64,000 bases of DNA from Candidatus Marinacidobacterales bacterium (GCA_965219415.1 OZ244742.1:1312001-1376000), one strand, 5' to 3'; numbered from the stretch's first letter, positions 1 to 64,000 are shown. Translations and numbers: made by a program. Notes: generated by a model not told the origin, from the sequence alone.

Positions 1-1702
1 GAGTCTATCAACCGGGGGATCGGCGCGGACTGGCGTGAGGTCTTTCGCATCAACGCCGCCGCGACGGGGGCCGACCTCACCGAAGCGATGGAGTTCATCC
101 AACCGGACGACGGCAACGAGCACGACAAGACAGTATTCCGGGTGGCGCTACCCAAACCGCTCGCACCGGGAGAGGGGGTAGCCCTCGACTTTGAGTTTCG
201 AGCCCAACTACCCACACCACCCTTCGCACGCACCGGCGCCAAGGAGGAATACTTCTTCGTTGGCCAATGGTTTCCCAAGATCGCCGTCCACGACCGCGGC
301 GAATGGAACGCCCACCAGTTTCACTACAACTCGGAGTTCTTTGCAGACTACGGAGTCTACGATGTGCGGATGACGGTTCCAGAAGACTTCGTTCTCGGTG
401 CGACCGGTTTGCAGGTAGAGACCGTAGACGGTGGCGATGGGACCACCACTCACTACTACCACGCCGAGGATGTCCACGACTTCGCCTGGACCGCGAGCCC
501 GGAGTACCAGGTCTTCACCGGTGAAACCCAAGACGTGAAAATAAGGGCGTTGGTACAGCCGGACCACGTGGGGCAAGGACAGCGCCATATCGACGCCGCC
601 AAAGTCGCGGTTAGTTTCTTCCAAGACAATTATGGCGATTACCCGTTTCCGAACTTGACGGTCGTCGATCCTCGACGAGGCGCCGGCGGGTCGGGCGGGA
701 TGGAGTACCCGACGCTGATCACCGCCGGAACGAGATACAACATGCCCGCTGGCATACGCATGCTCGAGATGGTGATCACTCATGAGTTTGGCCACAACTT
801 CTGGTACCACCTCCTCGCTAGCAACGAATTCGAGGAAGCCTGGATGGACGAGGGCATCAATACCTACACCGACGGCCTGGCCGTCGACGCCCACTACGGA
901 GGCTACCTCATTGATTTTCTCGGATTCAAGGTCACGAGCGAGGAGATGAACCGAGCGATGTACATCTCTAGCCCGAAAGCGGACCCCGTCTATCTGAAGG
1001 CTTGGCAGGGCTACAACCGCTCAAGCTACGGGGCGAACTCCTATGCCAAGCCGGGGCTCATCCTGAGAACGCTGCGAAATTATCTTGGCCCTGAAAAGAT
1101 GAACGATGCGATGCGCGCCTACGTCGAACGCTGGCGTTTCAAACATCCTAAGACCGACGATTTCATCGAGGTCGCCAACGACGTCACAGGACAGGATCTC
1201 CGTTGGTACTTCGACCAAGCGATCTTTTCGAATGCAGTACTCGACTACTCGGTTGCTTCGATCGAAAGCGAAGAGGTCAAGGAAGTCGGTTACGACCTCG
1301 ACAAATCGGTGGAAGAGGCATGGAACCCGTCCGAGGAAGACGAAAACGAGGGAGAGGACGCCGGTGTAGTCGACGAAGACCAAGCCGACACGTTTTACCG
1401 AAGCGAGATCAAGATTCGCCGGCTCGGCGAGTTCAGATTCCCCACCGAGATCGAGATCGTCTTCGAGGACGGCGAGACGGTTCGAGAGCAGTGGGACGGA
1501 CAAGAGGCTTGGACCAAGCTCACCTTCGTGAGATCGACCAAGCTTGCATCTGTCACCGTCGACCCGGACCGAAATGTACCGCTCGACGTGAACTACACCA
1601 ACAACAAGCCGCACTCTCGAACCGCAGAAGCTCGGCATCACCAAAGTTACGACGCGCTGGATGTTCTGGTGGCAGTTCCTGCTGGATTTGGTAAGCCTGT
1701 AG
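1..1702 (+). CDS. M1 family zinc aminopeptidase (5' end outside window; +1 frameshift near 1605)
   Basis: GGMEYP and HEFGH-x18-E motifs; frame open from base 1. Removing one A in AACAACAAGCCGC gives the C-terminus NNSRTLEPQKLGITKVTTRWMFWWQFLLDLVSL* ending at 1702. Confidence 0.9.
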
Positions 1703-1708
1703 GCACTA

Positions 1709-1738
1709 GCAGGGTGCTGAACATGCACTGCACCCTGC
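1709..1738. repeat. Intergenic inverted repeat (REP/terminator-like hairpin)
   Basis: GCAGGGTGC (1709-1717) / GCACCCTGC (1730-1738), perfect 9-bp stem. Confidence 0.5.
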
Positions 1739-1853
1739 GCGAGCGGAGCGAGCCCGGCCCGGATGGGCCGACGGCGGGAAGCCGAGCGCGGAGCGAGGCG
1801 CCAAGCGCGCGAACGAGGAGTGAGCGCGCATTGAAGCACTAGAGGTAGCACTC

Positions 1854-2782
1854 ATGATCTGGAGATCCTTCAAACCGGGCCTGAGCCAAGTGTGGTCCAC
1901 GAAACGATTAGTACTGCTTCTATACCTGGCGTCGGCGGTTCTTGGACTCCTGCTTGCCCTGCCCCTGCGTGCGGTCCTGTTGGACTTCGCGGGGCGCTCC
2001 CTCGAAGGTGCCGCGCTCGTCAATGGGGTCAGTACGGGTTTCTTCTTCGAACTGCTGTTACACAACGGGGCGGGCTTGGCAGGCCTTCGCGCGCCTGCCC
2101 TCTTCGCCTCCATCGCTTACTTGATAGTGTCTCTCTTTTTGTCCGGGGGGCGCTTGCGGTCTTGGCCAGCGGCGATCGATACCGGGCCATCGATTTTTGG
2201 GGAGGAGGTGCGAAGTTTTTCGGGCGGTTTCTGAGACTGGCCCTATGGAGCTCGCTACTCCTCGCGGCCCTCTACCTATTGCCCCTAAACGCGAGCGGGC
2301 TACAGCGACTCTTTTTCGGCAGCGATCCATACGAGTACGTGTCTTATTGGGGAGCCTGGATCCGAGGAGGACTCCTTCTGATCGCCCTCTTCTTCTTCCG
2401 CATCTGCTTCGACTATGCGCGCATCCACGCCGTCGTCACCGACGAACGCAGGATGAGGGTCTCGCTCTGGCGCGGGATCGGTTTCGCGTTGCGAAACCCA
2501 CTAGCGGCGGTCGGGCTAGCCCTTCTGATCGCCTTTGTGGGAGGCATCGCTTTGTTGGTCTACCGCCCGCTCTCGGCTGCGGTGGATGGGTCAACGGTAG
2601 CCGCCGTCGTTGCGGCGGTGGTGGCGCAACAGGCGTACATCATTTGGCGAGCGGTAATTCGGCTGACTCGCTACGGGAGCCAGATCACATTGTTTCGCGA
2701 GTTGGCGGGGGATCTATCCGAAGCGCCTGCACCTGAGCCACCCGCACCGGCGAGAGAACCAGTGATCGCGGAAGCGAACTGA
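1854..2782 (+). CDS. Multi-pass membrane protein following the M1 peptidase (frameshift in G-run near 2145)
   Basis: ORFs 1854-2234 and 1892-2782 join as ...FLSGGAL... with one added G; several hydrophobic helices. Confidence 0.7.
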
Positions 2783-2785
2783 GTT

Positions 2786-4252
2786 TTAGGAACCGTCCGT
2801 TGCGGCGCTCCCAGTTTTGCCGAAACAATAGAGCGCACCGCGGGTGCGAAGGTAGATACGCCCGTCGGCGATCGCCGGAGTCGCATAACACAGATCGTCC
2901 ACATCATTGACCGCCAGCACTTGCAATTTGCCGTCCGGTTTCATCACCGACACCTTGCCCGACTCGCTCACGAAGAAGATCTTGCCGTCCGCGGCGACCG
3001 GTGACGCGTAGTAACTGTCGACCGCTTCTTTGATCCGACCTTGGGCGATCACCTCTCCCGTCTGCGGTCGGAGCGAGGTCACGATTCCTCCATCGTTAAT
3101 CATATGAAGCACGTCTTGATAGATGACCGGCGACGGGAGCTGCGGCACGGCGCGATGATATTGCCAGCGTATGTTTTTCTCCGACATATTGCCTTGGCCC
3201 CCGAGGGCGATCCCCAGGACGCCGTTCTTGGACGCGAGTGCCGCGCGGTAAAAATTCCACTCCTCCTCGTCTAGGAAACCGTCAACATTCAGGTCGGTGA
3301 AAAAATCCATCCATCCCTTGGCCCGCGGGTCGCCCTCCAGTTCTTCGGAAGTGAACCGGCCGTCTCCGTCGGAGTCCATCTTGGCTTGGACTTCCTGGTA
3401 CGTGGCGACTTCCACCTGATTGCCGGGCTGGTTGAGTGGCGACCCGTAGCCGTTGACGTAGACCGTGTCCTGGTGCATCACCGGCGTTGACTTCATTTCG
3501 AAGGAGAGACCGCTCACCCACCAGATCTTCTCGCCGGTATCAACTGAATAGGCGGTCAACAGAAAAGAACCAGGCACCAGGATCTGGCGGGAGCCGTCGT
3601 CGGCTTCATAGAGAATCGGCGTGGAATGCCCGCTCTTCGCTTCCGGTCGCGCCGTCTTCCAGAGCGTGCGTCCATCTTCTTTCGCCACCGCGAGAAGAAA
3701 CGAACCGGTCTGCTGGTCGCAAGCGAGGATCACCTTGTCGTCCACCAGAACGGGTGATGCCCCCATCCCGTAGACGTTATCGAATGGGCCCAACTGGAAA
3801 CGCCATCGTTCGTTCCCGTCGAAATCGTAGGAAATCATGCCGTAGTCGGGAAAGAACACGTAGACACCCTCACCGTCGGTGACCGGGCTGGGAGAGGCGG
3901 GATTGTTGCGTTTGTCGAGTTTTTCTTCTCTTTCCCGCGGAGCTTGTCTCCTCCAGAGAATCTCCCCGGTCGAGCGATCGAGAGAAATCGTGAGGAGCTT
4001 CCCGTCCTCAACCGCGGTTAGAAAAATGCGATTTGCCCATAGAATCGGCGATGAGTGCCCGGGTGGAAGAGGTGTCTTCCAAACGACATTCTGCTCCGGT
4101 CCGAATTCGACCGGCAGTCCCTGGGTGTCCACCACACCCGAGCCGTTCGGTCCTCGAAACCGGGACCACTCGTTCGCGTCAGCGATGGTTAACCCCCAAA
4201 ACACCAAGGAGACAGAAATCGCGGTTCCCCTAACCCGTTGCCCTACCTTCAT
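2786..4252 (-). CDS. Secreted PQQ-binding-like (BamB-like) beta-propeller with EF-hand-like insert
   Basis: Signal peptide, WSRFRGPNGSG start, repeated SSP/STP and GE-LW blades; DSDGDGRFTSEE and DLNVDGFLDEEE loops. Confidence 0.85.
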   Translation of the reverse strand: MKVGQRVRGTAISVSLVFWGLTIADANEWSRFRGPNGSGVVDTQGLPVEFGPEQNVVWKTPLPPGHSSPILWANRIFLTAVEDGKLLTISLDRSTGEILWRRQAPREREEKLDKRNNPASPSPVTDGEGVYVFFPDYGMISYDFDGNERWRFQLGPFDNVYGMGASPVLVDDKVILACDQQTGSFLLAVAKEDGRTLWKTARPEAKSGHSTPILYEADDGSRQILVPGSFLLTAYSVDTGEKIWWVSGLSFEMKSTPVMHQDTVYVNGYGSPLNQPGNQVEVATYQEVQAKMDSDGDGRFTSEELEGDPRAKGWMDFFTDLNVDGFLDEEEWNFYRAALASKNGVLGIALGGQGNMSEKNIRWQYHRAVPQLPSPVIYQDVLHMINDGGIVTSLRPQTGEVIAQGRIKEAVDSYYASPVAADGKIFFVSESGKVSVMKPDGKLQVLAVNDVDDLCYATPAIADGRIYLRTRGALYCFGKTGSAATDGS

Positions 4253-4343
4253 CGTCGATCCTTTCCTCTTTGGGCCCTTCGCGGACAGAACTGAGGTCGC
4301 TATTCAATCACAGTTTGGTAGCGATTTGGAATCGCCAGTAGCT

Positions 4344-5810
4344 TCAATCGGAGAAGAACTTCTCGAGCACCGAGTCGCTCGGCGGACGGGTCGATAGAGA
4401 CACCATCACCAAGACCAACGAGGCACCACAGACGACCACCACCACCGGAAGCAATCCGGTGTGGGCTACGGTATAGCCACCCCCGGCGTCTGACGACTGG
4501 ACAAAGAAATAGGTCCACAGGCCGGCCACAGTGAAGATAGCCGCCATGACGCCCTCCTTTGTGCTTCTTCTCCAAAAAAGTGCGGCCGGGACGATCGGAA
4601 ACAACCCACTGTATCCAGTCAACGACCACACGCCCATGTTGAAGATAGATCGCGTCGTGACCAGCGACAACAAGAAGGCTGCCGCTAAGAGGAGCATTAC
4701 GAACACTCGGCCGAACAGAACCTGCTGTCTTTCCGACAGTTTGTCTCGGAAGCCGTAGTGGCGGACGATGTCCTGCGTAAACATCGTTCCGGCAGCCAGC
4801 GCCTGGGAATCGAGAGACGACATGATAGCGGCAAAGACCCCGGCTCCCAAACACCCGGCGAGAAAGCCACCGGCATTGCCGAGGATGAGTTTGACCAAAA
4901 TCGGACCGTCTAGGGGCGCCGCGTAATCAATGTTGCCGACGACTCCGAGCATCACACTGGGCACCCACACCGCCGTGACACAAAGGGGGTAGAAGACGAT
5001 GCTGTAACGGAACGAGCCAGCCTCACGCGCCGACAGCCAGTGACTGAAAATATGTGGGAAGGCTCCCACCGAGAAGGGAAGAAAAAAGAAAGAGAACATG
5101 CGCATGTGAGCAGTCCGCTCGCTTCCGATTGCGAGTAAAGACGGGTGGGTCGCGCGAACCGACTCCATGGCACCCTGAAGGCCGCCGTACTTCCCGAAGA
5201 TGACCAGAAAGGTGATGCCACCCACGATCATGAAAACGAGCGTTTGGAACGTGTTCGCCCACGCTGTACTGCGCATGCCTCCGTAGGTGACGTAGACGAA
5301 GACCACGCCGCAGATGAGCAAGCTTCCGATCCAGGAATCAACTCCCTCTCCCGCTCCGCCGGTGATAGCGTGCAACGCGTCGCCTCCGCCTTTCACGCCG
5401 ATCAAAACGTATGGAAGCATCAGGGAGACCAATACGACAAATAGCATCAGCCCTAAGACATCGGACTCGTACCTTTCCCGGAAGAATTGGACCTGTGTCA
5501 GGTAGCCTTCCTTCTTGCCGAGCCACCACAAACGCGTCCCCACGAAGTAGAAAACCAATGGAAGCATTATCGCGGAGCTCGAGCCCATCAAGGCGAAGAC
5601 TATGATGCCCTCCCGAAACGCCTGACCAGAAGCTCCCAACATCGTGAAAGCGGTCATGTTGGTTCCGAAGAGAGTCATGAGCAAAACGAAAGGCCCAATC
5701 GTCCGGCTGGCCAAGAAGTAATCCTCGCCGGTGCCGCGGAACAAGCGGTGTGCCAGCATTCCAACGAACAACACCAGAATGAGGTAGGCGACGATGACTC
5801 CGAGGATCAT
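4344..5810 (-). CDS. Sodium:solute symporter (SSS family)
   Basis: EDYFLASR, YVTYGGMRSTAWAN, AAIMSSLDS motifs; about 13 TM segments. Confidence 0.92.
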   Translation of the reverse strand: MILGVIVAYLILVLFVGMLAHRLFRGTGEDYFLASRTIGPFVLLMTLFGTNMTAFTMLGASGQAFREGIIVFALMGSSSAIMLPLVFYFVGTRLWWLGKKEGYLTQVQFFRERYESDVLGLMLFVVLVSLMLPYVLIGVKGGGDALHAITGGAGEGVDSWIGSLLICGVVFVYVTYGGMRSTAWANTFQTLVFMIVGGITFLVIFGKYGGLQGAMESVRATHPSLLAIGSERTAHMRMFSFFFLPFSVGAFPHIFSHWLSAREAGSFRYSIVFYPLCVTAVWVPSVMLGVVGNIDYAAPLDGPILVKLILGNAGGFLAGCLGAGVFAAIMSSLDSQALAAGTMFTQDIVRHYGFRDKLSERQQVLFGRVFVMLLLAAAFLLSLVTTRSIFNMGVWSLTGYSGLFPIVPAALFWRRSTKEGVMAAIFTVAGLWTYFFVQSSDAGGGYTVAHTGLLPVVVVVCGASLVLVMVSLSTRPPSDSVLEKFFSD

Positions 5811-5822
5811 GAGTTCCGATCC

Positions 5823-6056
5823 CTATTTTTTGTCCAGATAGCGAGGCCACGCCCGTCTGATGACGAGGAGCATGATCGCCGACCAGAGAACGCTCAAAAC
5901 GATGTGATAGAGGAGATTGATCGGAAGTCCGGAGATGAGGCTATCGTCACTCCATAACCGTGGGCTTTGGTGCAGCAAGAGTCCGATGGGCACCAACAGA
6001 ACAACCCAGAAGGGATAGCGTCGGGTTTTCAAGGGTGCCCGAGAAGTCTTATCCAT
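5823..6056 (-). CDS. Small 2-TM protein preceding SSS transporter (DUF3311-like)
   Basis: 77 aa, two hydrophobic helices, GLP motif, directly upstream of the SSS gene. Confidence 0.7.
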   Translation of the reverse strand: MDKTSRAPLKTRRYPFWVVLLVPIGLLLHQSPRLWSDDSLISGLPINLLYHIVLSVLWSAIMLLVIRRAWPRYLDKK

Positions 6057-6265
6057 CGGATGGAGAGAGAGTCGCAGCCATAGAGGAACGTGATGTTAGT
6101 TCGAGGCCGTGCGGAGATGCAACGGCCTCGAACGTCGGGCGAGCTTAGCGTCCCTGCTCTTCGGCGGCGTGCGCTTGCCGCTCGCGGTTCACTCGGATCT
6201 CGCGCCCAAGGTCGTTAACCGCCATGGCATAGTAGGCGCTTCGATTGTAGCGGGTAATGACATAG

Positions 6266-7649
6266 GGGTCTACGCGGATTCGTGTGGGTTGAAAACTGCA
6301 TTTCTGGGTAATGGCGGAAGGAAAGCCGCCACGATCTTCAGCCTGAGATATTCCTCGTCGCGATAGCCGTAGGCGCGTCGTTGCAGAACACGGATTTTGT
6401 TGTTGACCCCTTCAACTAGGCCGAGACTGACTTTGTTCTCCGGATGACAGTAGGAGGCGATACCATCCCAATGGGACTCAATCATACCGGCGAACTTCTG
6501 GTACGGATGCAGGCGTTGCCATTTGAGGCTGTCTTTCCAACGGGTGAAAAAGGCGCGAGCGCCGCGTTCGGTGCGGTAATCCCAGAGTTGCCCGAAGGCC
6601 TCCTTCAAAATATAGGCGGTGTTCAGGCGCCGGTTGGCCTGGAGCAACTTTTTGAGTGCGCGGCGACCGTCTAGGCTCAGGTTCTCCCGCCGGGAAAGCA
6701 AAGTGTAACGCTGCCCCTTGATGTACGACCGGTCCTTGCCGCTGAGGCGTTTGTACTCACCGCGCCGGACCTCATCGAGGGCCTTTGACAGATGACGCAT
6801 GATATGAAACTTGTCGAAGATGATCCGCGCATTAGGCGCGTTGTGAATCACCGAGTTCCGGAAGGGCTTCCACATATCCATGGCGGCCAGCTTGATACGG
6901 GCGCTTTTCTTTCCGCCCAGCGCCTTGAAGAACAAATCGATGTCGGTTTCTTTGCGACCCTCACCGCCCACCCAGATGGGACGCGCCCGCTCCAGGTCGC
7001 TGACAATGACGCGATAGTTATGTCCCTTGCGGATGGAGATCTCATCGACACCGATGGCCCGAGGCGCCGGTAGCCCCGCCCGGTCGACCTGCTCTTGCAT
7101 GTAGAGCGTATCCAGAGCCTTCACCGTACCGTGGTGCAGACGTTCCATCTCGGCCACCGCCTTGTTCGGCATATCCCGGCACAGCTTGCCCACATGCGTC
7201 GCAAAACGCTGGGTGTAGCGCGAGTTGTTCGCCAGCCAGTCTAGGTGTTCTACATGCACACCGCCGCACCCAGAACAGTTGACGCGCCAACGCTCGTATT
7301 CCAGATAGATCCGCCAGCCTGCCAACGACAGGTCGCGGACCCGGCACACTTGCTTGTCATAGCGCCCCCGGCACCGTTGCCCACAGTAAGAGCACACAGC
7401 TGTTTTTTTCGCCTCTTGAGCTGGATGACGCGGGCGTATCGGTCACCGAATAGACCCTTCAATCCGGCACCAACCACGAAACCTGGCAGCGCAAACAGCG
7501 AGCGGATCGACTGGGAATTTTTCACTCGGTTAGCCTATCCTAAAAATGGACCACTTTTCAGCACCTGATGAAGTACTCGATACCTTTTCCACACAATGAG
7601 TTACACTGTTTTTCCGTCAGAACTTACCCACACGAATCCGCGTAAACCC
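6266..7649 (-). mobile_element. ISL3-family insertion sequence (1384 bp)
   Basis: 24-bp IRs GGGT(C/T)TACGCGGATTCGTGTGGGT; 8-bp target duplication TGACATAG at 6258-6265 and 7650-7657. Confidence 0.95.
6270..7525 (-). CDS. ISL3 transposase (two ORFs joined by a -1 shift at A7 run 7403-7409)
   Basis: CxxC zinc finger, IGVDE, AMDMWKPF, DKFH, EGVNNKIRVLQRRAYGYR. Confidence 0.9.
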
Positions 7650-7859
7650 TGACATAGAAATTGTTCAGTCCGAGCCAGTACTGCGGCCCGGCCCGAGTGC
7701 GCAGGCTAAACAGCATCGCGCGCTCGCTGCTCGAAATGTCCTCGATCGGAACCACCCCGAGCCACTTCCATTGCGCCACCACGTGATCGAGCCGCAGGCC
7801 GGAGTCCACGTAAGCCTCATAGTGCTCGCCACTGACTTGCGCCCGCACCGCCACCGCTG

Positions 7860-9317
7860 GGGATGTCCCGGCCGCTGTTGAATTTGGTCGGGTAGCGGCG
7901 GCACCTGTGAATACTCTTAGGCAGCAAACTCATCGCTGTCAAGAGATTTCTGTTTGCTTCTAAGCGCGTGAACGAAAGCGCCCATATGGCGATAGCCTTT
8001 GATACGCCGGAACTTTTTCTGCGCGGTGACGACGCCAAGAGCGGTCCATCGGCGAACCATGGAAGGACTCTTCCAACGCTTGACGTTTCTCGATACTCTG
8101 CGAATGGTTCCGTTGAGATTCTCAATGGCGTTCGTCGTGGCAAGAGACTGGCGAAGTAAGGCGGGCAGCGCGAGCTTCACGACCGTGAGTGTCTCTTCCA
8201 TCCCTTCACGAAGGCTTCCGGCAGCTTCGTCGTAGCCGTTTCGCTCGAGCCACGACACCAATGCCTGAAGTCGCTTGCGCGCCTTGTCGGCACTCTTGCA
8301 CTTGTAGGCTTCCTTCATCGTCTGGAGCACGTAGGCGTGACGAGACTTGGGAAGGTACGAGCGAAGATTCCGGAGTTTATGGATCTGGCACCTTTGGATG
8401 ACCGCGAGGTCCCCCAAAACGTCGACGAGTGCCTTGCGGATGCCTTTGCCTCCGTCCACTACGCAGAGAATCGACTCATCGACGCGCAAGCCCCGCTCGA
8501 GAAGGTCCTGCAACATCGCGGTGCACACCCGAGAGTTCTCCGTCGAGCCCAGCCATATACCCAGGGGCACCTTCGTTCCATCTATTGTGATACCTAGAGT
8601 TACGACGACGGTCTGTCCGGCCACCTCAAGGCCATCCAGCATCAGTGCCGCAAGCTCGAACTCCTCTAGCCGCCGAGACAGGTATTCCTCGAGCTTCTTA
8701 GTCGTCTGGCTCACGAGGTGACGGCTGGCGGCACTCTTACTCGTGCCACGAGACTTCAACTTGGCCGCGGGTTTGTTCAGACTCGATTCGTAATTTCGGG
8801 TCGATACCCCCACCAAGATCTGATTCAACACTCGCTCTGGAAGCGGGTCTTCTTCGCGGAAGGCTTCGAAGTGTGGAAGCGACGCCTCCTCGCCCGACTT
8901 CGAGCGAACTCGAGGTCGCGACACTTGGATGCGACGACCACCGAAGCTCAGCTCTCCGTTCGTGCTCCCCCAGTGGTTATGAGTTCGCTCCTTCTCGTGC
9001 TTGCCCTTGAGCCCCGCGATCTCCTCGGCGTCCTCTCTGAGCAGTAGGTGCAGAGCTGTCAGTCCTTGCTCGTACACCCATTCCGTCAGTTCCGCCTTCG
9101 TGGCCGCGATCCCAGCTATCATCGGTAGCAGTATCTGACCGACTTGGCCAACTACCTTGCCCGTAGGCGAGTGCGTTTGCTTTCTTACTGGCTTCTTTGA
9201 TTTCCTAGGCATTGGTGGCTCCTTGTCCCCCTCTGGAGACGGTTGTTTGGCAGACCTATTCTTAGGCCGGCCAAGGAGCCGCCGCTACCCCAAATTCAAC
9301 ATCCGGCGGGACATCCC
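7860..9317 (-). mobile_element. IS256-family insertion sequence (1458 bp)
   Basis: Imperfect IRs GGGATGTCCCG..TGTTGAATTTGG..GGTAGCGGCGGC; flanks CCGCTG (7854-7859) / CCGCTT (9318-9323). Confidence 0.9.
7917..9212 (-). CDS. IS256/Mutator-family transposase
   Basis: MLDG, VVDGGKG, QRCQIHK, TTNAIENLN motifs. Confidence 0.93.
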   Translation of the reverse strand: MPRKSKKPVRKQTHSPTGKVVGQVGQILLPMIAGIAATKAELTEWVYEQGLTALHLLLREDAEEIAGLKGKHEKERTHNHWGSTNGELSFGGRRIQVSRPRVRSKSGEEASLPHFEAFREEDPLPERVLNQILVGVSTRNYESSLNKPAAKLKSRGTSKSAASRHLVSQTTKKLEEYLSRRLEEFELAALMLDGLEVAGQTVVVTLGITIDGTKVPLGIWLGSTENSRVCTAMLQDLLERGLRVDESILCVVDGGKGIRKALVDVLGDLAVIQRCQIHKLRNLRSYLPKSRHAYVLQTMKEAYKCKSADKARKRLQALVSWLERNGYDEAAGSLREGMEETLTVVKLALPALLRQSLATTNAIENLNGTIRRVSRNVKRWKSPSMVRRWTALGVVTAQKKFRRIKGYRHMGAFVHALRSKQKSLDSDEFAA

Positions 9318-10394
9318 CCGCTTCGACGGGTAGCCAACCGTGCCACTTCAGATAGTTTGCTACGCTTCCGATCGCGTCATCGACGTTGTCGAACAGGTCT
9401 CTCCGGCCGTCACCGTCGAAATCAACGGCGAGGTAGCGGTAGCTGCCCGGCATGAACTGCGCGATCCCCATGGCGCCCGCGTAGGAACCCCGCGCGTTTA
9501 GCGCCCCGACTACGTCCTCTTCACGGGTAAGAAGGAGGTACTGCTCCAACTCGGATCCGAAAAAATCGGCCCGCGGAGGATAGTCGAATGCGAGCGTGGT
9601 GAGAGCGTCGAGCACGCGAAAGGAACCGGTGTTTTTGCCATAGTGTGTCTCGATTCCAATGATGGCAATGATCAGTTCCTCAGGAACTCCGAATTCGCGC
9701 CTCGCCTTCGCCAGTGCCTCGGCGTGCTCGTTCCAAAACCGAACCCCTCCTTGCACTCTCGCCGGATTCACAAACATCGGTCGGTAGTCGTCCCAAGGCT
9801 TGCGCTTGGTTGCCTTGGACATCGCCTTGATGATGCGCGGCTGATGGGTCGCGCGGGCGAAAAGACTCTCAAGGGCGGCGGCATCGAAGCCGTGCTTCAA
9901 AGCCATCGCATCGATGAAAAGCTTGAGCTCGGGGTTGCCGGCGTAGGATTTCGTGGGTGTGCGAGCCGATACGGTCGAGGCCACGCCGAGGACGACCAAC
10001 ACAGCCAGCCCGAACTGAATCCGCGCGACTTGGCCGCCCGGACCGTGGGCAGTTCCCCACGCCCTAAACCGCTGACGTGTCGCCTTTTGCTCTGAATTGG
10101 CCCTTGTGGACATCTTCACCCGCTATACGTTCACACCACGTGCCAGCGACGATCTCGCTGACAAGCAATCCTCGGTGGGAGCTGCCCACTCGAATGCGCC
10201 TACGAGCGACAGCTTCCGCTGTCATGACCCACGGGATGGAAGAGATTATAGCGGCATCTGGCTAGGTTGAGTAGTTGCATCCTAGTCCGCGAGGAGCCAT
10301 CTCCTGTCCCGAAGCCGCTTGCCCGCGAAGGGCGGTGGTGGTGGGGCCCCGCCGCACTGAGCGAAGGAGCAAGCACTCAGGAAAGCTTGCTTGC

Positions 10395-10422
10395 TTGACG
10401 CGTTCGCTCGCGGCATTATACC
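10395..10422 (+). promoter_or_regulatory. Possible sigma70 promoter for the propeller/ADH operon
   Basis: TTGACG-16 bp-TATACC; weak -10. Confidence 0.3.
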
Positions 10423-10507
10423 GTCGTCGCCCTATGTTATTCGAGCTTAGAGACTAACACCCGTGGCAAGGCCCTCCTACCCCTCTCCTAAAGGCATCCG
10501 AGCAAAG

Positions 10508-12718
10508 ATGACTACCAAGAGATTTTCCGAGATTGTGTTTTTGCTGACGGCGCTTCTAGTTAGCGGCGCTGCAGCACCTTTGACGACTCCCACTTCACCT
10601 GGCGGTGACTGGACCGATTGGCGTGGCCCGGCGCGGGACGGCCGATCAGCGGAGAGCGGCCTCCCTACTCGTTGGACGCTCGACGGCGATAACCTCGTTT
10701 GGAAGCTTCCGTACGGAAGCCGATCGACTCCCATCGTGCTCGGTGACCGACTCTATCTTCAGAACGCCGCGGGTGAAGGCGACACGATGCAAGAGCGTGT
10801 CATGTGCTTCAACGCGAACACTGGAGAGCTGCTATGGGAGCACCGCTTCAACGTGTACCAAAGTGACGTCCCCCCGCATCGCGTGGGATGGGCCTCGCCG
10901 GTTGGCGATCCCAAGACAGGCAACGTGTTTGCGTATGGCGTCGGCGGAGTTTTGTTGTCGCTGAACCAAGAAGGTGAACTGCTGTGGAGCCGTCCGCTGG
11001 GCGAGGACTTCGGTTTGATAACCACCCATGGTGGTCGTACTGCATCTCCCGTCATCGAAGGGGAGCTCTTAATCGTGAGCGGGCTCAATTCGGGTTGGGG
11101 TAGCCAAGCGAGAGGCGCACAGAGATTCTTTGCCTTCGATAAGTCGACCGGGGAAACCATGTGGGTCAGCTCACCGGGCGGCCGCCCCTATGACACGACG
11201 TACTCCCCTCCCATCGGCGTGGACGTCAATGAAACCCGCTTGCTCATCGCGGGCGGCGGTGACGGCGCGGTGCACGCTTTGAAGCCACAAACCGGCGAGC
11301 CGGTCTGGAAGTACGAGTTCAGCAAGCGCGGCGTCAACTCAGGGACGGTGCTAAAAGGAACGACGGCCATCGTAAGCCACGGCGAGGAGAATCTGGCAAG
11401 CAGCGAGATGGGCTTCATCGCTGCAATCGATGCCGCCGCGACCGGCCAAATCGAGCAAAACCAAGTGAAATGGCAGGAGTTCGGATTCCTCGGCGGCTAC
11501 TCGTCTCCGGTCATCGATGGCGATCGTGTTTACCAAGTCGACAACGCGGCAAACCTCGTCGCCTTCGATATCGAGACCGGCAACCGACACTGGTCACTCA
11601 ACTTGGGAACCATCCAACGTGCTTCGCCGGTTCTCGCGGATGGAAAGCTTTACGTGGGTACGGTGAACGGCAAGTTCTATATCATCAAGCCCGGCGCCGA
11701 AAGCGCCGAGATCCTGAGCGAAGTCCAATTGGGAAGCCAGTCCGAAATAGAAGAAATCTTCGCGTCGGCCGCCATCTCGCGCGGCCGGGTCTACTTGGCG
11801 TCGAGTCGCGCCCTTTACTGCATCGGTGAAGGATCGAAATCAACCGGAGGCGAAGCAACTCCTGCCCCCCCCTTGCCGAAAGCGGGCTCACCGACTCATG
11901 TCCAGGTCGTTCCAACCGAATTGGTTTTGGCCCCTGGTGACACCGTTCAATTCCAGGCTCGGCTTTTCGACAAGCGCGGTCTCTTTGTCGGCGTCGAAAA
12001 CGCGAGTTGGTCTCTCGATGGCCTCCGGGGCACGATCGATACCGCCGGTACTTTCAGCGCCGGGGCTTTCGAATATGGACAGGCGGGACAGGTAAAGGCA
12101 GCAGTTGGCGGCATGGCTGGCGTAGCTCGCGTTCGCGTCATTCCCCCCTTACCTTGGAACGAAGATTTCGAAGCCATCCCGGTGGACAAGCTGCCGCGAC
12201 ATTGGATCAACGGCACCGGCAAATACCTTGTGCGCGAAGAAGACGGAAACAAGATCCTTGTCAAGCGGGCCGACAATCCGTTTCTAAAACGCGCCCGCGC
12301 GTACCTCGGGTCTTCCGATTGGTCCGACTATACCGTCGCCGTCGACGTGAGGTCTTCGGAAAGGCGACGCCAGATGGGCGATGCAGGCGTCATCGGCCAA
12401 CGATATGCGCTCGTACTCTTCGGCAACCACCAACGTTTAGAGCTTCACGCCTGGCAGCCGGAAACGAGCCGTAGCGTGCGTGCCCCGTTCACCTGGAAGC
12501 CGGACGTGTGGTACCGCGTCAAGCTCGAAGTTCAGAACCTGTCGGACGGAACGACGCGCGCGCGCGGAAAAGCCTGGCTCGCCACGACGCCGGAACCGGC
12601 CGAATGGACGGTGGAGCGGATCGATCCCATCCCCAATCGTGAAGGCAGCCCCGGGCTCTACGCCAACGCCATCAACGAAGTCTTCTTCGATAATCTCGAG
12701 GTTAAAGAAAATCCATGA
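10508..12718 (+). CDS. Secreted PQQ-like beta-propeller with C-terminal Ig-like and ConA/DUF1080-like domains
   Basis: DWTDWRGPARDG start, propeller blades, then beta-rich domains (SDYTVAVDV, WYRVKLEV, VFFDNLEV); start could be 10463. Confidence 0.8.
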   Translation: MTTKRFSEIVFLLTALLVSGAAAPLTTPTSPGGDWTDWRGPARDGRSAESGLPTRWTLDGDNLVWKLPYGSRSTPIVLGDRLYLQNAAGEGDTMQERVMCFNANTGELLWEHRFNVYQSDVPPHRVGWASPVGDPKTGNVFAYGVGGVLLSLNQEGELLWSRPLGEDFGLITTHGGRTASPVIEGELLIVSGLNSGWGSQARGAQRFFAFDKSTGETMWVSSPGGRPYDTTYSPPIGVDVNETRLLIAGGGDGAVHALKPQTGEPVWKYEFSKRGVNSGTVLKGTTAIVSHGEENLASSEMGFIAAIDAAATGQIEQNQVKWQEFGFLGGYSSPVIDGDRVYQVDNAANLVAFDIETGNRHWSLNLGTIQRASPVLADGKLYVGTVNGKFYIIKPGAESAEILSEVQLGSQSEIEEIFASAAISRGRVYLASSRALYCIGEGSKSTGGEATPAPPLPKAGSPTHVQVVPTELVLAPGDTVQFQARLFDKRGLFVGVENASWSLDGLRGTIDTAGTFSAGAFEYGQAGQVKAAVGGMAGVARVRVIPPLPWNEDFEAIPVDKLPRHWINGTGKYLVREEDGNKILVKRADNPFLKRARAYLGSSDWSDYTVAVDVRSSERRRQMGDAGVIGQRYALVLFGNHQRLELHAWQPETSRSVRAPFTWKPDVWYRVKLEVQNLSDGTTRARGKAWLATTPEPAEWTVERIDPIPNREGSPGLYANAINEVFFDNLEVKENP

Positions 12719-14178
12719 CCCGCAAAGTGAAATCGCCCCGATTGCTTCTACTGAGGAGCCTGCTCATCCCCTCGCTGTTCATCGTCCTCGTCGGCATTGC
12801 CTCGACACGTCCGGCGTCGGACACCGCCGGTGATTGGCCGATGTGGGGAGGCACTCCGGACCGCAACATGATCTCCTCCATGACCGGTCTTCCCGAAACG
12901 TGGGACGTGGAGGAGAAGAAGAACGTCCGTTGGGTGGCCGCCCTGGGCTCGCAGACTTACGGCAATCCGGTGGTTGCCGGCGGCAAAGTGTTCGTGGGTA
13001 CTAATAATGAAGGGCTCTACGATCCCGAGAGGGCGGGAGACGCGGGGATCTTGGTGGTCTTCCGCGAATCCGACGGCGAATTTCTTTGGCAAGCGTTCTC
13101 CGAAAAGCTCGCCTCCGGTCGCGTGAATGACTGGCCGTACCAAGGAATCTGCAGCTCGCCACTCGTCGAGGGCGACCGTCTCTACTACGTGACCAGCCGT
13201 GGTGAAGTGGCGGCCCTCGACACCGAGGGTTTCCTAGACGGTGAGAACGATGGCCCGTTCGAAGCGGAGGAACGTACCAGCGAAAATGACGCCGATGTCG
13301 TCTGGGTCTTCGACATGATGGAGGAGGTTGGGACCTTCCAGCACAACATGGCCAACTCTTCACCGGTGGCCTACGGCGATCTCATCTACGTCAGTACTTC
13401 GAACGGACAAGACGAGAGTCACGTTAACATCCCCTCCCCGCGCGCACCGGCCATCATCGCGCTCAACAAGAACACCGGAGAGTTGGTTTGGGAAGATAAC
13501 TCGGTCGAAGACCGAGTCCTCCACGGACAGTGGTCCTCCGCCTCGGTGGGCGAGCTGGGTGGCGTTGTTCAAGTGGTGATGGGTCAGGGCGACGGCTGGG
13601 TGAGAGGCTACGAGGCGCTCAACGGCAAAAAGCTTTGGGAATTCAATACCAATCCTGAAGATTCCAAGTGGCCACGAACGCGGAACAACATCATTAGTAC
13701 GCCCGTGCTCTACAACAACCACGTCTTCATCGGCAACGGACAGGATCCGGAGCACGGCGAAGGTGTCGGCCATTTTTACGCGATCGATCCCACAAAAAGA
13801 GGCGATATCACCGACACCGGGCGGGTATGGCACTACGACAAGATCCGCCGCACCATCTCGACCGCCGCTATCCATGACGGCTTGATTTACATCCCCGACT
13901 TCAGCGGCTTTCTTCACGCCCTCGACATCGAGACCGGGGAGCCGGTATGGGTGCACGACACGTTCGCCGCGGTCTGGTCCTCCCCGCTCATCGCGGACGG
14001 CAAGTTGTACCTAGGCGACGAAGATGGCGACGTCGTGTTGTTGAAGCCGGGGAGAGAAGAGGTGGTTCTTCAGGAGATGAACCTCGGGAGCTCGGTTTAC
14101 TCTTCCGTGGTTCCTGCCAACGGTTCGCTCTACATTGCCAGCCGCAACAAACTGTTCGCCCTAGCCAGGCAACCCTAA
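12715..14178 (+). CDS. Secreted PQQ-like beta-propeller protein
   Basis: DWPMWGGTPDRN start, propeller blades; ATGA overlap with upstream gene. Confidence 0.85.
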   Translation: MTRKVKSPRLLLLRSLLIPSLFIVLVGIASTRPASDTAGDWPMWGGTPDRNMISSMTGLPETWDVEEKKNVRWVAALGSQTYGNPVVAGGKVFVGTNNEGLYDPERAGDAGILVVFRESDGEFLWQAFSEKLASGRVNDWPYQGICSSPLVEGDRLYYVTSRGEVAALDTEGFLDGENDGPFEAEERTSENDADVVWVFDMMEEVGTFQHNMANSSPVAYGDLIYVSTSNGQDESHVNIPSPRAPAIIALNKNTGELVWEDNSVEDRVLHGQWSSASVGELGGVVQVVMGQGDGWVRGYEALNGKKLWEFNTNPEDSKWPRTRNNIISTPVLYNNHVFIGNGQDPEHGEGVGHFYAIDPTKRGDITDTGRVWHYDKIRRTISTAAIHDGLIYIPDFSGFLHALDIETGEPVWVHDTFAAVWSSPLIADGKLYLGDEDGDVVLLKPGREEVVLQEMNLGSSVYSSVVPANGSLYIASRNKLFALARQP

Positions 14179-14214
14179 ATGGCCTGGCTAGCCCTGAACG
14201 GGCTAACTGGCTGA

Positions 14215-15351
14215 ATGACCGCAATGGAGCCTTTCGACTACCGGCCCCAAACCCGCGTGGTTTTCCGTAGAGGGGCGCTCTCGAGTTTGGGCGCGCTTGC
14301 CCAAGAGCTGGGATTTCGTCGCACCCTCATCGTGTCCGATCTCGGGGTGGTTCGCTCGGGCCATTTCGAATCCGCGAGCAAAGAGATACGCGACGTTGGG
14401 ATCGAGGTGTTCGGATTTCACGACTTCGGTGAGGATCCCGACACAAGCATGGTCGAATCGGGGCGTGACGTAGCCGCAACGAACAAGATCGACTCTTTGG
14501 TCGGGCTCGGTGGCGGCAGCTCGATGGACTGCGCCAAGGGTATCAACTTCCTGCTAACCAACGGCGGCACCATGAAAGACTATTGGGGTATCGGGAAAGC
14601 CTCGAAACGCATGCTTCCGTCGATCGGCGTCCCCACAACGGCTGGAACCGGCAGCGAGGCGCAGTCCTTTGCGCTTATCTCCGACGCGGAGTCTCATGCC
14701 AAGATGGCGTGCGGGGATCCAAAAGCCGCGTTCCGCGTCGCGCTTCTCGACCCTGAGCTCACCGTGTCGCAACCGAAGCAAGTGACCGCCGCCACTGGTT
14801 TCGATGCCATCGCGCACGCCGTCGAAACTTACGTCACCCGGAAGCGCAGCCGCCTCTCCGACATGTTCTCCCGTGAGGCGTGGCGCCTGCTGGACGCGAA
14901 CTATGAACGCTCTCTCTCCCAATCGGACGACATCGAGGCCCGCGCCGCCATGCAGCTCGGCGCCTATTACGCGGGCGTCGCGATCGAAAACTCGATGCTG
15001 GGTGCAACGCACGCCTGTGCTAATCCACTGACCGCGCACTATGGAACGACGCACGGTGTGGCGCTTGCCATGCTCTTACCGCAGGTGGTCCGCTGGAATG
15101 CACAGGTCGCGGGCCTCCGTTACGCGGAGCTCGTGGGATCGAACAAGGCTGATGCCGGCGAGAAACTGGCCAAGAGACTCGAACAACTAGCTGCCGCGGG
15201 CGATTTGTCGACCCGCCTGGGCACGGTTGGGGTGCCGGAGACCGACCTGAAGATGCTCGCCGATGAAGCAGCCCTCCAATGGACCGGCAGCTTCAACCCA
15301 CGCGCCTTCGATGCCGCAGGAGCCTTGGAGGTCTATCGTTGGGCGTATTGA
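14215..15351 (+). CDS. Iron-containing (type III) alcohol dehydrogenase
   Basis: GLGGGSSMDCAK, PTTAGTGSE, GFDAIAHAVE, H..HG metal ligands. Confidence 0.93.
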   Translation: MTAMEPFDYRPQTRVVFRRGALSSLGALAQELGFRRTLIVSDLGVVRSGHFESASKEIRDVGIEVFGFHDFGEDPDTSMVESGRDVAATNKIDSLVGLGGGSSMDCAKGINFLLTNGGTMKDYWGIGKASKRMLPSIGVPTTAGTGSEAQSFALISDAESHAKMACGDPKAAFRVALLDPELTVSQPKQVTAATGFDAIAHAVETYVTRKRSRLSDMFSREAWRLLDANYERSLSQSDDIEARAAMQLGAYYAGVAIENSMLGATHACANPLTAHYGTTHGVALAMLLPQVVRWNAQVAGLRYAELVGSNKADAGEKLAKRLEQLAAAGDLSTRLGTVGVPETDLKMLADEAALQWTGSFNPRAFDAAGALEVYRWAY

Positions 15352-16472
15352 TCTCCCTGCTCCTAGGCATTGGCGCCTCCGGCGTGACGTCCATCGCGCA
15401 AGCAAACCAGGAAAGCTGGAGTCAATTCCGCGGAAGTCCGGGACTCGTCGGTATTTCGCACTCTAAGCTTCCGGAGGCCTTGGAACTCCTTTGGACCTAT
15501 GAAGGCGAAGACTCGATTGACTCCTCGGCAGCTATCGTGGACGGCGTCGTATACGTCGGCACGTTTTCCGGAGACTTGCTGGCCATCTCTTTGCGAGACG
15601 GATCCCTTCGATGGAAATACTCGACTGGGGAAGAAGGAATCGGCGAGTCCTCCCCCGCAGTCTCGAACGGTACCGTCTACGTTGGCGATTTGGCAGGTGT
15701 CGTACACGCTGTTGATGCCGTCAACGGCAAACCGGTTTGGACCTTCCAAACGCTCGGTGAGATCAAATCGTCGCCGGTCATCATCGAAGAAAAGCTGCTC
15801 ATCGGCTCGTACGACGAACATGTGTACTGCCTTTCCGCCAAGACCGGCGAGTTGCTGTGGAAGCTCAGGAGCAACGGGTTCATACACGGCACGCCGGCCA
15901 CCAGCAAAGGGCTAACCTACGTGACAGGCTGTGATTCCATGCTGCGCGCCGTCCGCATCACCGATGGCAAGGAGATGCATCAGATCGACTCCGGCTCTTA
16001 CACCGCCGCATCCCCCGCTCTCGTTGATGGCTTCGCCTACTACGGGACGTTCGACGACCAAGTGCTCGCGGTAGACCTCGCCAAGTTGGAGATCGCTTGG
16101 CGCTACGAGCATCCGGTCCGCCACTTCCCTTTTTACTCTTCGGCCGCGGTGTTCGACGGCCGTGTCGTCTTGGGTGGGCGGGACAAGATGGTGCACTGCC
16201 TCGACGCCCGCTCCGGAGAAGCGTTGTGGACCTTCCGTACCGGCGCTCGAGTGGATTCTTCACCCGTGGTGACGAGTGGCCGGGTCTACGTTGGATCGAA
16301 CGACGGACGCCTCTATGTGTTGAGCCTCGCGACCGGCGAGAAACTCTGGGAGTTCGACGCGGGTGCTCCCTTAACGGCTTCACCGGCGGTAGCCGAGGGG
16401 CGTTTGGTGATAGGCTCCCAGGACGGGGTACTTTATTGCTTTGGTTCGGCCACTGAAAAGACAAAAGAGTAA
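15279..16472 (+). CDS. Secreted PQQ-like/BamB-like beta-propeller (true start probably near 15340)
   Basis: WSQFRG start, regular SSP-x-VYVG-x-DG blades. Confidence 0.85.
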   Translation: MDRQLQPTRLRCRRSLGGLSLGVLISLLLGIGASGVTSIAQANQESWSQFRGSPGLVGISHSKLPEALELLWTYEGEDSIDSSAAIVDGVVYVGTFSGDLLAISLRDGSLRWKYSTGEEGIGESSPAVSNGTVYVGDLAGVVHAVDAVNGKPVWTFQTLGEIKSSPVIIEEKLLIGSYDEHVYCLSAKTGELLWKLRSNGFIHGTPATSKGLTYVTGCDSMLRAVRITDGKEMHQIDSGSYTAASPALVDGFAYYGTFDDQVLAVDLAKLEIAWRYEHPVRHFPFYSSAAVFDGRVVLGGRDKMVHCLDARSGEALWTFRTGARVDSSPVVTSGRVYVGSNDGRLYVLSLATGEKLWEFDAGAPLTASPAVAEGRLVIGSQDGVLYCFGSATEKTKE

Positions 16473-16496
16473 TTCATTGATTGGAGCTTATCTCAA

Positions 16497-16946
16497 ATGC
16501 AATGGTTAACATGGGTCATAGGGGCGGTTTTGGCCTGGGGGATGTATGGCGTCGCTTTGCACCGGGGGCAGGTGCTCCTCGGCAACCCGATGCGCGCCCT
16601 ACTTTGTGTCGGGTTCGCGTACTTCCTCATCGGGATTCTGGTGCCGGTGGTGGCTCTTTCCTATGAAGGCGGGCTCGGCGGATTCAACTGGAACGGCTCC
16701 GCCTTCGCAACGCTCGGGGGAGCATTGGGCGCGGTAGGCGCCGCGTTCATCATCTGGGCTTTCAAGGCAGGGGGACTCCCCACCTATGTCATGCCCCTGG
16801 TCTTCGCCGGCGCGCCGCTGGTCAACGTCATCGTCTCGATGGTGGTACATCCACCCAAGACCGCACCAAGTCCTCTGCTCTACCTTGGCTTCGTTCTCGC
16901 CGCCGCGGGCGCGGGGATGGTGCTGTACTTCCGGCCCGCGTCTTGA
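16497..16946 (+). CDS. Small multi-TM membrane protein (DMT/EamA-like)
   Basis: 149 aa, about five hydrophobic helices, WGMYG and VMPLVFAGAP motifs. Confidence 0.7.
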   Translation: MQWLTWVIGAVLAWGMYGVALHRGQVLLGNPMRALLCVGFAYFLIGILVPVVALSYEGGLGGFNWNGSAFATLGGALGAVGAAFIIWAFKAGGLPTYVMPLVFAGAPLVNVIVSMVVHPPKTAPSPLLYLGFVLAAAGAGMVLYFRPAS

Positions 16947-16979
16947 CGTAGGCGGCCGTAGGCCTGGGAGAAAGGCTGA

Positions 16980-17351
16980 ATGAAATCGGTCGTGTTGGGC
17001 GTAGCGCTAGCCCTGGCCACGATCGGCTTTTCTCGTCTTCTGCCTAGACCGCAAACTCGTCGTCCCTTCGCAGTTCTTCTTGGGGCCGCCGCCGGCGTCT
17101 ATGTCGGCGACGCTTTGTCAACTGGAGGCATGCTCTTGGCGATTCAGACCGCCGCTTTCGCAGCCTTCGTTATCTTGGCGATGCTGAGGGCGCCATGGGT
17201 GCTCGGTGCGGCCTGGATGCTTCACGGGGGCTGGGACCTGCTTCATTTACGCGAAGCGATCCCGACCACCTTGCCAGTGTCTTATCAACTGGCCTGCCTC
17301 GCCGCCGATCTTGTTTGGGGAGCGTTTCTGCTGCGCTTATCGACACAATAA
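16980..17351 (+). CDS. Membrane protein (DUF6010-like)
   Basis: AAGVYVG, WMLHGGWDLLH, CLAADL pattern. Confidence 0.6.
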   Translation: MKSVVLGVALALATIGFSRLLPRPQTRRPFAVLLGAAAGVYVGDALSTGGMLLAIQTAAFAAFVILAMLRAPWVLGAAWMLHGGWDLLHLREAIPTTLPVSYQLACLAADLVWGAFLLRLSTQ

Positions 17352-17362
17352 TAGGAGTGACT

Positions 17363-17803
17363 ATGGTGTCCTTGATCGCTCAATCGTTGATTGCGGTTCT
17401 AATACAGAACCCCAGCGAGGCGGAAGTCCTCGCCCGAGTTGTGGAGTTTGGCGAGGCCTTCGTGGCAGCAGACGTCGAGGGGCTCGGCGAAATGCTAACC
17501 GACGACTACGTCCACTCGGGCCCGACGGGTAGCGTCCGGACTAAACAAGAGTGGCTGCGCTGGATCACTACCCGGCGGGAGGCCATCGACTCGGGAGCCT
17601 TTCGCATGGACACTTACGAGAACGATCAGCTCCTCGTTCGTATTCATGGAGACACCGCTATCGTGAGCGGGCGCAATAGCGCCACTGGCATAAGGGACGG
17701 CCAGCCTTTCAGTTGGCGGATTCGCTTCACCAATGTGTGGGTGAAGCAAGAGGGGCAGTGGCGACGCGCCGCCTTTCATGACAGCCGCATCACGGCGCCC
17801 TAA
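17363..17803 (+). CDS. NTF2-like/DUF4440 protein
   Basis: RBS AGGAG; VRIHGDTAIVSG and FTNVWVKQEGQWR motifs. Confidence 0.8.
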   Translation: MVSLIAQSLIAVLIQNPSEAEVLARVVEFGEAFVAADVEGLGEMLTDDYVHSGPTGSVRTKQEWLRWITTRREAIDSGAFRMDTYENDQLLVRIHGDTAIVSGRNSATGIRDGQPFSWRIRFTNVWVKQEGQWRRAAFHDSRITAP

Positions 17804-17832
17804 ACGGTAAGGTGTTCCCGTCGCCGGCTTCG

Positions 17833-19131
17833 TTATCGTCCTGTTGTTGGAGAAGTAGTAGTGCCCTCCCCTGCACGGTTGCCAATGCAATAGAGATACT
17901 CGCCAGTGCGGATGAAGATCTGGCCGTCCGAGATGGCCGGCGAGCTCAGACAGTAATCGTCGAGTGAGTTCTCAGCCAAAATTTCGAACTCCGGACCCGC
18001 CTTCACCACCGTCGTCACCGCATCTTCGTTGGTAACGTAGATCCTGCCATCCGCCAGCACTGCGGAAGAGCTGTAGGTGCCAGGTGCGACACGCTCTTGT
18101 CCCCAGATTTCCTCGCCGGTCTCGGCATCGAGGCACCACATCACACCCTTGTCGTTCACGATATAGAGATACTTGCCATCGGTGACGGGAGTCGGGACGT
18201 CTGGCCCATGCTCGGTAGACCAAACACGGTGAGACTCGGTGACATCCCCGCGTCCGCCAGCTCTAATGGCGAGAAGAGGGGAAACGCGGGAAGGTGCATA
18301 AATGATGTCGTCGTTTATCACCGGCGATGCCACAATACGATAGTAGGGCTCGTTGGCCGGATTCAAACCATTGACTCGCCACAGCTCCTCGCCGGTTTCG
18401 GGATCGTGCCCGGTCACGCAGTCGCCACCAGTAATGACGAGCTCGGTCTCGCTGCCGTACCTAAGTAGGCCCGGTGTCGTGTAGGAATCCGGTGATTCAC
18501 GTATCGCATCCGTCGGACGTTCGACTCGCCACAGCGTTTCTCCTGTCATCTTGTCGATCCGCAGCACATAGGAGGGATCGTCGGTCTTCATACCGTGTAA
18601 GACCTGAACGTATAAGGCGTCGCCGTGCAATAGCGGTGAAGAGGCATAGCCCCAGTTGAGCCCGAACGTTCCGTAGTCTTTTTGGATGTCGCGCGCCCAT
18701 ACCTCCTTGCCGGCGAAGTCGAAGCCTTTCAGAATTCCAGTCCCGGTCATGACCCAAACGTGATTGCCGTCGGTCACCGGCGAAGGGGACGACATGTTTT
18801 GCTTTCGTTGTTTTCGATCCCCATCACTCAAAAACCGTTTCCATAGAACGCTTCCTTCGGCCCGATCGACCGACCAAAGATACAAATTCCCGCCGTCCGC
18901 GACGTTGAGGAAGATCCGATCTCCCCAAATGATGGGCGTCGAACCGCTCCAGGCGGGCATCGGGAGCTTCCACGTGACGTTCTCGCTAGTACTCCAACGA
19001 ACCGGGAGGTCGCTCTCCTGGCTCACACCGTCCAGCGATGGCCCTCGCCACTGTGGCCAATTGTCGGCCAGCGCCTGCGTCACGACGAACGAAACGATAA
19101 AGACCAAGATGAGAGTAAAGCTGTTGCGCAC
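17833..19131 (-). CDS. Secreted PQQ-like beta-propeller protein
   Basis: Signal peptide, DNWPQWRGP start, [15 protein letters not shown] end. Confidence 0.88.
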
Positions 19132-19162
19132 GACTTTCCTCCTCGCTCCCTAGGTGTTCGCG

Positions 19163-20429
19163 TTACTCACTCAAATCTAATGCCACTATGTTCTTTCGAT
19201 CCCGAACGTAAAGTTTAGTTCCTACCAGCGTCGGCGGCGTCCACGCGTTCTCAGTCAACAGCTCCGTCCGAGCATGGACTTGCAAACCCTGTTGCGTCGG
19301 CGTGGCGAGCGCCAGATCTCCATTTTCGTCGACGATCACCAGCATGCCGTCGGCATACACCATCTGCGAGCGGGCGAAGCTTCGCTCCCGCCAAGCTTCC
19401 TTGCCGCTCTCGACGTCGAGCGCGGTGAAAAATGCCCGGCCCGAAGTCGCCGCTGGTACCGAGAACCAAGTCTCCGACGCGGATGGCGTTACCAAAATGC
19501 AGTCGCATACGATTATTGAACCAGAGCTCTTCGGCCGTGGTCTCGCCGCCCTCATGCGTCAAGCGGATGACGCGGTTTCCGCCGTTATAGGCGGAAGAGA
19601 AGAATAAGAGATTGCCTTTACCCCAAACCGGCGTGCTGATGTTGAGGCCGTGGTTCGTTTCGTGCGGGTGATTCCACAGTGAATCGCCGTTGCGAGGATC
19701 GAGCCCCACGATGGCCTGGGGAGCAAAAACGACCAACTGATCCTCACCGTCGACGTTGATCACGATGGGCGAAGCGGGCGCCAGTTCGAAATCTTGTCGC
19801 TTCCACGCGACGACACTGGTTACCTGATCGAAAGCGACGACCGCGTGCCCGCGCCCTCCTACCGGCAGGATCACGTTGCCACCGTAGGCTAGAGGGCTCG
19901 ACGCATATCCGCGATAACCCGACATTTCGAATTCTCGATCGAGATCATGGGACCATGAGACCTCGCCGGTCTCCTTGTCGAGCGCACGGAACGCGCCGGT
20001 GACTCCGACGGTATACAACCGACCTCCCAAGAGTAGCGGTGTGGCGTAAGGACCGGGACCGGCATGATTCGACCACGTGCCGTAGTCCATGTCCTCCAGA
20101 AGGGGTGCAGGGTATCGATGCTCCCAGCGGGTTTCTCCGGAGCTCGCCGCGAGGGCAACCACGATCTCATCCGGCTCCTCCCGATACATCGTGTACAGCG
20201 TGGCTTCGTCCGCGACAACCGTGGAGTACCCTTCCCCGAGTGGACGGCTCCACAACCCCCTAGGGCCGGTGGCCGGCCAGGAGGTCGCGAGTCCGGTGGA
20301 GCTCGAATGAAAGTTGCGGTCCGGACCTCCCCACTGGCGCCATGCCGACGACCGTTCATCGGCCCCTCCAAAAGCAAGTAGCGCACACAAGAGGATCGGC
20401 CCGCTGGCCACTAGGGTTAGTTTCCGCAT
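19163..20429 (-). CDS. Secreted PQQ-like beta-propeller (frameshift near 19436)
   Basis: WRQWGGPDRN start; removing one G gives FGPAFFTALD..., joining ORF 19163-19555 (WTPPTLVGTKLYVRD). Confidence 0.8.
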
Positions 20430-20502
20430 CCGTCATCGCCCCGCTTGGGACGACTACCGTACAACAATCCGTCGGTTCAATTCCACCGAAGACGAGCGCG
20501 GT

Positions 20503-21653
20503 CTAAGGTACGGGCTTGCTGAGCCTGCTGAAAATGCTGAGGGCGTCGAGCGTCTCTTTGTTCAAGGGGTCTATGACCTTGAGGTCCAAACGCCTAGGGG
20601 TCGCGGTCATGAGGACGACGTTATGCCGAGAGATCGATTGCTCAATGTAAGGCCATGGGAACACTCGGATCGTATCCAAGTCCCCGCCGGCTCCTCCGGT
20701 CACAAGGTAATGCGTATCGCCGCCGTCGGTCCTCGCCCGGCTTCCGTACTCGTAGCCGTGCGTGTGACCCGAGATCACGAGGTCGGCTCGGTTGGACTCG
20801 AACATCGGAACCAAAGTGGCTCGCGCTGCCGCCTCGCCATCGTACTTGCGGCTGAGCCACAGTGCGGTGAATGGAGGTTTGTGTAGACTCACGATCCGAA
20901 ACGGGGCTCGCCGCCAAACCTCCCCAGCCATTTCCGTTTCCAGCCACTCGTGCTGCGGCGATCCGGGGACGTAGTCGACATTGGTGTCGAGAACGACGAT
21001 CCTCAACGGCCCGTACGTCCGAGCGTACCACTGGCTGTTGTTCGGCATCGGCAGCATGTCGTGGGCGAGCCGAGATTCTCCGTCATGGTTCCCGCGTACG
21101 GGGAACCACGGAATTGTGCGCCAAAGTACACGGCCAGGCTCGTAGAGGTGCTCCGCCCAGTGCTCAGGCAGCTTGCCGTCGCCGACCAAGTCTCCGGCCG
21201 ATATCAGCGCGTCGGGAGCAAGCTCCTCTATCAACGGAACCGTGAACTTCCCAAAGATTCGGGCACCCTCTTGGTTGTCGGCGAACAACAGGAGCCTCAC
21301 GGGTCCCTCCACCCTTGGAGTGCGAAACGAGTAGACCTCGCTCGGCGTCGAGGCGGATACGACACGATAGTGGTAAGTGGTGGCCGGTAACAGTCCGCTG
21401 AGAGTGACGTTGGGATACCGGGTCGGGTCTTGAGCTCGGCGACCGAACCGAGGGCATCGTTTGTACCGTACTCGACGCGATGGAGTTCCACTTCGAGGCT
21501 CGTCTGCCACCAAACGCTGACGGACCGATCGCTGGGGGCGGTGAGCGAGGGGCCGAGCAAGATGTTCGGCTCGACACTTACAGAAGGATCTGCTCGGTCG
21601 CTCTCTGGGCCGGAACCTATCAGGAAGATAAGAACCAGTAAGGCCCTTTTCAT
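20503..21653 (-). CDS. Secreted purple-acid-phosphatase-like metallophosphoesterase with FN3-like N-terminus (frameshift near 21430)
   Basis: FADNQ, AGDLV, RGNHD, SGHTHGYE, TGGAGG motifs; signal peptide in ORF 21297-21653. Confidence 0.82.
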
Positions 21654-21675
21654 GCGGGAGGGTTAGTGCCCTGTA

Positions 21676-22167
21676 TCAGCGAAAATCGTCTCGCGCTTGA
21701 ATCTTGGCGTCGAGAAAGTCCGCCTTCGCCAAATGAAGACGGTCCGCGATCTTCCGGACCAGATACTCCTCGTGACCCTGGAGCTCCGCATCGGAGTATG
21801 CGACTTGCCAAAGCAGCTTAACGACGCGCTTCTTTTTCTCCATGGAGAAGTTTTCATCGACGAGGCGGGTGAATTCGTGCAGAGGCGCCGACGCTTTGAC
21901 TTCCTCTGCCGGCAGCCGCACGATTTCGGTGGTCTCCTCAGGTGTTAGCTCGAGAGCGCGTTGGACGGCCCGGTCAACCGCTTCCATCTCGTCCGGTTTG
22001 ATCTGAAAATCCGCGCGCGTCATCTCGATGAAAAGAGCTGCCGTCGCCAACTGGAGCTGGTGTTCTGGCGTAGCGGCGTGGAGACGATCCTCGAAAAACT
22101 GCGTGACCGCTTGGAGCATGTCGACTCGAAGCTCGTCGCCAGGCTGACGGCTTGTTCCACGCGACAC
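21676..22167 (-). CDS. TerB-family protein (start probably ~22119)
   Basis: ATAALFIEMTRADF and LWQVAYSD..HEEYLVRKIADRL motifs. Confidence 0.82.
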   Translation of the reverse strand: MSRGTSRQPGDELRVDMLQAVTQFFEDRLHAATPEHQLQLATAALFIEMTRADFQIKPDEMEAVDRAVQRALELTPEETTEIVRLPAEEVKASAPLHEFTRLVDENFSMEKKKRVVKLLWQVAYSDAELQGHEEYLVRKIADRLHLAKADFLDAKIQARDDFR

Positions 22168-22246
22168 GGTTGGCGCCTCTCGTTCTTTTGAAGTTTATTG
22201 AGGAGTTGAAATATTGTCGCCCGCTCGCCGCAACGAGTCAAACGAC

Positions 22247-25200
22247 TTACTCGGCGCGAAGAGACTCGAGGAGTGGAGAGCGCACCGAGGCGGCCACCGC
22301 GAGAAGAGAGGCAATCACCCCGCTCGCCAGCACGGCGACCAACAGTAGGATGAGAGAAGTGAGTGAAAAGGCTCCGCCCCTCGAGACCAACGCCGGAGCA
22401 ATGGCTACGAGGGCGCACAACGTGCCGGTGGCCAGTCCCCATAAAAGCATCGCCGCGTTCTCCGAAACGACCATGAGTGAGAAGTCGCGAGCGCCGTAAC
22501 CGACGGCCCGCAGCAAAGCGAGCTCGCGGCGTCGCTCCAGGACGTTTCGTAACAGCACGGCACCGAGTCCCAACGTGCCGAGTACTAGGCCGAGTCCGCC
22601 GAGAGTTTGGAATGTGGAGAGGTATGTATTCTCGACGCGATGAAATCCGGCCAAACGCTCGGCGGTGCCGGCAACGTCGAAGCCGAAATCAGCGAGTCCC
22701 TGCTCGAGCGTCTCCGTCACCCTTTCCGTTTCGCTAGCCGGGACATCGAGCAGAAAGAATCGAAAGCCTTCTTGATCGGGGAAAGCCCGCAGGAAGTTCT
22801 GCTCCGACATGAGAAGCTCGCCCTGAAAAACACTGTCCTTGAGCAGGGCGACCAAACGCAGACGAAGGGGTTCTTCCCCCGCACGTTCGAGCAGAAAATC
22901 CTCACCGAGCTTGAGGTGAAGGACGTAGGTCATCGAGTTGGCATCGCCGATGACTGGTATCGCTCGGTCCGTCTCTTCCTTGTGGAGGAGCAACCACGGA
23001 TTGTCTTTTTCCTCCTGCGAGTCGGCCATCGTTCCGGCGAAGGCGAAGCGGGCGCTCTCGATGAGCTCTCGGCTCGGGGCAAGTATCCGAGGGTTTTGCG
23101 GTCGGTAGAGATTCAGACAGCTCGCGTCTTCTCCCGGGCGAGCTCGTAGTGGGAAGAAAAGTAGGTTGGCGAGACTTGGCTCACCGTCGATGCCCAAGGA
23201 TTGTCTCCCTTCGGCGGTATTGGGATCCCAGATCAACGGAAGCAGCGACTCCGCCAGGAGGGAGAACCCTCCGGTTCCTGAGTTCGGACCCATGGAGGCC
23301 TCGCGGTCGTCGCGTCGGAAAGCATCCACTGCGACGATGATGAAGGTGGCGAAGGCGATCAACGCCACGCACAGGAGGCTTCGCCCCGGACGGTAGGAGG
23401 CGTTGCGGAACCCAAGCCGGGATACCGCCCAGGTTCCGGTCCCTGCAAGGAGCTCCCCTCCGCCACTCGCCAACCGTGTCCAAAGGTATGCGAGCGCTGC
23501 CACCAGGAGGAGCGTGCCGGCTCCAAAGAAACCCGCCACCTGACTCAGAGAGCCGGACCACGCTCCGATGAGTAGCCCGAATGCTGCCAGCGTGCTAGCG
23601 CCACTGAGAAGCAAGACCTTTCGTCGGTTGGAAGGCGTGGTAGCTGAATCGAGCACGGCCCCCGTCAGCAGACTACGGGGTGTCATGGCTTGAACGCAGC
23701 GGAGCGTCCAGGAGATTCCCAGAGTGGCCGCGAGGATACCCCCGAGCCCACCAAGTGCCAGCCACTTGGTGGAAGCGTGCAGGGTCAGGAGCTCGGTGCC
23801 CACCGCATCGACCCACCAGGTCCTGAGTCCGAACATGATGAGCTTCGCGTAGGCCACCGCCCCGACCACGCCGATGAGGCTTCCCATGGCTGCGAGGACC
23901 ATCCCCTCTCTCAGGAAAATTCTGCGGATCTTGGCCAAGGTAAAGCCTAAGGCAAACAAGATGCCGATCTCCGGGAGTCGTTGCTCGACACCAAGCCGAA
24001 AGAAAAGCCCGGTCAGCAATAGCGCCGAAACCACCAGGAAGAAGCTGAAGTAAACGAAGTACTCGCCGAAATCCGTCGTCCCGCGCGAGGCGCGAAGGCC
24101 TTGGGCGCGAGCCGGGTAGATCGACAACCCCGTTTGGATGGGGTCGATGCTTTCTCGGAGACGTGTCTCGAAGGAATCGAGCGTGGATTCGAGATCTTCC
24201 ATCCCGGCCTCAGGAAAGACACGGATCGAAGTGAGCGCGCCGTATCGACTCCGCCACAACCTCTGCCCAGCGGCAAGTGGGATGAACGCCTTTGGGGTCG
24301 TGCGATAGAGATCCCAGTACTCTTCGTCCCGGTCACGAATCTGATCGAGATCGATGGGAAAAGGCGGATCCCAGTCAGAAAGAGCATCCGACTCCGTAAT
24401 GCCCGGGTAGGTCGGGGCCAAATCCGGGTCGCCCGCCGCCCCTTCGATCGGCACGATGCCCACGATTTGGAAATCCGCGTACCGGCTCTCGAGGCGACCC
24501 TCGTCCTCCCAAAAGTAATACTCGAGCGTCAAGGAATCGCCAAGGCGCACCCCCAAGTCACGGGCCGCCCAATCGTTGATGACGATCGGTCGCTCGGTCG
24601 ACCCTTCGGGCAATGGCACTCTCTCGGCAACTTCTTGAAGACTGTTGAACGCTTCCGGATCCAGGGCGCTCACTAGCGAATATGGAATCGCGGCGGGACC
24701 GGAGCGGATGCTATTCGCCAGATAGGTATAGATGAAGGATGTGTCCAGGCCGAGCTCGGCAGATGCCATTTGCGCGGCAATCGCCAGACGGTCGCTGAGA
24801 AGGATTTGCCCACTTTCGAGAGAGAGGCAGTGTGCTGCTTCGAGGGCGCGGAGCCGGATGCCCACATCCGCGAGCCGGAAAGTCCCCTTGAGAATCCTAG
24901 CCAGCGTGGCGTCCCTATCGGTCGAAGCGGTGGTGTCGTCTTGGCTCGAGACCAGCAGGGTGTTGACCTTGCCTTCCTGGCCGAGGTCTCTTTGGAGGCG
25001 CTCCAAGGGAACGAAAAGCGCACGGACCCTGCCCTGCTGGGGGTAGAGAGCGAACTCGCTCACGCCAGAGTCGATGGGAAGCCCTTCCGTGGCCTTTAGC
25101 CGGATGGTTCGCCCCTGTTGCCCTCTTCGGCCATGGAGGAACTCCCCCGGCACCTCGTAGGGCTGCTCGACTCTCAAGAGAATCGTGTCTCCAGGGGTGC

Positions 25201-25639
25201 TATTCAACTCAAGTGCCAGGCGTTTGGTGAGAACCGCGTCCCGGCCAGCCGGGGGTGCTGGGGAGTTAGGCTCGAGGCCTTGGAAGGCCCAGAAGCGGTC
25301 GTCGACCCCGTACACCTGGACGCGCGAGCTCCGCCGACCGCTCTTCTCGTGTATGACGAACCCCTTGAGCGCAATCAGGGGGCTGGCTTCTCGGAATGTA
25401 GCGCGAAAGTCTTGATGCGCCTGGATCTCGTCCGTCAGGTCCTCCTCGAAGAAATCGAGGGACGAGATGACGTACTCGACGTTGCCAAGCCGGCCAAGAA
25501 ATAGGCTGCGGAGACTCACCCGGACGGACTCCCCGACCAGTAGCGCGCCCGCCAACACCGCCACCGCCGTCGCCACCCCCCAAATGACGGCGAGGTGAGT
25601 CCGCCAGTAGTACTTGAGGCTGCGCGTCAGGAGTGTCAT
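22247..25639 (-). CDS. Large FtsX/MacB/LolCE-like ABC permease
   Basis: Duplicated FtsX C-terminal motifs (EQRLPEIGILFALGF; ERRRELALLRAVGY) and large extracytoplasmic loops. Confidence 0.9.
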   Translation of the reverse strand: MTLLTRSLKYYWRTHLAVIWGVATAVAVLAGALLVGESVRVSLRSLFLGRLGNVEYVISSLDFFEEDLTDEIQAHQDFRATFREASPLIALKGFVIHEKSGRRSSRVQVYGVDDRFWAFQGLEPNSPAPPAGRDAVLTKRLALELNSTPGDTILLRVEQPYEVPGEFLHGRRGQQGRTIRLKATEGLPIDSGVSEFALYPQQGRVRALFVPLERLQRDLGQEGKVNTLLVSSQDDTTASTDRDATLARILKGTFRLADVGIRLRALEAAHCLSLESGQILLSDRLAIAAQMASAELGLDTSFIYTYLANSIRSGPAAIPYSLVSALDPEAFNSLQEVAERVPLPEGSTERPIVINDWAARDLGVRLGDSLTLEYYFWEDEGRLESRYADFQIVGIVPIEGAAGDPDLAPTYPGITESDALSDWDPPFPIDLDQIRDRDEEYWDLYRTTPKAFIPLAAGQRLWRSRYGALTSIRVFPEAGMEDLESTLDSFETRLRESIDPIQTGLSIYPARAQGLRASRGTTDFGEYFVYFSFFLVVSALLLTGLFFRLGVEQRLPEIGILFALGFTLAKIRRIFLREGMVLAAMGSLIGVVGAVAYAKLIMFGLRTWWVDAVGTELLTLHASTKWLALGGLGGILAATLGISWTLRCVQAMTPRSLLTGAVLDSATTPSNRRKVLLLSGASTLAAFGLLIGAWSGSLSQVAGFFGAGTLLLVAALAYLWTRLASGGGELLAGTGTWAVSRLGFRNASYRPGRSLLCVALIAFATFIIVAVDAFRRDDREASMGPNSGTGGFSLLAESLLPLIWDPNTAEGRQSLGIDGEPSLANLLFFPLRARPGEDASCLNLYRPQNPRILAPSRELIESARFAFAGTMADSQEEKDNPWLLLHKEETDRAIPVIGDANSMTYVLHLKLGEDFLLERAGEEPLRLRLVALLKDSVFQGELLMSEQNFLRAFPDQEGFRFFLLDVPASETERVTETLEQGLADFGFDVAGTAERLAGFHRVENTYLSTFQTLGGLGLVLGTLGLGAVLLRNVLERRRELALLRAVGYGARDFSLMVVSENAAMLLWGLATGTLCALVAIAPALVSRGGAFSLTSLILLLVAVLASGVIASLLAVAASVRSPLLESLRAE

Positions 25640-25677
25640 TCGATTTCGTACAAGTGCCACCCACTTGGTGACCGCCG

Positions 25678-26382
25678 CTAATTACGCTGGGTGAGCTTCC
25701 CCCCGACCAGTTGCAACCGCTGGGGGAACCGTGTGGCCAGCTCGGCGCTATGGGTGACGACGATCAAAATCCTCCTGTCTCGAGCGCCAAGCTCTAGTAA
25801 CAAAGAAGCCACGGCCTCCGCCGAACGTGGATCCAGATTTCCGGTCGGCTCATCGCAAAGCAACAAATTTGGGTCTCGGATCAGAGCGCGTGCAACTGCG
25901 ACTCGCTGTTTCTCCCCCCCCGAAAGCTCAGAGGGTCGATGGTCGATACGATCCGTGAGGCCCACCTGATCGACAAGGCGTCTAGCGCGCTCCGGATAGT
26001 CCTGCTCAGGCGGAGCAACCAGAGTGGGAGTCAAAACGTTCTCGAGGACCGAACATTGAGGCAGCAGGTGGTGGTCTTGGAATACGAAACCCACCTCTTC
26101 GTTTCGAAAGGAGGCGATCTCCTTGACGTCGAGATCATAGGGATTGCGGCCTCCGAGTCGTACAGTACCGGAAGTGGGCGGTTCGAGCGCGCCGAGAATA
26201 TAAAGCAGGGTGCTCTTGCCACCGCCTGATGGTCCCATGATCGAAACCGCGGCGCCCAGAGACAGTGAAAGATCCACCCCCGCCAGTACGGAAAGCTCAC
26301 CCCGCGGCCCGGGATATTTTTTCTTCAGATCTTTAACTTCGAGAAGCGGGGTCGTCCGATCTCGGTGAGGGTCGACGCTCAA
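25678..26382 (-). CDS. ABC transporter ATP-binding protein (LolD-like)
   Basis: GPSGGGKST, LSGGEKQRVAVARAL, CDEPTGNLD; TTG start overlaps upstream stop. Confidence 0.92.
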   Translation of the reverse strand: MSVDPHRDRTTPLLEVKDLKKKYPGPRGELSVLAGVDLSLSLGAAVSIMGPSGGGKSTLLYILGALEPPTSGTVRLGGRNPYDLDVKEIASFRNEEVGFVFQDHHLLPQCSVLENVLTPTLVAPPEQDYPERARRLVDQVGLTDRIDHRPSELSGGEKQRVAVARALIRDPNLLLCDEPTGNLDPRSAEAVASLLLELGARDRRILIVVTHSAELATRFPQRLQLVGGKLTQRN

Positions 26383-27812
26383 GATGGTGCATCCTGAAAC
26401 GCGCGGGCTCGGTACAAGAAGTCGATGATGTTGCCCTCGTGAGGTTGGAGCCAATTGAGGCGGATGGTGGGAACCGGCCCGAGGTTCAAGCGGTCGATCT
26501 GTGTAGTGTCCAGTAATGCACGCCGAAAACCAACGTCCTCGGTGATGACGCTGCCTACCAACGTCCCTCCAATTGAAGCAAGCATTCTTTCCTGCGGACA
26601 TTCCACGACCGACACGAACGGAAACATGTATTCCTTGTTTGCTAGGGGATTCTCCACTGACTCGCAATGTATGACGGTTGGGCGAAGATAGTCACAGCGC
26701 TCACGTTTGACGAGACGGCCTTCGTCTCCACCTCGATATCTAGCCGTTACGTCCTCCGCTCCCGGACTTTCCAGGCCGCCGTCGATCTCTTCGGAGATCG
26801 CTTGCGCAACTCCCGGCACGGTGAAAGAGGCGAGTGCGCTTTCTGGGTCGTCGGGCGGATGGGGAGCGATCGGCCCGAGCCGTTTGGCAAGTGCCTCGGC
26901 GATCTCCTTCGTATGTCTCGAGGCCCAAACACCGGAACAACTGATGCAGCTACGGCCGCTGTTGATCAGCACGCTATCCGCCATCACATCCAGGTATCTC
27001 TCCCACTCGTCCACCTTGTCATCGCCAAGAAGGATCTTGCTGAAACCCGGCCCGTGTACCTGCACGCCTGGGTTGCCCTTGTATCGGTCTACGGTCGGTG
27101 TGCCACCGAAGATCAAACTTCGAGGACAGCTAGCCACCACTGCCGCCCCAACGTCCCCGAGACCCGGGTAGACCGAGATGGCTTCCTTGGGGATACCTGC
27201 CTCGAAAAAGGCCTGAGACATACGATACGGAGTCCAAGGTTCTTGAGGCCCCGGTTTGAACACCAAGCCGATCTGGAGAGGGATCACTGGTAGCCACAAA
27301 GTGTGGACACCCGGGGAGTTCGAAGGCAGAACTAACCCGAGAACAGGTGACTCGGCCTGATAACTCAGCGGGACGCCGCGGCCCTCGACTCCGTACCCTT
27401 GACTCAGTATCGAGAGATCTAAACCCCGAGTCAGGGCATCCAGAATCTCTTCCATATGCGTAAGAACGAAGTAGTTCTTTTCCATGTTGGAACGACACAT
27501 GTGCTCCGGGAGGCCAGTGGTCGCGGATTGGTGGTAGACAAACTGCTCGGGCGTTTGGCTTCCATCCCCCAGAGGAAGTTCCGCCGACCGATAGAGCTCG
27601 GCAGCTTTTTTCACCATTGAGATCAAGTCGCCTATAGGGATCTCCCGTAATACGTCCCGCGCACGTTGCGCTCGACGCATATCGCGCTGCACCAGGCCAG
27701 GGTTCGCCTGGCTCACCTTCGCGAGCTCTTCACCGGTTTGAAAGTGAACGACCGTCTGCACCTCCAGGCTGGTGTACGGCTTGCCCCAACGAAGTACCGG
27801 AATGTTGATCAT
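26379..27812 (-). CDS. Aldehyde-dehydrogenase-superfamily acyl reductase (EhpG/GriD/LuxC-like)
   Basis: PSNSP, FGG, VHGPGFSK in place of ELGG, catalytic region NSGRSCISCS, EYMFP. Confidence 0.8.
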   Translation of the reverse strand: MINIPVLRWGKPYTSLEVQTVVHFQTGEELAKVSQANPGLVQRDMRRAQRARDVLREIPIGDLISMVKKAAELYRSAELPLGDGSQTPEQFVYHQSATTGLPEHMCRSNMEKNYFVLTHMEEILDALTRGLDLSILSQGYGVEGRGVPLSYQAESPVLGLVLPSNSPGVHTLWLPVIPLQIGLVFKPGPQEPWTPYRMSQAFFEAGIPKEAISVYPGLGDVGAAVVASCPRSLIFGGTPTVDRYKGNPGVQVHGPGFSKILLGDDKVDEWERYLDVMADSVLINSGRSCISCSGVWASRHTKEIAEALAKRLGPIAPHPPDDPESALASFTVPGVAQAISEEIDGGLESPGAEDVTARYRGGDEGRLVKRERCDYLRPTVIHCESVENPLANKEYMFPFVSVVECPQERMLASIGGTLVGSVITEDVGFRRALLDTTQIDRLNLGPVPTIRLNWLQPHEGNIIDFLYRARAFQDAPS

Positions 27813-27825
27813 GCCGCCCTCGATC

Positions 27826-28926
27826 TCAATAGACCCCTACCGTGGTGGTGGCCGCTAGCTTTTGGTAAGGGCGTACTCCGCTGACTCCATCCCAGGGGTA
27901 ACCTTGATGCGGTGCCTCCCTTTCCCCTTCGTCACGCTCGAGAAAGCCGGGGACGAAGAACTCTTTCGTCAAAGTCGTGAGCTTCACGCGGCCCGTCTCT
28001 CCGTAGTCAACGACTCGCTCGGGGGCGTCCGAATCTACGACCTCGATGACGGCACGCGGTTGCGGTGGATAGTATGTGATCTTGTAGTCGTCGTCCGGTC
28101 CAACCGGCTTGGAGGCAGCCAGTCCCATCAACGTGTTCCCGTACGTTGGCGTGATGTAAACGCCGTCGAGAAGCTCCTCGACGGCAAACCTTGTCCACTG
28201 CGGCGTGAACTCGGTACCTCCCGAAAAGATTCCGGTGATACCCGTTTCTTTTATGCTCGAGCCTTGGTCTTCCAGCGCTAGCGCGAGCGTTTCCAGAAGC
28301 TTGGGTGTCGTAAACAAACACCGGATCTCGTGGCCAGCACTCAAGGTCGTGAGCGCTTGTTCGATCACATGCGCCTTGTAGGCTTCGAGCTGGTCGGTCC
28401 AACCTTTGTTGATCAGTTTGATGACCCACCGCGGATCGAGATCGACACAGAAGCAAATGCCGCCCCGATGCTGCGCCAAGTGTTCCACTGCTAGCCGCAA
28501 TCGACGCGGCCCAGAGGGGCCGAGCATCAGCCAGTTGGCCCCCTTGGGGAAGTACTTCTCTGGAAGGGATTGACTGAATAGCTCATAGTCAGTACGAAAG
28601 TCATCGATGGCGATCCGGCTTTTCGGGATCCCCGTGGTGCCCCCAGTCTCGAAAACAAAGATGGGTCGATCGGCATACGCCTTGGGCACCCAACGGCGAA
28701 CCGGCCCCCCCCGAAGCCACTCGTCCTCGAAACGCGGGAAGCGTCGGAGATCCTCGAAGACCTTGATGTGCTGCCTCGGAGCAAAGTCCAATTTTCCTGC
28801 GAATTCGAGCCAGAACGGCGATCCCGTCTCCGGGTTGAAATGCCACTCCACGATCTCCCTCACATGCAGGTCGAGCGACTCCTTCGCCCCTCGGACTCTC
28901 GCGTCAATCGCTAACCCCTGACTCAC
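27826..28926 (-). CDS. EhpF/GriC-like adenylate-forming-fold protein
   Basis: WHFNPETGSPFWL, ETGGTTGIPK, DLDPRWV, FTTP, GGTE, YGNT, ERD and terminal GVY, matching the recalled EhpF pattern. Confidence 0.8.
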   Translation of the reverse strand: MSQGLAIDARVRGAKESLDLHVREIVEWHFNPETGSPFWLEFAGKLDFAPRQHIKVFEDLRRFPRFEDEWLRGGPVRRWVPKAYADRPIFVFETGGTTGIPKSRIAIDDFRTDYELFSQSLPEKYFPKGANWLMLGPSGPRRLRLAVEHLAQHRGGICFCVDLDPRWVIKLINKGWTDQLEAYKAHVIEQALTTLSAGHEIRCLFTTPKLLETLALALEDQGSSIKETGITGIFSGGTEFTPQWTRFAVEELLDGVYITPTYGNTLMGLAASKPVGPDDDYKITYYPPQPRAVIEVVDSDAPERVVDYGETGRVKLTTLTKEFFVPGFLERDEGEREAPHQGYPWDGVSGVRPYQKLAATTTVGVY

Positions 28927-28938
28927 TGCGTTCGACTC

Positions 28939-30276
28939 CTATTCCGCTCGTATAGCTTGCTCTTGCAAATCGGCTTGTCGGCGGTCCGATTTCGGAAGAT
29001 GGCTTTCGTACACCTCAAGGGTGCGTCGGGCCTCCTGCTCGACACTGTAGTGCTCGTGAACACCGTGACGCCCGTTGCGACCCAATTCTTTCGCTAAATC
29101 GGGATCCTCCCGAATTGTGACGATCCCCTCGGCCACGCGGGTGCCGTCTTCGGAATCGACCAGAATCCCGCCGCCTGTTTTCTCTAGTATCTCTGGAAAA
29201 GCCCCGTGGCGGGGCTGTACGACCGGAACGCCGCAGGCCATTGCCTCCAACAGGTACATACCCTTCGGTTCCTTGTAGCCGCTGGGCACGGAGAGAACGT
29301 CCAGACCCTGCAGGAACTCAACCTTACCCGCGCGGTCGAGAGTTCCGTGGTATCGGAACTCCCCGTCGAGTCCCCAGTCGCGCATTTGTTGCTCGATACC
29401 TCGGAGGTAGGCACGGTGCTCCGGCCCCAAATAACCCGCGACCTCGAGCCGCGCGTCCGTCGAGCCACTGTCTTTGCGGAGGCGGCGGTAGGCCTCGACG
29501 AGGTTGTGCAATCCTTTCTCCGGCGCCACTCGTGCGAAGTATCCAATGGTGAAAGGCCCCGTCCGAGAACGTGGCCGAGTCTCATAGCCCTTCAGATTGA
29601 TGCCCAAGGGAACCACGTACATTTTCTCCTCGGGAACCTGGAGGTAGTCCGCCATGAATCCTGCGTAATAGTCGCTCACTGCAACGAATCCGTCGACGTG
29701 CTGGATGCTCTCTCTAATCAACTCGAGCGCTCTCGCCTTGTAAGGCTCTCGTAACCCCTCGATAAAGAGATCCTCGCCTTGAAGGGTGCAAAACACCAGG
29801 CGGTTCACGGCCTTTTTGATGGGCGCGGCCAACCCGATGAGGAGCGAGTTGGGAAGGTTGATGACGTCGGGTCTCGGTTGGTTCTCGAGCCAGTGCAGGA
29901 GTTTCTGCAGTTCCTTATGATGGACGCCAGCTTCGCCCGCGAGCATCGAGATGGTGAGTTCTCCGAGAAGAGCAGGGTCGGTCGATACGGAAAAGCGCAT
30001 TGCGGTTTTGATGGCGAGGGAGGAATCCCAGAGCCGATCGAGCAGCCAAGGCGTCTTGCGGAAGATCGGCACGTACTGCTGGAGATAGACGCTCACTCCG
30101 CCGAAGAGGACTTTGCTTTCGCTGACGTTGGTCTCGTCGGTCAGAGTCGGCGTGTAGACCGGCAGCAGAACAACGCTATGCCCCAGCGACTTGAGCTCCG
30201 CGGCTAATGCGTTGTCGCGGAGGCAGCTACCGCAATACATCCCGCCCGCACCGGCGGTTATGAAAAGAATCTGCAT
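28939..30276 (-). CDS. Glycosyltransferase family 4
   Basis: GYFARVAPEKG, EPKGMYLLEAMACGVPVV; N-terminal AGAGGMYCGSC. Confidence 0.9.
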   Translation of the reverse strand: MQILFITAGAGGMYCGSCLRDNALAAELKSLGHSVVLLPVYTPTLTDETNVSESKVLFGGVSVYLQQYVPIFRKTPWLLDRLWDSSLAIKTAMRFSVSTDPALLGELTISMLAGEAGVHHKELQKLLHWLENQPRPDVINLPNSLLIGLAAPIKKAVNRLVFCTLQGEDLFIEGLREPYKARALELIRESIQHVDGFVAVSDYYAGFMADYLQVPEEKMYVVPLGINLKGYETRPRSRTGPFTIGYFARVAPEKGLHNLVEAYRRLRKDSGSTDARLEVAGYLGPEHRAYLRGIEQQMRDWGLDGEFRYHGTLDRAGKVEFLQGLDVLSVPSGYKEPKGMYLLEAMACGVPVVQPRHGAFPEILEKTGGGILVDSEDGTRVAEGIVTIREDPDLAKELGRNGRHGVHEHYSVEQEARRTLEVYESHLPKSDRRQADLQEQAIRAE

Positions 30277-30420
30277 CTTCGAAAGGAATCCTACTGTGCC
30301 CATTCGATCCGCGCAATCCCACCAGGTGCCAGGCGTTTGGTGGCTGGCGGCTACGCTTCGCTGTCTCTATACTGCCCGCAGGCGAGAATTTCCGTGGTTA
30401 GAGGCGTTAGAGGAACGGCT

Positions 30421-30729
30421 TTGATGGTAATTGCCCTCTTCTGGCCTGGGCCTGCCTTCACGAGCGCGCAAACTACTGAGACGGATGGAGAGAAGAAGTC
30501 CCTGAAACAGTTCCTCCACGTCTACGACTACGACCCCCGGGAGCTACACGAGATCTGGCGACAATCAGAGCAGGAGAAGCACCTAACTGGTCCCTTTTGG
30601 CTTGGCGGTTACTACATCCCGCCGAGCCAACAGCCAGGCCCTAACGTGGGCCCTCCGCTACAAATCTGGGGTCGCGGGTTCGGAACTAGTCTGTGGAGGG
30701 ATCCGGTCACCGGCTGGCCCACCCGTTGA
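30421..30729 (+). CDS. Small secreted hypothetical protein
   Basis: Signal-like N-terminus; start uncertain. Confidence 0.45.
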   Translation: MMVIALFWPGPAFTSAQTTETDGEKKSLKQFLHVYDYDPRELHEIWRQSEQEKHLTGPFWLGGYYIPPSQQPGPNVGPPLQIWGRGFGTSLWRDPVTGWPTR

Positions 30730-30792
30730 ACGCGCCCACGCGCCACCCTTTTGTAGGGAGTAGAACGCCAGCTTTTGTCGTCTCCTCTAAGC

Positions 30793-31715
30793 GTGGCAAG
30801 GAGACTTCGCTTCATACCTAAGGGGTACATGGTCGAGGTCGGGAACCGGACCATTCAGGGACGCTTCCTGCTCCGCCCAACCCCTAAGCTCACCGACATC
30901 ATTCTCGGCGTCCTAGGTCGGGCCCAGCGCCTTTATGGCATGAACATTCACGCGTTCGTTTTTCTATCCAATCACTACCACATGCTCGTCTCGCCGACGA
31001 GCACCAAACAACTCGCCGATTTCATGTGTTTCGTGGACACGAACATCGCCAAGGAGGCGGGAAAGCTGGCTAACTGGAAGGGCGCGTTCTGGGCCGGCCG
31101 CTATAGCGCGATCGTTGTGAGCAGCGAAGAGCCGGCGCAAATTGGGCGGCTCCAATACGTTCTTTCCAACGGTTGCAAGGAAGGTTTGGTGGCAAGGGCC
31201 CAAGATTGGACCGGGGCTAGTACCGCATCGGCCCTTATGGAAGGCATGAACACCCTCTCCGGCCATTGGTACGATCGCACCAAAGAGTACCGAGCCCGAC
31301 AGGCAGGTCGAACGGAGCTCTTTGTCGTGCCGGAGACAGTCACGCTCTCGTCCCTACCTTGCTGGGCCCACCTAGAAAGCACAGAGCGCCTCCTTCTCAT
31401 GAGGCAAATGGTTGGGGAAATTGAGGATGCTACCGAGAAAATGCACAGAGAAAATGGTTCTTCGCTATTGGGCATGGACAAGGTTCTTCAACGGCATCCT
31501 CACTCCCGCCCCAAGGACTTCGCCCCTTCCCCGCTCCCCTTTTTCATGTAGCTTCCAAGCGGGTTCGAAGATTGCTCGTAGAGGCCTATTCCACCTTCGC
31601 AGAGAACTATCGCCATGCTGCAGAACGTCTGAAGGCTGGCGATCTCCAAGTTAGTTTCCCCGCCGGAAGTTTCCCTCCTGCTTGCCCGTACATACCAGCA
31701 TCCGGCTTCGGATAG
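30793..31715 (+). CDS. REP-associated tyrosine transposase (RAYT/Y1 HUH family; frameshift in T-run near 31543)
   Basis: MARRLRF start, AFVFLSNHYHML (HUH), FWAGRY, YVLSN; extra T gives a C-terminus ending FPAGSFPP...GFG*. Confidence 0.8.
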
Positions 31716-31760
31716 CACAAATCGCCGGTCGTTACGCTCTGGGACATGGGCGGCCGGACA

Positions 31761-33938
31761 TCACTGGATCAAAAACTGAACGCTGGCGTACGCGGCGAAT
31801 GGATCAGCGGGAATTACTGCAGAATTGCCGAACCCGCGAGTCTCGAAGGCGCGGTTCGTTAAGTTATTCAAGTTCAGGCTCAGCTTCCATTGGCCGACCC
31901 GATAGTAGACGTTCGCGCCGAGCGTAAAGTATCCGGGGATCTCGAAGATGTTGTCGGGGGCGATGAACTGCCTGCCAACATAACGCGCACCTCCTCCCAG
32001 TCCCAAGCCGCTTGCGAACTCCTGCATTGTCCATAGGTTAAAGATATGTCGCGGAGCGAAAGGAGCTATGTTTCCTGACCGCTCAAGGGTCACGAACGGT
32101 GGAATCGCGCCCGTGAACACGCTCTCCGCGAACTCAGTCAACTCGGAGTCATTGAGCGAGTAGGTGATGAATGAAAACCAAGTGCCTGACACCTGAGTGG
32201 TAACCTCCACCTCGAGGCCTCGTGAGCGCTGGTTGCCGGTCTGCTGGGTGAAACCACCCGCGTCCGGGATTGCGATTTTGTCTCTCTGCAAGTTGTAGAA
32301 AGCTACCGTGGCGTTGCTGCGGCCGCCGGCGAACTGCTTCTTCAACCCCGCCTCGAACTGCCACGCTTCCTCGGGCTCTCTCTCCCCGATGACGCGGCTC
32401 GAGGGCGGAGCGAAGGCCTCGCTGTAACTCGCGTAAATAGAAACGCTGGGCCGCGGCATAAAGACCCCACCCAACATCGGGCTAAACGCCGTCGAGTCTC
32501 TCGCCGTGTCCGTGACCACATCCTCATAATCGAGCGAGTCCCAGCGACCCCCGACGAAGAGCTCCACCTGCGGCGAAAAGGAGATGTGGTCGACGAAGTA
32601 CGGCGCGAGCGTGACGTTCCGTGCGTCGGCTGCGGTGGACAGGCCCGGAATCAAAAAGACCGGCTCGACAGCCGTCTCCACGGGGTCGAAGAGATCGATG
32701 GTCGGCAGAAACCCCACATCGAGCGTAAACTCGTCCGCCAACCGGCTCACCTCGAAGCCGATAAGGGCGCGGTGCTCGACCCCACCCGTCGTGAACGAGA
32801 CCAGCGCCTCGAGTTGATTTCCCACCACTTTCTGCCGGTCATCCAGCAACGTAAGGTTCCGAAACACATCGACCCTACCCGCGGCGTTGGGAAACGCGCC
32901 AACCAGCAACGTCCCATCGCTCTGCCAGTCCAAGTCCGTAAGATAGAATTTGTCCCGCAGCGTCACGTGCTCGTTGATCTCGGAGCTAACGTCTGCCCGC
33001 AACCGATAGATCGTCTGATCCGAGTTGTCCAGCGGAGATTGATAGGACCGCGTGCGCGGGACATCCGGCACCTCGTTGAACAATAGAGGCAGCCCGGAGT
33101 CGGGTTTATACTCGTTGCTCACATACTCGAAATTGACGGTCACGTCCGTTTTTTCATTCAATTCGAAGTAGACGACGGGATTGAGCGCGAACTGCCGGTT
33201 GTCCTTGTCATCCCGATAAAACTCGGAACTCGTATAAGCCGCGTTCACTCGCAGTGCCGCGCGACCATCCGAGCGAGAGACGTTGACGTCCGCCGTTCCT
33301 TGAAACGACTGGAACGAACCAAGACTCAGCTTCAAGTCGGCGAGGTTCTTCGCTACCGGTTGCTTGCGGATGAGGTTGACAGTTCCGGACAGAGGATTCC
33401 CACCGTAGAGAAACGCCGCTGGCCCCTTGAGCACCTCGACACGCTCGACGTTATAGAGCTGATAAAAAGTACTCTCCGGCTCGAAAGCGCCATCGGTCAT
33501 GATCAAACTTGTATCCAGAGAATCGAAGCCTCGCACGGTAAAGAAATCGAAGACCCCGAAACCGGTGGCCACGTTCACGCCACTGACGTTCTGCAACGCC
33601 TCGCCGAGGACGGTCGCGTTCTGACGCTCGAAAAGGAACCGCGGCACGACTCCAACACTGGCCGGCGTCGAGTGCCGTGAAACAGGGATCTTCGCGAAGG
33701 TGGTCTCCAACGTCGGAATCGCCTCCACGCTCCCTTCCACGAGAACACGTTCCTCGAATCGAGGCGGCTTGGTTTCCTCGGCGGACGGCTCCTTCGATTT
33801 ATCGTCGGATTTCTGCTCGACTTTTTCCTCGGATTCAGCCTGGTCGGCGAACCCCCGAACGCTCGATCCGAAGGCCGGGAACCCTCGGAGCAACAGTAAG
33901 ATGATGACACCCAACCATCGGGCACGAATTACGTTCAT
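31761..33938 (-). CDS. TonB-dependent (siderophore-type) receptor
   Basis: Signal peptide, plug (TVRGF, VERVEVLKGPAAFLYG..GTVN), beta-barrel ending NLNNLTN...ASVQF. Confidence 0.92.
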   Translation of the reverse strand: MNVIRARWLGVIILLLLRGFPAFGSSVRGFADQAESEEKVEQKSDDKSKEPSAEETKPPRFEERVLVEGSVEAIPTLETTFAKIPVSRHSTPASVGVVPRFLFERQNATVLGEALQNVSGVNVATGFGVFDFFTVRGFDSLDTSLIMTDGAFEPESTFYQLYNVERVEVLKGPAAFLYGGNPLSGTVNLIRKQPVAKNLADLKLSLGSFQSFQGTADVNVSRSDGRAALRVNAAYTSSEFYRDDKDNRQFALNPVVYFELNEKTDVTVNFEYVSNEYKPDSGLPLLFNEVPDVPRTRSYQSPLDNSDQTIYRLRADVSSEINEHVTLRDKFYLTDLDWQSDGTLLVGAFPNAAGRVDVFRNLTLLDDRQKVVGNQLEALVSFTTGGVEHRALIGFEVSRLADEFTLDVGFLPTIDLFDPVETAVEPVFLIPGLSTAADARNVTLAPYFVDHISFSPQVELFVGGRWDSLDYEDVVTDTARDSTAFSPMLGGVFMPRPSVSIYASYSEAFAPPSSRVIGEREPEEAWQFEAGLKKQFAGGRSNATVAFYNLQRDKIAIPDAGGFTQQTGNQRSRGLEVEVTTQVSGTWFSFITYSLNDSELTEFAESVFTGAIPPFVTLERSGNIAPFAPRHIFNLWTMQEFASGLGLGGGARYVGRQFIAPDNIFEIPGYFTLGANVYYRVGQWKLSLNLNNLTNRAFETRGFGNSAVIPADPFAAYASVQFLIQ

Positions 33939-34893
33939 CGTTTCCTTAAGCCTTTCTCGAGGAGGCCGGCTCACCACCGAACCAAGAGCCCGTATTATAG
34001 CCCGCCCCGACCAACCACCCTCAGAGCCCCCTGGCAGCTCGGAAGCGAGGTCAATACAATAGGAATCGAGGTCATGAAGAAACACAAACCGGAAGATGCT
34101 CGCGTCGGCACCTCTCCACCCTCGCTCGACTTCATCCGAACCAAGATCGCCGAGGATCTGAGGCCTCGACACGCTCGACGTTATAGAGCTGATAAAAAGT
34201 ACTCTCCGGCTCGAAAGCGCCATCGGTCATGATCAAACTTGTATCCAGAGAATCGAAGCCTCGCACGGTAAAGAAATCGAAGACCCCGAAACCGGTGGCC
34301 ACGTTCACGCCACTGACGTTCTGCAACGCCTCGCCGAGGACGGTCGCGTTCTGACGCTCGAAAAGGAACCGCGGCACGACTCCAACACTGGCCGGCGTCG
34401 AGTGCCGTGAAACAGGGATCTTCGCGAAGGTGGTCTCCAACGTCGGAATCGCCTCCACGCTCCCTTCCACGAGAACACGTTCCTCGAATCGAGGCGGCTT
34501 GGTTTCCTCGGCGGACGGCTCCTTCGATTTATCGTCGGATTTCTGCTCGACTTTTTCCTCGGATTCAGCCTGGTCGGCGAACCCCCGAACGCTCGATCCG
34601 AAGGCCGGGAACCCTCGGAGCAACAGTAAGATGATGACACCCAACCATCGGGCACGAATTACGTTCATCGTTTCCTTAAGCCTTTCTCGAGGAGGCCGGC
34701 TCACCACCGAACCAAGAGCCCGTATTATAGCCCGCCCCGACCAACCACCCTCAGAGCCCCCTGGCAGCTCGGAAGCGAGGTCAATACAATAGGAATCGAG
34801 GTCATGAAGAAACACAAACCGGAAGATGCTCGCGTCGGCACCTCTCCACCCTCGCTCGACTTCATCCGAACCAAGATCGCTGAGGATCTGAGG
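33434..34893. repeat. 730-bp direct tandem duplication (33434-34163 and 34164-34893)
   Basis: Copies identical as read except C34151/T34881; covers 5' TonB receptor, divergent intergenic region and first 30 codons of glnS. Confidence 0.95.
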
Positions 34894-36528
34894 GCCGGCA
34901 AGAACGGCGGGCGAGTGGTGACGCGATTCCCTCCCGAGCCCAACGGTTACCTGCACATCGGCCATGCCAAATCCATCTGCCTCAACTTTGGCGTCGCCGC
35001 AGAGAACGAAGGCGTCTGTAACTTGCGTTACGACGATACGAATCCGGCAAAGGAAGACGTCGAGTACGTGGACTCGATCAAAGAAGACGTGCGCTGGCTC
35101 GGCTTCGACTGGGGAGATCGGGAATTCTATGCTTCCGATTACTTCGATCGACTCTACGATTACGCCGTACGGCTCGTCAAAGACGGAAAGGCCTACGTCG
35201 ACAGTCTGGGGGCCGACGAGATACGACAATACCGAGGCACCTTGACCGAACCGGGCAAGGACAGCCCCTACCGCAACCGCTCGGTCGAAGAGAACCTAGA
35301 CCTGTTCGAGCGCATGAAGGCCGGGGAGTTCCAAGACGGAACGCACGTGCTGCGCGCCAAGATCGATATGACATCGGGCAACATCAACATGCGCGACCCG
35401 ACGCTCTACCGGATCCGCCGCGTGCCGCACCACCGCACCGGCGACGAATGGTTGATTTACCCGATGTACGACTTCACGCACGCGCTGTCGGACTCCATCG
35501 AAGGCGTCACGCACTCGCTCTGCACGCTGGAGTTCGAAGACCACCGGCCTTTGTACGATTGGACGCTCGACGAAACCAACGTCGAATGCCACCCACAGCA
35601 GATCGAGTTCGCGCGACTCAACCTCAGCTACACGATCATGAGTAAGCGGAAACTCTTGGCGCTCGTGGAGGGAGGCTTCGTCTCGGGCTGGGACGATCCC
35701 CGCCTCCCCACCATCGGCGGACTCCGGAGACGTGGCTACACGCCGGAGTCCATCCGAGATTTTTGCACCCGTATCGGCGTGGCGAAGAAGAGCAGCGTCG
35801 TGGACATGGCGCAGCTCGAGCACGCCGTGAGGGAGGACCTGAACAAGCGCGCACCGCGAGTGATGGCAGTGCTCCGCCCACTTCGAATCGTGCTCGAGAA
35901 TTATCCGGAAGATCAAGTCGAAGAGATGGACGCGGTCAACAACCCGGAAGACCCCGAGGTGGGCACCAGAAAGATTCCCTTTTCACGCGTGCTCTACATC
36001 GAGCGTGAGGATTTCAAAGAAGACCCGCCGAAAAAGTTCTTCAGGCTGGCACCCGGTCGCGAGGTCCGCCTACGCTACGCGTATCTCATCACTTGCCAAA
36101 GTGCAGTTAAAGATGAGAGCGGGGAAATCGTCGAGCTTCGTTGCACCTATGACCCGGAAACGCGCGGAGGCTCGGCGCCCGACGGACGGCGGGTGAAAGG
36201 CACGCTTCATTGGGTCTCGGCGGCTCACGCGATCCCCGCGGAAGTCCGCCTCTACGATCGCCTCTTCACCGTAGAAGATCCGGGCGACGTCGAAGAAGGC
36301 GAAGACTACAAGTCCTCTCTAAATCCAAAATCTCTCGAGATCCTTACCGGCTGCCAGGTCGAACCTAGCCTAGCGAACGCCAAACCAGGATACCGATGTC
36401 AGTTCGAGCGACAGGGCTACTTTTCCGTCGACCCCGACTCCTCGAACAACTCCCCGGTCTTCAACCGAACGGTGAGCCTCAGGGACAGCTGGGCGAAGAT
36501 CGAAAAAGCACAAAAGACGAAGCGCTAG
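34804..36528 (+). CDS. glnS: Glutaminyl-tRNA synthetase
   Basis: [39 protein letters not shown]. Confidence 0.97.
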
Positions 36529-38033
36529 CCCTGACCTCCGTAGCTAGCCGCATATTCCCTTTCCAACGCTTTCATCTTCTTGGAAGAGATCCCCCCGAGC
36601 GAATCAATCGCTCGCCGGAGCCGCATCCGAACAATGTCCAGCCCCAGAATCTCCATAGACTGAAAGAGTGGTGTTGAGGCCTTGGCGCCCGTGACCGCCA
36701 CATAAAAGGGCCGCGACAAATCACGAAGAGAAACCTCGAGCCGCTCCGAGAGTTCACGGAAAACTTCCCCGATAGCGTCGCCCGTGAAGGTCTTCTCCTG
36801 CTCCAGCCGCCACGTTGCGGTCTGTAGAATTTCCTTCAACTCGTCGGGCGTCTTGCCTTTCAGCTCAAGAGCATTGGCCTCGTATGGCACCGCGTCGGAG
36901 AAGAAAAAAGCGGTCAGGTATCCCCAATCGGAAAGCGTTTCCATCCGTGGCCGAGCCAACGGGATGATCCGGTCGAGCGAGTCCTCACCCAGACCCCAAT
37001 TCTGGAGAGCCGTACGAAGCGAGGCGGCGTCATAGTCTTCCCGGATATACCGGCCGTTCAGCCACCGAAGTTTCTCCACGTCGAAAACAGGGCCGCCGAG
37101 CGTAATGGCATCGAGCCGAAAATTGTCGATCATCTTCTCGGTCGTGAACTTCTCCTCGCCATCGGGAGGCCACCAACCCATCAGCCCCATGAAGTTCCGC
37201 AACGCCTCGGGAAGAAAACCGGCGCGGCGAAAATAATTGATCGACGTCGGGTTCTTTCGTTTCGAGAGCTTCGGCTTGTTCTTGTCGTTGTTCCGCAGAA
37301 GCGGCAGGTGGCAAAAAACGGGCGACTCCCAGTTGAAATACTCGTAGAGCTTCAGGTGCTTGGGCACCGAGTTGATCCATTCCTCGCCGCGGATCACATG
37401 GCTCACCGCCATCAAATGGTCGTCGACGACGTTGGCCAGATGATAAGTCGGGAACCCGTCCGATTTAAGGATGACCTGGTCGTCCACCGTCTGCCAATCC
37501 TTTCGGATCTCCCCACGAAGCAAGTCCTGCATGACGCACTCGCCTTCCGTCGGCACCTTCATCCGTACGACGAAAGGCTCCCCGGCATCGGCGCGCCGAG
37601 CCGATTCCTCCGGCGAAATTTCTCGGCAGGTGCGGTCGTAGCCAGGAAAGAGTTTCTTGTCCCGATTGTCGGCGCGCATCTTGTCGAGCCGTTCCCTGGT
37701 GCAGAAACAACGATATGCGTTTCCGGCCTCGAGCAACGGATCGACGTGCTTACGATAGGTCTCCGTCCGTTCACTTTGCCGATATGGACCGTGAGGACCG
37801 CCGATATCCGGCCCTTCATCCCACTGGAGGTCGAGCCATTTCAGCGATGCGAGTATCGCGTCCTCGGACTCCTGGGTGGAACGGGCTCGATCGGTATCCT
37901 CGATGCGCAAGATGAACTTGCCGCCCTGCTGCTTGGCAAAGACGTAGTTGAAGAGCGCTTGGTAAGCGGTACCGACATGTGGATCGCCGGTCGGTGACGG
38001 TGCGACTCGTACTCGAACCGGGCGCTCGGTCAT
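36525..38033 (-). CDS. gltX: Glutamyl-tRNA synthetase
   Basis: [33 protein letters not shown]. Confidence 0.96.
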
Positions 38034-38091
38034 GAGGCCACATTGTAGCCCAGCCGACGCTTTGGGTTCTGGTGCACCAAGGGGTTCGGTA

Positions 38092-39382
38092 CTACTCGGA
38101 AAGCTTGACGACCTTGCCACCCAACATCACGAAGCTCACATCGTGCAGTGTGGAGATGTCCTGCAAGGGATCGCCCGGCACCGCCACGAGATCCGCCAGC
38201 TTACCGACCTCTATCGTGCCCAAGCGGTCGTCCCATCTCAGGAGCTCCGCACCTACTCGAGTCCCCGCCTGTATGGCCTGCATCGGCGTCATTCCCGCGT
38301 CGACCAGCGCGGAAAACTCCCGCGTGCTGACACTGTTGGCATAACCACCAAAGTCTGAGCTCACGACAACCTTGACGCCCCGGCGGATCGCCTTCCCGAC
38401 ACCCGCGACGAACTCCACATGGTACTTCTTGCTCAGCTCGACCATTTTCCGCAAATCCACCGAGCCCGATCCCTCCTCGATGAAGTACTCGCCCACGTAA
38501 ATCGTCGGAACAAGATACACCCCGTTCGCCAACATGAGATCGATGGCCTCGTCATCGATGAACGTTCCGTGCTCGATCGAACGAACGCCGGCCCGGATCG
38601 CCAGCTTGATCCCCTCCGCCGCATGAGCGTGTGCCATTACCGGAACGTTGCGACGGTGTGCCTCCTCGACCGCAGCACGAAGCTCCTCCGGACTGAAGTG
38701 CACGTTAGCAGGGTCGTCTCCGACCGACATGAAGGCACCCGTCACGAGTAGCTTGATCCAGTCGCTACCGTTCTTGATTTCTTCGCGGACCGCCTTACGC
38801 ATCTGATCGGGCCCGTCGACCACCAGTCCGTCGGCAATCACAGACTGCTCGGGAGACATGAAGTTGACATCCCCCCCGCCGCCGGTGACCGAGATGTAGT
38901 GGCCGGCGCCCGTGATACGGGGGCCTACGAAGCGTCCCTCCTAGATGGCACGGCGAATTTCCAAATGCGCGTAATAGACATCGGCGTCGCCGGCTATACG
39001 AAGGCTCGTCCAACCTTTTTTGAGCTCTCGCTGCACGGCCTGGAGACCGATGAGAGCCTTGTAGGCGGAGGACCAGCGCATGTGATCCGTTTGGTAACCG
39101 TCTCGCTGAATGAGTGGATGAAAATGTGCGTCGATGAAGCCAGGCATCCAACGTTGCCGCGCCTAGATCGATGACCGCGGTCCCCGCCGGGATCACATCC
39201 GGACCGCCGACCTCGATGATGCGGTCGCCCTCTATCAAAACCCCTGCGTTCTTGATCGGCTGATCGCTCTTGCCATCGATCAGTTGACCACATAGAAGAC
39301 CCGTGCGTTTCTCTCCCGCCACGGCTAACCCGAAACTGGTTGCCAGCAGGAGAATCGCTATGGTTGTTGAACGGTTAACCAT
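38092..39382 (-). CDS. Secreted metal-dependent amidohydrolase (frameshift near 39148)
   Basis: TLMPGFIDAHFH after removing one G; MAHAH, SIEHG, GTIEVGKLADLVAV. Confidence 0.85.
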
Positions 39383-39465
39383 GACCCACGCCCCCCTTGG
39401 CAAGGTTGTATTACAGATCGCTCCTTTGCCGCCACTCACCGCGGAAAATTTGCTATAACGCGAGA

Positions 39466-40430
39466 GTGAGTCAGCTCTCGTTATTCGGCGAAGCAGATAC
39501 ACCGCCCCGCGTGCGCGGTGTCGCTCCCTCCCCCGCTCACCACGCGCTCGCCCGGAAGCTACCCGAGAACGTCTATCTCGGTTGCTCGTCTTGGTCCTTC
39601 CCGGGCTGGGAGGGTTTGGTCTACGAAGGTCAGAGGACGAAGACGGATCTGGCGCGACACGGACTCGCCGCCTATGCCGCCCATCCCCTGCTCACGAGTG
39701 TGGGGACCGATCGAACCTTACTACGCGCCGCTGTCCGCCGCCGAGTTCGCCGACTACCGCGAAGCGGTTCCGGAAGCGTTCCGCTTCCTCGTTAAGGCTC
39801 ACCAACTTTGCACGATGGCCACCTTCAAGTCTCCGACCGGCCAATCGACCGAGAATCCTTCCTTTCTCGATTCCAGTTATGCGCAGGACGAAGTCGTCAG
39901 CCCGTACGCCGAGGGACTGAAGCAGAAGGCCGGCGTTCTGGTTTTCCAGTTTCCTCCTCAGTCGATTGCCGCCATGGGCGGGCGCGATGGGTTCGCTGAA
40001 AGGCTTCACACCTTTCTTGAGGGTCTGCCTTCCGGGCTCTCTTACGCGACCGAGGTCCGCAACCCGGAGCTCCTGACACCACGTTATTTCGAGGCGCTTT
40101 CGGGATCGGAACGCTAGCCACTGCCACAACGTACACCCCACGATGCCGACGCTCGGGGAGCAACGGCGAATCGCCGAATCCTCTCGAGGCCCGGCGGTCG
40201 TGGTGCGTTGGATGTTGCGACGAAATCGCGACTACGAGACGGCCGGGGAAGAGTTCGCCCCCTTCAACCGTCTGGTGGACGAAGACGCGACATCTCGGCG
40301 ACAGGTGGCCGATGCGATTCGAGCCGCTCCCCCGCGGCAGCCGGTGTTCGTCATCGTCAACAACAAGGCCGAAGGCTCGGCTCCGTTAACCGTATTCCGG
40401 CTCGCAGAGTATCTCGCCGGATCGCAGTGA
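39466..40430 (+). CDS. DUF72 (YecE-like) protein (two frameshifts, ~39718 and ~40112)
   Basis: YLGCSSWSFPGW, DRTYY, FRFLVKA, FQFPP, EVRN, NNKAEGSAP across three ORFs. Confidence 0.85.
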
Positions 40431-40580
40431 TTTGCGTCACAGAGCCCTTTCCAGCATCCGTCCTATCCTAGCCACCCTCGGTCGACGCCGGCCCGGGGTG
40501 GAGCCAGTTCTCGGCTCTGTGATATGTTCTGAGCGCGCCCGTTTCGAGGTTGGGAGCATACGCCACTTGGAGAGGCACCC

Positions 40581-40784
40581 ATGGCTGCTCACTGTACCTG
40601 GTGCGACCGCGAGGTTCTCCCGAGCGAGGGGAGCCCCAGCGCAGAGCGCGAGGGGCTATGTCTAGACTGCACTCTTAATTTCATTAGTGGTCAACCCTCG
40701 GAGAGAAGACGCGGAGAGCGCCGCCGGTACTCCGCCAAGCCAAACAGCGAACGACGCAGCGTAAGCGAGCGCCGACGCGGCTAG
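40581..40784 (+). CDS. Small CxxC...CxxC protein with ERR repeats
   Basis: RBS GGAGAGG; HCTWC, LCLDC, four ERR motifs. Confidence 0.5.
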   Translation: MAAHCTWCDREVLPSEGSPSAEREGLCLDCTLNFISGQPSERRRGERRRYSAKPNSERRSVSERRRG

Positions 40785-40923
40785 CTTGCTGGAGAGTCCG
40801 GTCGTCATTCTCCCGCTCGGAGTGTACCTACTCTCAAAGCCCCACTCGGTCTGATATAGTTCTGACCTCGCTTGACCGGGGCCCCCGGTGTTGTTGGACT
40901 GGACGCTCGGGCCCACTGAAACG

Positions 40924-41772
40924 ATGACCGAAACCGAACAAGTCAAGGCGCTCGGTTTGAAGGCCGGGGCGTTGGTCGTCGGCGTCGCCGCCGCCGACGC
41001 CTTCAACGAGTACGTTCCCGAAGGGCATCGGCCTGCCGACATTCTGCCGGGTGCCGCGTCCGTCCTCGTCGCAGGCAACCAAGGGCCAACCGCCGGGGGG
41101 TGGAGATCTTCGGATCATCGAGTCATGGAAATCACCGGCTACGACTTCCGGGAGAACGTCGCGGTCCACATCATGGCCGATTTCATTGAGCGTGAGCACG
41201 GCTATCAAGCCATTCAGGCCCCTTCGCTCCCAACCGCTGGGCACAAGCCGCCAATGAGCATGATGCTGTCCGCGGTATTGGCAGGCTTGGGGACCCGTTC
41301 TCTGGCCGCCAACATCATCCTTCACCCCGAGTACGGGCTGCTCTACTACGCCGCCCTTATTACGACCATGCGCCTCACACCTGATCACCGGCTGGAAAAG
41401 GACGTTTGTCCATCTCCGCCCTGCATCCAGATGTACGAGAAGCTGGGTACGACACCCTGCATCGCCGCGTGTCCGGCGTCCGACGAGGGGTGCCTCGATG
41501 GCGAGATCGACAAGGAAGGTCGCATTTCTTATTCCTACTACGATCGTGAACGATGCACGTCCCGCGCTATGAACTTCGGGGTGGGCGGTCTCCAGAAGGC
41601 TCTCGTTCAAATCGTGACCGAGGACGATCGGGAAAAAAGGAAGTCCATGATTCACTCCGACTTCTTCACTCAGTCCCTGTCCTCACTTGGCTTTTATAAA
41701 GAGAGCGTTGCTCAGTGCTTCGAATGCATGCGGGTTTGTCCCGTCGGACAGCCGCACCGGAAACTCAGTTGA
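40924..41772 (+). CDS. QueG/reductive-dehalogenase-like 2x[4Fe-4S] protein (paralog 1)
   Basis: GALVVGVA, PADILPGAASV, AVLAGLG, ILHPEYG, CPxxxC..CIAACP, CFECMRVCP. Confidence 0.78.
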   Translation: MTETEQVKALGLKAGALVVGVAAADAFNEYVPEGHRPADILPGAASVLVAGNQGPTAGGWRSSDHRVMEITGYDFRENVAVHIMADFIEREHGYQAIQAPSLPTAGHKPPMSMMLSAVLAGLGTRSLAANIILHPEYGLLYYAALITTMRLTPDHRLEKDVCPSPPCIQMYEKLGTTPCIAACPASDEGCLDGEIDKEGRISYSYYDRERCTSRAMNFGVGGLQKALVQIVTEDDREKRKSMIHSDFFTQSLSSLGFYKESVAQCFECMRVCPVGQPHRKLS

Positions 41773-42644
41773 AGGCTGCCGACAAGCCGGACGTTACTGA
41801 CGTAGACGTCGTGAAGCAAGAGCTCGCCACGTTCGCGCAGAAGAACGGCGCTCTCGTATTCGGTGTCGCGGCTATCGACGGTTTCGAAGATGCTCCGGAG
41901 GGTTTTCGCCCCTCCGACCTGCTTCCCGGTGCCCAGAGCGTCGTGGTGGTCGGAGGTAACCCACCCCGGGCCGGCGATTGGGTGAGCCCTCTCGTCGAGC
42001 TCCAAGAAACGATGGGCACTAGTGAACGCACGAACGCGCTGGGGTTGAAGATCGCGAAGTTCATCGAGGCCCGCTACGGCTACTACGCCTTGTTCGTGCC
42101 CCCGGGACTGAACAAAGGAAACCGCCCTTTCTTGAGCGTCATGTTGGCGGCTGAGCTAGCCGGCTGCGGCTCGCGAAGTCTGGCGGGCCCGATTCTGAAC
42201 ACTCAATACGGCATGCTCTTCTATTCCGCCATCATCACAACGTTGCCACTTCCCGCCGACGGTCGGCTCGAAGCGCCCGCCTGCCCCGCACCGGAGTGCC
42301 TCGAGATGTGGCAAGAGAAGGCGACAACCCCTTGTCTCGATGTGTGTCCCATCGACCAGGGGGGTTGCCTGGGAGGTAAGTTGGTCGATGGCAAGTTCCA
42401 GGCCCGCCGGTATGACCGCGCCCGCTGCACGTCCCGCGTTCATACTCATTGGATGCCGGGTTTCCAGAAGGCTCTGGAGGCGGCGCTCAACGAAGACGAT
42501 AAAGACAAGCGCAAGATGATCCTCTACAGCAGTTTTTTCACCCGCTCGCTGTGGTCGCTCACCTACTCGGCGCAGAGCCAAGGTCAGTGCTACGAGTGTA
42601 TCCGCGTCTGTCCGGTGGGCAAGGAATACCGGACAAAGAAGTAG
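41769..42644 (+). CDS. QueG/reductive-dehalogenase-like 2x[4Fe-4S] protein (paralog 2)
   Basis: Collinear with paralog 1; PSDLLPGAQSV, AELAGCG, CPAPEC..CLDVCP, CYECIRVCP; TTGA overlap. Confidence 0.78.
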   Translation: MKAADKPDVTDVDVVKQELATFAQKNGALVFGVAAIDGFEDAPEGFRPSDLLPGAQSVVVVGGNPPRAGDWVSPLVELQETMGTSERTNALGLKIAKFIEARYGYYALFVPPGLNKGNRPFLSVMLAAELAGCGSRSLAGPILNTQYGMLFYSAIITTLPLPADGRLEAPACPAPECLEMWQEKATTPCLDVCPIDQGGCLGGKLVDGKFQARRYDRARCTSRVHTHWMPGFQKALEAALNEDDKDKRKMILYSSFFTRSLWSLTYSAQSQGQCYECIRVCPVGKEYRTKK

Positions 42645-42677
42645 GAACTAGGAAGTAGGGAGATAGGAAGGATAGGA
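42642..42677 (+). repeat. Short purine-rich imperfect TAGGAA(G) repeats
   Basis: TAGGAAC TAGGAAG TAGGGAG ATAGGAAG GATAGGA. Confidence 0.4.
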
Positions 42678-42684
42678 GGCTGCC

Positions 42685-42999
42685 GTGGGGTTCTTCTTCG
42701 TCGATCCGGAAACATACAAACGGTACAAGGACGAGATTCTCCGGCTGAGCGACTCATTCCAGATCAACATTCAGGAGCATCTCCCTGCCGAGACCCGTCG
42801 AAGGGGGCTATCCGACAAGGAGATCGCGGCCAAGCTCGACCTCGACGAGCGAGTCGTTCGAGAGGTGAGGGTCGTCGCCGAGCGCGACTACTACGATCTC
42901 GACGAATGGGAAAAGGCCATCGAGTTCAAGGATAAGGCATGCCGTGCCTTCTCCAAACACGGCCTGTCATACGTTTTCAAGAAGAAAAAGTCGAGCTGA
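42685..42999 (+). CDS. Small protein with HTH-like motif
   Basis: RBS GGAGG; GLSDKEIAAKLDLDERVVREV. Confidence 0.7.
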   Translation: MGFFFVDPETYKRYKDEILRLSDSFQINIQEHLPAETRRRGLSDKEIAAKLDLDERVVREVRVVAERDYYDLDEWEKAIEFKDKACRAFSKHGLSYVFKKKKSS

Positions 43000-43187
43000 G
43001 TCCGCCGTAGCTCCATCCAGGTGTGGGGTTCTGCGCCCGCGCCGAGGGGGAAACCCAACGCCCGATCCTGGGCAATCCTCGATCACTATCTCTATCAACA
43101 AGTTAAATATGGGGCCGTCTGCCAAGGTTCGGCACGAGTCTTGCTATTTTCGCAGGAGGGATCCGAATCCACGGAGAAAAGCCGGAA

Positions 43188-44222
43188 ATGTCCGACGAAC
43201 CAGCGACCGACCCGAAAAACGACGAGATCCTGCTCCTCGCGACCGAGAGTCAGGCCTACGCTTTCGATCTTTCAGAGACCTTCCGCATTGCGATTGGTCG
43301 GCACGAATCCAACGACATTCAGCTGCACTCTCGCAACGTCTCGAATCACCATGCGGAGCTATTGAGCGAGGCGGACGGTGTCCATTTACATGACCTCCGC
43401 AGCACCAACGAAACGCATCTGAACAACGAGAAAGTCCGCGAGCGAGTCATTGCGAGCGGCGACAACATCCGGATCGGCAGCCACGTGATGACCGTGCACC
43501 TCAAGCCGCGCAAAGTGGCGCGGGAAGGAGCGTCCCGGCTCTATAGCAAAGGAGCCTTCGGGATCGGCACTTCCGACAGCTTGGTTCCCGCGCGCGATAC
43601 TTCCGAACAGCCCCGAAAAACGCACCCCTCGGGGAGCCCAACCGACCTTCCGCTCGCCGATCTTCTCAAGATCTTGACGACGCTCGAACGGCTCACTCTG
43701 CTGGTCGTTCGAAATGGGGCCGCGGATGAGGCAAAGATCGTCGTAGGCAAGGGCGGACTCCTCCACGCCGAGTGCGCTACCGCCAAAGGAGAGAAGGCGC
43801 TTTATCGCGTTTTCCGGTGGGATCACGCCACTTACCATTTACAAGAAGTCCCCCCCGGCTCGGACTCGATGCGCACGATAGCTCTACCCACGGATACGCT
43901 CATCTCAGAGGGTGTCCAACAGGCCGACGGAGTGGACAATCTACTCGCCCAACTGCCAGAAGCACGCGCCGCGCTCACGCTGAAAGAGGACTGTCCGCTG
44001 CCGCTCGCGGCCCTCTCCCCCGCGGAGATCGGCGTCTATCGAAGCCTGATCCGCTACGAAACGATCGAAAAGGTCCTCGAAGCCTCCCAGCTTCCCGACT
44101 ACAAAATCCTTGGCCTGCTCCAGGGGCTAATGCGGAAAGGCGTCTTCGAAAACGCCGAAGCCGTGGACGGATTGCTGGAAGGAACCAGCGTTTCCCTACC
44201 AAAAACGACCGGATCCTCCTAA
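43188..44222 (+). CDS. FHA domain plus DUF4388 (PatA-N-like) protein
   Basis: IGRHESND, VSNHHA, DLRSTN; LADLLKIL, GEKALYRVFRW. Confidence 0.82.
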   Translation: MSDEPATDPKNDEILLLATESQAYAFDLSETFRIAIGRHESNDIQLHSRNVSNHHAELLSEADGVHLHDLRSTNETHLNNEKVRERVIASGDNIRIGSHVMTVHLKPRKVAREGASRLYSKGAFGIGTSDSLVPARDTSEQPRKTHPSGSPTDLPLADLLKILTTLERLTLLVVRNGAADEAKIVVGKGGLLHAECATAKGEKALYRVFRWDHATYHLQEVPPGSDSMRTIALPTDTLISEGVQQADGVDNLLAQLPEARAALTLKEDCPLPLAALSPAEIGVYRSLIRYETIEKVLEASQLPDYKILGLLQGLMRKGVFENAEAVDGLLEGTSVSLPKTTGSS

Positions 44223-44357
44223 CCCCGGCCTTCCGCAACTACCTTGGGGGAATGCTCCTTCCCCGAAAATATTGACCCGACAAAGTTGCGTTGCGTTTCG
44301 CCTGGAGTGGTCCCATTTGGCCGCTCATCACAACAGTCATATGCTTTAGGGCCAAGT

Positions 44358-45083
44358 ATGATGACAAGAACCGACATCCTCCCGTACTACATGCTCCTCG
44401 TCTCAGTTCTCCTCGCCGGATGCGGCGGCGACTCAACCCCCAGCCCCACGACGCCTGAGACTCCCGGCCAGGTCACACTTGCTCACGTCATCGAGGCGAT
44501 GTTCCTGGGCCGGGGTCCGGCGTCATCGGCAAACACCTCGTGCCCGGTGCGAGGGGCTTGGGCCTCTTTCGCGCGGGGAGCCATCGTTCGAGTCATCGTC
44601 GGATCGAGTGTCACGCAACCGCAAAGGAGAGCGATGGAGAGGGAGCTGCGAGCCTTCGAGCTCGCCAGCGGTGGCATCCTCAGGATCGTTGCCGAGGGTA
44701 GCGGCGACCCGAACCCCTTCCCCAACCCTTTCGAGGTCACCTCCGCTACGTTGACGGACGAGGAAGTGGTGGCCCTATGCGGCGCGGGTGCGGGCGGCTG
44801 TCTCGTTGCCGTCCAGGCGAGCGGTCACAAGCTGATCAGCGGGAGGACCGTTCAGAAGAATCAGTTCGCAGGAACGGTGCACGTCCACGAGTTGGGGCAC
44901 GCACTCGGCCTCTGCCACATCAACGGAGCAAGTCTGCCCAATGCGGTCATGGCCAACCCACAGCAAGGCTCTTCCGACAGCTTTGTCGCCATGGAGCTTC
45001 AGGCGATCGAGGCCGTCTACGCCTCCGGCCTGGAGCCCGGGGCGACAGGGGTCGAGTTTCAACGGGCCGGGCTCATCGAGTAG
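44358..45083 (+). CDS. Lipoprotein zinc metallopeptidase (metzincin/matrixin-like)
   Basis: Lipobox LLAGC; HELGHALGLCH and Met-turn AVM. Confidence 0.8.
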   Translation: MMTRTDILPYYMLLVSVLLAGCGGDSTPSPTTPETPGQVTLAHVIEAMFLGRGPASSANTSCPVRGAWASFARGAIVRVIVGSSVTQPQRRAMERELRAFELASGGILRIVAEGSGDPNPFPNPFEVTSATLTDEEVVALCGAGAGGCLVAVQASGHKLISGRTVQKNQFAGTVHVHELGHALGLCHINGASLPNAVMANPQQGSSDSFVAMELQAIEAVYASGLEPGATGVEFQRAGLIE

Positions 45084-45172
45084 AGGCAGCGTCGACAACG
45101 TGGCCTCCCGGCCTGCCAACCGTCGGCTACCAAGGTCCTTAGCATCGTCCTGGAGCTGGTGGCCCCGGCCTT

Positions 45173-45461
45173 TTACGTAAGGAACTCTTGGAGCGGTTCC
45201 CAGTACATCTTAGGCCAACCCGCTTCGAGATGCCCCTTCTCGCCCTGGGGAAAGCCGGACTGGTCGAAGACCAGCCGTGTCCCCTTGCCGTCCTCCCGGA
45301 GCTCGAATCGAACCACCGAATAGACTCCATCTTCCCAGTCCGCCGCCCGCCAGGCTTGAACGATGCGGCGGTCGGGAACGAGCTCCACCTGTCGCCCCAC
45401 GATCCTGTCTCCGAAGCAAGAGAAGGGTCCACCTTCGTCTCGACTGATTTCGGCCGGTGCG
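45173..45461 (-). pseudogene. C-terminal part of an SRPBCC/AHSA1-like protein, 5' end replaced by a giant-gene fragment
   Basis: APAEIS..GGPFSCFG, ELVPDRRIVQAWR, GWPKMYWEPL; N-terminus missing. Confidence 0.75.
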
Positions 45462-45624
45462 CCGCCGGTGCCGGTCCAGCGAAGGCTGCCGTCGTTGTTC
45501 AACACTTGCCGGCCCAGGATGATCTCGGGCGCGCCGTCCCCGTCTAGGTCGGCGAGGGCGGGGCCACCGTCTCCGGTACCCTCCACGTTGGAGCTCAACC
45601 ACTTGACGGTTCCGTCATGCTCGA
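45462..45624 (-). repeat. Fragment A: 163-bp copy of giant-gene FG-GAP segment 61850-62012
   Basis: Ungapped alignment, 7 substitutions counted by eye. Confidence 0.92.
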
Positions 45625-45656
45625 CGCAACGGTCGGGCACGCGGTAAAATACATGC

Positions 45657-45878
45657 ATGCGACTTGTAACGGGCAAGGTGGTCGAAGGCAAGGTCGTCGT
45701 CGAGGGTGATCCTCTTAAGGAAGGGTCCACCGTCACCGTTCTCGCTCCGGAGGACGACAGGAGTTTTGAGCTCACACCGGAGCAGGAGGAGCTCCTCCTC
45801 CAAGCCATCCAAGAAGCCGAGCAAGGAGACTTCATCGATGGTGAACGGTTCCTTAAGGAACTCGACGAGCGAGGGTGA
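45657..45878 (+). CDS. Putative antitoxin (TA module 1)
   Basis: 73 aa acidic, ELTPEQEELLLQAIQEAEQGDFID; GTGA overlap with RelE/ParE gene. Confidence 0.75.
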   Translation: MRLVTGKVVEGKVVVEGDPLKEGSTVTVLAPEDDRSFELTPEQEELLLQAIQEAEQGDFIDGERFLKELDERG

Positions 45879-46186
45879 CGGCGTCACGACGCGTCAGAGT
45901 CCTTCGAAGAGCATCCCGCGAGATCCGTGAGGCCTCCGCGTGGTGGGCTACGAACCGGCCCGCAGCCCTCAACGCCTTCAACGAAGAGTTCCGACGAGCC
46001 TTTCTGTCTCTCTCCAAGCAACCTCTAGTCGGGCCGCTTGTCGCCGACGCCAGGTTCCCCGGCGTCCGACGCATTTACCTTAGTCGCATTCGCTATCACC
46101 TCTACTACCGTGTGAGCGCCGACGGACATGCTGTAGAGATTCTTGCTCTTTGGCACGGCCATCGCGGATCGGAACCCAGACTGTAA
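45875..46186 (+). CDS. RelE/ParE-family toxin (TA module 1)
   Basis: RASREIREASAWW, GVRRIYLSRIRYHLYYRV, ILALWH. Confidence 0.85.
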   Translation: MTASRRVRVLRRASREIREASAWWATNRPAALNAFNEEFRRAFLSLSKQPLVGPLVADARFPGVRRIYLSRIRYHLYYRVSADGHAVEILALWHGHRGSEPRL

Positions 46187-46622
46187 CAGGTTTTTTTTCG
46201 GGACACCCTATGGGTCAGCATTGTTGGCACGGGCTCGCCGTGTTAACCGCTGAAGGAACGAGGCGCTCCAAGTTTGGCTCTTCCTTCGCTTGCGCTTCTG
46301 TTTCGAACGCTCTGCGGACTCTCGATCTAAACCAGCCTTCTCAAAACCGGTTTTTCGTGCCGCAAGCCATGGGCTTCACCGTACAACGGGCTTGCCCGTT
46401 CGGGGTTCCGCCTCGTCCGTAGCCCTCATCCCCAGCGTGGCCCGGAATTCGTCACTTTGAATATCAGCTAACGCTCCCGCCCGGTCCCCCGCAAAGTGCG
46501 CACGCCCTTCGAGAAACTGAGGACGGCAGGTCCTTCGTCTTTCGTCGCACGGGACCTCCACCCAGCATGTGTTATCCTGATCTCAGTCCCACTCCCCGAC
46601 ATCATTAAAGGAAAGGTCCACC

Positions 46623-49154
46623 ATGAAGGGGAGCTCTGACGCCGAACGCCTTCTCGTCGCGCTGGCGAATCACCCCGATCTCGACCCCGATGCCCTGCGC
46701 GCCCTGCTCAAAGCCACTAGACTTCTCGGCCTTGCTTGTGGAGCCCAGCTCGCCCAGTACAGAAACTCCGAGGAACCCCTTCAAGTCGCTTTTGCCGATG
46801 TGCGAAGGCTCGCTCTATTGGCGCGGTGTTACGAAGCGGTCTCCCGAATCCTGTCCGAGCGCTGGCAAAAGATTCCCGAAAGACGTCGGCCTCATTACAC
46901 CCCACACCTGCGATTCCAGATCCTCGAGCTCAAGTCTCTCCTTGGCCTTTCCCAGAAGGAAACCGCCCAGCTCTTTGCGATCTCGAGAAACACCGTGGCC
47001 CGCTGGGAGCAGGAAGTCGCGGCGAACCCAGAACAAAAAACCGTGGGCTCGCTCGTTAAGCCGGATCCTCCTGTCCGGCGCTACGCCGATGTCGTCCGCC
47101 ATCTCATCCACACCATACGCCTCAACGGTTTCGGTGTGGGCTTGATCCGGTTTCGTAGACGGTTTAGTTAAGCTGGCGAAGTCCTCATCCGTCGTTCAAA
47201 CTCGGCCGGACTGACCTGGCCGAGGGTCGAGTGTCGTCGTCTCTGGTTGTAGAATACCTCGATGAAGTCGAAGAGGGCCATCTTGGCCTCGCCGCAACTG
47301 AGGAAATGCTCCCCAAGCTCGTGCTTGACCGTGGAGAACCAGCTCTCGATGACGGCGTTGTCGTAGCAGTTGCCCCGTCGGCTCATGCTCCCGGTCATGC
47401 CATGCGTCTCAAGGAGACGTTGGTAGTCTTTGCTGGCATACGGACTGCCCTGATCGGAGTGATGCAAGAGCCCCGCGGCCGGTTGGCGACGTTTCAGTGC
47501 CATCCGCAACGCTTTGATAACCAGGTGACGGTCGTTAATAGCACTTACGGCCCACCCAACGAGGAATCGCGAGTAGAGGTCGAGGAGCGCCGCGAGATAA
47601 AGCTTCCCGCCGCTGCCGATCACGAACTCGGTCGTGTCCCCGACCCACCGTTGGTTCGGCGCATCGGCGACGAAGTCTTGCCCGAGCACATTGGCCGCGA
47701 CGGGCTGGCCATGACCGCTTACCGTCGTGCGCTTGAAGCGTTTGCGTACTCGAGCAATGAGGCCTTCTGCCTGTTTCAACCGAATCACCCGCTTCCGACT
47801 CACTCGATACCCCTGCTCGTGCAGGTCGTGATAAATCCGCGGACTCCCATAGGTGCGGCGACTCGCCTCATGGGAGGCACGAATCAACACGCGCAACTGG
47901 CGGTCCCGGCGCGCGTGGGCCGACGGCGGCCGACGTACCCAGGCATAAAAGCCACTCCGAGAGACGTTGAGAATCTGACACAGGTGAACGACCGGTACGG
48001 TGGCCTTCTCCGCCTGGATGAACGCGAATCTTACTCGCTCTCCTTCGCGAAGAAGGCCGCGGCTTTTTTTAAAACGTCGCGCTCCACCCGCAACCGCCGA
48101 TTCTCTTTGCGGAGCCGCCGAAGCTCCTCGCGTTCCACGCCCGTCAAGCCCGTCCGGCCCTTCGTCCGATCGGCCCGGGCCTGACGGACCCAGTTGCGAA
48201 ACGCCGATTCGGTGAGGTCAAGCTCCCGGGCCACCCGACCCACGCTCTGGCCCTCATCAAGCACCAGCCGGACCGCGCCTGCCTTAAACTCGTCATCAAA
48301 CTCCCGGCGGGGTCGCCGGGGCTACGTTGTCTTTGCCATTGTGGACATCGTATCCGCCTTTCAGAAAGTGTCCACGAAACTGGATCAAGCCCAGTGGCTG
48401 CAAGCAGATCGCGCAAACGCTCGCCAGGGCCGGCTGGAAGCTCCACCGACGCACCGTCGGGAGAATACTGAAAGAAAAGCCTCCAAAGGCTCCGGTTGCT
48501 GTGAGAACAGCAGGGCCCGCCCGAACTCCCCGCGCTCGCCATCCCCATCACATCTGGATGGCCGACATCACCACCATCCCCAGCCTTTTTCGATTATTCT
48601 CCTTCAAGTTTGTGGTCGTCCTCGATGTCTTCTCGCGTATGCCGCTCGCCGCCAAGCTCTTCTGGAAAGAACCCTCCGCCCACCAAATGTGCCGGCTGAT
48701 TCAACGGGCCGCCCTTCGTTTCGGCCCGCCCCGACACTTCGTCTCCGACAAGGGATCCCAGTTCACCGCCAAGCGTTTTCGGAAAACCCTTCGCCGGTTT
48801 CGCATCCAGCACCGATTTGGAGCCATCGGTCAGTGCGGCTCCATCGCAATCATCGAGAGACTTTGGAGAACTCTCAAAGACGCCTTGAGCCTTCGCTCGT
48901 TCAAACCCTTGATGAGAGTGGATCTCGAGCGCAGGCTAGAAAAAGGGCTCTACTACTACACTTACCTTCGACCGCACCAGGGTTTGGCGAGTGCGACACC
49001 GGCTGAAGTTTACTTCCGTCGAGAACCGGCCCATCTAGCCGCTGTCCATCCTCCTCGAGCACGACCTCGAGAAGGACCCGTCGTTTCTCCTTTTGAGATC
49101 GACTATCTCGACCCGGACAAGATGCTTCCGGTTCTGATTCGCAAAGCAGCCTAG
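46623..49154 (+). pseudogene. HTH + rve DDE integrase/transposase, copy 1, interrupted by IS3
   Basis: RRPHY, HTH LSQKETAQLFAISRNTVARWE, WMAD / VSDKGSQF / IERLWRTLK, RPHQGL; rejoins as GFGGCK after IS removal. Confidence 0.9.
47137..48393 (-). mobile_element. IS3-family element (1257 bp): orfA 48031-48348 with internal TAG, orfB ending at 47168
   Basis: IRs TGGGCTTGATCCRGTTTCGTRGAC; 3-bp GTG duplication; A AAA AAG slippery site; WVGDTT, HSDQGSPY, DNAVIESWF. Confidence 0.93.
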
Positions 49155-49314
49155 CTGCTTCGCTCAACCTCAGGGAATCGACGGTCGTCGTGTGTCTGAT
49201 CCCTTACGTGCGGCGTTGACAGCGCCCGAAACAAAGGACCTAGGGATCTTAGAAGGCGGGTTGAGCCTGAAAAACGATTGGATCCGCGGCTCCAACTCCC
49301 ATTGCACCCGTACA
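49155..49314 (+). other. Conserved 3' end of integrase element 1 ending CCAACTCCCATTGCACCCGTACA
   Basis: Same length and motifs as the 3' ends of copies 2 and 3; terminal CA typical of DDE ends. Confidence 0.75.
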
Positions 49315-49396
49315 CGTACACACACCCATCGATCAAGACGTTTTGCCGGTAGTTGTTGAAGATCTCCCAGTTGTTGGGCTCCCGCCGCGGAATCGT
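49315..49396 (-). repeat. Fragment B: 82-bp copy of giant-gene segment 61029-61110
   Basis: Ungapped, 9 substitutions; TIP..E.NNWE.FNNYRQNVLIDGCVY. Confidence 0.9.
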
Positions 49397-49457
49397 GAAG
49401 GGGGCACCCAACGTTCGGAGAACTATTTCAAGCCCTCTCGAACTCGAGACTGGGTTA

Positions 49458-49507
49458 GCGCACTACTGCGTGTACCGTTTGATACGCAATATTATGTATG
49501 TTACTCT
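49458..49507 (+). promoter_or_regulatory. sigma70 promoter with two palindromic operator-like sites for Xre-RES
   Basis: TTGATA (49479-84)-17 bp-TACTCT (49502-07) with TGn extension; GCGCA-CTAC-TGCGT and ACGCA-ATAT-TATGT. Confidence 0.6.
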
Positions 49508-49525
49508 ATCTTTAAGGAGGGTGTT

Positions 49526-50242
49526 ATGAACCTGGTCATCTACAGCCAACCTAGCCTTAGGTCCACAGCAGAGGCGTTGATTCATCGACTTGGAGTTGAG
49601 GCGGAGTCACAGGTGAGTAGCTTTCCCGTCGCGTTGCGAGCGTTGCCCCCACGGGCTCACTGCGTGCTCGTGCTTTCCGGGAGCGAACCAACCGAGCTTA
49701 TACAAAACAGCCTGGCAAGGCTGGCACGTGGAAGGCGTTGGTCTGGCAAGCTTGTTCTGTATTCCGAGATGCCTAATTTGGAATCGGTTGTTGAGTGGGG
49801 GCGCTTGCTAGAAAGGCATCTGCCGAGACGGTCCTATGTGTGCTTCATGGATAACAAGGTGGCCGACGTACTGAAACTCCGTCCTATTCACACAGGACAG
49901 GGACCCGACACCAGCAGCATTCAAGCGGGGGAGACTTCGACTTTGCGTGGTGACCTTGGCCTGACACAGGAGCAGTTGGCCGCAGCTATCGGCGTTAGTC
50001 CCAGGACAGTTCAAAACTGGGAGTTCGGCAAGGACTCTCCACAGATCGAGCGGCGACTCCGCGATCTATTGGAGTTGAGGCAAGTACTCAAGGAGTATCT
50101 GCCACCTGAGCAGATTCAGCGATGGTTAAGGTCTCTCAACGACGCCTTCGCAGGGGCATCTCCACGAGATTGGATCTTAGATGGCAGAACGCGGGACGTT
50201 CTCATTGAGTTTCGTCGTCTCCAAACAGGCGAACCCTGGTGA
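49526..50242 (+). CDS. Xre/MbcA/ParS-type antitoxin with extra N-terminal domain (TA module 2)
   Basis: RBS AAGGAGG; HTH LGLTQEQLAAAIGVSPRTVQNWE; C-terminal WLRSLNDAFAGASPRDWI. Confidence 0.82.
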   Translation: MNLVIYSQPSLRSTAEALIHRLGVEAESQVSSFPVALRALPPRAHCVLVLSGSEPTELIQNSLARLARGRRWSGKLVLYSEMPNLESVVEWGRLLERHLPRRSYVCFMDNKVADVLKLRPIHTGQGPDTSSIQAGETSTLRGDLGLTQEQLAAAIGVSPRTVQNWEFGKDSPQIERRLRDLLELRQVLKEYLPPEQIQRWLRSLNDAFAGASPRDWILDGRTRDVLIEFRRLQTGEPW

Positions 50243-50817
50243 AACTTCAAGGGCGATGGGAACCACTACTTGCCGAGTTGCGCAGCGAGGCTTCTCCTCT
50301 CGAACGCAACTTCTTTCGCTCAGTCGAAATGCGCCACGCGCACCCCGACGACGTCCTCAGCGGTGAGGGTACACGCCGGAATGGAGGGCGTTTCGTCCGT
50401 CCCGGGGTCCGCGCCGTCTATCTTGCCAGCGACGAGGAGACCGCGTTCTGCGAGGTCACGGCGCGAAAACATCGTCTCGCGGGACACAGCCAGATCCAGT
50501 TGACGGATTACCCGCGAGTCACCTACGTCGTCCAGGTCAGACTGAAACAACATATCGACCTCGCCGGTCGGCGCACAGAACCGGAGGTGGGCGAGCTTGT
50601 CAGTGCTTGCCTCGCCTCGGATATCCGTGTGTCCCAAGCGGTGGGGGAGGCCGTTTGTAATGCTGGAGTGCAAGGGATCGTTTACCCGTCCGCGGTCCCC
50701 GAATGCAAAGGGACGAATCTCGTCGCGTTCCAGGATATTCTTCCTCGGCCGGAGCTGAAGCTTGTGAACAGAGACCGCGTAATCGCGCTTTTCAAGGAGT
50801 GGTCTGAGCGCGGCTGA
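50239..50817 (+). CDS. RES-domain toxin (TA module 2)
   Basis: GGRF, AVYLASDEETAFCE, SQAVG, GIVYPSA, NLVAF. Confidence 0.88.
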   Translation: MKLQGRWEPLLAELRSEASPLERNFFRSVEMRHAHPDDVLSGEGTRRNGGRFVRPGVRAVYLASDEETAFCEVTARKHRLAGHSQIQLTDYPRVTYVVQVRLKQHIDLAGRRTEPEVGELVSACLASDIRVSQAVGEAVCNAGVQGIVYPSAVPECKGTNLVAFQDILPRPELKLVNRDRVIALFKEWSERG

Positions 50818-51040
50818 TCTCATTGAATGGCGGTCACGGCCCGTCTCAATCGCTCTCTCCAGCCTACCGCTTGCGATTTCAGGCACAGCCACAGCCCACG
50901 GCAAAGTGCGGCACGCCCTTCGATGGACTCAGAAACGGAGGCCCCTTCGTCTTTTTTCGTCGGACGGGACCTGCCTCGCCCACCCTGTGTTATCCTGATC
51001 TCAGGTCCACTCCCCCAACATTCTTAAAGGAAAGATCACC

Positions 51041-52313
51041 ATGAAGGGGCGTTCTTGTGCCGAAAAGCTCCTGGTCTCGCTGGCCACCCAGCCCGATCTC
51101 GACTCGGATGCCCTGCGCGCCCTGATCAAAGCCACTCGACTTCTCGGCCTTGCTTGTGGAACCCAGCTCGCCCAGTACAGAAACTCCGGTGAGCCCCTTC
51201 AAGCCGCCTTTGCCGACGTACGAAAGCTCGCTCTGGTGGCGCGGTACTACGAGGCCGTCTCCCGAATCCTGGCCGAGCGATGGCAGAAGGTCCCAGAGAG
51301 GAGGCGGCCTCATTACGCGCCACAGCTGCGATTCCAGATCCTCGAGCTCAAGTCGCTTCTCGGGCTTTCCCAGAAGGAAACGGCCAAGCTCTTTGCGATC
51401 TCGAGAAACACCGTGGCTCGCTGGGAGCAGGAAGGTGGCGACAAATCCCGGAAAAGAAACCGTGGGCTCACTCGTCCGTCCGCACCCTCCCGTCCGGCGC
51501 TATGCTGACGTCGTCCGCCAATTGGTCCACACCATGAGGTCTGCCGGTTTCGGTGGCTGCGAGAAGATCGCCCAGACCCTCGCTCGGGTAGGTTGGAAGC
51601 TCTCCAAACGCTCCGTCGGGAGAATGCTGAAAGAAAAGCCGCCCAAGACGTCGATCCCATAAAGAACGCTAGGTTCAGCCCGAGCTCTCCGCGCTCGCCG
51701 TCCCGATCACTTCTGGATGGCCGACATCACAACGATCCCGAGCCTCTTTCGATTGTTCTCCTTCAAGCTCGTGGTCGTCCTCGATGGCTTCTCACGCATG
51801 CCGCTCATCGCTAAGCTTTTCTGGAAAGAACCGTCCGCCGGAGATATGAGCCGTCTGCTCCGAACCGCGGTGCAGCGGTTCGGCTCTCCCCAACGCTTCG
51901 TCTCGGACAATGGAAGGCAGTTCACGGCAAAACGTTTTCGAACAACGCTGCTCCGGTTGGGCATCCGACAGCGCTTCGGTGCCATCGGTCAGGTCGGCTC
52001 TATCGCGCTCATCGAAAGACTTTGGAGAACTCTCAAAGACAGCTTGCGCCTGCGTTCGTTCAAGCCCTTGATGAGAACAGACCTCGAACACAGGCTTGAG
52101 CAATGGCTCCATTACTACACCTACCTTCGACCGCACCAGGGTTTGGGCGGTGCCACCCCGGCTGAAATCCACTTCGGTCGACCACCCGCCCATCTAGCCG
52201 CCGTCCATCCTCCTGGGGCACGACCTCGCGAAGGTCCCGTCGACTCTCCTTTTGACATCGCCTATCTCGACCCGGAAAAGATGCTCCCGGTTCTGATTCC
52301 CAAAGTCGCCTAG
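51041..52313 (+). CDS. HTH + rve DDE integrase/transposase, copy 2 (frameshifts near 51433 and ~51660)
   Basis: Collinear with copies 1 and 3; WMAD, VSDNGRQF, IERLWRTLK. Confidence 0.85.
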
Positions 52314-52503
52314 CTTCACTGCCGAGCATCGACGATCCCACGGTCGTCGTCTGCCCTGAACCTCACCCACCGCGCCGACCTCTCTCGAAAGGGCGGATCC
52401 GGACTGCATTCAACCGCTGTTCGGATCGAAGAAACGAGTCACATCTCCCGCGCCAACTCCCATTGCGCCCCTACACCGCTCCAACTCCCATTGCACCCCT
52501 ACA
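52314..52503 (+). other. Conserved 3' end of integrase element 2 with tandemly doubled terminus
   Basis: CCAACTCCCATTGCGCCCCTACA (ends 52475) followed by CCAACTCCCATTGCACCCCTACA (ends 52503). Confidence 0.8.
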
Positions 52504-52835
52504 TGATGTATCGTTCGCGCTGAGATCGCGCCCCTCGACAGTAAAAAGCTCGCTGCCGTCGAGACCACTGACAATCCGAATGGCTCCGAGCGCGCTATTA
52601 CTACGCGAGGTGAAGGCCACCTCGGGGAACCCATCCACATCGAGGTCCACCACGATGGGAGTCGATATCACGTTCACCTTAGTGGGCTGTACGGGAGAGC
52701 TGTTCCAGGACCAGTTCTCCACCGGGGTCAGCGGAGCCGGCATGGGTGGGAGGAAGCTGCAGGCGGGTTCCGTGTTGCCGACATTGTTGTCCTCACGCGA
52801 CTCGAGGACGGCGTTGGCACTATCCACGAAGACGT
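52504..52835 (-). repeat. Fragment C: diverged paralog of giant-gene segment ~62098-62430
   Basis: VFVDSAN..ESREDNN..PAC.F.PP..WSW..TPIVVDLDVDGFPEV..VSGLDGSELFTV aligns to the giant protein. Confidence 0.85.
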
Positions 52836-53168
52836 TTCTTCACAGCGTGTCTCCCTTGGAATTACGTGCCTCGTATGCCAGGTAGGGTCGGATGAACGTG
52901 AGATGTCTGTTGCTGTTCACGTCTTCAGCTCCACCCTGGAGGCGGTTAACGCCGGCCTCGGTGATGTGATCGACGCCTTCCGCCGAGGTAGCGGGCGTCC
53001 TTCAGTTCTTCGGGAATCCCATCCACGGTCTCCCACACAGGTGGTCTTCTGTCGGGAGCGACGGTCTCACTCACCGGCCGCCACCTTCGACTCCCACAGC
53101 CTCGAGCTCGCCGGAAGCATCTGCTATAATTGATTATGGCCGTACCAGCGCACGATCCTTTTCGCGCC

Positions 53169-53243
53169 CGTCCCGAGAAGGTTGTCCACGGTGTCATCGA
53201 AGGTGCCGTTGGCGTTCCGATCTTCGAAGATGGCCACGTCAAA
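53169..53243 (-). repeat. Fragment D: diverged paralog of giant-gene segment ~62518-62592
   Basis: FDVAIFEDRNANGTFDDTVDNLLGT versus FEIAFFEDLNDNGTFEPGVDNLVGS. Confidence 0.85.
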
Positions 53244-53415
53244 AACCGACGTCTTGCAGCTACTCCGCGATATGCCCGACGAAATCGATGCGGACGATTT
53301 GATTTACAAGCTCTATCTCAAACAGAAGTTGCACTCAGCAGAAAAAGCAGCGGCGGATGGTGACACCGCCACTCATGACGAGGTTGTCAAACTGAGCGAC
53401 GAGTGGCTCAAGTAG
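53230..53415 (+). CDS. Putative antitoxin (TA module 3)
   Basis: 61 aa, KTDVLQLLRDMPDE..DLIYKLY..THDEV..EWLK; overlaps toxin start. Confidence 0.75.
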   Translation: MATSKTDVLQLLRDMPDEIDADDLIYKLYLKQKLHSAEKAAADGDTATHDEVVKLSDEWLK

Positions 53416-53709
53416 CTTGGACAGGGCCGGCCATCGAGGATCTCCGCCAAATCCACGAGTTCATCGCCCGTGATTCCAAGCGTTATGCTGGTGTTACTGT
53501 AAGGAAGATTAGGAGTGCCGCTGCACGCCTCCGAGATTTCCCAGAAAGTGGCGGTGTTGTCCACGAGCTCGCCGAGAGCCAGTACCGAATGGTGCTAAGT
53601 AGGCAACTACCGGGTCGTTTACCGCTATGTCCCGGGCAAGAAGCTCGTCTTGATACTGGCAGTCATTCACGGCAGTCGGCTTCTGCCTCCCGTCATCGAA
53701 AAGAGATAG
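53403..53709 (+). CDS. RelE/ParE-family toxin (TA module 3; frameshift near 53598)
   Basis: VAWTGPAIEDLRQIHEFIARDS, LRDFPESG; removing one A gives VGNYRVVYRY..ILAVIHGSRLL. Confidence 0.85.
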
Positions 53710-54070
53710 AGACAAACCGGCGCCCAGCGGTCTAGAGGCGGGCGAGCACGAACACAGCTCCGATGGCTCTTCGTCCACCATCAAGTCCCGGAGCGCTCAT
53801 CGACTCTCCGCGGACCCTCGAAACATCTCGACCAGGCTTTCAAAAACGGATTGATCGGACTCCAGATTCGAGCACCTCGTTTAGCAGCGCTGGAGCGCCC
53901 TGTTCCTCGTGGCCACGCAGGCCGCGGCGTTCCCCCGCCAAAGTGCGCTACGCTCTTCGATAGACTCAGGACCGAAGCTGCTCCTCGCTAGGTAATGGTT
54001 TCGCCGCGCTCACCATGTGCTATCCTGAACTCAATCCACTCCCCAACATTATTGGAGGAAAAAGTCCACC

Positions 54071-55343
54071 ATGAAGGGGAGCTCTGACGCCGAACGCCTT
54101 CTCGTCTCGCTTGCCAATCAACCCGCTCTCGACCCCCGATGCCTTGCCCGCCCTGCTCAAGGCCACCCGACTCTTCGGCCTCACCTGTGGAGTCCAGCTC
54201 GCCCAGTACAGAAACTCCGGCGAGCCTCTTCAAATCGCCTTTGCCGACTTGCGCAGGCTGGCCTTGCTGGCAAAGTGTTACGAAACCGTCTCCCGAATCC
54301 AGGCCGAGCGATGGCACAAGATTCCCGAAAGACGTCGACCTCATTACACCCCACCCCTACGATTCCAGATCCTCGAGCTCAAGTCCCTCCTTGGCCTTTC
54401 CCAGAAGGAAACCGCCCGGCTCTTTGCGATCTCGAGAAACACCGTGGCCCGCTGGGAGCAGGAAGTTGGGGCGAACCCAGGCCAAGAAACCGTGGGCTCG
54501 CTCGTTAAGCCCGAGCCTCCTATCCGGCGCTATGCCGATGTCCTCCGCCATCTCGTCCATACCATGCACTCCGCGGCTTTCGGAGGCTGCCAGCAGATCG
54601 CCCAGGTTCTCACTCGGGCAGGGTGGAAGATCTCCGAACGCTCTGTCGGCAGAATCTTCAAAGAAAAACCCCTTAAGCCGCCCACTCCCGCACCATCGGC
54701 GAAACCTACTCGAGCTCTCCGCGCTCGCCACCCCAACCACATCTGGATGGCCGACTTCACCACCATCCCGAGCCTTTTTCGATTGTTTTCCTTCAAGCTT
54801 GTGATTGTCCTCGATGTTTTCTCAAGAATGCCGCTCGTCGCCAAACTCTTCCGGAAAGAACCCTCCGCCCGACAAATGAGCCGGCTCGTTCAACGGGCCG
54901 CGCGTCGTTTCGGCCCGCCCCGACATTTCGTTTCCGACAAGGGAAAGCAGTTCACTGCAAAACGTTTTCGCAAAACACTGCGACGGCTCGGCACCCGACA
55001 GCGCTTCGGTGCCATCGGGCGGCACGGCTCCATTGCCATCATCGAAAGACTCTGGAGAACACTCAAAGATGCCTTGAACCTTCGCACTTTCAAACCCTTG
55101 GTCAAAGCCGAACTGCAACAACGGCTCGAGCTCGGGCTTTACTATTACACCCGCCTTCGACCTCACCAGGGTTTGGGTGGTGCCACTCCCGCTGAAGTCT
55201 ACTTCGGCCAAGCACCAGCCCATCTCGGAGCTGTCCATCCTCCTCGGGCGCGACCTCGAGAAGGACCCGTCCATTCACCTTTTGAGATCGCTTATCTCGA
55301 TCCAGATCAGATGCTTCCGGTTCTGATTCGCAAAACTGCCTAG
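54071..55343 (+). CDS. HTH + rve DDE integrase/transposase, copy 3 (one frameshift in C-run near 54135)
   Basis: WMADF, VSDKGKQF, IERLWRTLK, RPHQGLGGATPAEVY. Confidence 0.9.
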
Positions 55344-55504
55344 CTTCTCGGCCGAGCGTCGACCAATCCCACGGTCGTCGTCTGCCTTGAACCCTACGTG
55401 GCGCGTCGACATCTCCCACGACCAGGGATCCAGACTACATTCAACGGGCTTGGAACCGGAAAAACTACTCAGATCCGCCGCTCCAACTCCCATTGCGCCC
55501 CTAC
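55344..55504 (+). other. Conserved 3' end of integrase element 3 ending CCAACTCCCATTGCGCCCCTAC
   Basis: Same spacing from the stop codon as copies 1 and 2; final A replaced by C. Confidence 0.75.
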
Positions 55505-55708
55505 CGGATTCCATTTATTTGCAGGGGGCGCCTCGGCAGGGGGGTTCCAAGGCGGGAAACCAAGGCGGGGGAGGCGCGGCACGCCCTTTGCCCACTCCGC
55601 ACTTAAGGGTGGGCGGGGTGATTGAGCTGGCGCATCGCGTCTCCGGTGACGAAGACCTCCGCGCGGAGGAAGCATCGGCCGGCTTCCGGAGCCGGGGAGG
55701 TCTCTTCC

Positions 55709-56110
55709 TTATTCCTCAACGACTGGCCTTCGCCGTATCACATACCTCTTAGTATAGGGTTCGTGCATGGTCGGGGGAAACCTCCACAAATCCGATGAAC
55801 TGATAGACTCCTCCTCCGCATCTTTCTCTTGAGCATGACTGCTTCGGTAATAGAAAACCTCTCCATCGGAAACGTCTAGCAAGGTATTTGCCATTCTCTC
55901 CAATTCCCGAAAGATTGCGCTTTCAGTGTCTGCGCTCTCATACACGGAAACGTAAACTTCGACCCTTTTCGATTGACAGATGTTTGGATCATTTAGTTGC
56001 TTATCTGTGAGGCCGGTCACCTCAGACTCAAGCTTACAATCGACGAGCCGTCCGCCAATCTCCTCTACCGCTAAATTGGAATTTAACTCGAATATGGCAA
56101 CTTTCGACAT
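55709..56110 (-). CDS. Candidate RHS immunity protein
   Basis: 133 aa acidic ORF with RBS, 18 bp after the RHS stop, visibly lower GC than flanks. Confidence 0.65.
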   Translation of the reverse strand: MSKVAIFELNSNLAVEEIGGRLVDCKLESEVTGLTDKQLNDPNICQSKRVEVYVSVYESADTESAIFRELERMANTLLDVSDGEVFYYRSSHAQEKDAEEESISSSDLWRFPPTMHEPYTKRYVIRRRPVVEE

Positions 56111-56128
56111 TTCCTCTCCCGGTTTTCT

Positions 56129-59100
56129 TTACTTCGTAGTCAACCTTTTTGGAAAGAGAAAGTGGTGTATGTCTTCGTCTGGTGGTACGTGAAAATGAAC
56201 CGTCACATTATGCTTCGGAAATACCCGCGTTACAGGATGCCAGTCGAATCGGATAATGAGACTGTTAAGCCTGAGAATCCTATGCCCTAATCTTACGCCA
56301 AATATTCTTTGCTTGTCACCCCCCCTTTCAAAAAGAATGAAACGCCCTGTTCCTCGACGGGTCAAGCTGCTCTTTCCTGGCTTTCTGGATGTTGGAAGCT
56401 GGATGACTAGTTGGTAATCCTTGATATGTCTCCTAACACGTTCCAATGTCTCTCGAACCCTCTGGCTCGTTTGACGTATCGCCTCCGGCAGAGCCAAAAA
56501 GATCACATCTCCAGTATCCCGGGCTACGTCTTGGAAGGCTTTGTAAACTTCTGAAATGGCGATCGACGGCCCTAAGGGTGCTTCCAGAGTCTCCAACACG
56601 GCAGTGCGCAATACAGCGGTTGCTGCGAGCGCCACGACAAAAACGACCGCTAGATTCGCCTCGGCGACGGTAATCTGTTTGCCAGTGGGATCTAGGTTGT
56701 TGACTGGATCCGCATGCGCATACAAGTACTTGTGAAGGCTTAAAGGATCCTGCAGCACACCTTCAAAAGGATCTAAGCTGACGAACCTTCCGACCCGCGG
56801 ATCCAACCACCGAGCGCGGTTGTAGGAGAAGCCCACGTTGGGATCGAAGGGCTCTCCGGCAAACTGGTACGGCTGCGGATCGATGCCGACGTGGTCTAAC
56901 TGCTCCCCGAAGGCAGTATAAGTGTAGCTATCCGTGACGTTCCCTACCTCATCAGTGAGGAACCGAATAGAGCCCAATCCATCGGCGTGGTAGAAACGAG
57001 TCTCGGTGGGTCGGGTAACGGCGAGAAGGTCGTCGACGCCTCTTACATAGTAGGCAATGAGGTTGCCCGCGTTGTCGGTCTCGGCGGCCACGTGGCTGAG
57101 AAAACCTGAGGGGTCGACCAAGAAGTTCGTGACGGAGGGCGGCCCCGTCGCGGGAGTGATTTCCGTTCGGACGCGGTTACCGTCCGCATCGTACGCGTGC
57201 GTGACGACCGTCCCGTCGGCTTTCTCCACGCGGACGAGCCTGTCTTCGAAGTCCCAGAAGTACGTGGCCTCGGTGGACTTGCTAGTGAGGTTCCCGTTGT
57301 CGTCGTAGCTATAGACGGTTCCGTTTTCGGTCAGGAGCCGATCTCGATCGTCATAGGCGTAGTTGACGACGCCGGCACCGAGGCCTGTGGTGGTTTGGAC
57401 GTCTCTGTTACCCACGGGGTCGTAATCGAAGACCTTCTCATAGACCAGCCCAGTCGTGTCGCTGACCTTGTCCCCTGTCAACCGATAGAGATCATCGTAG
57501 GTGTACTCCCTGAAGGTCCCGTCGGCCTCATCGATGCGTTCCCGGTTCCCCGCCAGTCCCAGCGTGAAATCGTAGGACTGGATGACGCCCGACGGTCCCG
57601 TTGTGGTCAGGTCCGTTAGCCGGTTGAGGGTGTCATAGCCGTAACTCGTGGCCGTTGCATTCGGGTGGCTGAGTGAATCACGGTTTCCATTTGGATCCCA
57701 ATCGAAATCATACTGCCCAGCATTCGGGTCGGCGACGATATCCAAACGGCTCGCGTCGTCGTAGCTGAAAGCAGTTGTCAGCACGGTCGTCTCCATTGTA
57801 GCGATCAGACTGGTCCGATTGCCATTGCCATCGTAGCCGTACTCGAGCTTTCGTCCATCCGGGTAGGTCAGAGTTTCCAGACGGTCCCTGTCATCGTACG
57901 CGTAGTTCGTGACACCCCGGGAGTCGGTGGCGGTTTCTCGCCGGCCTGTGTTCGTGTAGGTAAATTCCACGAAGCTCGTGTCGGGAAAATTCCTCCGCGT
58001 TAATCGATTGTTGACGTCATAATCGAATGTGATCGCATTCCCGTCGAACTTCGTCCAGGTCTTGAGGTTCCCGGTCGCGTCATACGCCTTGGTCTCGAAC
58101 GTTCCGTCCGGGAGCGTTCGCTTGGTCTCCCGCCCGAGCTCGTCATACTCAAAGCTGGTGACGTGGTTGTTCGTGTCTTCTTGCTCGATACGGTTTCCGA
58201 CCTCGTCGTAACGATAGATCGTCTCCTGATTGAGAGCGTCGATGACCTTCGTCAGCCGCCCCAAGCAGTCATACTCAAACCGAGTGATCTTGCCGACTTG
58301 ATCCTTCTCGCTGATACGGCGTCCCAGGCTGTCGTAGGTTGTCTCTGTGAACGTGGTATCTGGAAAGATGGTCTTGGTTCTTCGATTCAGCTCATCGTAC
58401 TCGAAGGTCGTCGTACTCGAGCTTGGCGTCCCGCACCGAGATCTGGTTGCCGTTGGGGTCGTAGCCGAAGACGGTCTCATTGCCCAAAGGATCTCGGATG
58501 TGGGTCCTCCGACCCGCCCGGTCATACTCCAAGAACGTAGACTTGCCGCGGGCGTCCACGGTTTCTACTAGCCTTCCCGCATCGTCGTAGACGCTCTCGG
58601 TAAAAGTTAGATCAGGGAAGATCGTCGTCGTGAGGCGACCCAAATCGTCGTATTCGAACGTGGTCACGCGACCCTCTCGGTCCCTCGAGGTGAGTGTTCT
58701 ACCTTCCACATCGTAGGTAAACTCCTCGGTCGTTAGATCGGGGAAGGTGGTCTTGGTGAGGCGGCCCATGTCGTCGTATTCGAACGATGTCTTCCGATTC
58801 AGCTTGTCGAAGCTTTCCACCTGCTTCCCGAGCTCGTCGTAAACGATTCGCGTGGTGGTTCCGTCCGGATCCTCCGTGTCAGTGAGTCGATCCTGCTTGT
58901 CGTACGTGAACGTCGTCACCAAGGTCTCGACGCCGCTTGGAGTGGTCCTGGTCCTCGTCTCGGTGCGGCGGTTTCCGTTGCTGTCGTAGGTGAAGGTTGT
59001 CTCATTCCCTAACGCGTCGATCTCCTTGGTGAGGTTGCCAGAAGCGCTGTACTCGAACTCAGTGACACATAGCTCTCCTTCCACAAGAACAGTCTGAGTT

Positions 59101-60029
59101 TCCACATTACCTTGAGCGTCGTAGGTGAAGGTCGTCTCATTCCCCAGAGCATCGATGGTTTTCTCGAGATTGCCGTTGGCGTCATAGACGTTGGTGGTCA
59201 CTTTCTCGCGGGAGTCCTTGACAGTCAAGACCTGGTCCCTATTGTTGTAGGTGAACTCCGTCCTGTTCCCCTCCGGATCGGTCACATTGGTCTGGTTGTC
59301 CCGATCGTCGTAAGTGAAGAATGTGGTCGGAGGATCGGCCTCCGAAGGATCATGCACGTCAGTCTCCGAAAGGCGATTGTTGTCGTCATCAAATGTCCTC
59401 AAAATGATCTTCCCATTCGGATCCGTCTCCCGAAGTACATTCCCCCGATCGTCGTATTCCAACACCCTGATATTGTCCTCGCGGTCCTTGATGATCTCCT
59501 GTCGGGTGTCGAGATCATGGGTGTACTCGATGGTCTTGCCAAAGGCATCGGTGTGGCTGATGAGCCTTCCCGACACGGGATCGTAGTCGTTGCGGATGGG
59601 CGTGATGCCCCTGGGGTCTTCGATCTCGTCCAGGTGATGAGGTATCGAAGACAAATAACCAAACGTCGTGGTGTTGTTCTCACGATCGGTGTTGGTCTCC
59701 AGATCCCCACTGCCGTCATAGACGTAGAACATGGGGTTGCCTTCGGGATCGATGATGGACTCAATCCTACCCTGAGCGTCCCGGTTAAAGACCACACCCT
59801 TGCCACTCGAGTGTGTAATCCCGCCCGGACTGATCGTCAGCCGGTTGTCATTGAGATCGGTCAAACTCTGGAGTCCTTCACTCTCGTCAATTACTAACTC
59901 TCGGCCGTCTCTCATCGTGAGACGATACCGGTCCGCGTCGTAAACCGTAAAATCCGATTGCCGGAAAAGCTGCACCGTTCCCGGGAAGGCGCCCACAACC
60001 AAAGCCAAGTTACCGTCCGCGGGCTCCAA
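56129..60029 (-). CDS. RHS/YD-repeat core with C-terminal toxin-like domain (frameshift near 58422)
   Basis: Many YD repeats; YHADGLGS, YQFAGEPFD, ARWLDPRVGRFVSLDP, YLYAHADPVNNLDPTG. Confidence 0.92.
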
Positions 60030-63000
60030 GCTCGCTGACGCTTCCCTCGAGCAGAGTACTAGCCACGGAAATCGCCTGATCCGCTCCGGCGCTCACCACC
60101 GGAGCTTCGTTCTGGGGAAACACCGTGACCACCGCTTCGTCGAACACCGTGAACTCGGTGTCGGTGGCGGTCAGACGCAGCACATAAGTTCCCGGATCCA
60201 CGAACGTCGCCGTCGTCAACGGAGAGCTCGGGTCATCCAATACGACCGGTCCAGGTCCCGTGAAACTCCATGTCGACGTCACCGTGGCACCCCGAGGAAG
60301 CCCGTCGTCGGTCACCGAGCCCGAAAGCGTCACCGTGTCCACGGGCAGGATGATCGATTGATCCGGCCCCGCGCTGACTAAAGGCGCCTGATTCGGCGGA
60401 ATGACCGTGATCGTTACCTCATCGCTTCCCGTTAAATCCAAATCATCCGCCGTCAACCGCAACACATATTCTCCCGGCTCCACCATCGTCACCGTCGTCA
60501 ACGGATCCATTGGATCGGTGAAAACCAGGCTCATCGGTCCACCGACCTGACCCCAGAAGGTGTTAAGAACACCGATCGGAAGACCGTCATCGGTGACCGT
60601 GCCGGCTAAGGAAACGACGAGAGACGCTCCCTCTAACGTCAGCAGCTGATCGGCTCCTGCATCGACCACGGGCGCTTGGTTCGGTGTGGCGGTCAGAAAA
60701 ACCTGACCATCGACCGCGTTGTTGGTCTCATCCGATTCGGTATGGAGCCCGACCAAGCCGCCTTCATCATCGGCCACCACCCACAAGGGGAGGGCTTCCG
60801 TCCCCACCGGAACGATCAACGACACATCCCGGAACTGTCGGCCGGCAAGGCTCTCCGTCCGAGTCGTGCCCAGGAGGATTCCACCCGAAGCCGGATCGCC
60901 GTTATAGAAAGACACACCGATCTCCGGGCCCGCTGCATTACCTCCCCCGTTTCCAAGCCGCGCCGTCAACACCACGTCGCTCCCTACCGTCTCTTTCCTC
61001 ACGAAAGACGCCGTCAGGTCGGGAAGGGCGTACACACACCCATCGATCAATACGTTTTGCCGGTAGTTGTTGAAGAGCTCCCAGTTGTTCGACTCTCGAG
61101 CCGGGATCGTTCCGTCGTCGTTGATGTTGGTGATGTGGTAGGTGTACTGGTTCCAAAGAGCTCGAGTAGGCACCCACCGCTCGGAAGGTGTTCCGTAGAC
61201 GAAGATCCCCGCCACGGGGACGGGATTATTGAACTCATTCGCCACCACCACGATCTCCGCCTTGCCGTCCACGTCGACGTCGGCGATGATCGGGTATTCG
61301 AGCCTCGTTGCGCTTCCGATCTCCGTCTCGAAGACCACCGTCCCGTCCGTGCCGTCGAAGACACGAAGCCTCCGTTCATCCGCATACACCACTTCTGCGA
61401 AACCGTCGGCTTCGAAGTCGAAGGCCGAAGAGCCGGTGATCGAGGAGCTGCCGTCGCTTATTGGCACGCTCCACTTGCTCACACCCGTGTGCTCGAAGAC
61501 CTGGTAGCGGCTCCGCCCGGCAACACCGATCTCGGGCTCACCGTCGTTATCCAGATCCGCCACCAGAGGCGGACCTCCCGTGCCTCCCTGATCGATAGGC
61601 ACGGGCCCCCACTTGATCTCACCGGAGTGCTCGAAGAGAAACACGTCTCCGTTCGCCACCAGGACGACTTCTGGGAACGGATCGTCGTCGAAGTCCGTCA
61701 CCGCGATCCAGCCATCGCTAAGCTCTGGGTGATCCCAGTAAATGTCGCCGTTGGCCCGGTAGGCGGTCCTACCCGCCACGATCTCCGGGATTCCGTCCAG
61801 GTCCAGATCCGCCACCCCGGCGAGCGGGTTTCCGAGACGGCCACCCCGACCGCCGGTGCCGGTCCAGCGAAGGCTGCCGTCGTTGTTCAACACTTGCCGG
61901 CCCAAGATGATCTCGGGCGCGCCGTCCCCGTCTAGGCCGGCGAGGGCGGGGCCGCCGTCTCCGGTACCCTGGACGTTGGAGCTCAACCACTTGACGGTTC
62001 CATCGTGCTCGAACGCGATTAGTCGATTCTGATTCTCCGCGACGGCCACGATCTCGACGCGGCCATCTCGATCGATATCTCCCACCGCCACAGGCGAGCC
62101 GCGATGGACGCGGAGGTCCGGGTCGTCCACGGTGAAAAGCTCGGTTCCATCTTGGCCGCTCACCACCCGGAGGAAGCTCTGCGAACGGGCCGACTTCTGG
62201 TAGGTGGTGAAGATGACTTCGGGGACGCCGTCCATATCGAGATCGGCGACCGAGGGGGTCATGATGATTTGCCGGGCATTGGGGAGGATCGAGGAGCTCG
62301 TCCACGACCACTTCAGAACCGGGGCGAAAGGAGCCACCGGCGGCCGGAAATCACACGCCGGGGCGGAGTTTACCGCGTTATTGTCCTCCCTCGTTTCGGT
62401 GACGACGAAGCCGCTGTCGACGAACGTATGAAGCAAGTTACCCACGAGCGTGAGCATCCCGGACACTGGGGCGGTGACCAGTACGGTTCCACCGGTCGAA
62501 AGCCCGGCCTGCGACTCGCTACCCACGAGGTTATCGACGCCCGGTTCGAAGGTGCCGTTGTCGTTCAGGTCTTCGAAGAAAGCGATCTCGAACGTTTCGG
62601 TGACGTCACCCGGTCCGAGGTTCGTGATCTCCGCGGTGAAACTCCCCGAGATCTCGAGCGTCTGGGCGTCGAAGCTCGCGGAGGAGGTGTCGACGGATAG
62701 GATGGTGAGATCGGGCGGCAGCACGGGCGGAGCCACCGTGATCGACACCTGGTCGCTTCCCGTAAGATCGGAGTCGCTGGCGGTGAGCTTCAAAACGTAG
62801 GTGCCGGCCAGCATCGTGGTGAACGAAGTGCCGGTTTGGCTGAGGTCGTCGAAGGAGCCCACGAGCGGACCTTCTTCTTGGCTCCAAGTCGAGCTCAGCG
62901 GTGCCCCGAGGGGTAGGCCGTCGTCCGAGATGACGCCGTCGAGATCGACCCGGATCAACCGGGGCGTGTAAAGCAACAGCGAGTCGAAGAAGCCGTCATT

Positions 63001-64000
63001 GCTGCCGCTGGACGCGGAGCGGGTGGCGATGAGACGGACCCGAATAACTCTCGTCCCCGCAGGAGCAAAACGGGAGTCGGAGACGAGCTCCCAGTCGGCA
63101 ACGAACGCCGTGTCGCCTGTATCGAAAGAATCGAGCACCGCGGTATTCGACGCGTCTCGGTACTCGATCACGATGCGCGCCCTATCCGGCGGGTTCTGGT
63201 TGAAACTTCGCACGTAGCCTTGGAAGTGGAAGAGCAAGGCGCCGGTGTCGATGGCGCCGGCGAGGGGCGAGACGTCCATGTCCTGATGAAGCTCCGCAAC
63301 GGGTCGGTTTCCTGCGTAGAAGTACGCTCCTTCGAACGGATTCGTAAAACGCTGCGTCCACGCGTCGCCCGTCACTTCCTTCCAACCCAGGATCTCGCCG
63401 TTGGCGAGCGGCAAATCATTGCCCGGGTTTTGGATCAGATTGACGCCGAGCAGGGTCGTGGGATCCCCCATGGCGAGGCTCTGATCGGGTCCGGCGTCCG
63501 CCGAGGGGGGCTGGTTCTCGGCCACCACGCTCACTTGCACGGAGTCGGATGCATTGAGAGCGGAGTCACTCGCGCTCAACAGCAGCTCGTAGTCGCCGGG
63601 AGCGGGAAACTGGGCTTCGGTCTGGGGAGTCCCGGGCGATTGGAAGACGACCGTCCCCGGACCGGTCAACTGTGTCCAGCTCACGGTGAGAGTTCCGTCG
63701 GAAGGGACGCCATCGTCGATGACCGTGCCGGTGAGTGTCGTAGAAACGGAGAACGGCGACTCGGGGAACGGTCGCAGCGACAAGGCGTCGAAGTATCCTT
63801 CGTTCGAAGAGCCGGCCTGGCGAGTGGAGAGGAGTCGAATGCGAACGAAACCTGTGTTCAGCGGCGCCAATCGGGAGTCCGCTACCGGCTCCCAATCCGT
63901 AAAGCTGAGAGAGCCGGAGTCGAACGAGGCCAAAACCGTCGTGTTGGTCGGGTCACGATACTCGATCACGATGCGGGCGAGATCGGCACCCACCGTCCTC
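60010..64000 (-). CDS. N-terminal part of the giant RHS protein: PKD/K319L-like, galactose-binding-like, CARDB and FG-GAP repeats (5' end outside window)
   Basis: NQAPxVxAGxDQ / DDGLP repeats, PDLT..E.REDNN, ADLDxDGxPE motifs. Confidence 0.88.
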   Translation of the reverse strand, partial: RTVGADLARIVIEYRDPTNTTVLASFDSGSLSFTDWEPVADSRLAPLNTGFVRIRLLSTRQAGSSNEGYFDALSLRPFPESPFSVSTTLTGTVIDDGVPSDGTLTVSWTQLTGPGTVVFQSPGTPQTEAQFPAPGDYELLLSASDSALNASDSVQVSVVAENQPPSADAGPDQSLAMGDPTTLLGVNLIQNPGNDLPLANGEILGWKEVTGDAWTQRFTNPFEGAYFYAGNRPVAELHQDMDVSPLAGAIDTGALLFHFQGYVRSFNQNPPDRARIVIEYRDASNTAVLDSFDTGDTAFVADWELVSDSRFAPAGTRVIRVRLIATRSASSGSNDGFFDSLLLYTPRLIRVDLDGVISDDGLPLGAPLSSTWSQEEGPLVGSFDDLSQTGTSFTTMLAGTYVLKLTASDSDLTGSDQVSITVAPPVLPPDLTILSVDTSSASFDAQTLEISGSFTAEITNLGPGDVTETFEIAFFEDLNDNGTFEPGVDNLVGSESQAGLSTGGTVLVTAPVSGMLTLVGNLLHTFVDSGFVVTETREDNNAVNSAPACDFRPPVAPFAPVLKWSWTSSSILPNARQIIMTPSVADLDMDGVPEVIFTTYQKSARSQSFLRVVSGQDGTELFTVDDPDLRVHRGSPVAVGDIDRDGRVEIVAVAENQNRLIAFEHDGTVKWLSSNVQGTGDGGPALAGLDGDGAPEIILGRQVLNNDGSLRWTGTGGRGGRLGNPLAGVADLDLDGIPEIVAGRTAYRANGDIYWDHPELSDGWIAVTDFDDDPFPEVVLVANGDVFLFEHSGEIKWGPVPIDQGGTGGPPLVADLDNDGEPEIGVAGRSRYQVFEHTGVSKWSVPISDGSSSITGSSAFDFEADGFAEVVYADERRLRVFDGTDGTVVFETEIGSATRLEYPIIADVDVDGKAEIVVVANEFNNPVPVAGIFVYGTPSERWVPTRALWNQYTYHITNINDDGTIPARESNNWELFNNYRQNVLIDGCVYALPDLTASFVRKETVGSDVVLTARLGNGGGNAAGPEIGVSFYNGDPASGGILLGTTRTESLAGRQFRDVSLIVPVGTEALPLWVVADDEGGLVGLHTESDETNNAVDGQVFLTATPNQAPVVDAGADQLLTLEGASLVVSLAGTVTDDGLPIGVLNTFWGQVGGPMSLVFTDPMDPLTTVTMVEPGEYVLRLTADDLDLTGSDEVTITVIPPNQAPLVSAGPDQSIILPVDTVTLSGSVTDDGLPRGATVTSTWSFTGPGPVVLDDPSSPLTTATFVDPGTYVLRLTATDTEFTVFDEAVVTVFPQNEAPVVSAGADQAISVASTLLEGSVSELGARGR

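What the first reader, a model, noticed from the sequence alone, without database searches (positions are those of the whole stretch)
45462..55505. Three-unit array of rve-integrase elements, each paired with a different toxin-antitoxin module, beside an RHS locus
Seen: the order [giant-gene fragment]-[TA]-[conserved leader]-[~420-aa HTH-rve integrase]-[160-162-nt 3' end] occurs three times in the same orientation. The integrases are diverged paralogs. The TA cargo differs each time: RelE/ParE type, Xre-RES, and a dissimilar RelE/ParE pair. A sharp right end is present (TGTAGGGGYGCAATGGGAGTTGG on the bottom strand) but I found no matching left inverted repeat and no target duplication; weak look-alikes are TGAAGGGGGCACC at 49396 and TGCAGGGGGCGCC at 55520. 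Known: TG...CA ends and this DDE triad are IS481/IS3-superfamily traits, and one-ended capture of neighbouring genes is known for ISEcp1. Inference: an uncharacterised cargo-carrying, possibly one-ended element family that stacks TA/defence cassettes at one locus, integron-like in outcome but DDE-driven.
Basis: partly seen in the sequence, partly recalled or inferred. Interest (0 to 1): 0.82.

Follow-up and report, generated by a model that had tools for sequence, protein, structure and literature searches.

The report
Decayed transposon array carrying toxin-antitoxin genes
Three worn-out copies of a little-known jumping gene sit head to tail, each just behind a different toxin-antitoxin pair, and the pattern suggests that this lineage drags such pairs along when it moves, using a poor stand-in for its lost left end.

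Summary
In detail: three same-strand units of [giant-gene fragment]-[type II TA]-[leader]-[HTH-rve transposase]-[sharp right end] lie at 45462-55505. All three transposase genes are damaged as assembled: one by a nested IS, one by a frameshift plus a stop, one by a frameshift at codon 21.

The enzyme belongs to an unclassified IS3/IS481-superfamily clade that is widespread in Acidobacteriota. Relatives at about 53% identity are ordinary 1.5-kb IS with perfect 23-bp inverted repeats at both ends, and the window's right end is that repeat. The window's sublineage (10 copies examined) keeps only the right repeat, and its left homology boundary varies between copies.

A TA family was identified directly upstream in 7 of those 10 copies. 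ParE and RES genes are rare in this genome.

The weak look-alike at 49396 lies exactly at the junction between target DNA and the Xre-RES unit. Its flank overlaps by 13-14 nt the flank of a right end in a congeneric genome, as a ~14-bp target duplication would.

Best reading (about 0.45): a left-end-defective IS that moves as [TA-transposase-right IR] units through surrogate left ends, now decaying in a variable island. "Integron-like" is not supported. It is a new variant of a known kind, of moderate interest.

The parts
45462..45624 (-). Fragment A of the FG-GAP/RHS giant gene, fused on its left to an N-terminally truncated AHSA1 gene. It marks the left edge of the variable island.
   Evidence: 95.7% identical to 61850-62012. 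Junctions are shown. Collinearity with G001 ends at 45469 and the AHSA1 gene is intact there.
45657..45878 (+). Small antitoxin-like ORF of unit 1, overlapping the ParE start. No family match.
   Evidence: ORF. No Pfam or NCBIfam hit. A promoter-like site at 45621-45650 lies just upstream.
45875..46186 (+). ParE-family toxin of unit 1.
   Evidence: Pfam ParE_toxin, E = 2.2e-08, full-length match.
46482..49314 (+). Copy 1 of the IS: leader, transposase gene in two pieces (46623-47136 and 48394-49154), 3' region and right IR ending at 49314.
   Evidence: The frame is intact apart from the nested IS, and the copy is 85% identical to the intact G001 copy.
47137..48393 (-). Nested 1257-bp IS3-family IS with 29-nt IRs and a 3-bp duplication. 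It is recent and polymorphic.
   Evidence: Inverted repeat I1. Pfam HTH_Tnp_1, HTH_21 and rve. There are 20 full copies at 99.5-100% identity in the genome. Contigs of X4 and X7 join 47133 to 48394 without it.
49315..49395 (-). Fragment B of a giant-gene paralogue. It is target DNA left between the right end of copy 1 and the left edge of unit 2.
   Evidence: 89% identical to 61029-61110. Alignments. tblastn gives 89% over 27 aa.
49396..49408 (+). Left IR look-alike: 7 of the first 8 nt match the IR terminus. It is the proposed surrogate left end of unit 2 (49396-52475, 3.08 kb).
   Evidence: The chance of such an 8-mer within 2 nt of any of 3 junctions is about 0.004.
49526..50242 (+). Xre-type antitoxin of unit 2. 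The start codon is my choice within the 49343-50242 ORF.
   Evidence: Pfam HTH_3, E = 1.5e-10. Weak matches to Xre_MbcA_ParS_C and to the NCBIfam RES/Xre antitoxin model.
50239..50817 (+). RES-domain toxin of unit 2.
   Evidence: Pfam RES, E = 2.4e-20. It is one of 3 RES loci in the genome.
50895..52475 (+). Copy 2 of the IS, a pseudogene (+1 at 51434, TAA at 51660), with its right IR ending at 52475.
   Evidence: In run X9 position 51660 reads C, so there is no stop there.
52476..52503 (+). Second right IR, 28 nt after the first, abutting fragment C. Unexplained: it may be the stub of an earlier copy or a duplicated end.
   Evidence: (D17). Contigs of X1 and X4 cover it without differences.
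52504..53229 (-). Fragment C, a diverged FG-GAP paralogue fragment equivalent to giant-gene positions 62095-62601.
   Evidence: tblastn gives 51% over 113 aa and 52% over 31 aa. The junction is shown.
53230..53415 (+). Antitoxin-like ORF of unit 3. Its ATG lies directly at the junction with fragment C.
   Evidence: No family hit.
53403..53735 (+). ParE-family toxin of unit 3, frameshifted.
   Evidence: Pfam ParE_toxin matches positions 1-58 only. The rest matches in another frame. A 1-nt difference at 53597 is seen in X9.
53928..55505 (+). Copy 3 of the IS. It has a 410-aa ORF (54111-55343), an out-of-frame ATG at 54071, and a right IR ending at 55505.
55520..55532 (+). Second left IR look-alike, 14 nt after the right end of copy 3. 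A 13-nt match to the leader start follows at 55576-55588. Read as the possible stub of a fourth unit.
55709..63999 (-). Context: a small ORF downstream of the RHS tip (55709-56110) and the FG-GAP/RHS giant gene (56129 to beyond 63999, read in three overlapping frames). All IS copies are antisense to it.
   Evidence: (YD-type repeats D7-D14).

Best explanation
The locus holds three decayed copies, and probably the stub of a fourth, of an unclassified IS3/IS481-superfamily insertion sequence. It lies in a 26.7-kb variable island next to, and antisense to, an FG-GAP/RHS giant gene.

Shown:
- The enzyme is a single-ORF HTH-rve transposase with a DD(35)E triad and K at E+7.
- The right end is the family's 23-bp terminal inverted repeat.
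- Canonical relatives are ordinary two-ended 1.5-kb IS.
- The window's sublineage has no recognisable left repeat.
- In that sublineage a type II TA pair usually lies directly upstream on the same strand.

Inferred:
- This sublineage lost a working left end.
- When it moves, its transposase pairs the good right end with a weak look-alike further upstream. The DNA between them, typically a TA pair, travels as cargo.
- The cleanest case is unit 2 (49396-52475): look-alike, Xre-RES, transposase, right IR, joined to giant-gene DNA on its left with an inferred ~14-bp target duplication.
- TA cargo would be favoured because it makes loss of the unit costly.
- Later recombination between the ~80%-identical copies, deletions and a recent IS3-family insertion scrambled the flanks and killed the genes.

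My odds by layer: IS remnants 0.95; TA genuinely linked to the element 0.65; surrogate-left-end capture 0.4.
For: Family and ends:
- Pfam rve E = 6e-18 plus HTH. IS3 and IS481 models are the best NCBIfam hits.
- D228, D289, E325 and K332 are invariant in 18 sequences.
- There are 626 homologues of about 413-423 aa.
- Relatives L035 and L042 are 1503 and 1520 bp with 23-bp IRs at both ends. The same IR forms the window's right ends.

One conserved end:
- Of the copies with a recognised right end, an inverted left partner was seen only in L035, L044, L038 and L041.
- Among 10 copies of the window's sublineage, homology always starts at about -56. It extends to -140, -296 or -598 only in subsets.

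TA linkage:
- Family hits for W1, W2, W3, G1b and G1c.
- G1a keeps a mazF 3' remnant that is contiguous with its leader.
- The ORF upstream of L106 is 65% identical to the G1c DUF5615 toxin.
- Genome-wide there are only 6 ParE loci (2 in the array), 3 RES loci (1 in the array) and 25 PIN loci.
- In the wider family, upstream ORFs hit ParE 3, Unstab_antitox 3, DUF5615 2, DUF433 2, PemK 2, RHH_1 2, and HicA, Gp49, PIN, HTH_3 and HTH_37 once each, out of 123 ORFs. Of TA families, only PemK (2) appears among the 25 families listed for the 85 downstream ORFs.

Surrogate end:
- The look-alike at 49396 starts at the last base of homology to the giant gene. The chance of this is about 0.004.
- Fragment B ends at giant-gene 61097-61110. 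The flank after the G1a right end in G001 starts at 61097. This 13-14-nt overlap fits the ~15-bp TSD class of IS481 (PMC10045372, passages read).
- The second look-alike lies 14 nt after the right end of copy 3, a spacer of similar length.

Mobility:
- Copies sit at non-orthologous sites in congeneric genomes.
- Right ends join giant-gene DNA at different positions: 61029, about 61097, 62095-equivalent and 67119-equivalent.
Against: - Only one of three units has a look-alike on its left junction. Unit 1 has only an 8-of-13 match to the IR core, and unit 3 has none.
- The look-alike matches the IR over 8-12 nt only.
- The two halves of the inferred 14-bp duplication lie in different genomes. 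They flank copies that are only about 80% identical, so a later exchange or a shared hot spot must be assumed.
- No TSD was found at L035, L042, three short IR pairs, or the long IR-bounded candidates in L038 and L041.
- Canonical two-ended relatives exist, so many one-ended copies could simply be relics.
- All three window copies are damaged.
- Nothing shows present activity. No circle or unit-level empty site was seen in contigs.
- One sublineage copy (L031) has a PD-(D/E)XK fragment upstream, not a TA. Two more (L048, L107) have small ORFs with no family hit.
- The sublineage set rests partly on records of G007, which flags as unpublished.
Confidence: 0.45

Rival explanations
1. Ordinary IS graveyard. 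Normal two-ended copies inserted repeatedly into dispensable giant-gene DNA. Their left ends were later lost by deletion, and homologous recombination between copies shuffled the flanks. TA pairs lie next to the surviving copies because addiction modules protect neighbouring DNA from deletion, not because they are cargo.
For: - Canonical relatives have both IRs.
- All three copies are damaged and ParE3 is frameshifted.
- Identity to G001 copies is mosaic: copy 1 is 89% identical in its 5' part and 81% in its 3' part.
- Flanking giant-gene fragments are not collinear.
- The genome is IS-rich.
Against: - Survivorship does not predict the same strand and immediate upstream position in 7 of 10 copies.
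- It does not predict TA genes starting 0-130 nt from giant-gene DNA.
- It does not predict a shared left boundary in copies from different genomes.
- It does not predict the look-alike lying exactly on the junction.
Confidence: 0.28
2. Targeted insertion. The element is a plain 1.5-kb IS with unlike ends, its left edge at about -56 or -140. It prefers to land just downstream of TA operons, for example at their terminators, so the TA pairs are target rather than cargo.
For: - All 10 sublineage copies share a boundary at about -56.
- Terminator-like hairpins lie in the leaders at 46519-46535 and 50935-50950.
- Other IS3-family members are known to target structured repeats (recalled, not checked here).
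Against: - The -140 to -57 segment is homologous between copies whose TA pairs are unrelated, so it is not part of the TA operons.
- TA pairs here are themselves embedded in giant-gene fragments without native flanks.
- G1a and G1b share homology running from mazF through the transposase gene.
Confidence: 0.12
3. Translocatable-unit growth, as with IS26. A circle holding one IS copy plus adjacent DNA is excised and then joins next to a resident copy, either by the transposase acting on one end or by homologous recombination. This builds head-to-tail arrays without target duplications.
For: - Copies are directly oriented and interleaved with unrelated segments, and no TSDs are seen.
- Similar tandem arrays occur in G001, G060, L045 and L031.
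- A right IR is followed by cargo and then a transposase gene in L073 and L045.
Against: - The copies are 77-87% identical, not identical.
- Left boundaries are not precise.
- No IS26-type transposase is present, and nothing known links rve IS3/IS481 enzymes to that reaction (recalled).
Confidence: 0.1

Closest known systems
IS481 family (and the IS3 family) of DDE insertion sequences
   Same: - Single HTH-rve transposase with DD(35)E and K at E+7.
- TGT...ACA termini and terminal IRs of about 23 bp in canonical relatives.
- An inferred duplication of about 14 bp fits the ~15-bp TSD class reported for some IS481 members (PMC10045372, passages read).
   Different: - Scores are below both curated models.
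- The transposase is about 420 aa and the element 1.5 kb.
- Most copies examined lack a left IR.
- No direct TSD was seen.
- TA pairs lie upstream.
ISEcp1-type capture of adjacent DNA through surrogate ends (IS1380 family)
   Same: One good end beside the transposase gene is paired with weak look-alikes at variable distance, so neighbouring genes are carried along. That is the outcome proposed here for unit 2.
   Different: - The arrangement is mirrored. Here the fixed end lies downstream of the gene and the captured DNA lies upstream.
- The transposase family is different.
- ISEcp1 keeps a usable canonical second end. I recall this; only search listings were seen.
- No experimental evidence exists here.
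Tn3-family transposons with toxin-antitoxin passengers
   Same: Type II TA pairs of several families sit next to the transposition genes and are thought to be part of the module (PMC7157771; title and abstract seen in the listing).
   Different: The transposase is unrelated, there is no resolvase or res site, and the elements are much smaller.
IS1202 family
   Same: 1.5-kb elements with TGT/ACA ends, TIRs of about 24-26 bp, extra transposase-binding repeats near the ends, and TSDs that are short, very long, or not identifiable (PMC10132070, passages read). The 28-30-nt tandem end copies seen here recall those extra sites.
   Different: That family has Q at E+7 and transposases of 441-457 aa modelled on TnsB. 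Here E+7 is K, the proteins are 413-423 aa, and the ISNCY model scores only 28 bits.

Membership tests
IS481 family | Single-ORF DDE (rve) transposase with DD(35)E and K/R seven residues after E | tested here: met
   An intact 423-aa ORF exists in G001. Pfam rve. D228, D289, E325 and K332 are invariant in 18 sequences.
IS481 family | Score above NCBIfam's curated IS481 model cut-off | tested here: not met
   113.9 bits against a cut-off of 224.
IS481 family | Terminal inverted repeats starting TGT and ending ACA at both ends | tested here: inconclusive
   Met in the canonical relatives L035 and L042. In the window only the right end has it.
IS481 family | Target site duplication (mostly 6 bp, some about 15 bp; PMC10045372) | tested here: inconclusive
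   None was found at L035, L042 or the other IR-bounded candidates. A 13-14-nt overlap of flanks split between two genomes is suggestive only.
IS3 family | Two overlapping ORFs joined by programmed -1 frameshifting, and a score above the curated model cut-off | tested here: not met
   Relatives have one continuous ORF. The score is 126.6 bits against a cut-off of 160.
IS1202 family | Q at the seventh residue after the catalytic E, and a 441-457-aa TnsB-like transposase (PMC10132070) | tested here: not met
   K332 is invariant at E+7 and lengths are 413-423 aa. No structural comparison was run.
Integron | Tyrosine recombinase IntI with attI and attC-bounded promoterless cassettes | tested here: not met
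   The only recombinase domains found are rve and HTH. No Rfam or attC-type match at E up to 0.1 in 44000-57000. The cargo units carry their own regulator genes.
Type II toxin-antitoxin modules | Small adjacent or overlapping gene pair with a recognised toxin domain | tested here: met
   ParE_toxin twice and RES with an Xre HTH partner. The two ParE partners have no family hit, and the second ParE is frameshifted.
ISEcp1-like one-ended capture (mechanism, not family) | Units of variable length that share one canonical end, end in weak IR look-alikes, and are each flanked by a TSD | tested here: inconclusive
   Left boundaries vary. One look-alike lies exactly on a junction. No complete unit with a TSD was found in a single genome.

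The most novel reading that the evidence does not exclude
A lineage of IS481-like DDE elements has permanently lost its left inverted repeat. It can move only by pairing its right end with chance look-alikes upstream. It therefore always carries upstream DNA and is filtered by selection for addiction modules, building head-to-tail stacks of [TA-transposase] units in large surface-protein genes. This would be a DDE-driven mirror image of ISEcp1/ISCR capture that spreads TA and possibly defence genes in Acidobacteriota.
Probability: 0.3. Interest if true: 0.7.

Novelty: new variant of a known kind. Interest (0 to 1): 0.5.

Why it matters
If the reading is right, it adds a second enzymatic route, through an IS3/IS481-type transposase, to capture of neighbouring genes by surrogate ends. 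It would also give a concrete reason why TA pairs cluster with transposase genes in little-studied soil and marine phyla.

It also describes an IS clade that is widespread (626 homologues at E <= 0.001) and falls below the curated IS models. Its conserved 23-bp end makes it easy to annotate.

If the rival reading is right, the locus is an ordinary decaying IS cluster in a variable island. The value is then mainly annotation: what looks like a novel cassette system is debris.

Tried and rejected
- Rfam at E up to 0.1 on 44000-57000 gave no match. The conserved leader and the 3' region are therefore not known RNAs.
- No RNA holder was listed among the sequencing runs.
- Only contigs could be laid, so starts, rare circles and rare empty sites could not be seen.
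  - The joints 45624->53197 and 58000->49315 are cross-matches of the true giant gene to its fragments.
  - The joint 48181->50894 has only 24 nt on one side, and I set it aside.
- The metagenome scan added only 6 loci.
- tblastn against PLSDB plasmids found nothing at E <= 1e-20.
- The IR motif is not in the searched papers.
- I looked for TSDs of any length at two complete canonical elements, three short IR pairs and the long IR-bounded candidates in L038 and L041. None was found.
- A test for terminal 8-mers upstream across the family was dropped. About 1.5 chance hits are expected per 4 kb.
- The idea that the tandem 28-nt right ends mark a 28-bp TSD with unit 2 between the copy-1 IR and the extra IR could not be separated from alternatives. 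All IR pairs differ by 1-2 nt.
- The G001 array, compared with its empty site in G000, showed a replacement of intergenic DNA, not a clean insertion.
- I read the ORF upstream of L048 and L107 as PIN-like by eye. Pfam and NCBIfam did not support this.
Full report
**What is there**

The window is G000:C1:1312001-1376000. Repeat finding and self-BLAST show three same-strand copies of a ~1.58-kb segment at 46482-49314, 50895-52475 and 53928-55505. They are 77-87% identical to each other. These are the only copies in the 8.05-Mb genome.

Each copy encodes an HTH plus rve (DDE) protein. Each ends 161-168 nt after the stop codon in a sharply bounded motif. That motif occurs four times in the window and never in 100 shuffles.

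Directly upstream of each copy, on the same strand, lies a type II TA pair:
- ParE with a small partner, at 45657-46186.
- Xre-RES, at 49343-50817.
- A second ParE with a small partner, at 53182-53735.

Left of each TA pair lies a piece of the FG-GAP/RHS giant gene. That gene occupies the minus strand from 56129 to beyond the window end.
- Fragment A: 45462-45624, 95.7% identical to 61850-62012.
- Fragment B: 49315-49395, 89% identical to 61029-61110.
- Fragment C: 52504-53229, a diverged paralogue at about 51% aa identity.

**Corrections to the description**

None of the three transposase genes is intact as assembled.
- Copy 1 is in frame but is split by a 1257-bp IS3-family IS (47137-48393) with 29-nt IRs and a 3-bp duplication. 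The genome holds 20 full copies of that IS at 99.5-100% identity.
- Copy 2 has a +1 frameshift at 51434 and a TAA at codon 207.
- Copy 3 has an extra C in a C-run at codon 21.

The second ParE is frameshifted. Copy 2 has two tandem right ends 28 nt apart.

Short-read contigs from public runs support the assembly.
- X4 48833-51160 and X1 51388-52859, 52836-54047 and 54437-58000 cover the inner junctions with no differences.
- No piece spans the whole array.
- In X4 and X7 a contig joins 47133 to 48394, so the IS3-family insertion is recent and polymorphic.
- X9 reads C at 51660 (no stop). Low-depth contigs in X4 and X9 carry a 559-bp deletion variant (54026->54586).

**What family it is**

The protein has 626 homologues at E <= 0.001. 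Most are 413-423 aa, and where a source names them they are called transposases. Matching records are titled Vicinamibacteria, Thermoanaerobaculia, Holophagales and other Acidobacteriota, and more distantly Polyangiaceae and Planctomycetota.

NCBIfam places the protein nearest the IS3 and IS481 models, but below both cut-offs. D228, D289, E325 and K332 are invariant in an 18-sequence alignment. That is the DD(35)E-K signature.

Relatives at about 53% identity are ordinary insertion sequences. L035 (1503 bp) and L042 (1520 bp) carry a 23-bp terminal inverted repeat at both ends. The same left repeat is seen in L034, L051, L053, L064, L067 and L044, about 106-111 nt upstream of the gene. The window's right end is this repeat with two changes.

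**The left end is missing in this sublineage**

No inverted partner exists anywhere in the window, at up to 6 of 23 mismatches or for the 9-nt core.

I examined ten copies of the window's sublineage:
- W1-W3 in the window.
- G1a, G1b and G1c in the congeneric genome G001.
- L031 and L048, from records of the genome that flags as unpublished.
- L106 and L107, from metagenomes.

All ten share homology from about -56 relative to the ATG. Only W1-W3, G1c and L031 share it back to -140. G1a and G1b share it to about -300, into a mazF gene. L048 and L107 share it to about -600.

Across the wider family, an inverted left partner was seen only in L035, L044, L038 and L041 among the copies with a recognised right end. 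In L038 and L041 it lies 0.7-3.8 kb upstream, with genes in between.

Many copies are 5'-truncated but keep the right end: for example L031 second copy, L074 twice, L078, L071, L063, L072, L081, L098 and L101. I did not count truncations systematically against contig edges.

**TA linkage**

In the sublineage a TA family was identified directly upstream in 7 of 10 copies.
- ParE (W1), RES/Xre (W2) and ParE (W3).
- MazEF (G1b) and a mazF remnant (G1a).
- DUF433/DUF5615 (G1c).
- A 65%-identical DUF5615 homologue (L106).

L048 and L107 have two small overlapping ORFs with no family hit. L031 has a PD-(D/E)XK fragment.

The genome has only 6 ParE loci (2 of them here), 3 RES loci (1 here) and 25 PIN loci. 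Three of three copies having a TA pair within 300 nt upstream is far from chance.

For the wider family I picked up to three likely ORFs in the 1.3 kb upstream of 53 copies, giving 123 ORFs. One duplicate locus, L094, was dropped. I did the same for the 1.3 kb downstream of 42 copies, giving 85 ORFs.
- Upstream hits: ParE 3, Unstab_antitox 3, DUF5615 2, DUF433 2, PemK 2, RHH_1 2, and HicA, Gp49, PIN, HTH_3 and HTH_37 one each.
- Downstream, PemK (2) is the only TA family among the 25 listed. One of those two is the mazF that lies upstream of G1b. The other I did not identify.

The tool lists only the 25 commonest families and does not say which member hit. These are family-member counts, not locus counts. 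TA upstream is common in the family but not universal.

**Where the units end on the left**

Seven of its first eight bases match the IR terminus.

In the window, such 8-mers with up to one mismatch occur 34 times on both strands outside the true ends. The chance of one within 2 nt of any of the three junctions is about 0.004.

Fragment B ends at giant-gene 61097-61110. In G001 the DNA that follows the right end of G1a begins at 61097 and runs on to 61422. The two flanks overlap by 13-14 nt. One insertion of a [look-alike ... right IR] unit with a ~14-bp target duplication would leave exactly this. Some IS481 members make ~15-bp duplications (PMC10045372, passages read).

The second look-alike (55520) lies 14 nt after the right end of copy 3. 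It is followed at 55576-55588 by a 13-nt match to the start of the leader. I read this as the stub of a fourth unit cut off by the RHS tip region.

Against this:
- Unit 1's junction (45624/45625) is followed only by an 8-of-13 match to the IR core.
- Unit 3's junction (53229/53230) is the antitoxin ATG itself, with no IR-like sequence.
- The two halves of the inferred duplication lie in different genomes, beside copies that are only about 80% identical.

**Context and history**

G001 is collinear with the window up to 45469 and again from window-equivalent 72166. Between these points G000 holds 26.7 kb and G001 holds 8.6 kb of other genes. In G001 the AHSA1 gene is intact; in the window fragment A truncates it.

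G001 has no intact copy of the part of the giant gene that I searched (window 55506-64000). Its only matches to that stretch lie beside its three IS copies.

Its two-copy array is an 8.15-kb block between the equivalents of G000 C3:224622 and 224645. The order is: mazF remnant, G1a, right IR, giant 61097-61422, MazEF, G1b, right IR, giant 67119-70417. The block replaces intergenic DNA rather than being a clean insertion.

All copies in both genomes are antisense to the giant gene. Right ends join it at four different positions, so these are transposition-type joints. The left flanks never match the right flanks.

Identity between copies is mosaic. Copy 1 is 89% identical to G1a in its 5' part and 81% in its 3' part. 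This points to recombination between copies.

The leaders of copies 1 and 2 carry a terminator-like hairpin. The conserved -56 block starts with a possible extended -10 box, which is my reading of the sequence. The transposase gene is therefore probably insulated from TA transcription.

**How I think it works**

The best-supported account is that this sublineage descends from a normal two-ended IS whose left repeat decayed. A core resembling the middle of the IR can still be seen at about -140.

Movement then needs a stand-in left end upstream. Whatever lies between that stand-in and the transposase gene is carried along. Units that carry a TA pair persist, because losing them is costly.

Repeated insertion into large dispensable surface-protein genes produced the array. 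Recombination between copies, deletions, and finally the IS3-family insertion and point damage left the present debris.

I put this at about 0.45 overall. The rivals are set out separately:
- Graveyard with survivorship of copies next to TA pairs.
- Targeted insertion downstream of TA operons.
- IS26-like growth by translocatable units.

Unexplained:
- The tandem end copies with a 28-30-nt period, in the window and in L063, L052, L064, L067 and L034.
- The absence of direct TSDs at canonical elements.

**Novelty**

I found no paper that holds the IR motif. Two searches gave no description of TA-carrying IS481-like elements. I read only the listings and abstracts of those searches, plus passages of PMC10045372 and PMC10132070. 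Supplements were not consulted.

TA passengers are described for Tn3-family transposons (PMC7157771, listing and abstract). Surrogate-end capture is described for ISEcp1 (listing; the details are recalled).

The locus is therefore a new variant of known kinds, not a new category. Nothing supports an integron-like mechanism.

Noticed in passing
window 47137-48393: A 1257-bp IS3-family IS with 20 full copies at 99.5-100% identity in the genome. It is absent from this site in contigs of runs X4 and X7, so it is currently or recently active.
   Followed up: partly
window 46624, 51042, 54072: The start codon of each transposase gene overlaps an 8-mer that is the same as the look-alike at 49396. By my own count, the first 15 nt match the IR at 11 positions. 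This could be an internal transposase-binding site or chance.
   Followed up: no
window 56129-63999 (minus strand): The FG-GAP/RHS giant gene reads as three overlapping ORFs (60010-63999, 58392-60029, 56129-58525). It is either frameshifted twice or carries assembly indels.
   Followed up: no
window 52447-52503; also L063 6919-6971, L052 7417-7468, L064 5766-5818, L067 7377-7429, L034 882-932: Tandem duplicates of the terminal repeat with a 28-30-nt period recur at right and left ends in several subfamilies. They may be extra transposase-binding sites, as reported for IS1202/Tn7-type ends, or footprints of insertion next to an end.
   Followed up: partly
L034 84-2035; L067, L044, L098, L101: There are many solo copies of the 23-bp repeat in one orientation, and short IR pairs of 351-412 bp (L067 5885-6235, L044 6437-6848) that look like non-autonomous derivatives.
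   Followed up: partly
L073 1518-2323 compared with L076 5769-5876: Two nearly identical Holophagales loci (96.8% in the flank) differ by an 806-nt segment directly upstream of the transposase gene. The segment contains a right-IR-like 38-mer and small ORFs, so it is a recent gain or loss of an upstream block.
   Followed up: partly
L030 3487-3891 (minus) and 7520-7906 (plus): Two similar ORF fragments in inverted orientation flank the G1c locus in G001. By eye they resemble the C-terminus of IS91-type transposases; this was not tested.
   Followed up: no
L030 4890-4929: A 40-nt piece of the transposase ORF (equivalent to window 46848-46887) lies at the edge of the giant-gene fragment upstream of the G1c TA pair. 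It is probably a relic of another copy.
   Followed up: no
L022 15441-16572 against G000 contig C3: Another repeat of about 1.1 kb matches more than 70 places in G000 at about 80-82% identity, so the genome is heavily loaded with IS.
   Followed up: no
window 54026-54586: Low-depth contigs in X4 and X9 join these positions. That removes the promoter-proximal 559 bp of copy 3 in part of the population or in a relative.
   Followed up: no
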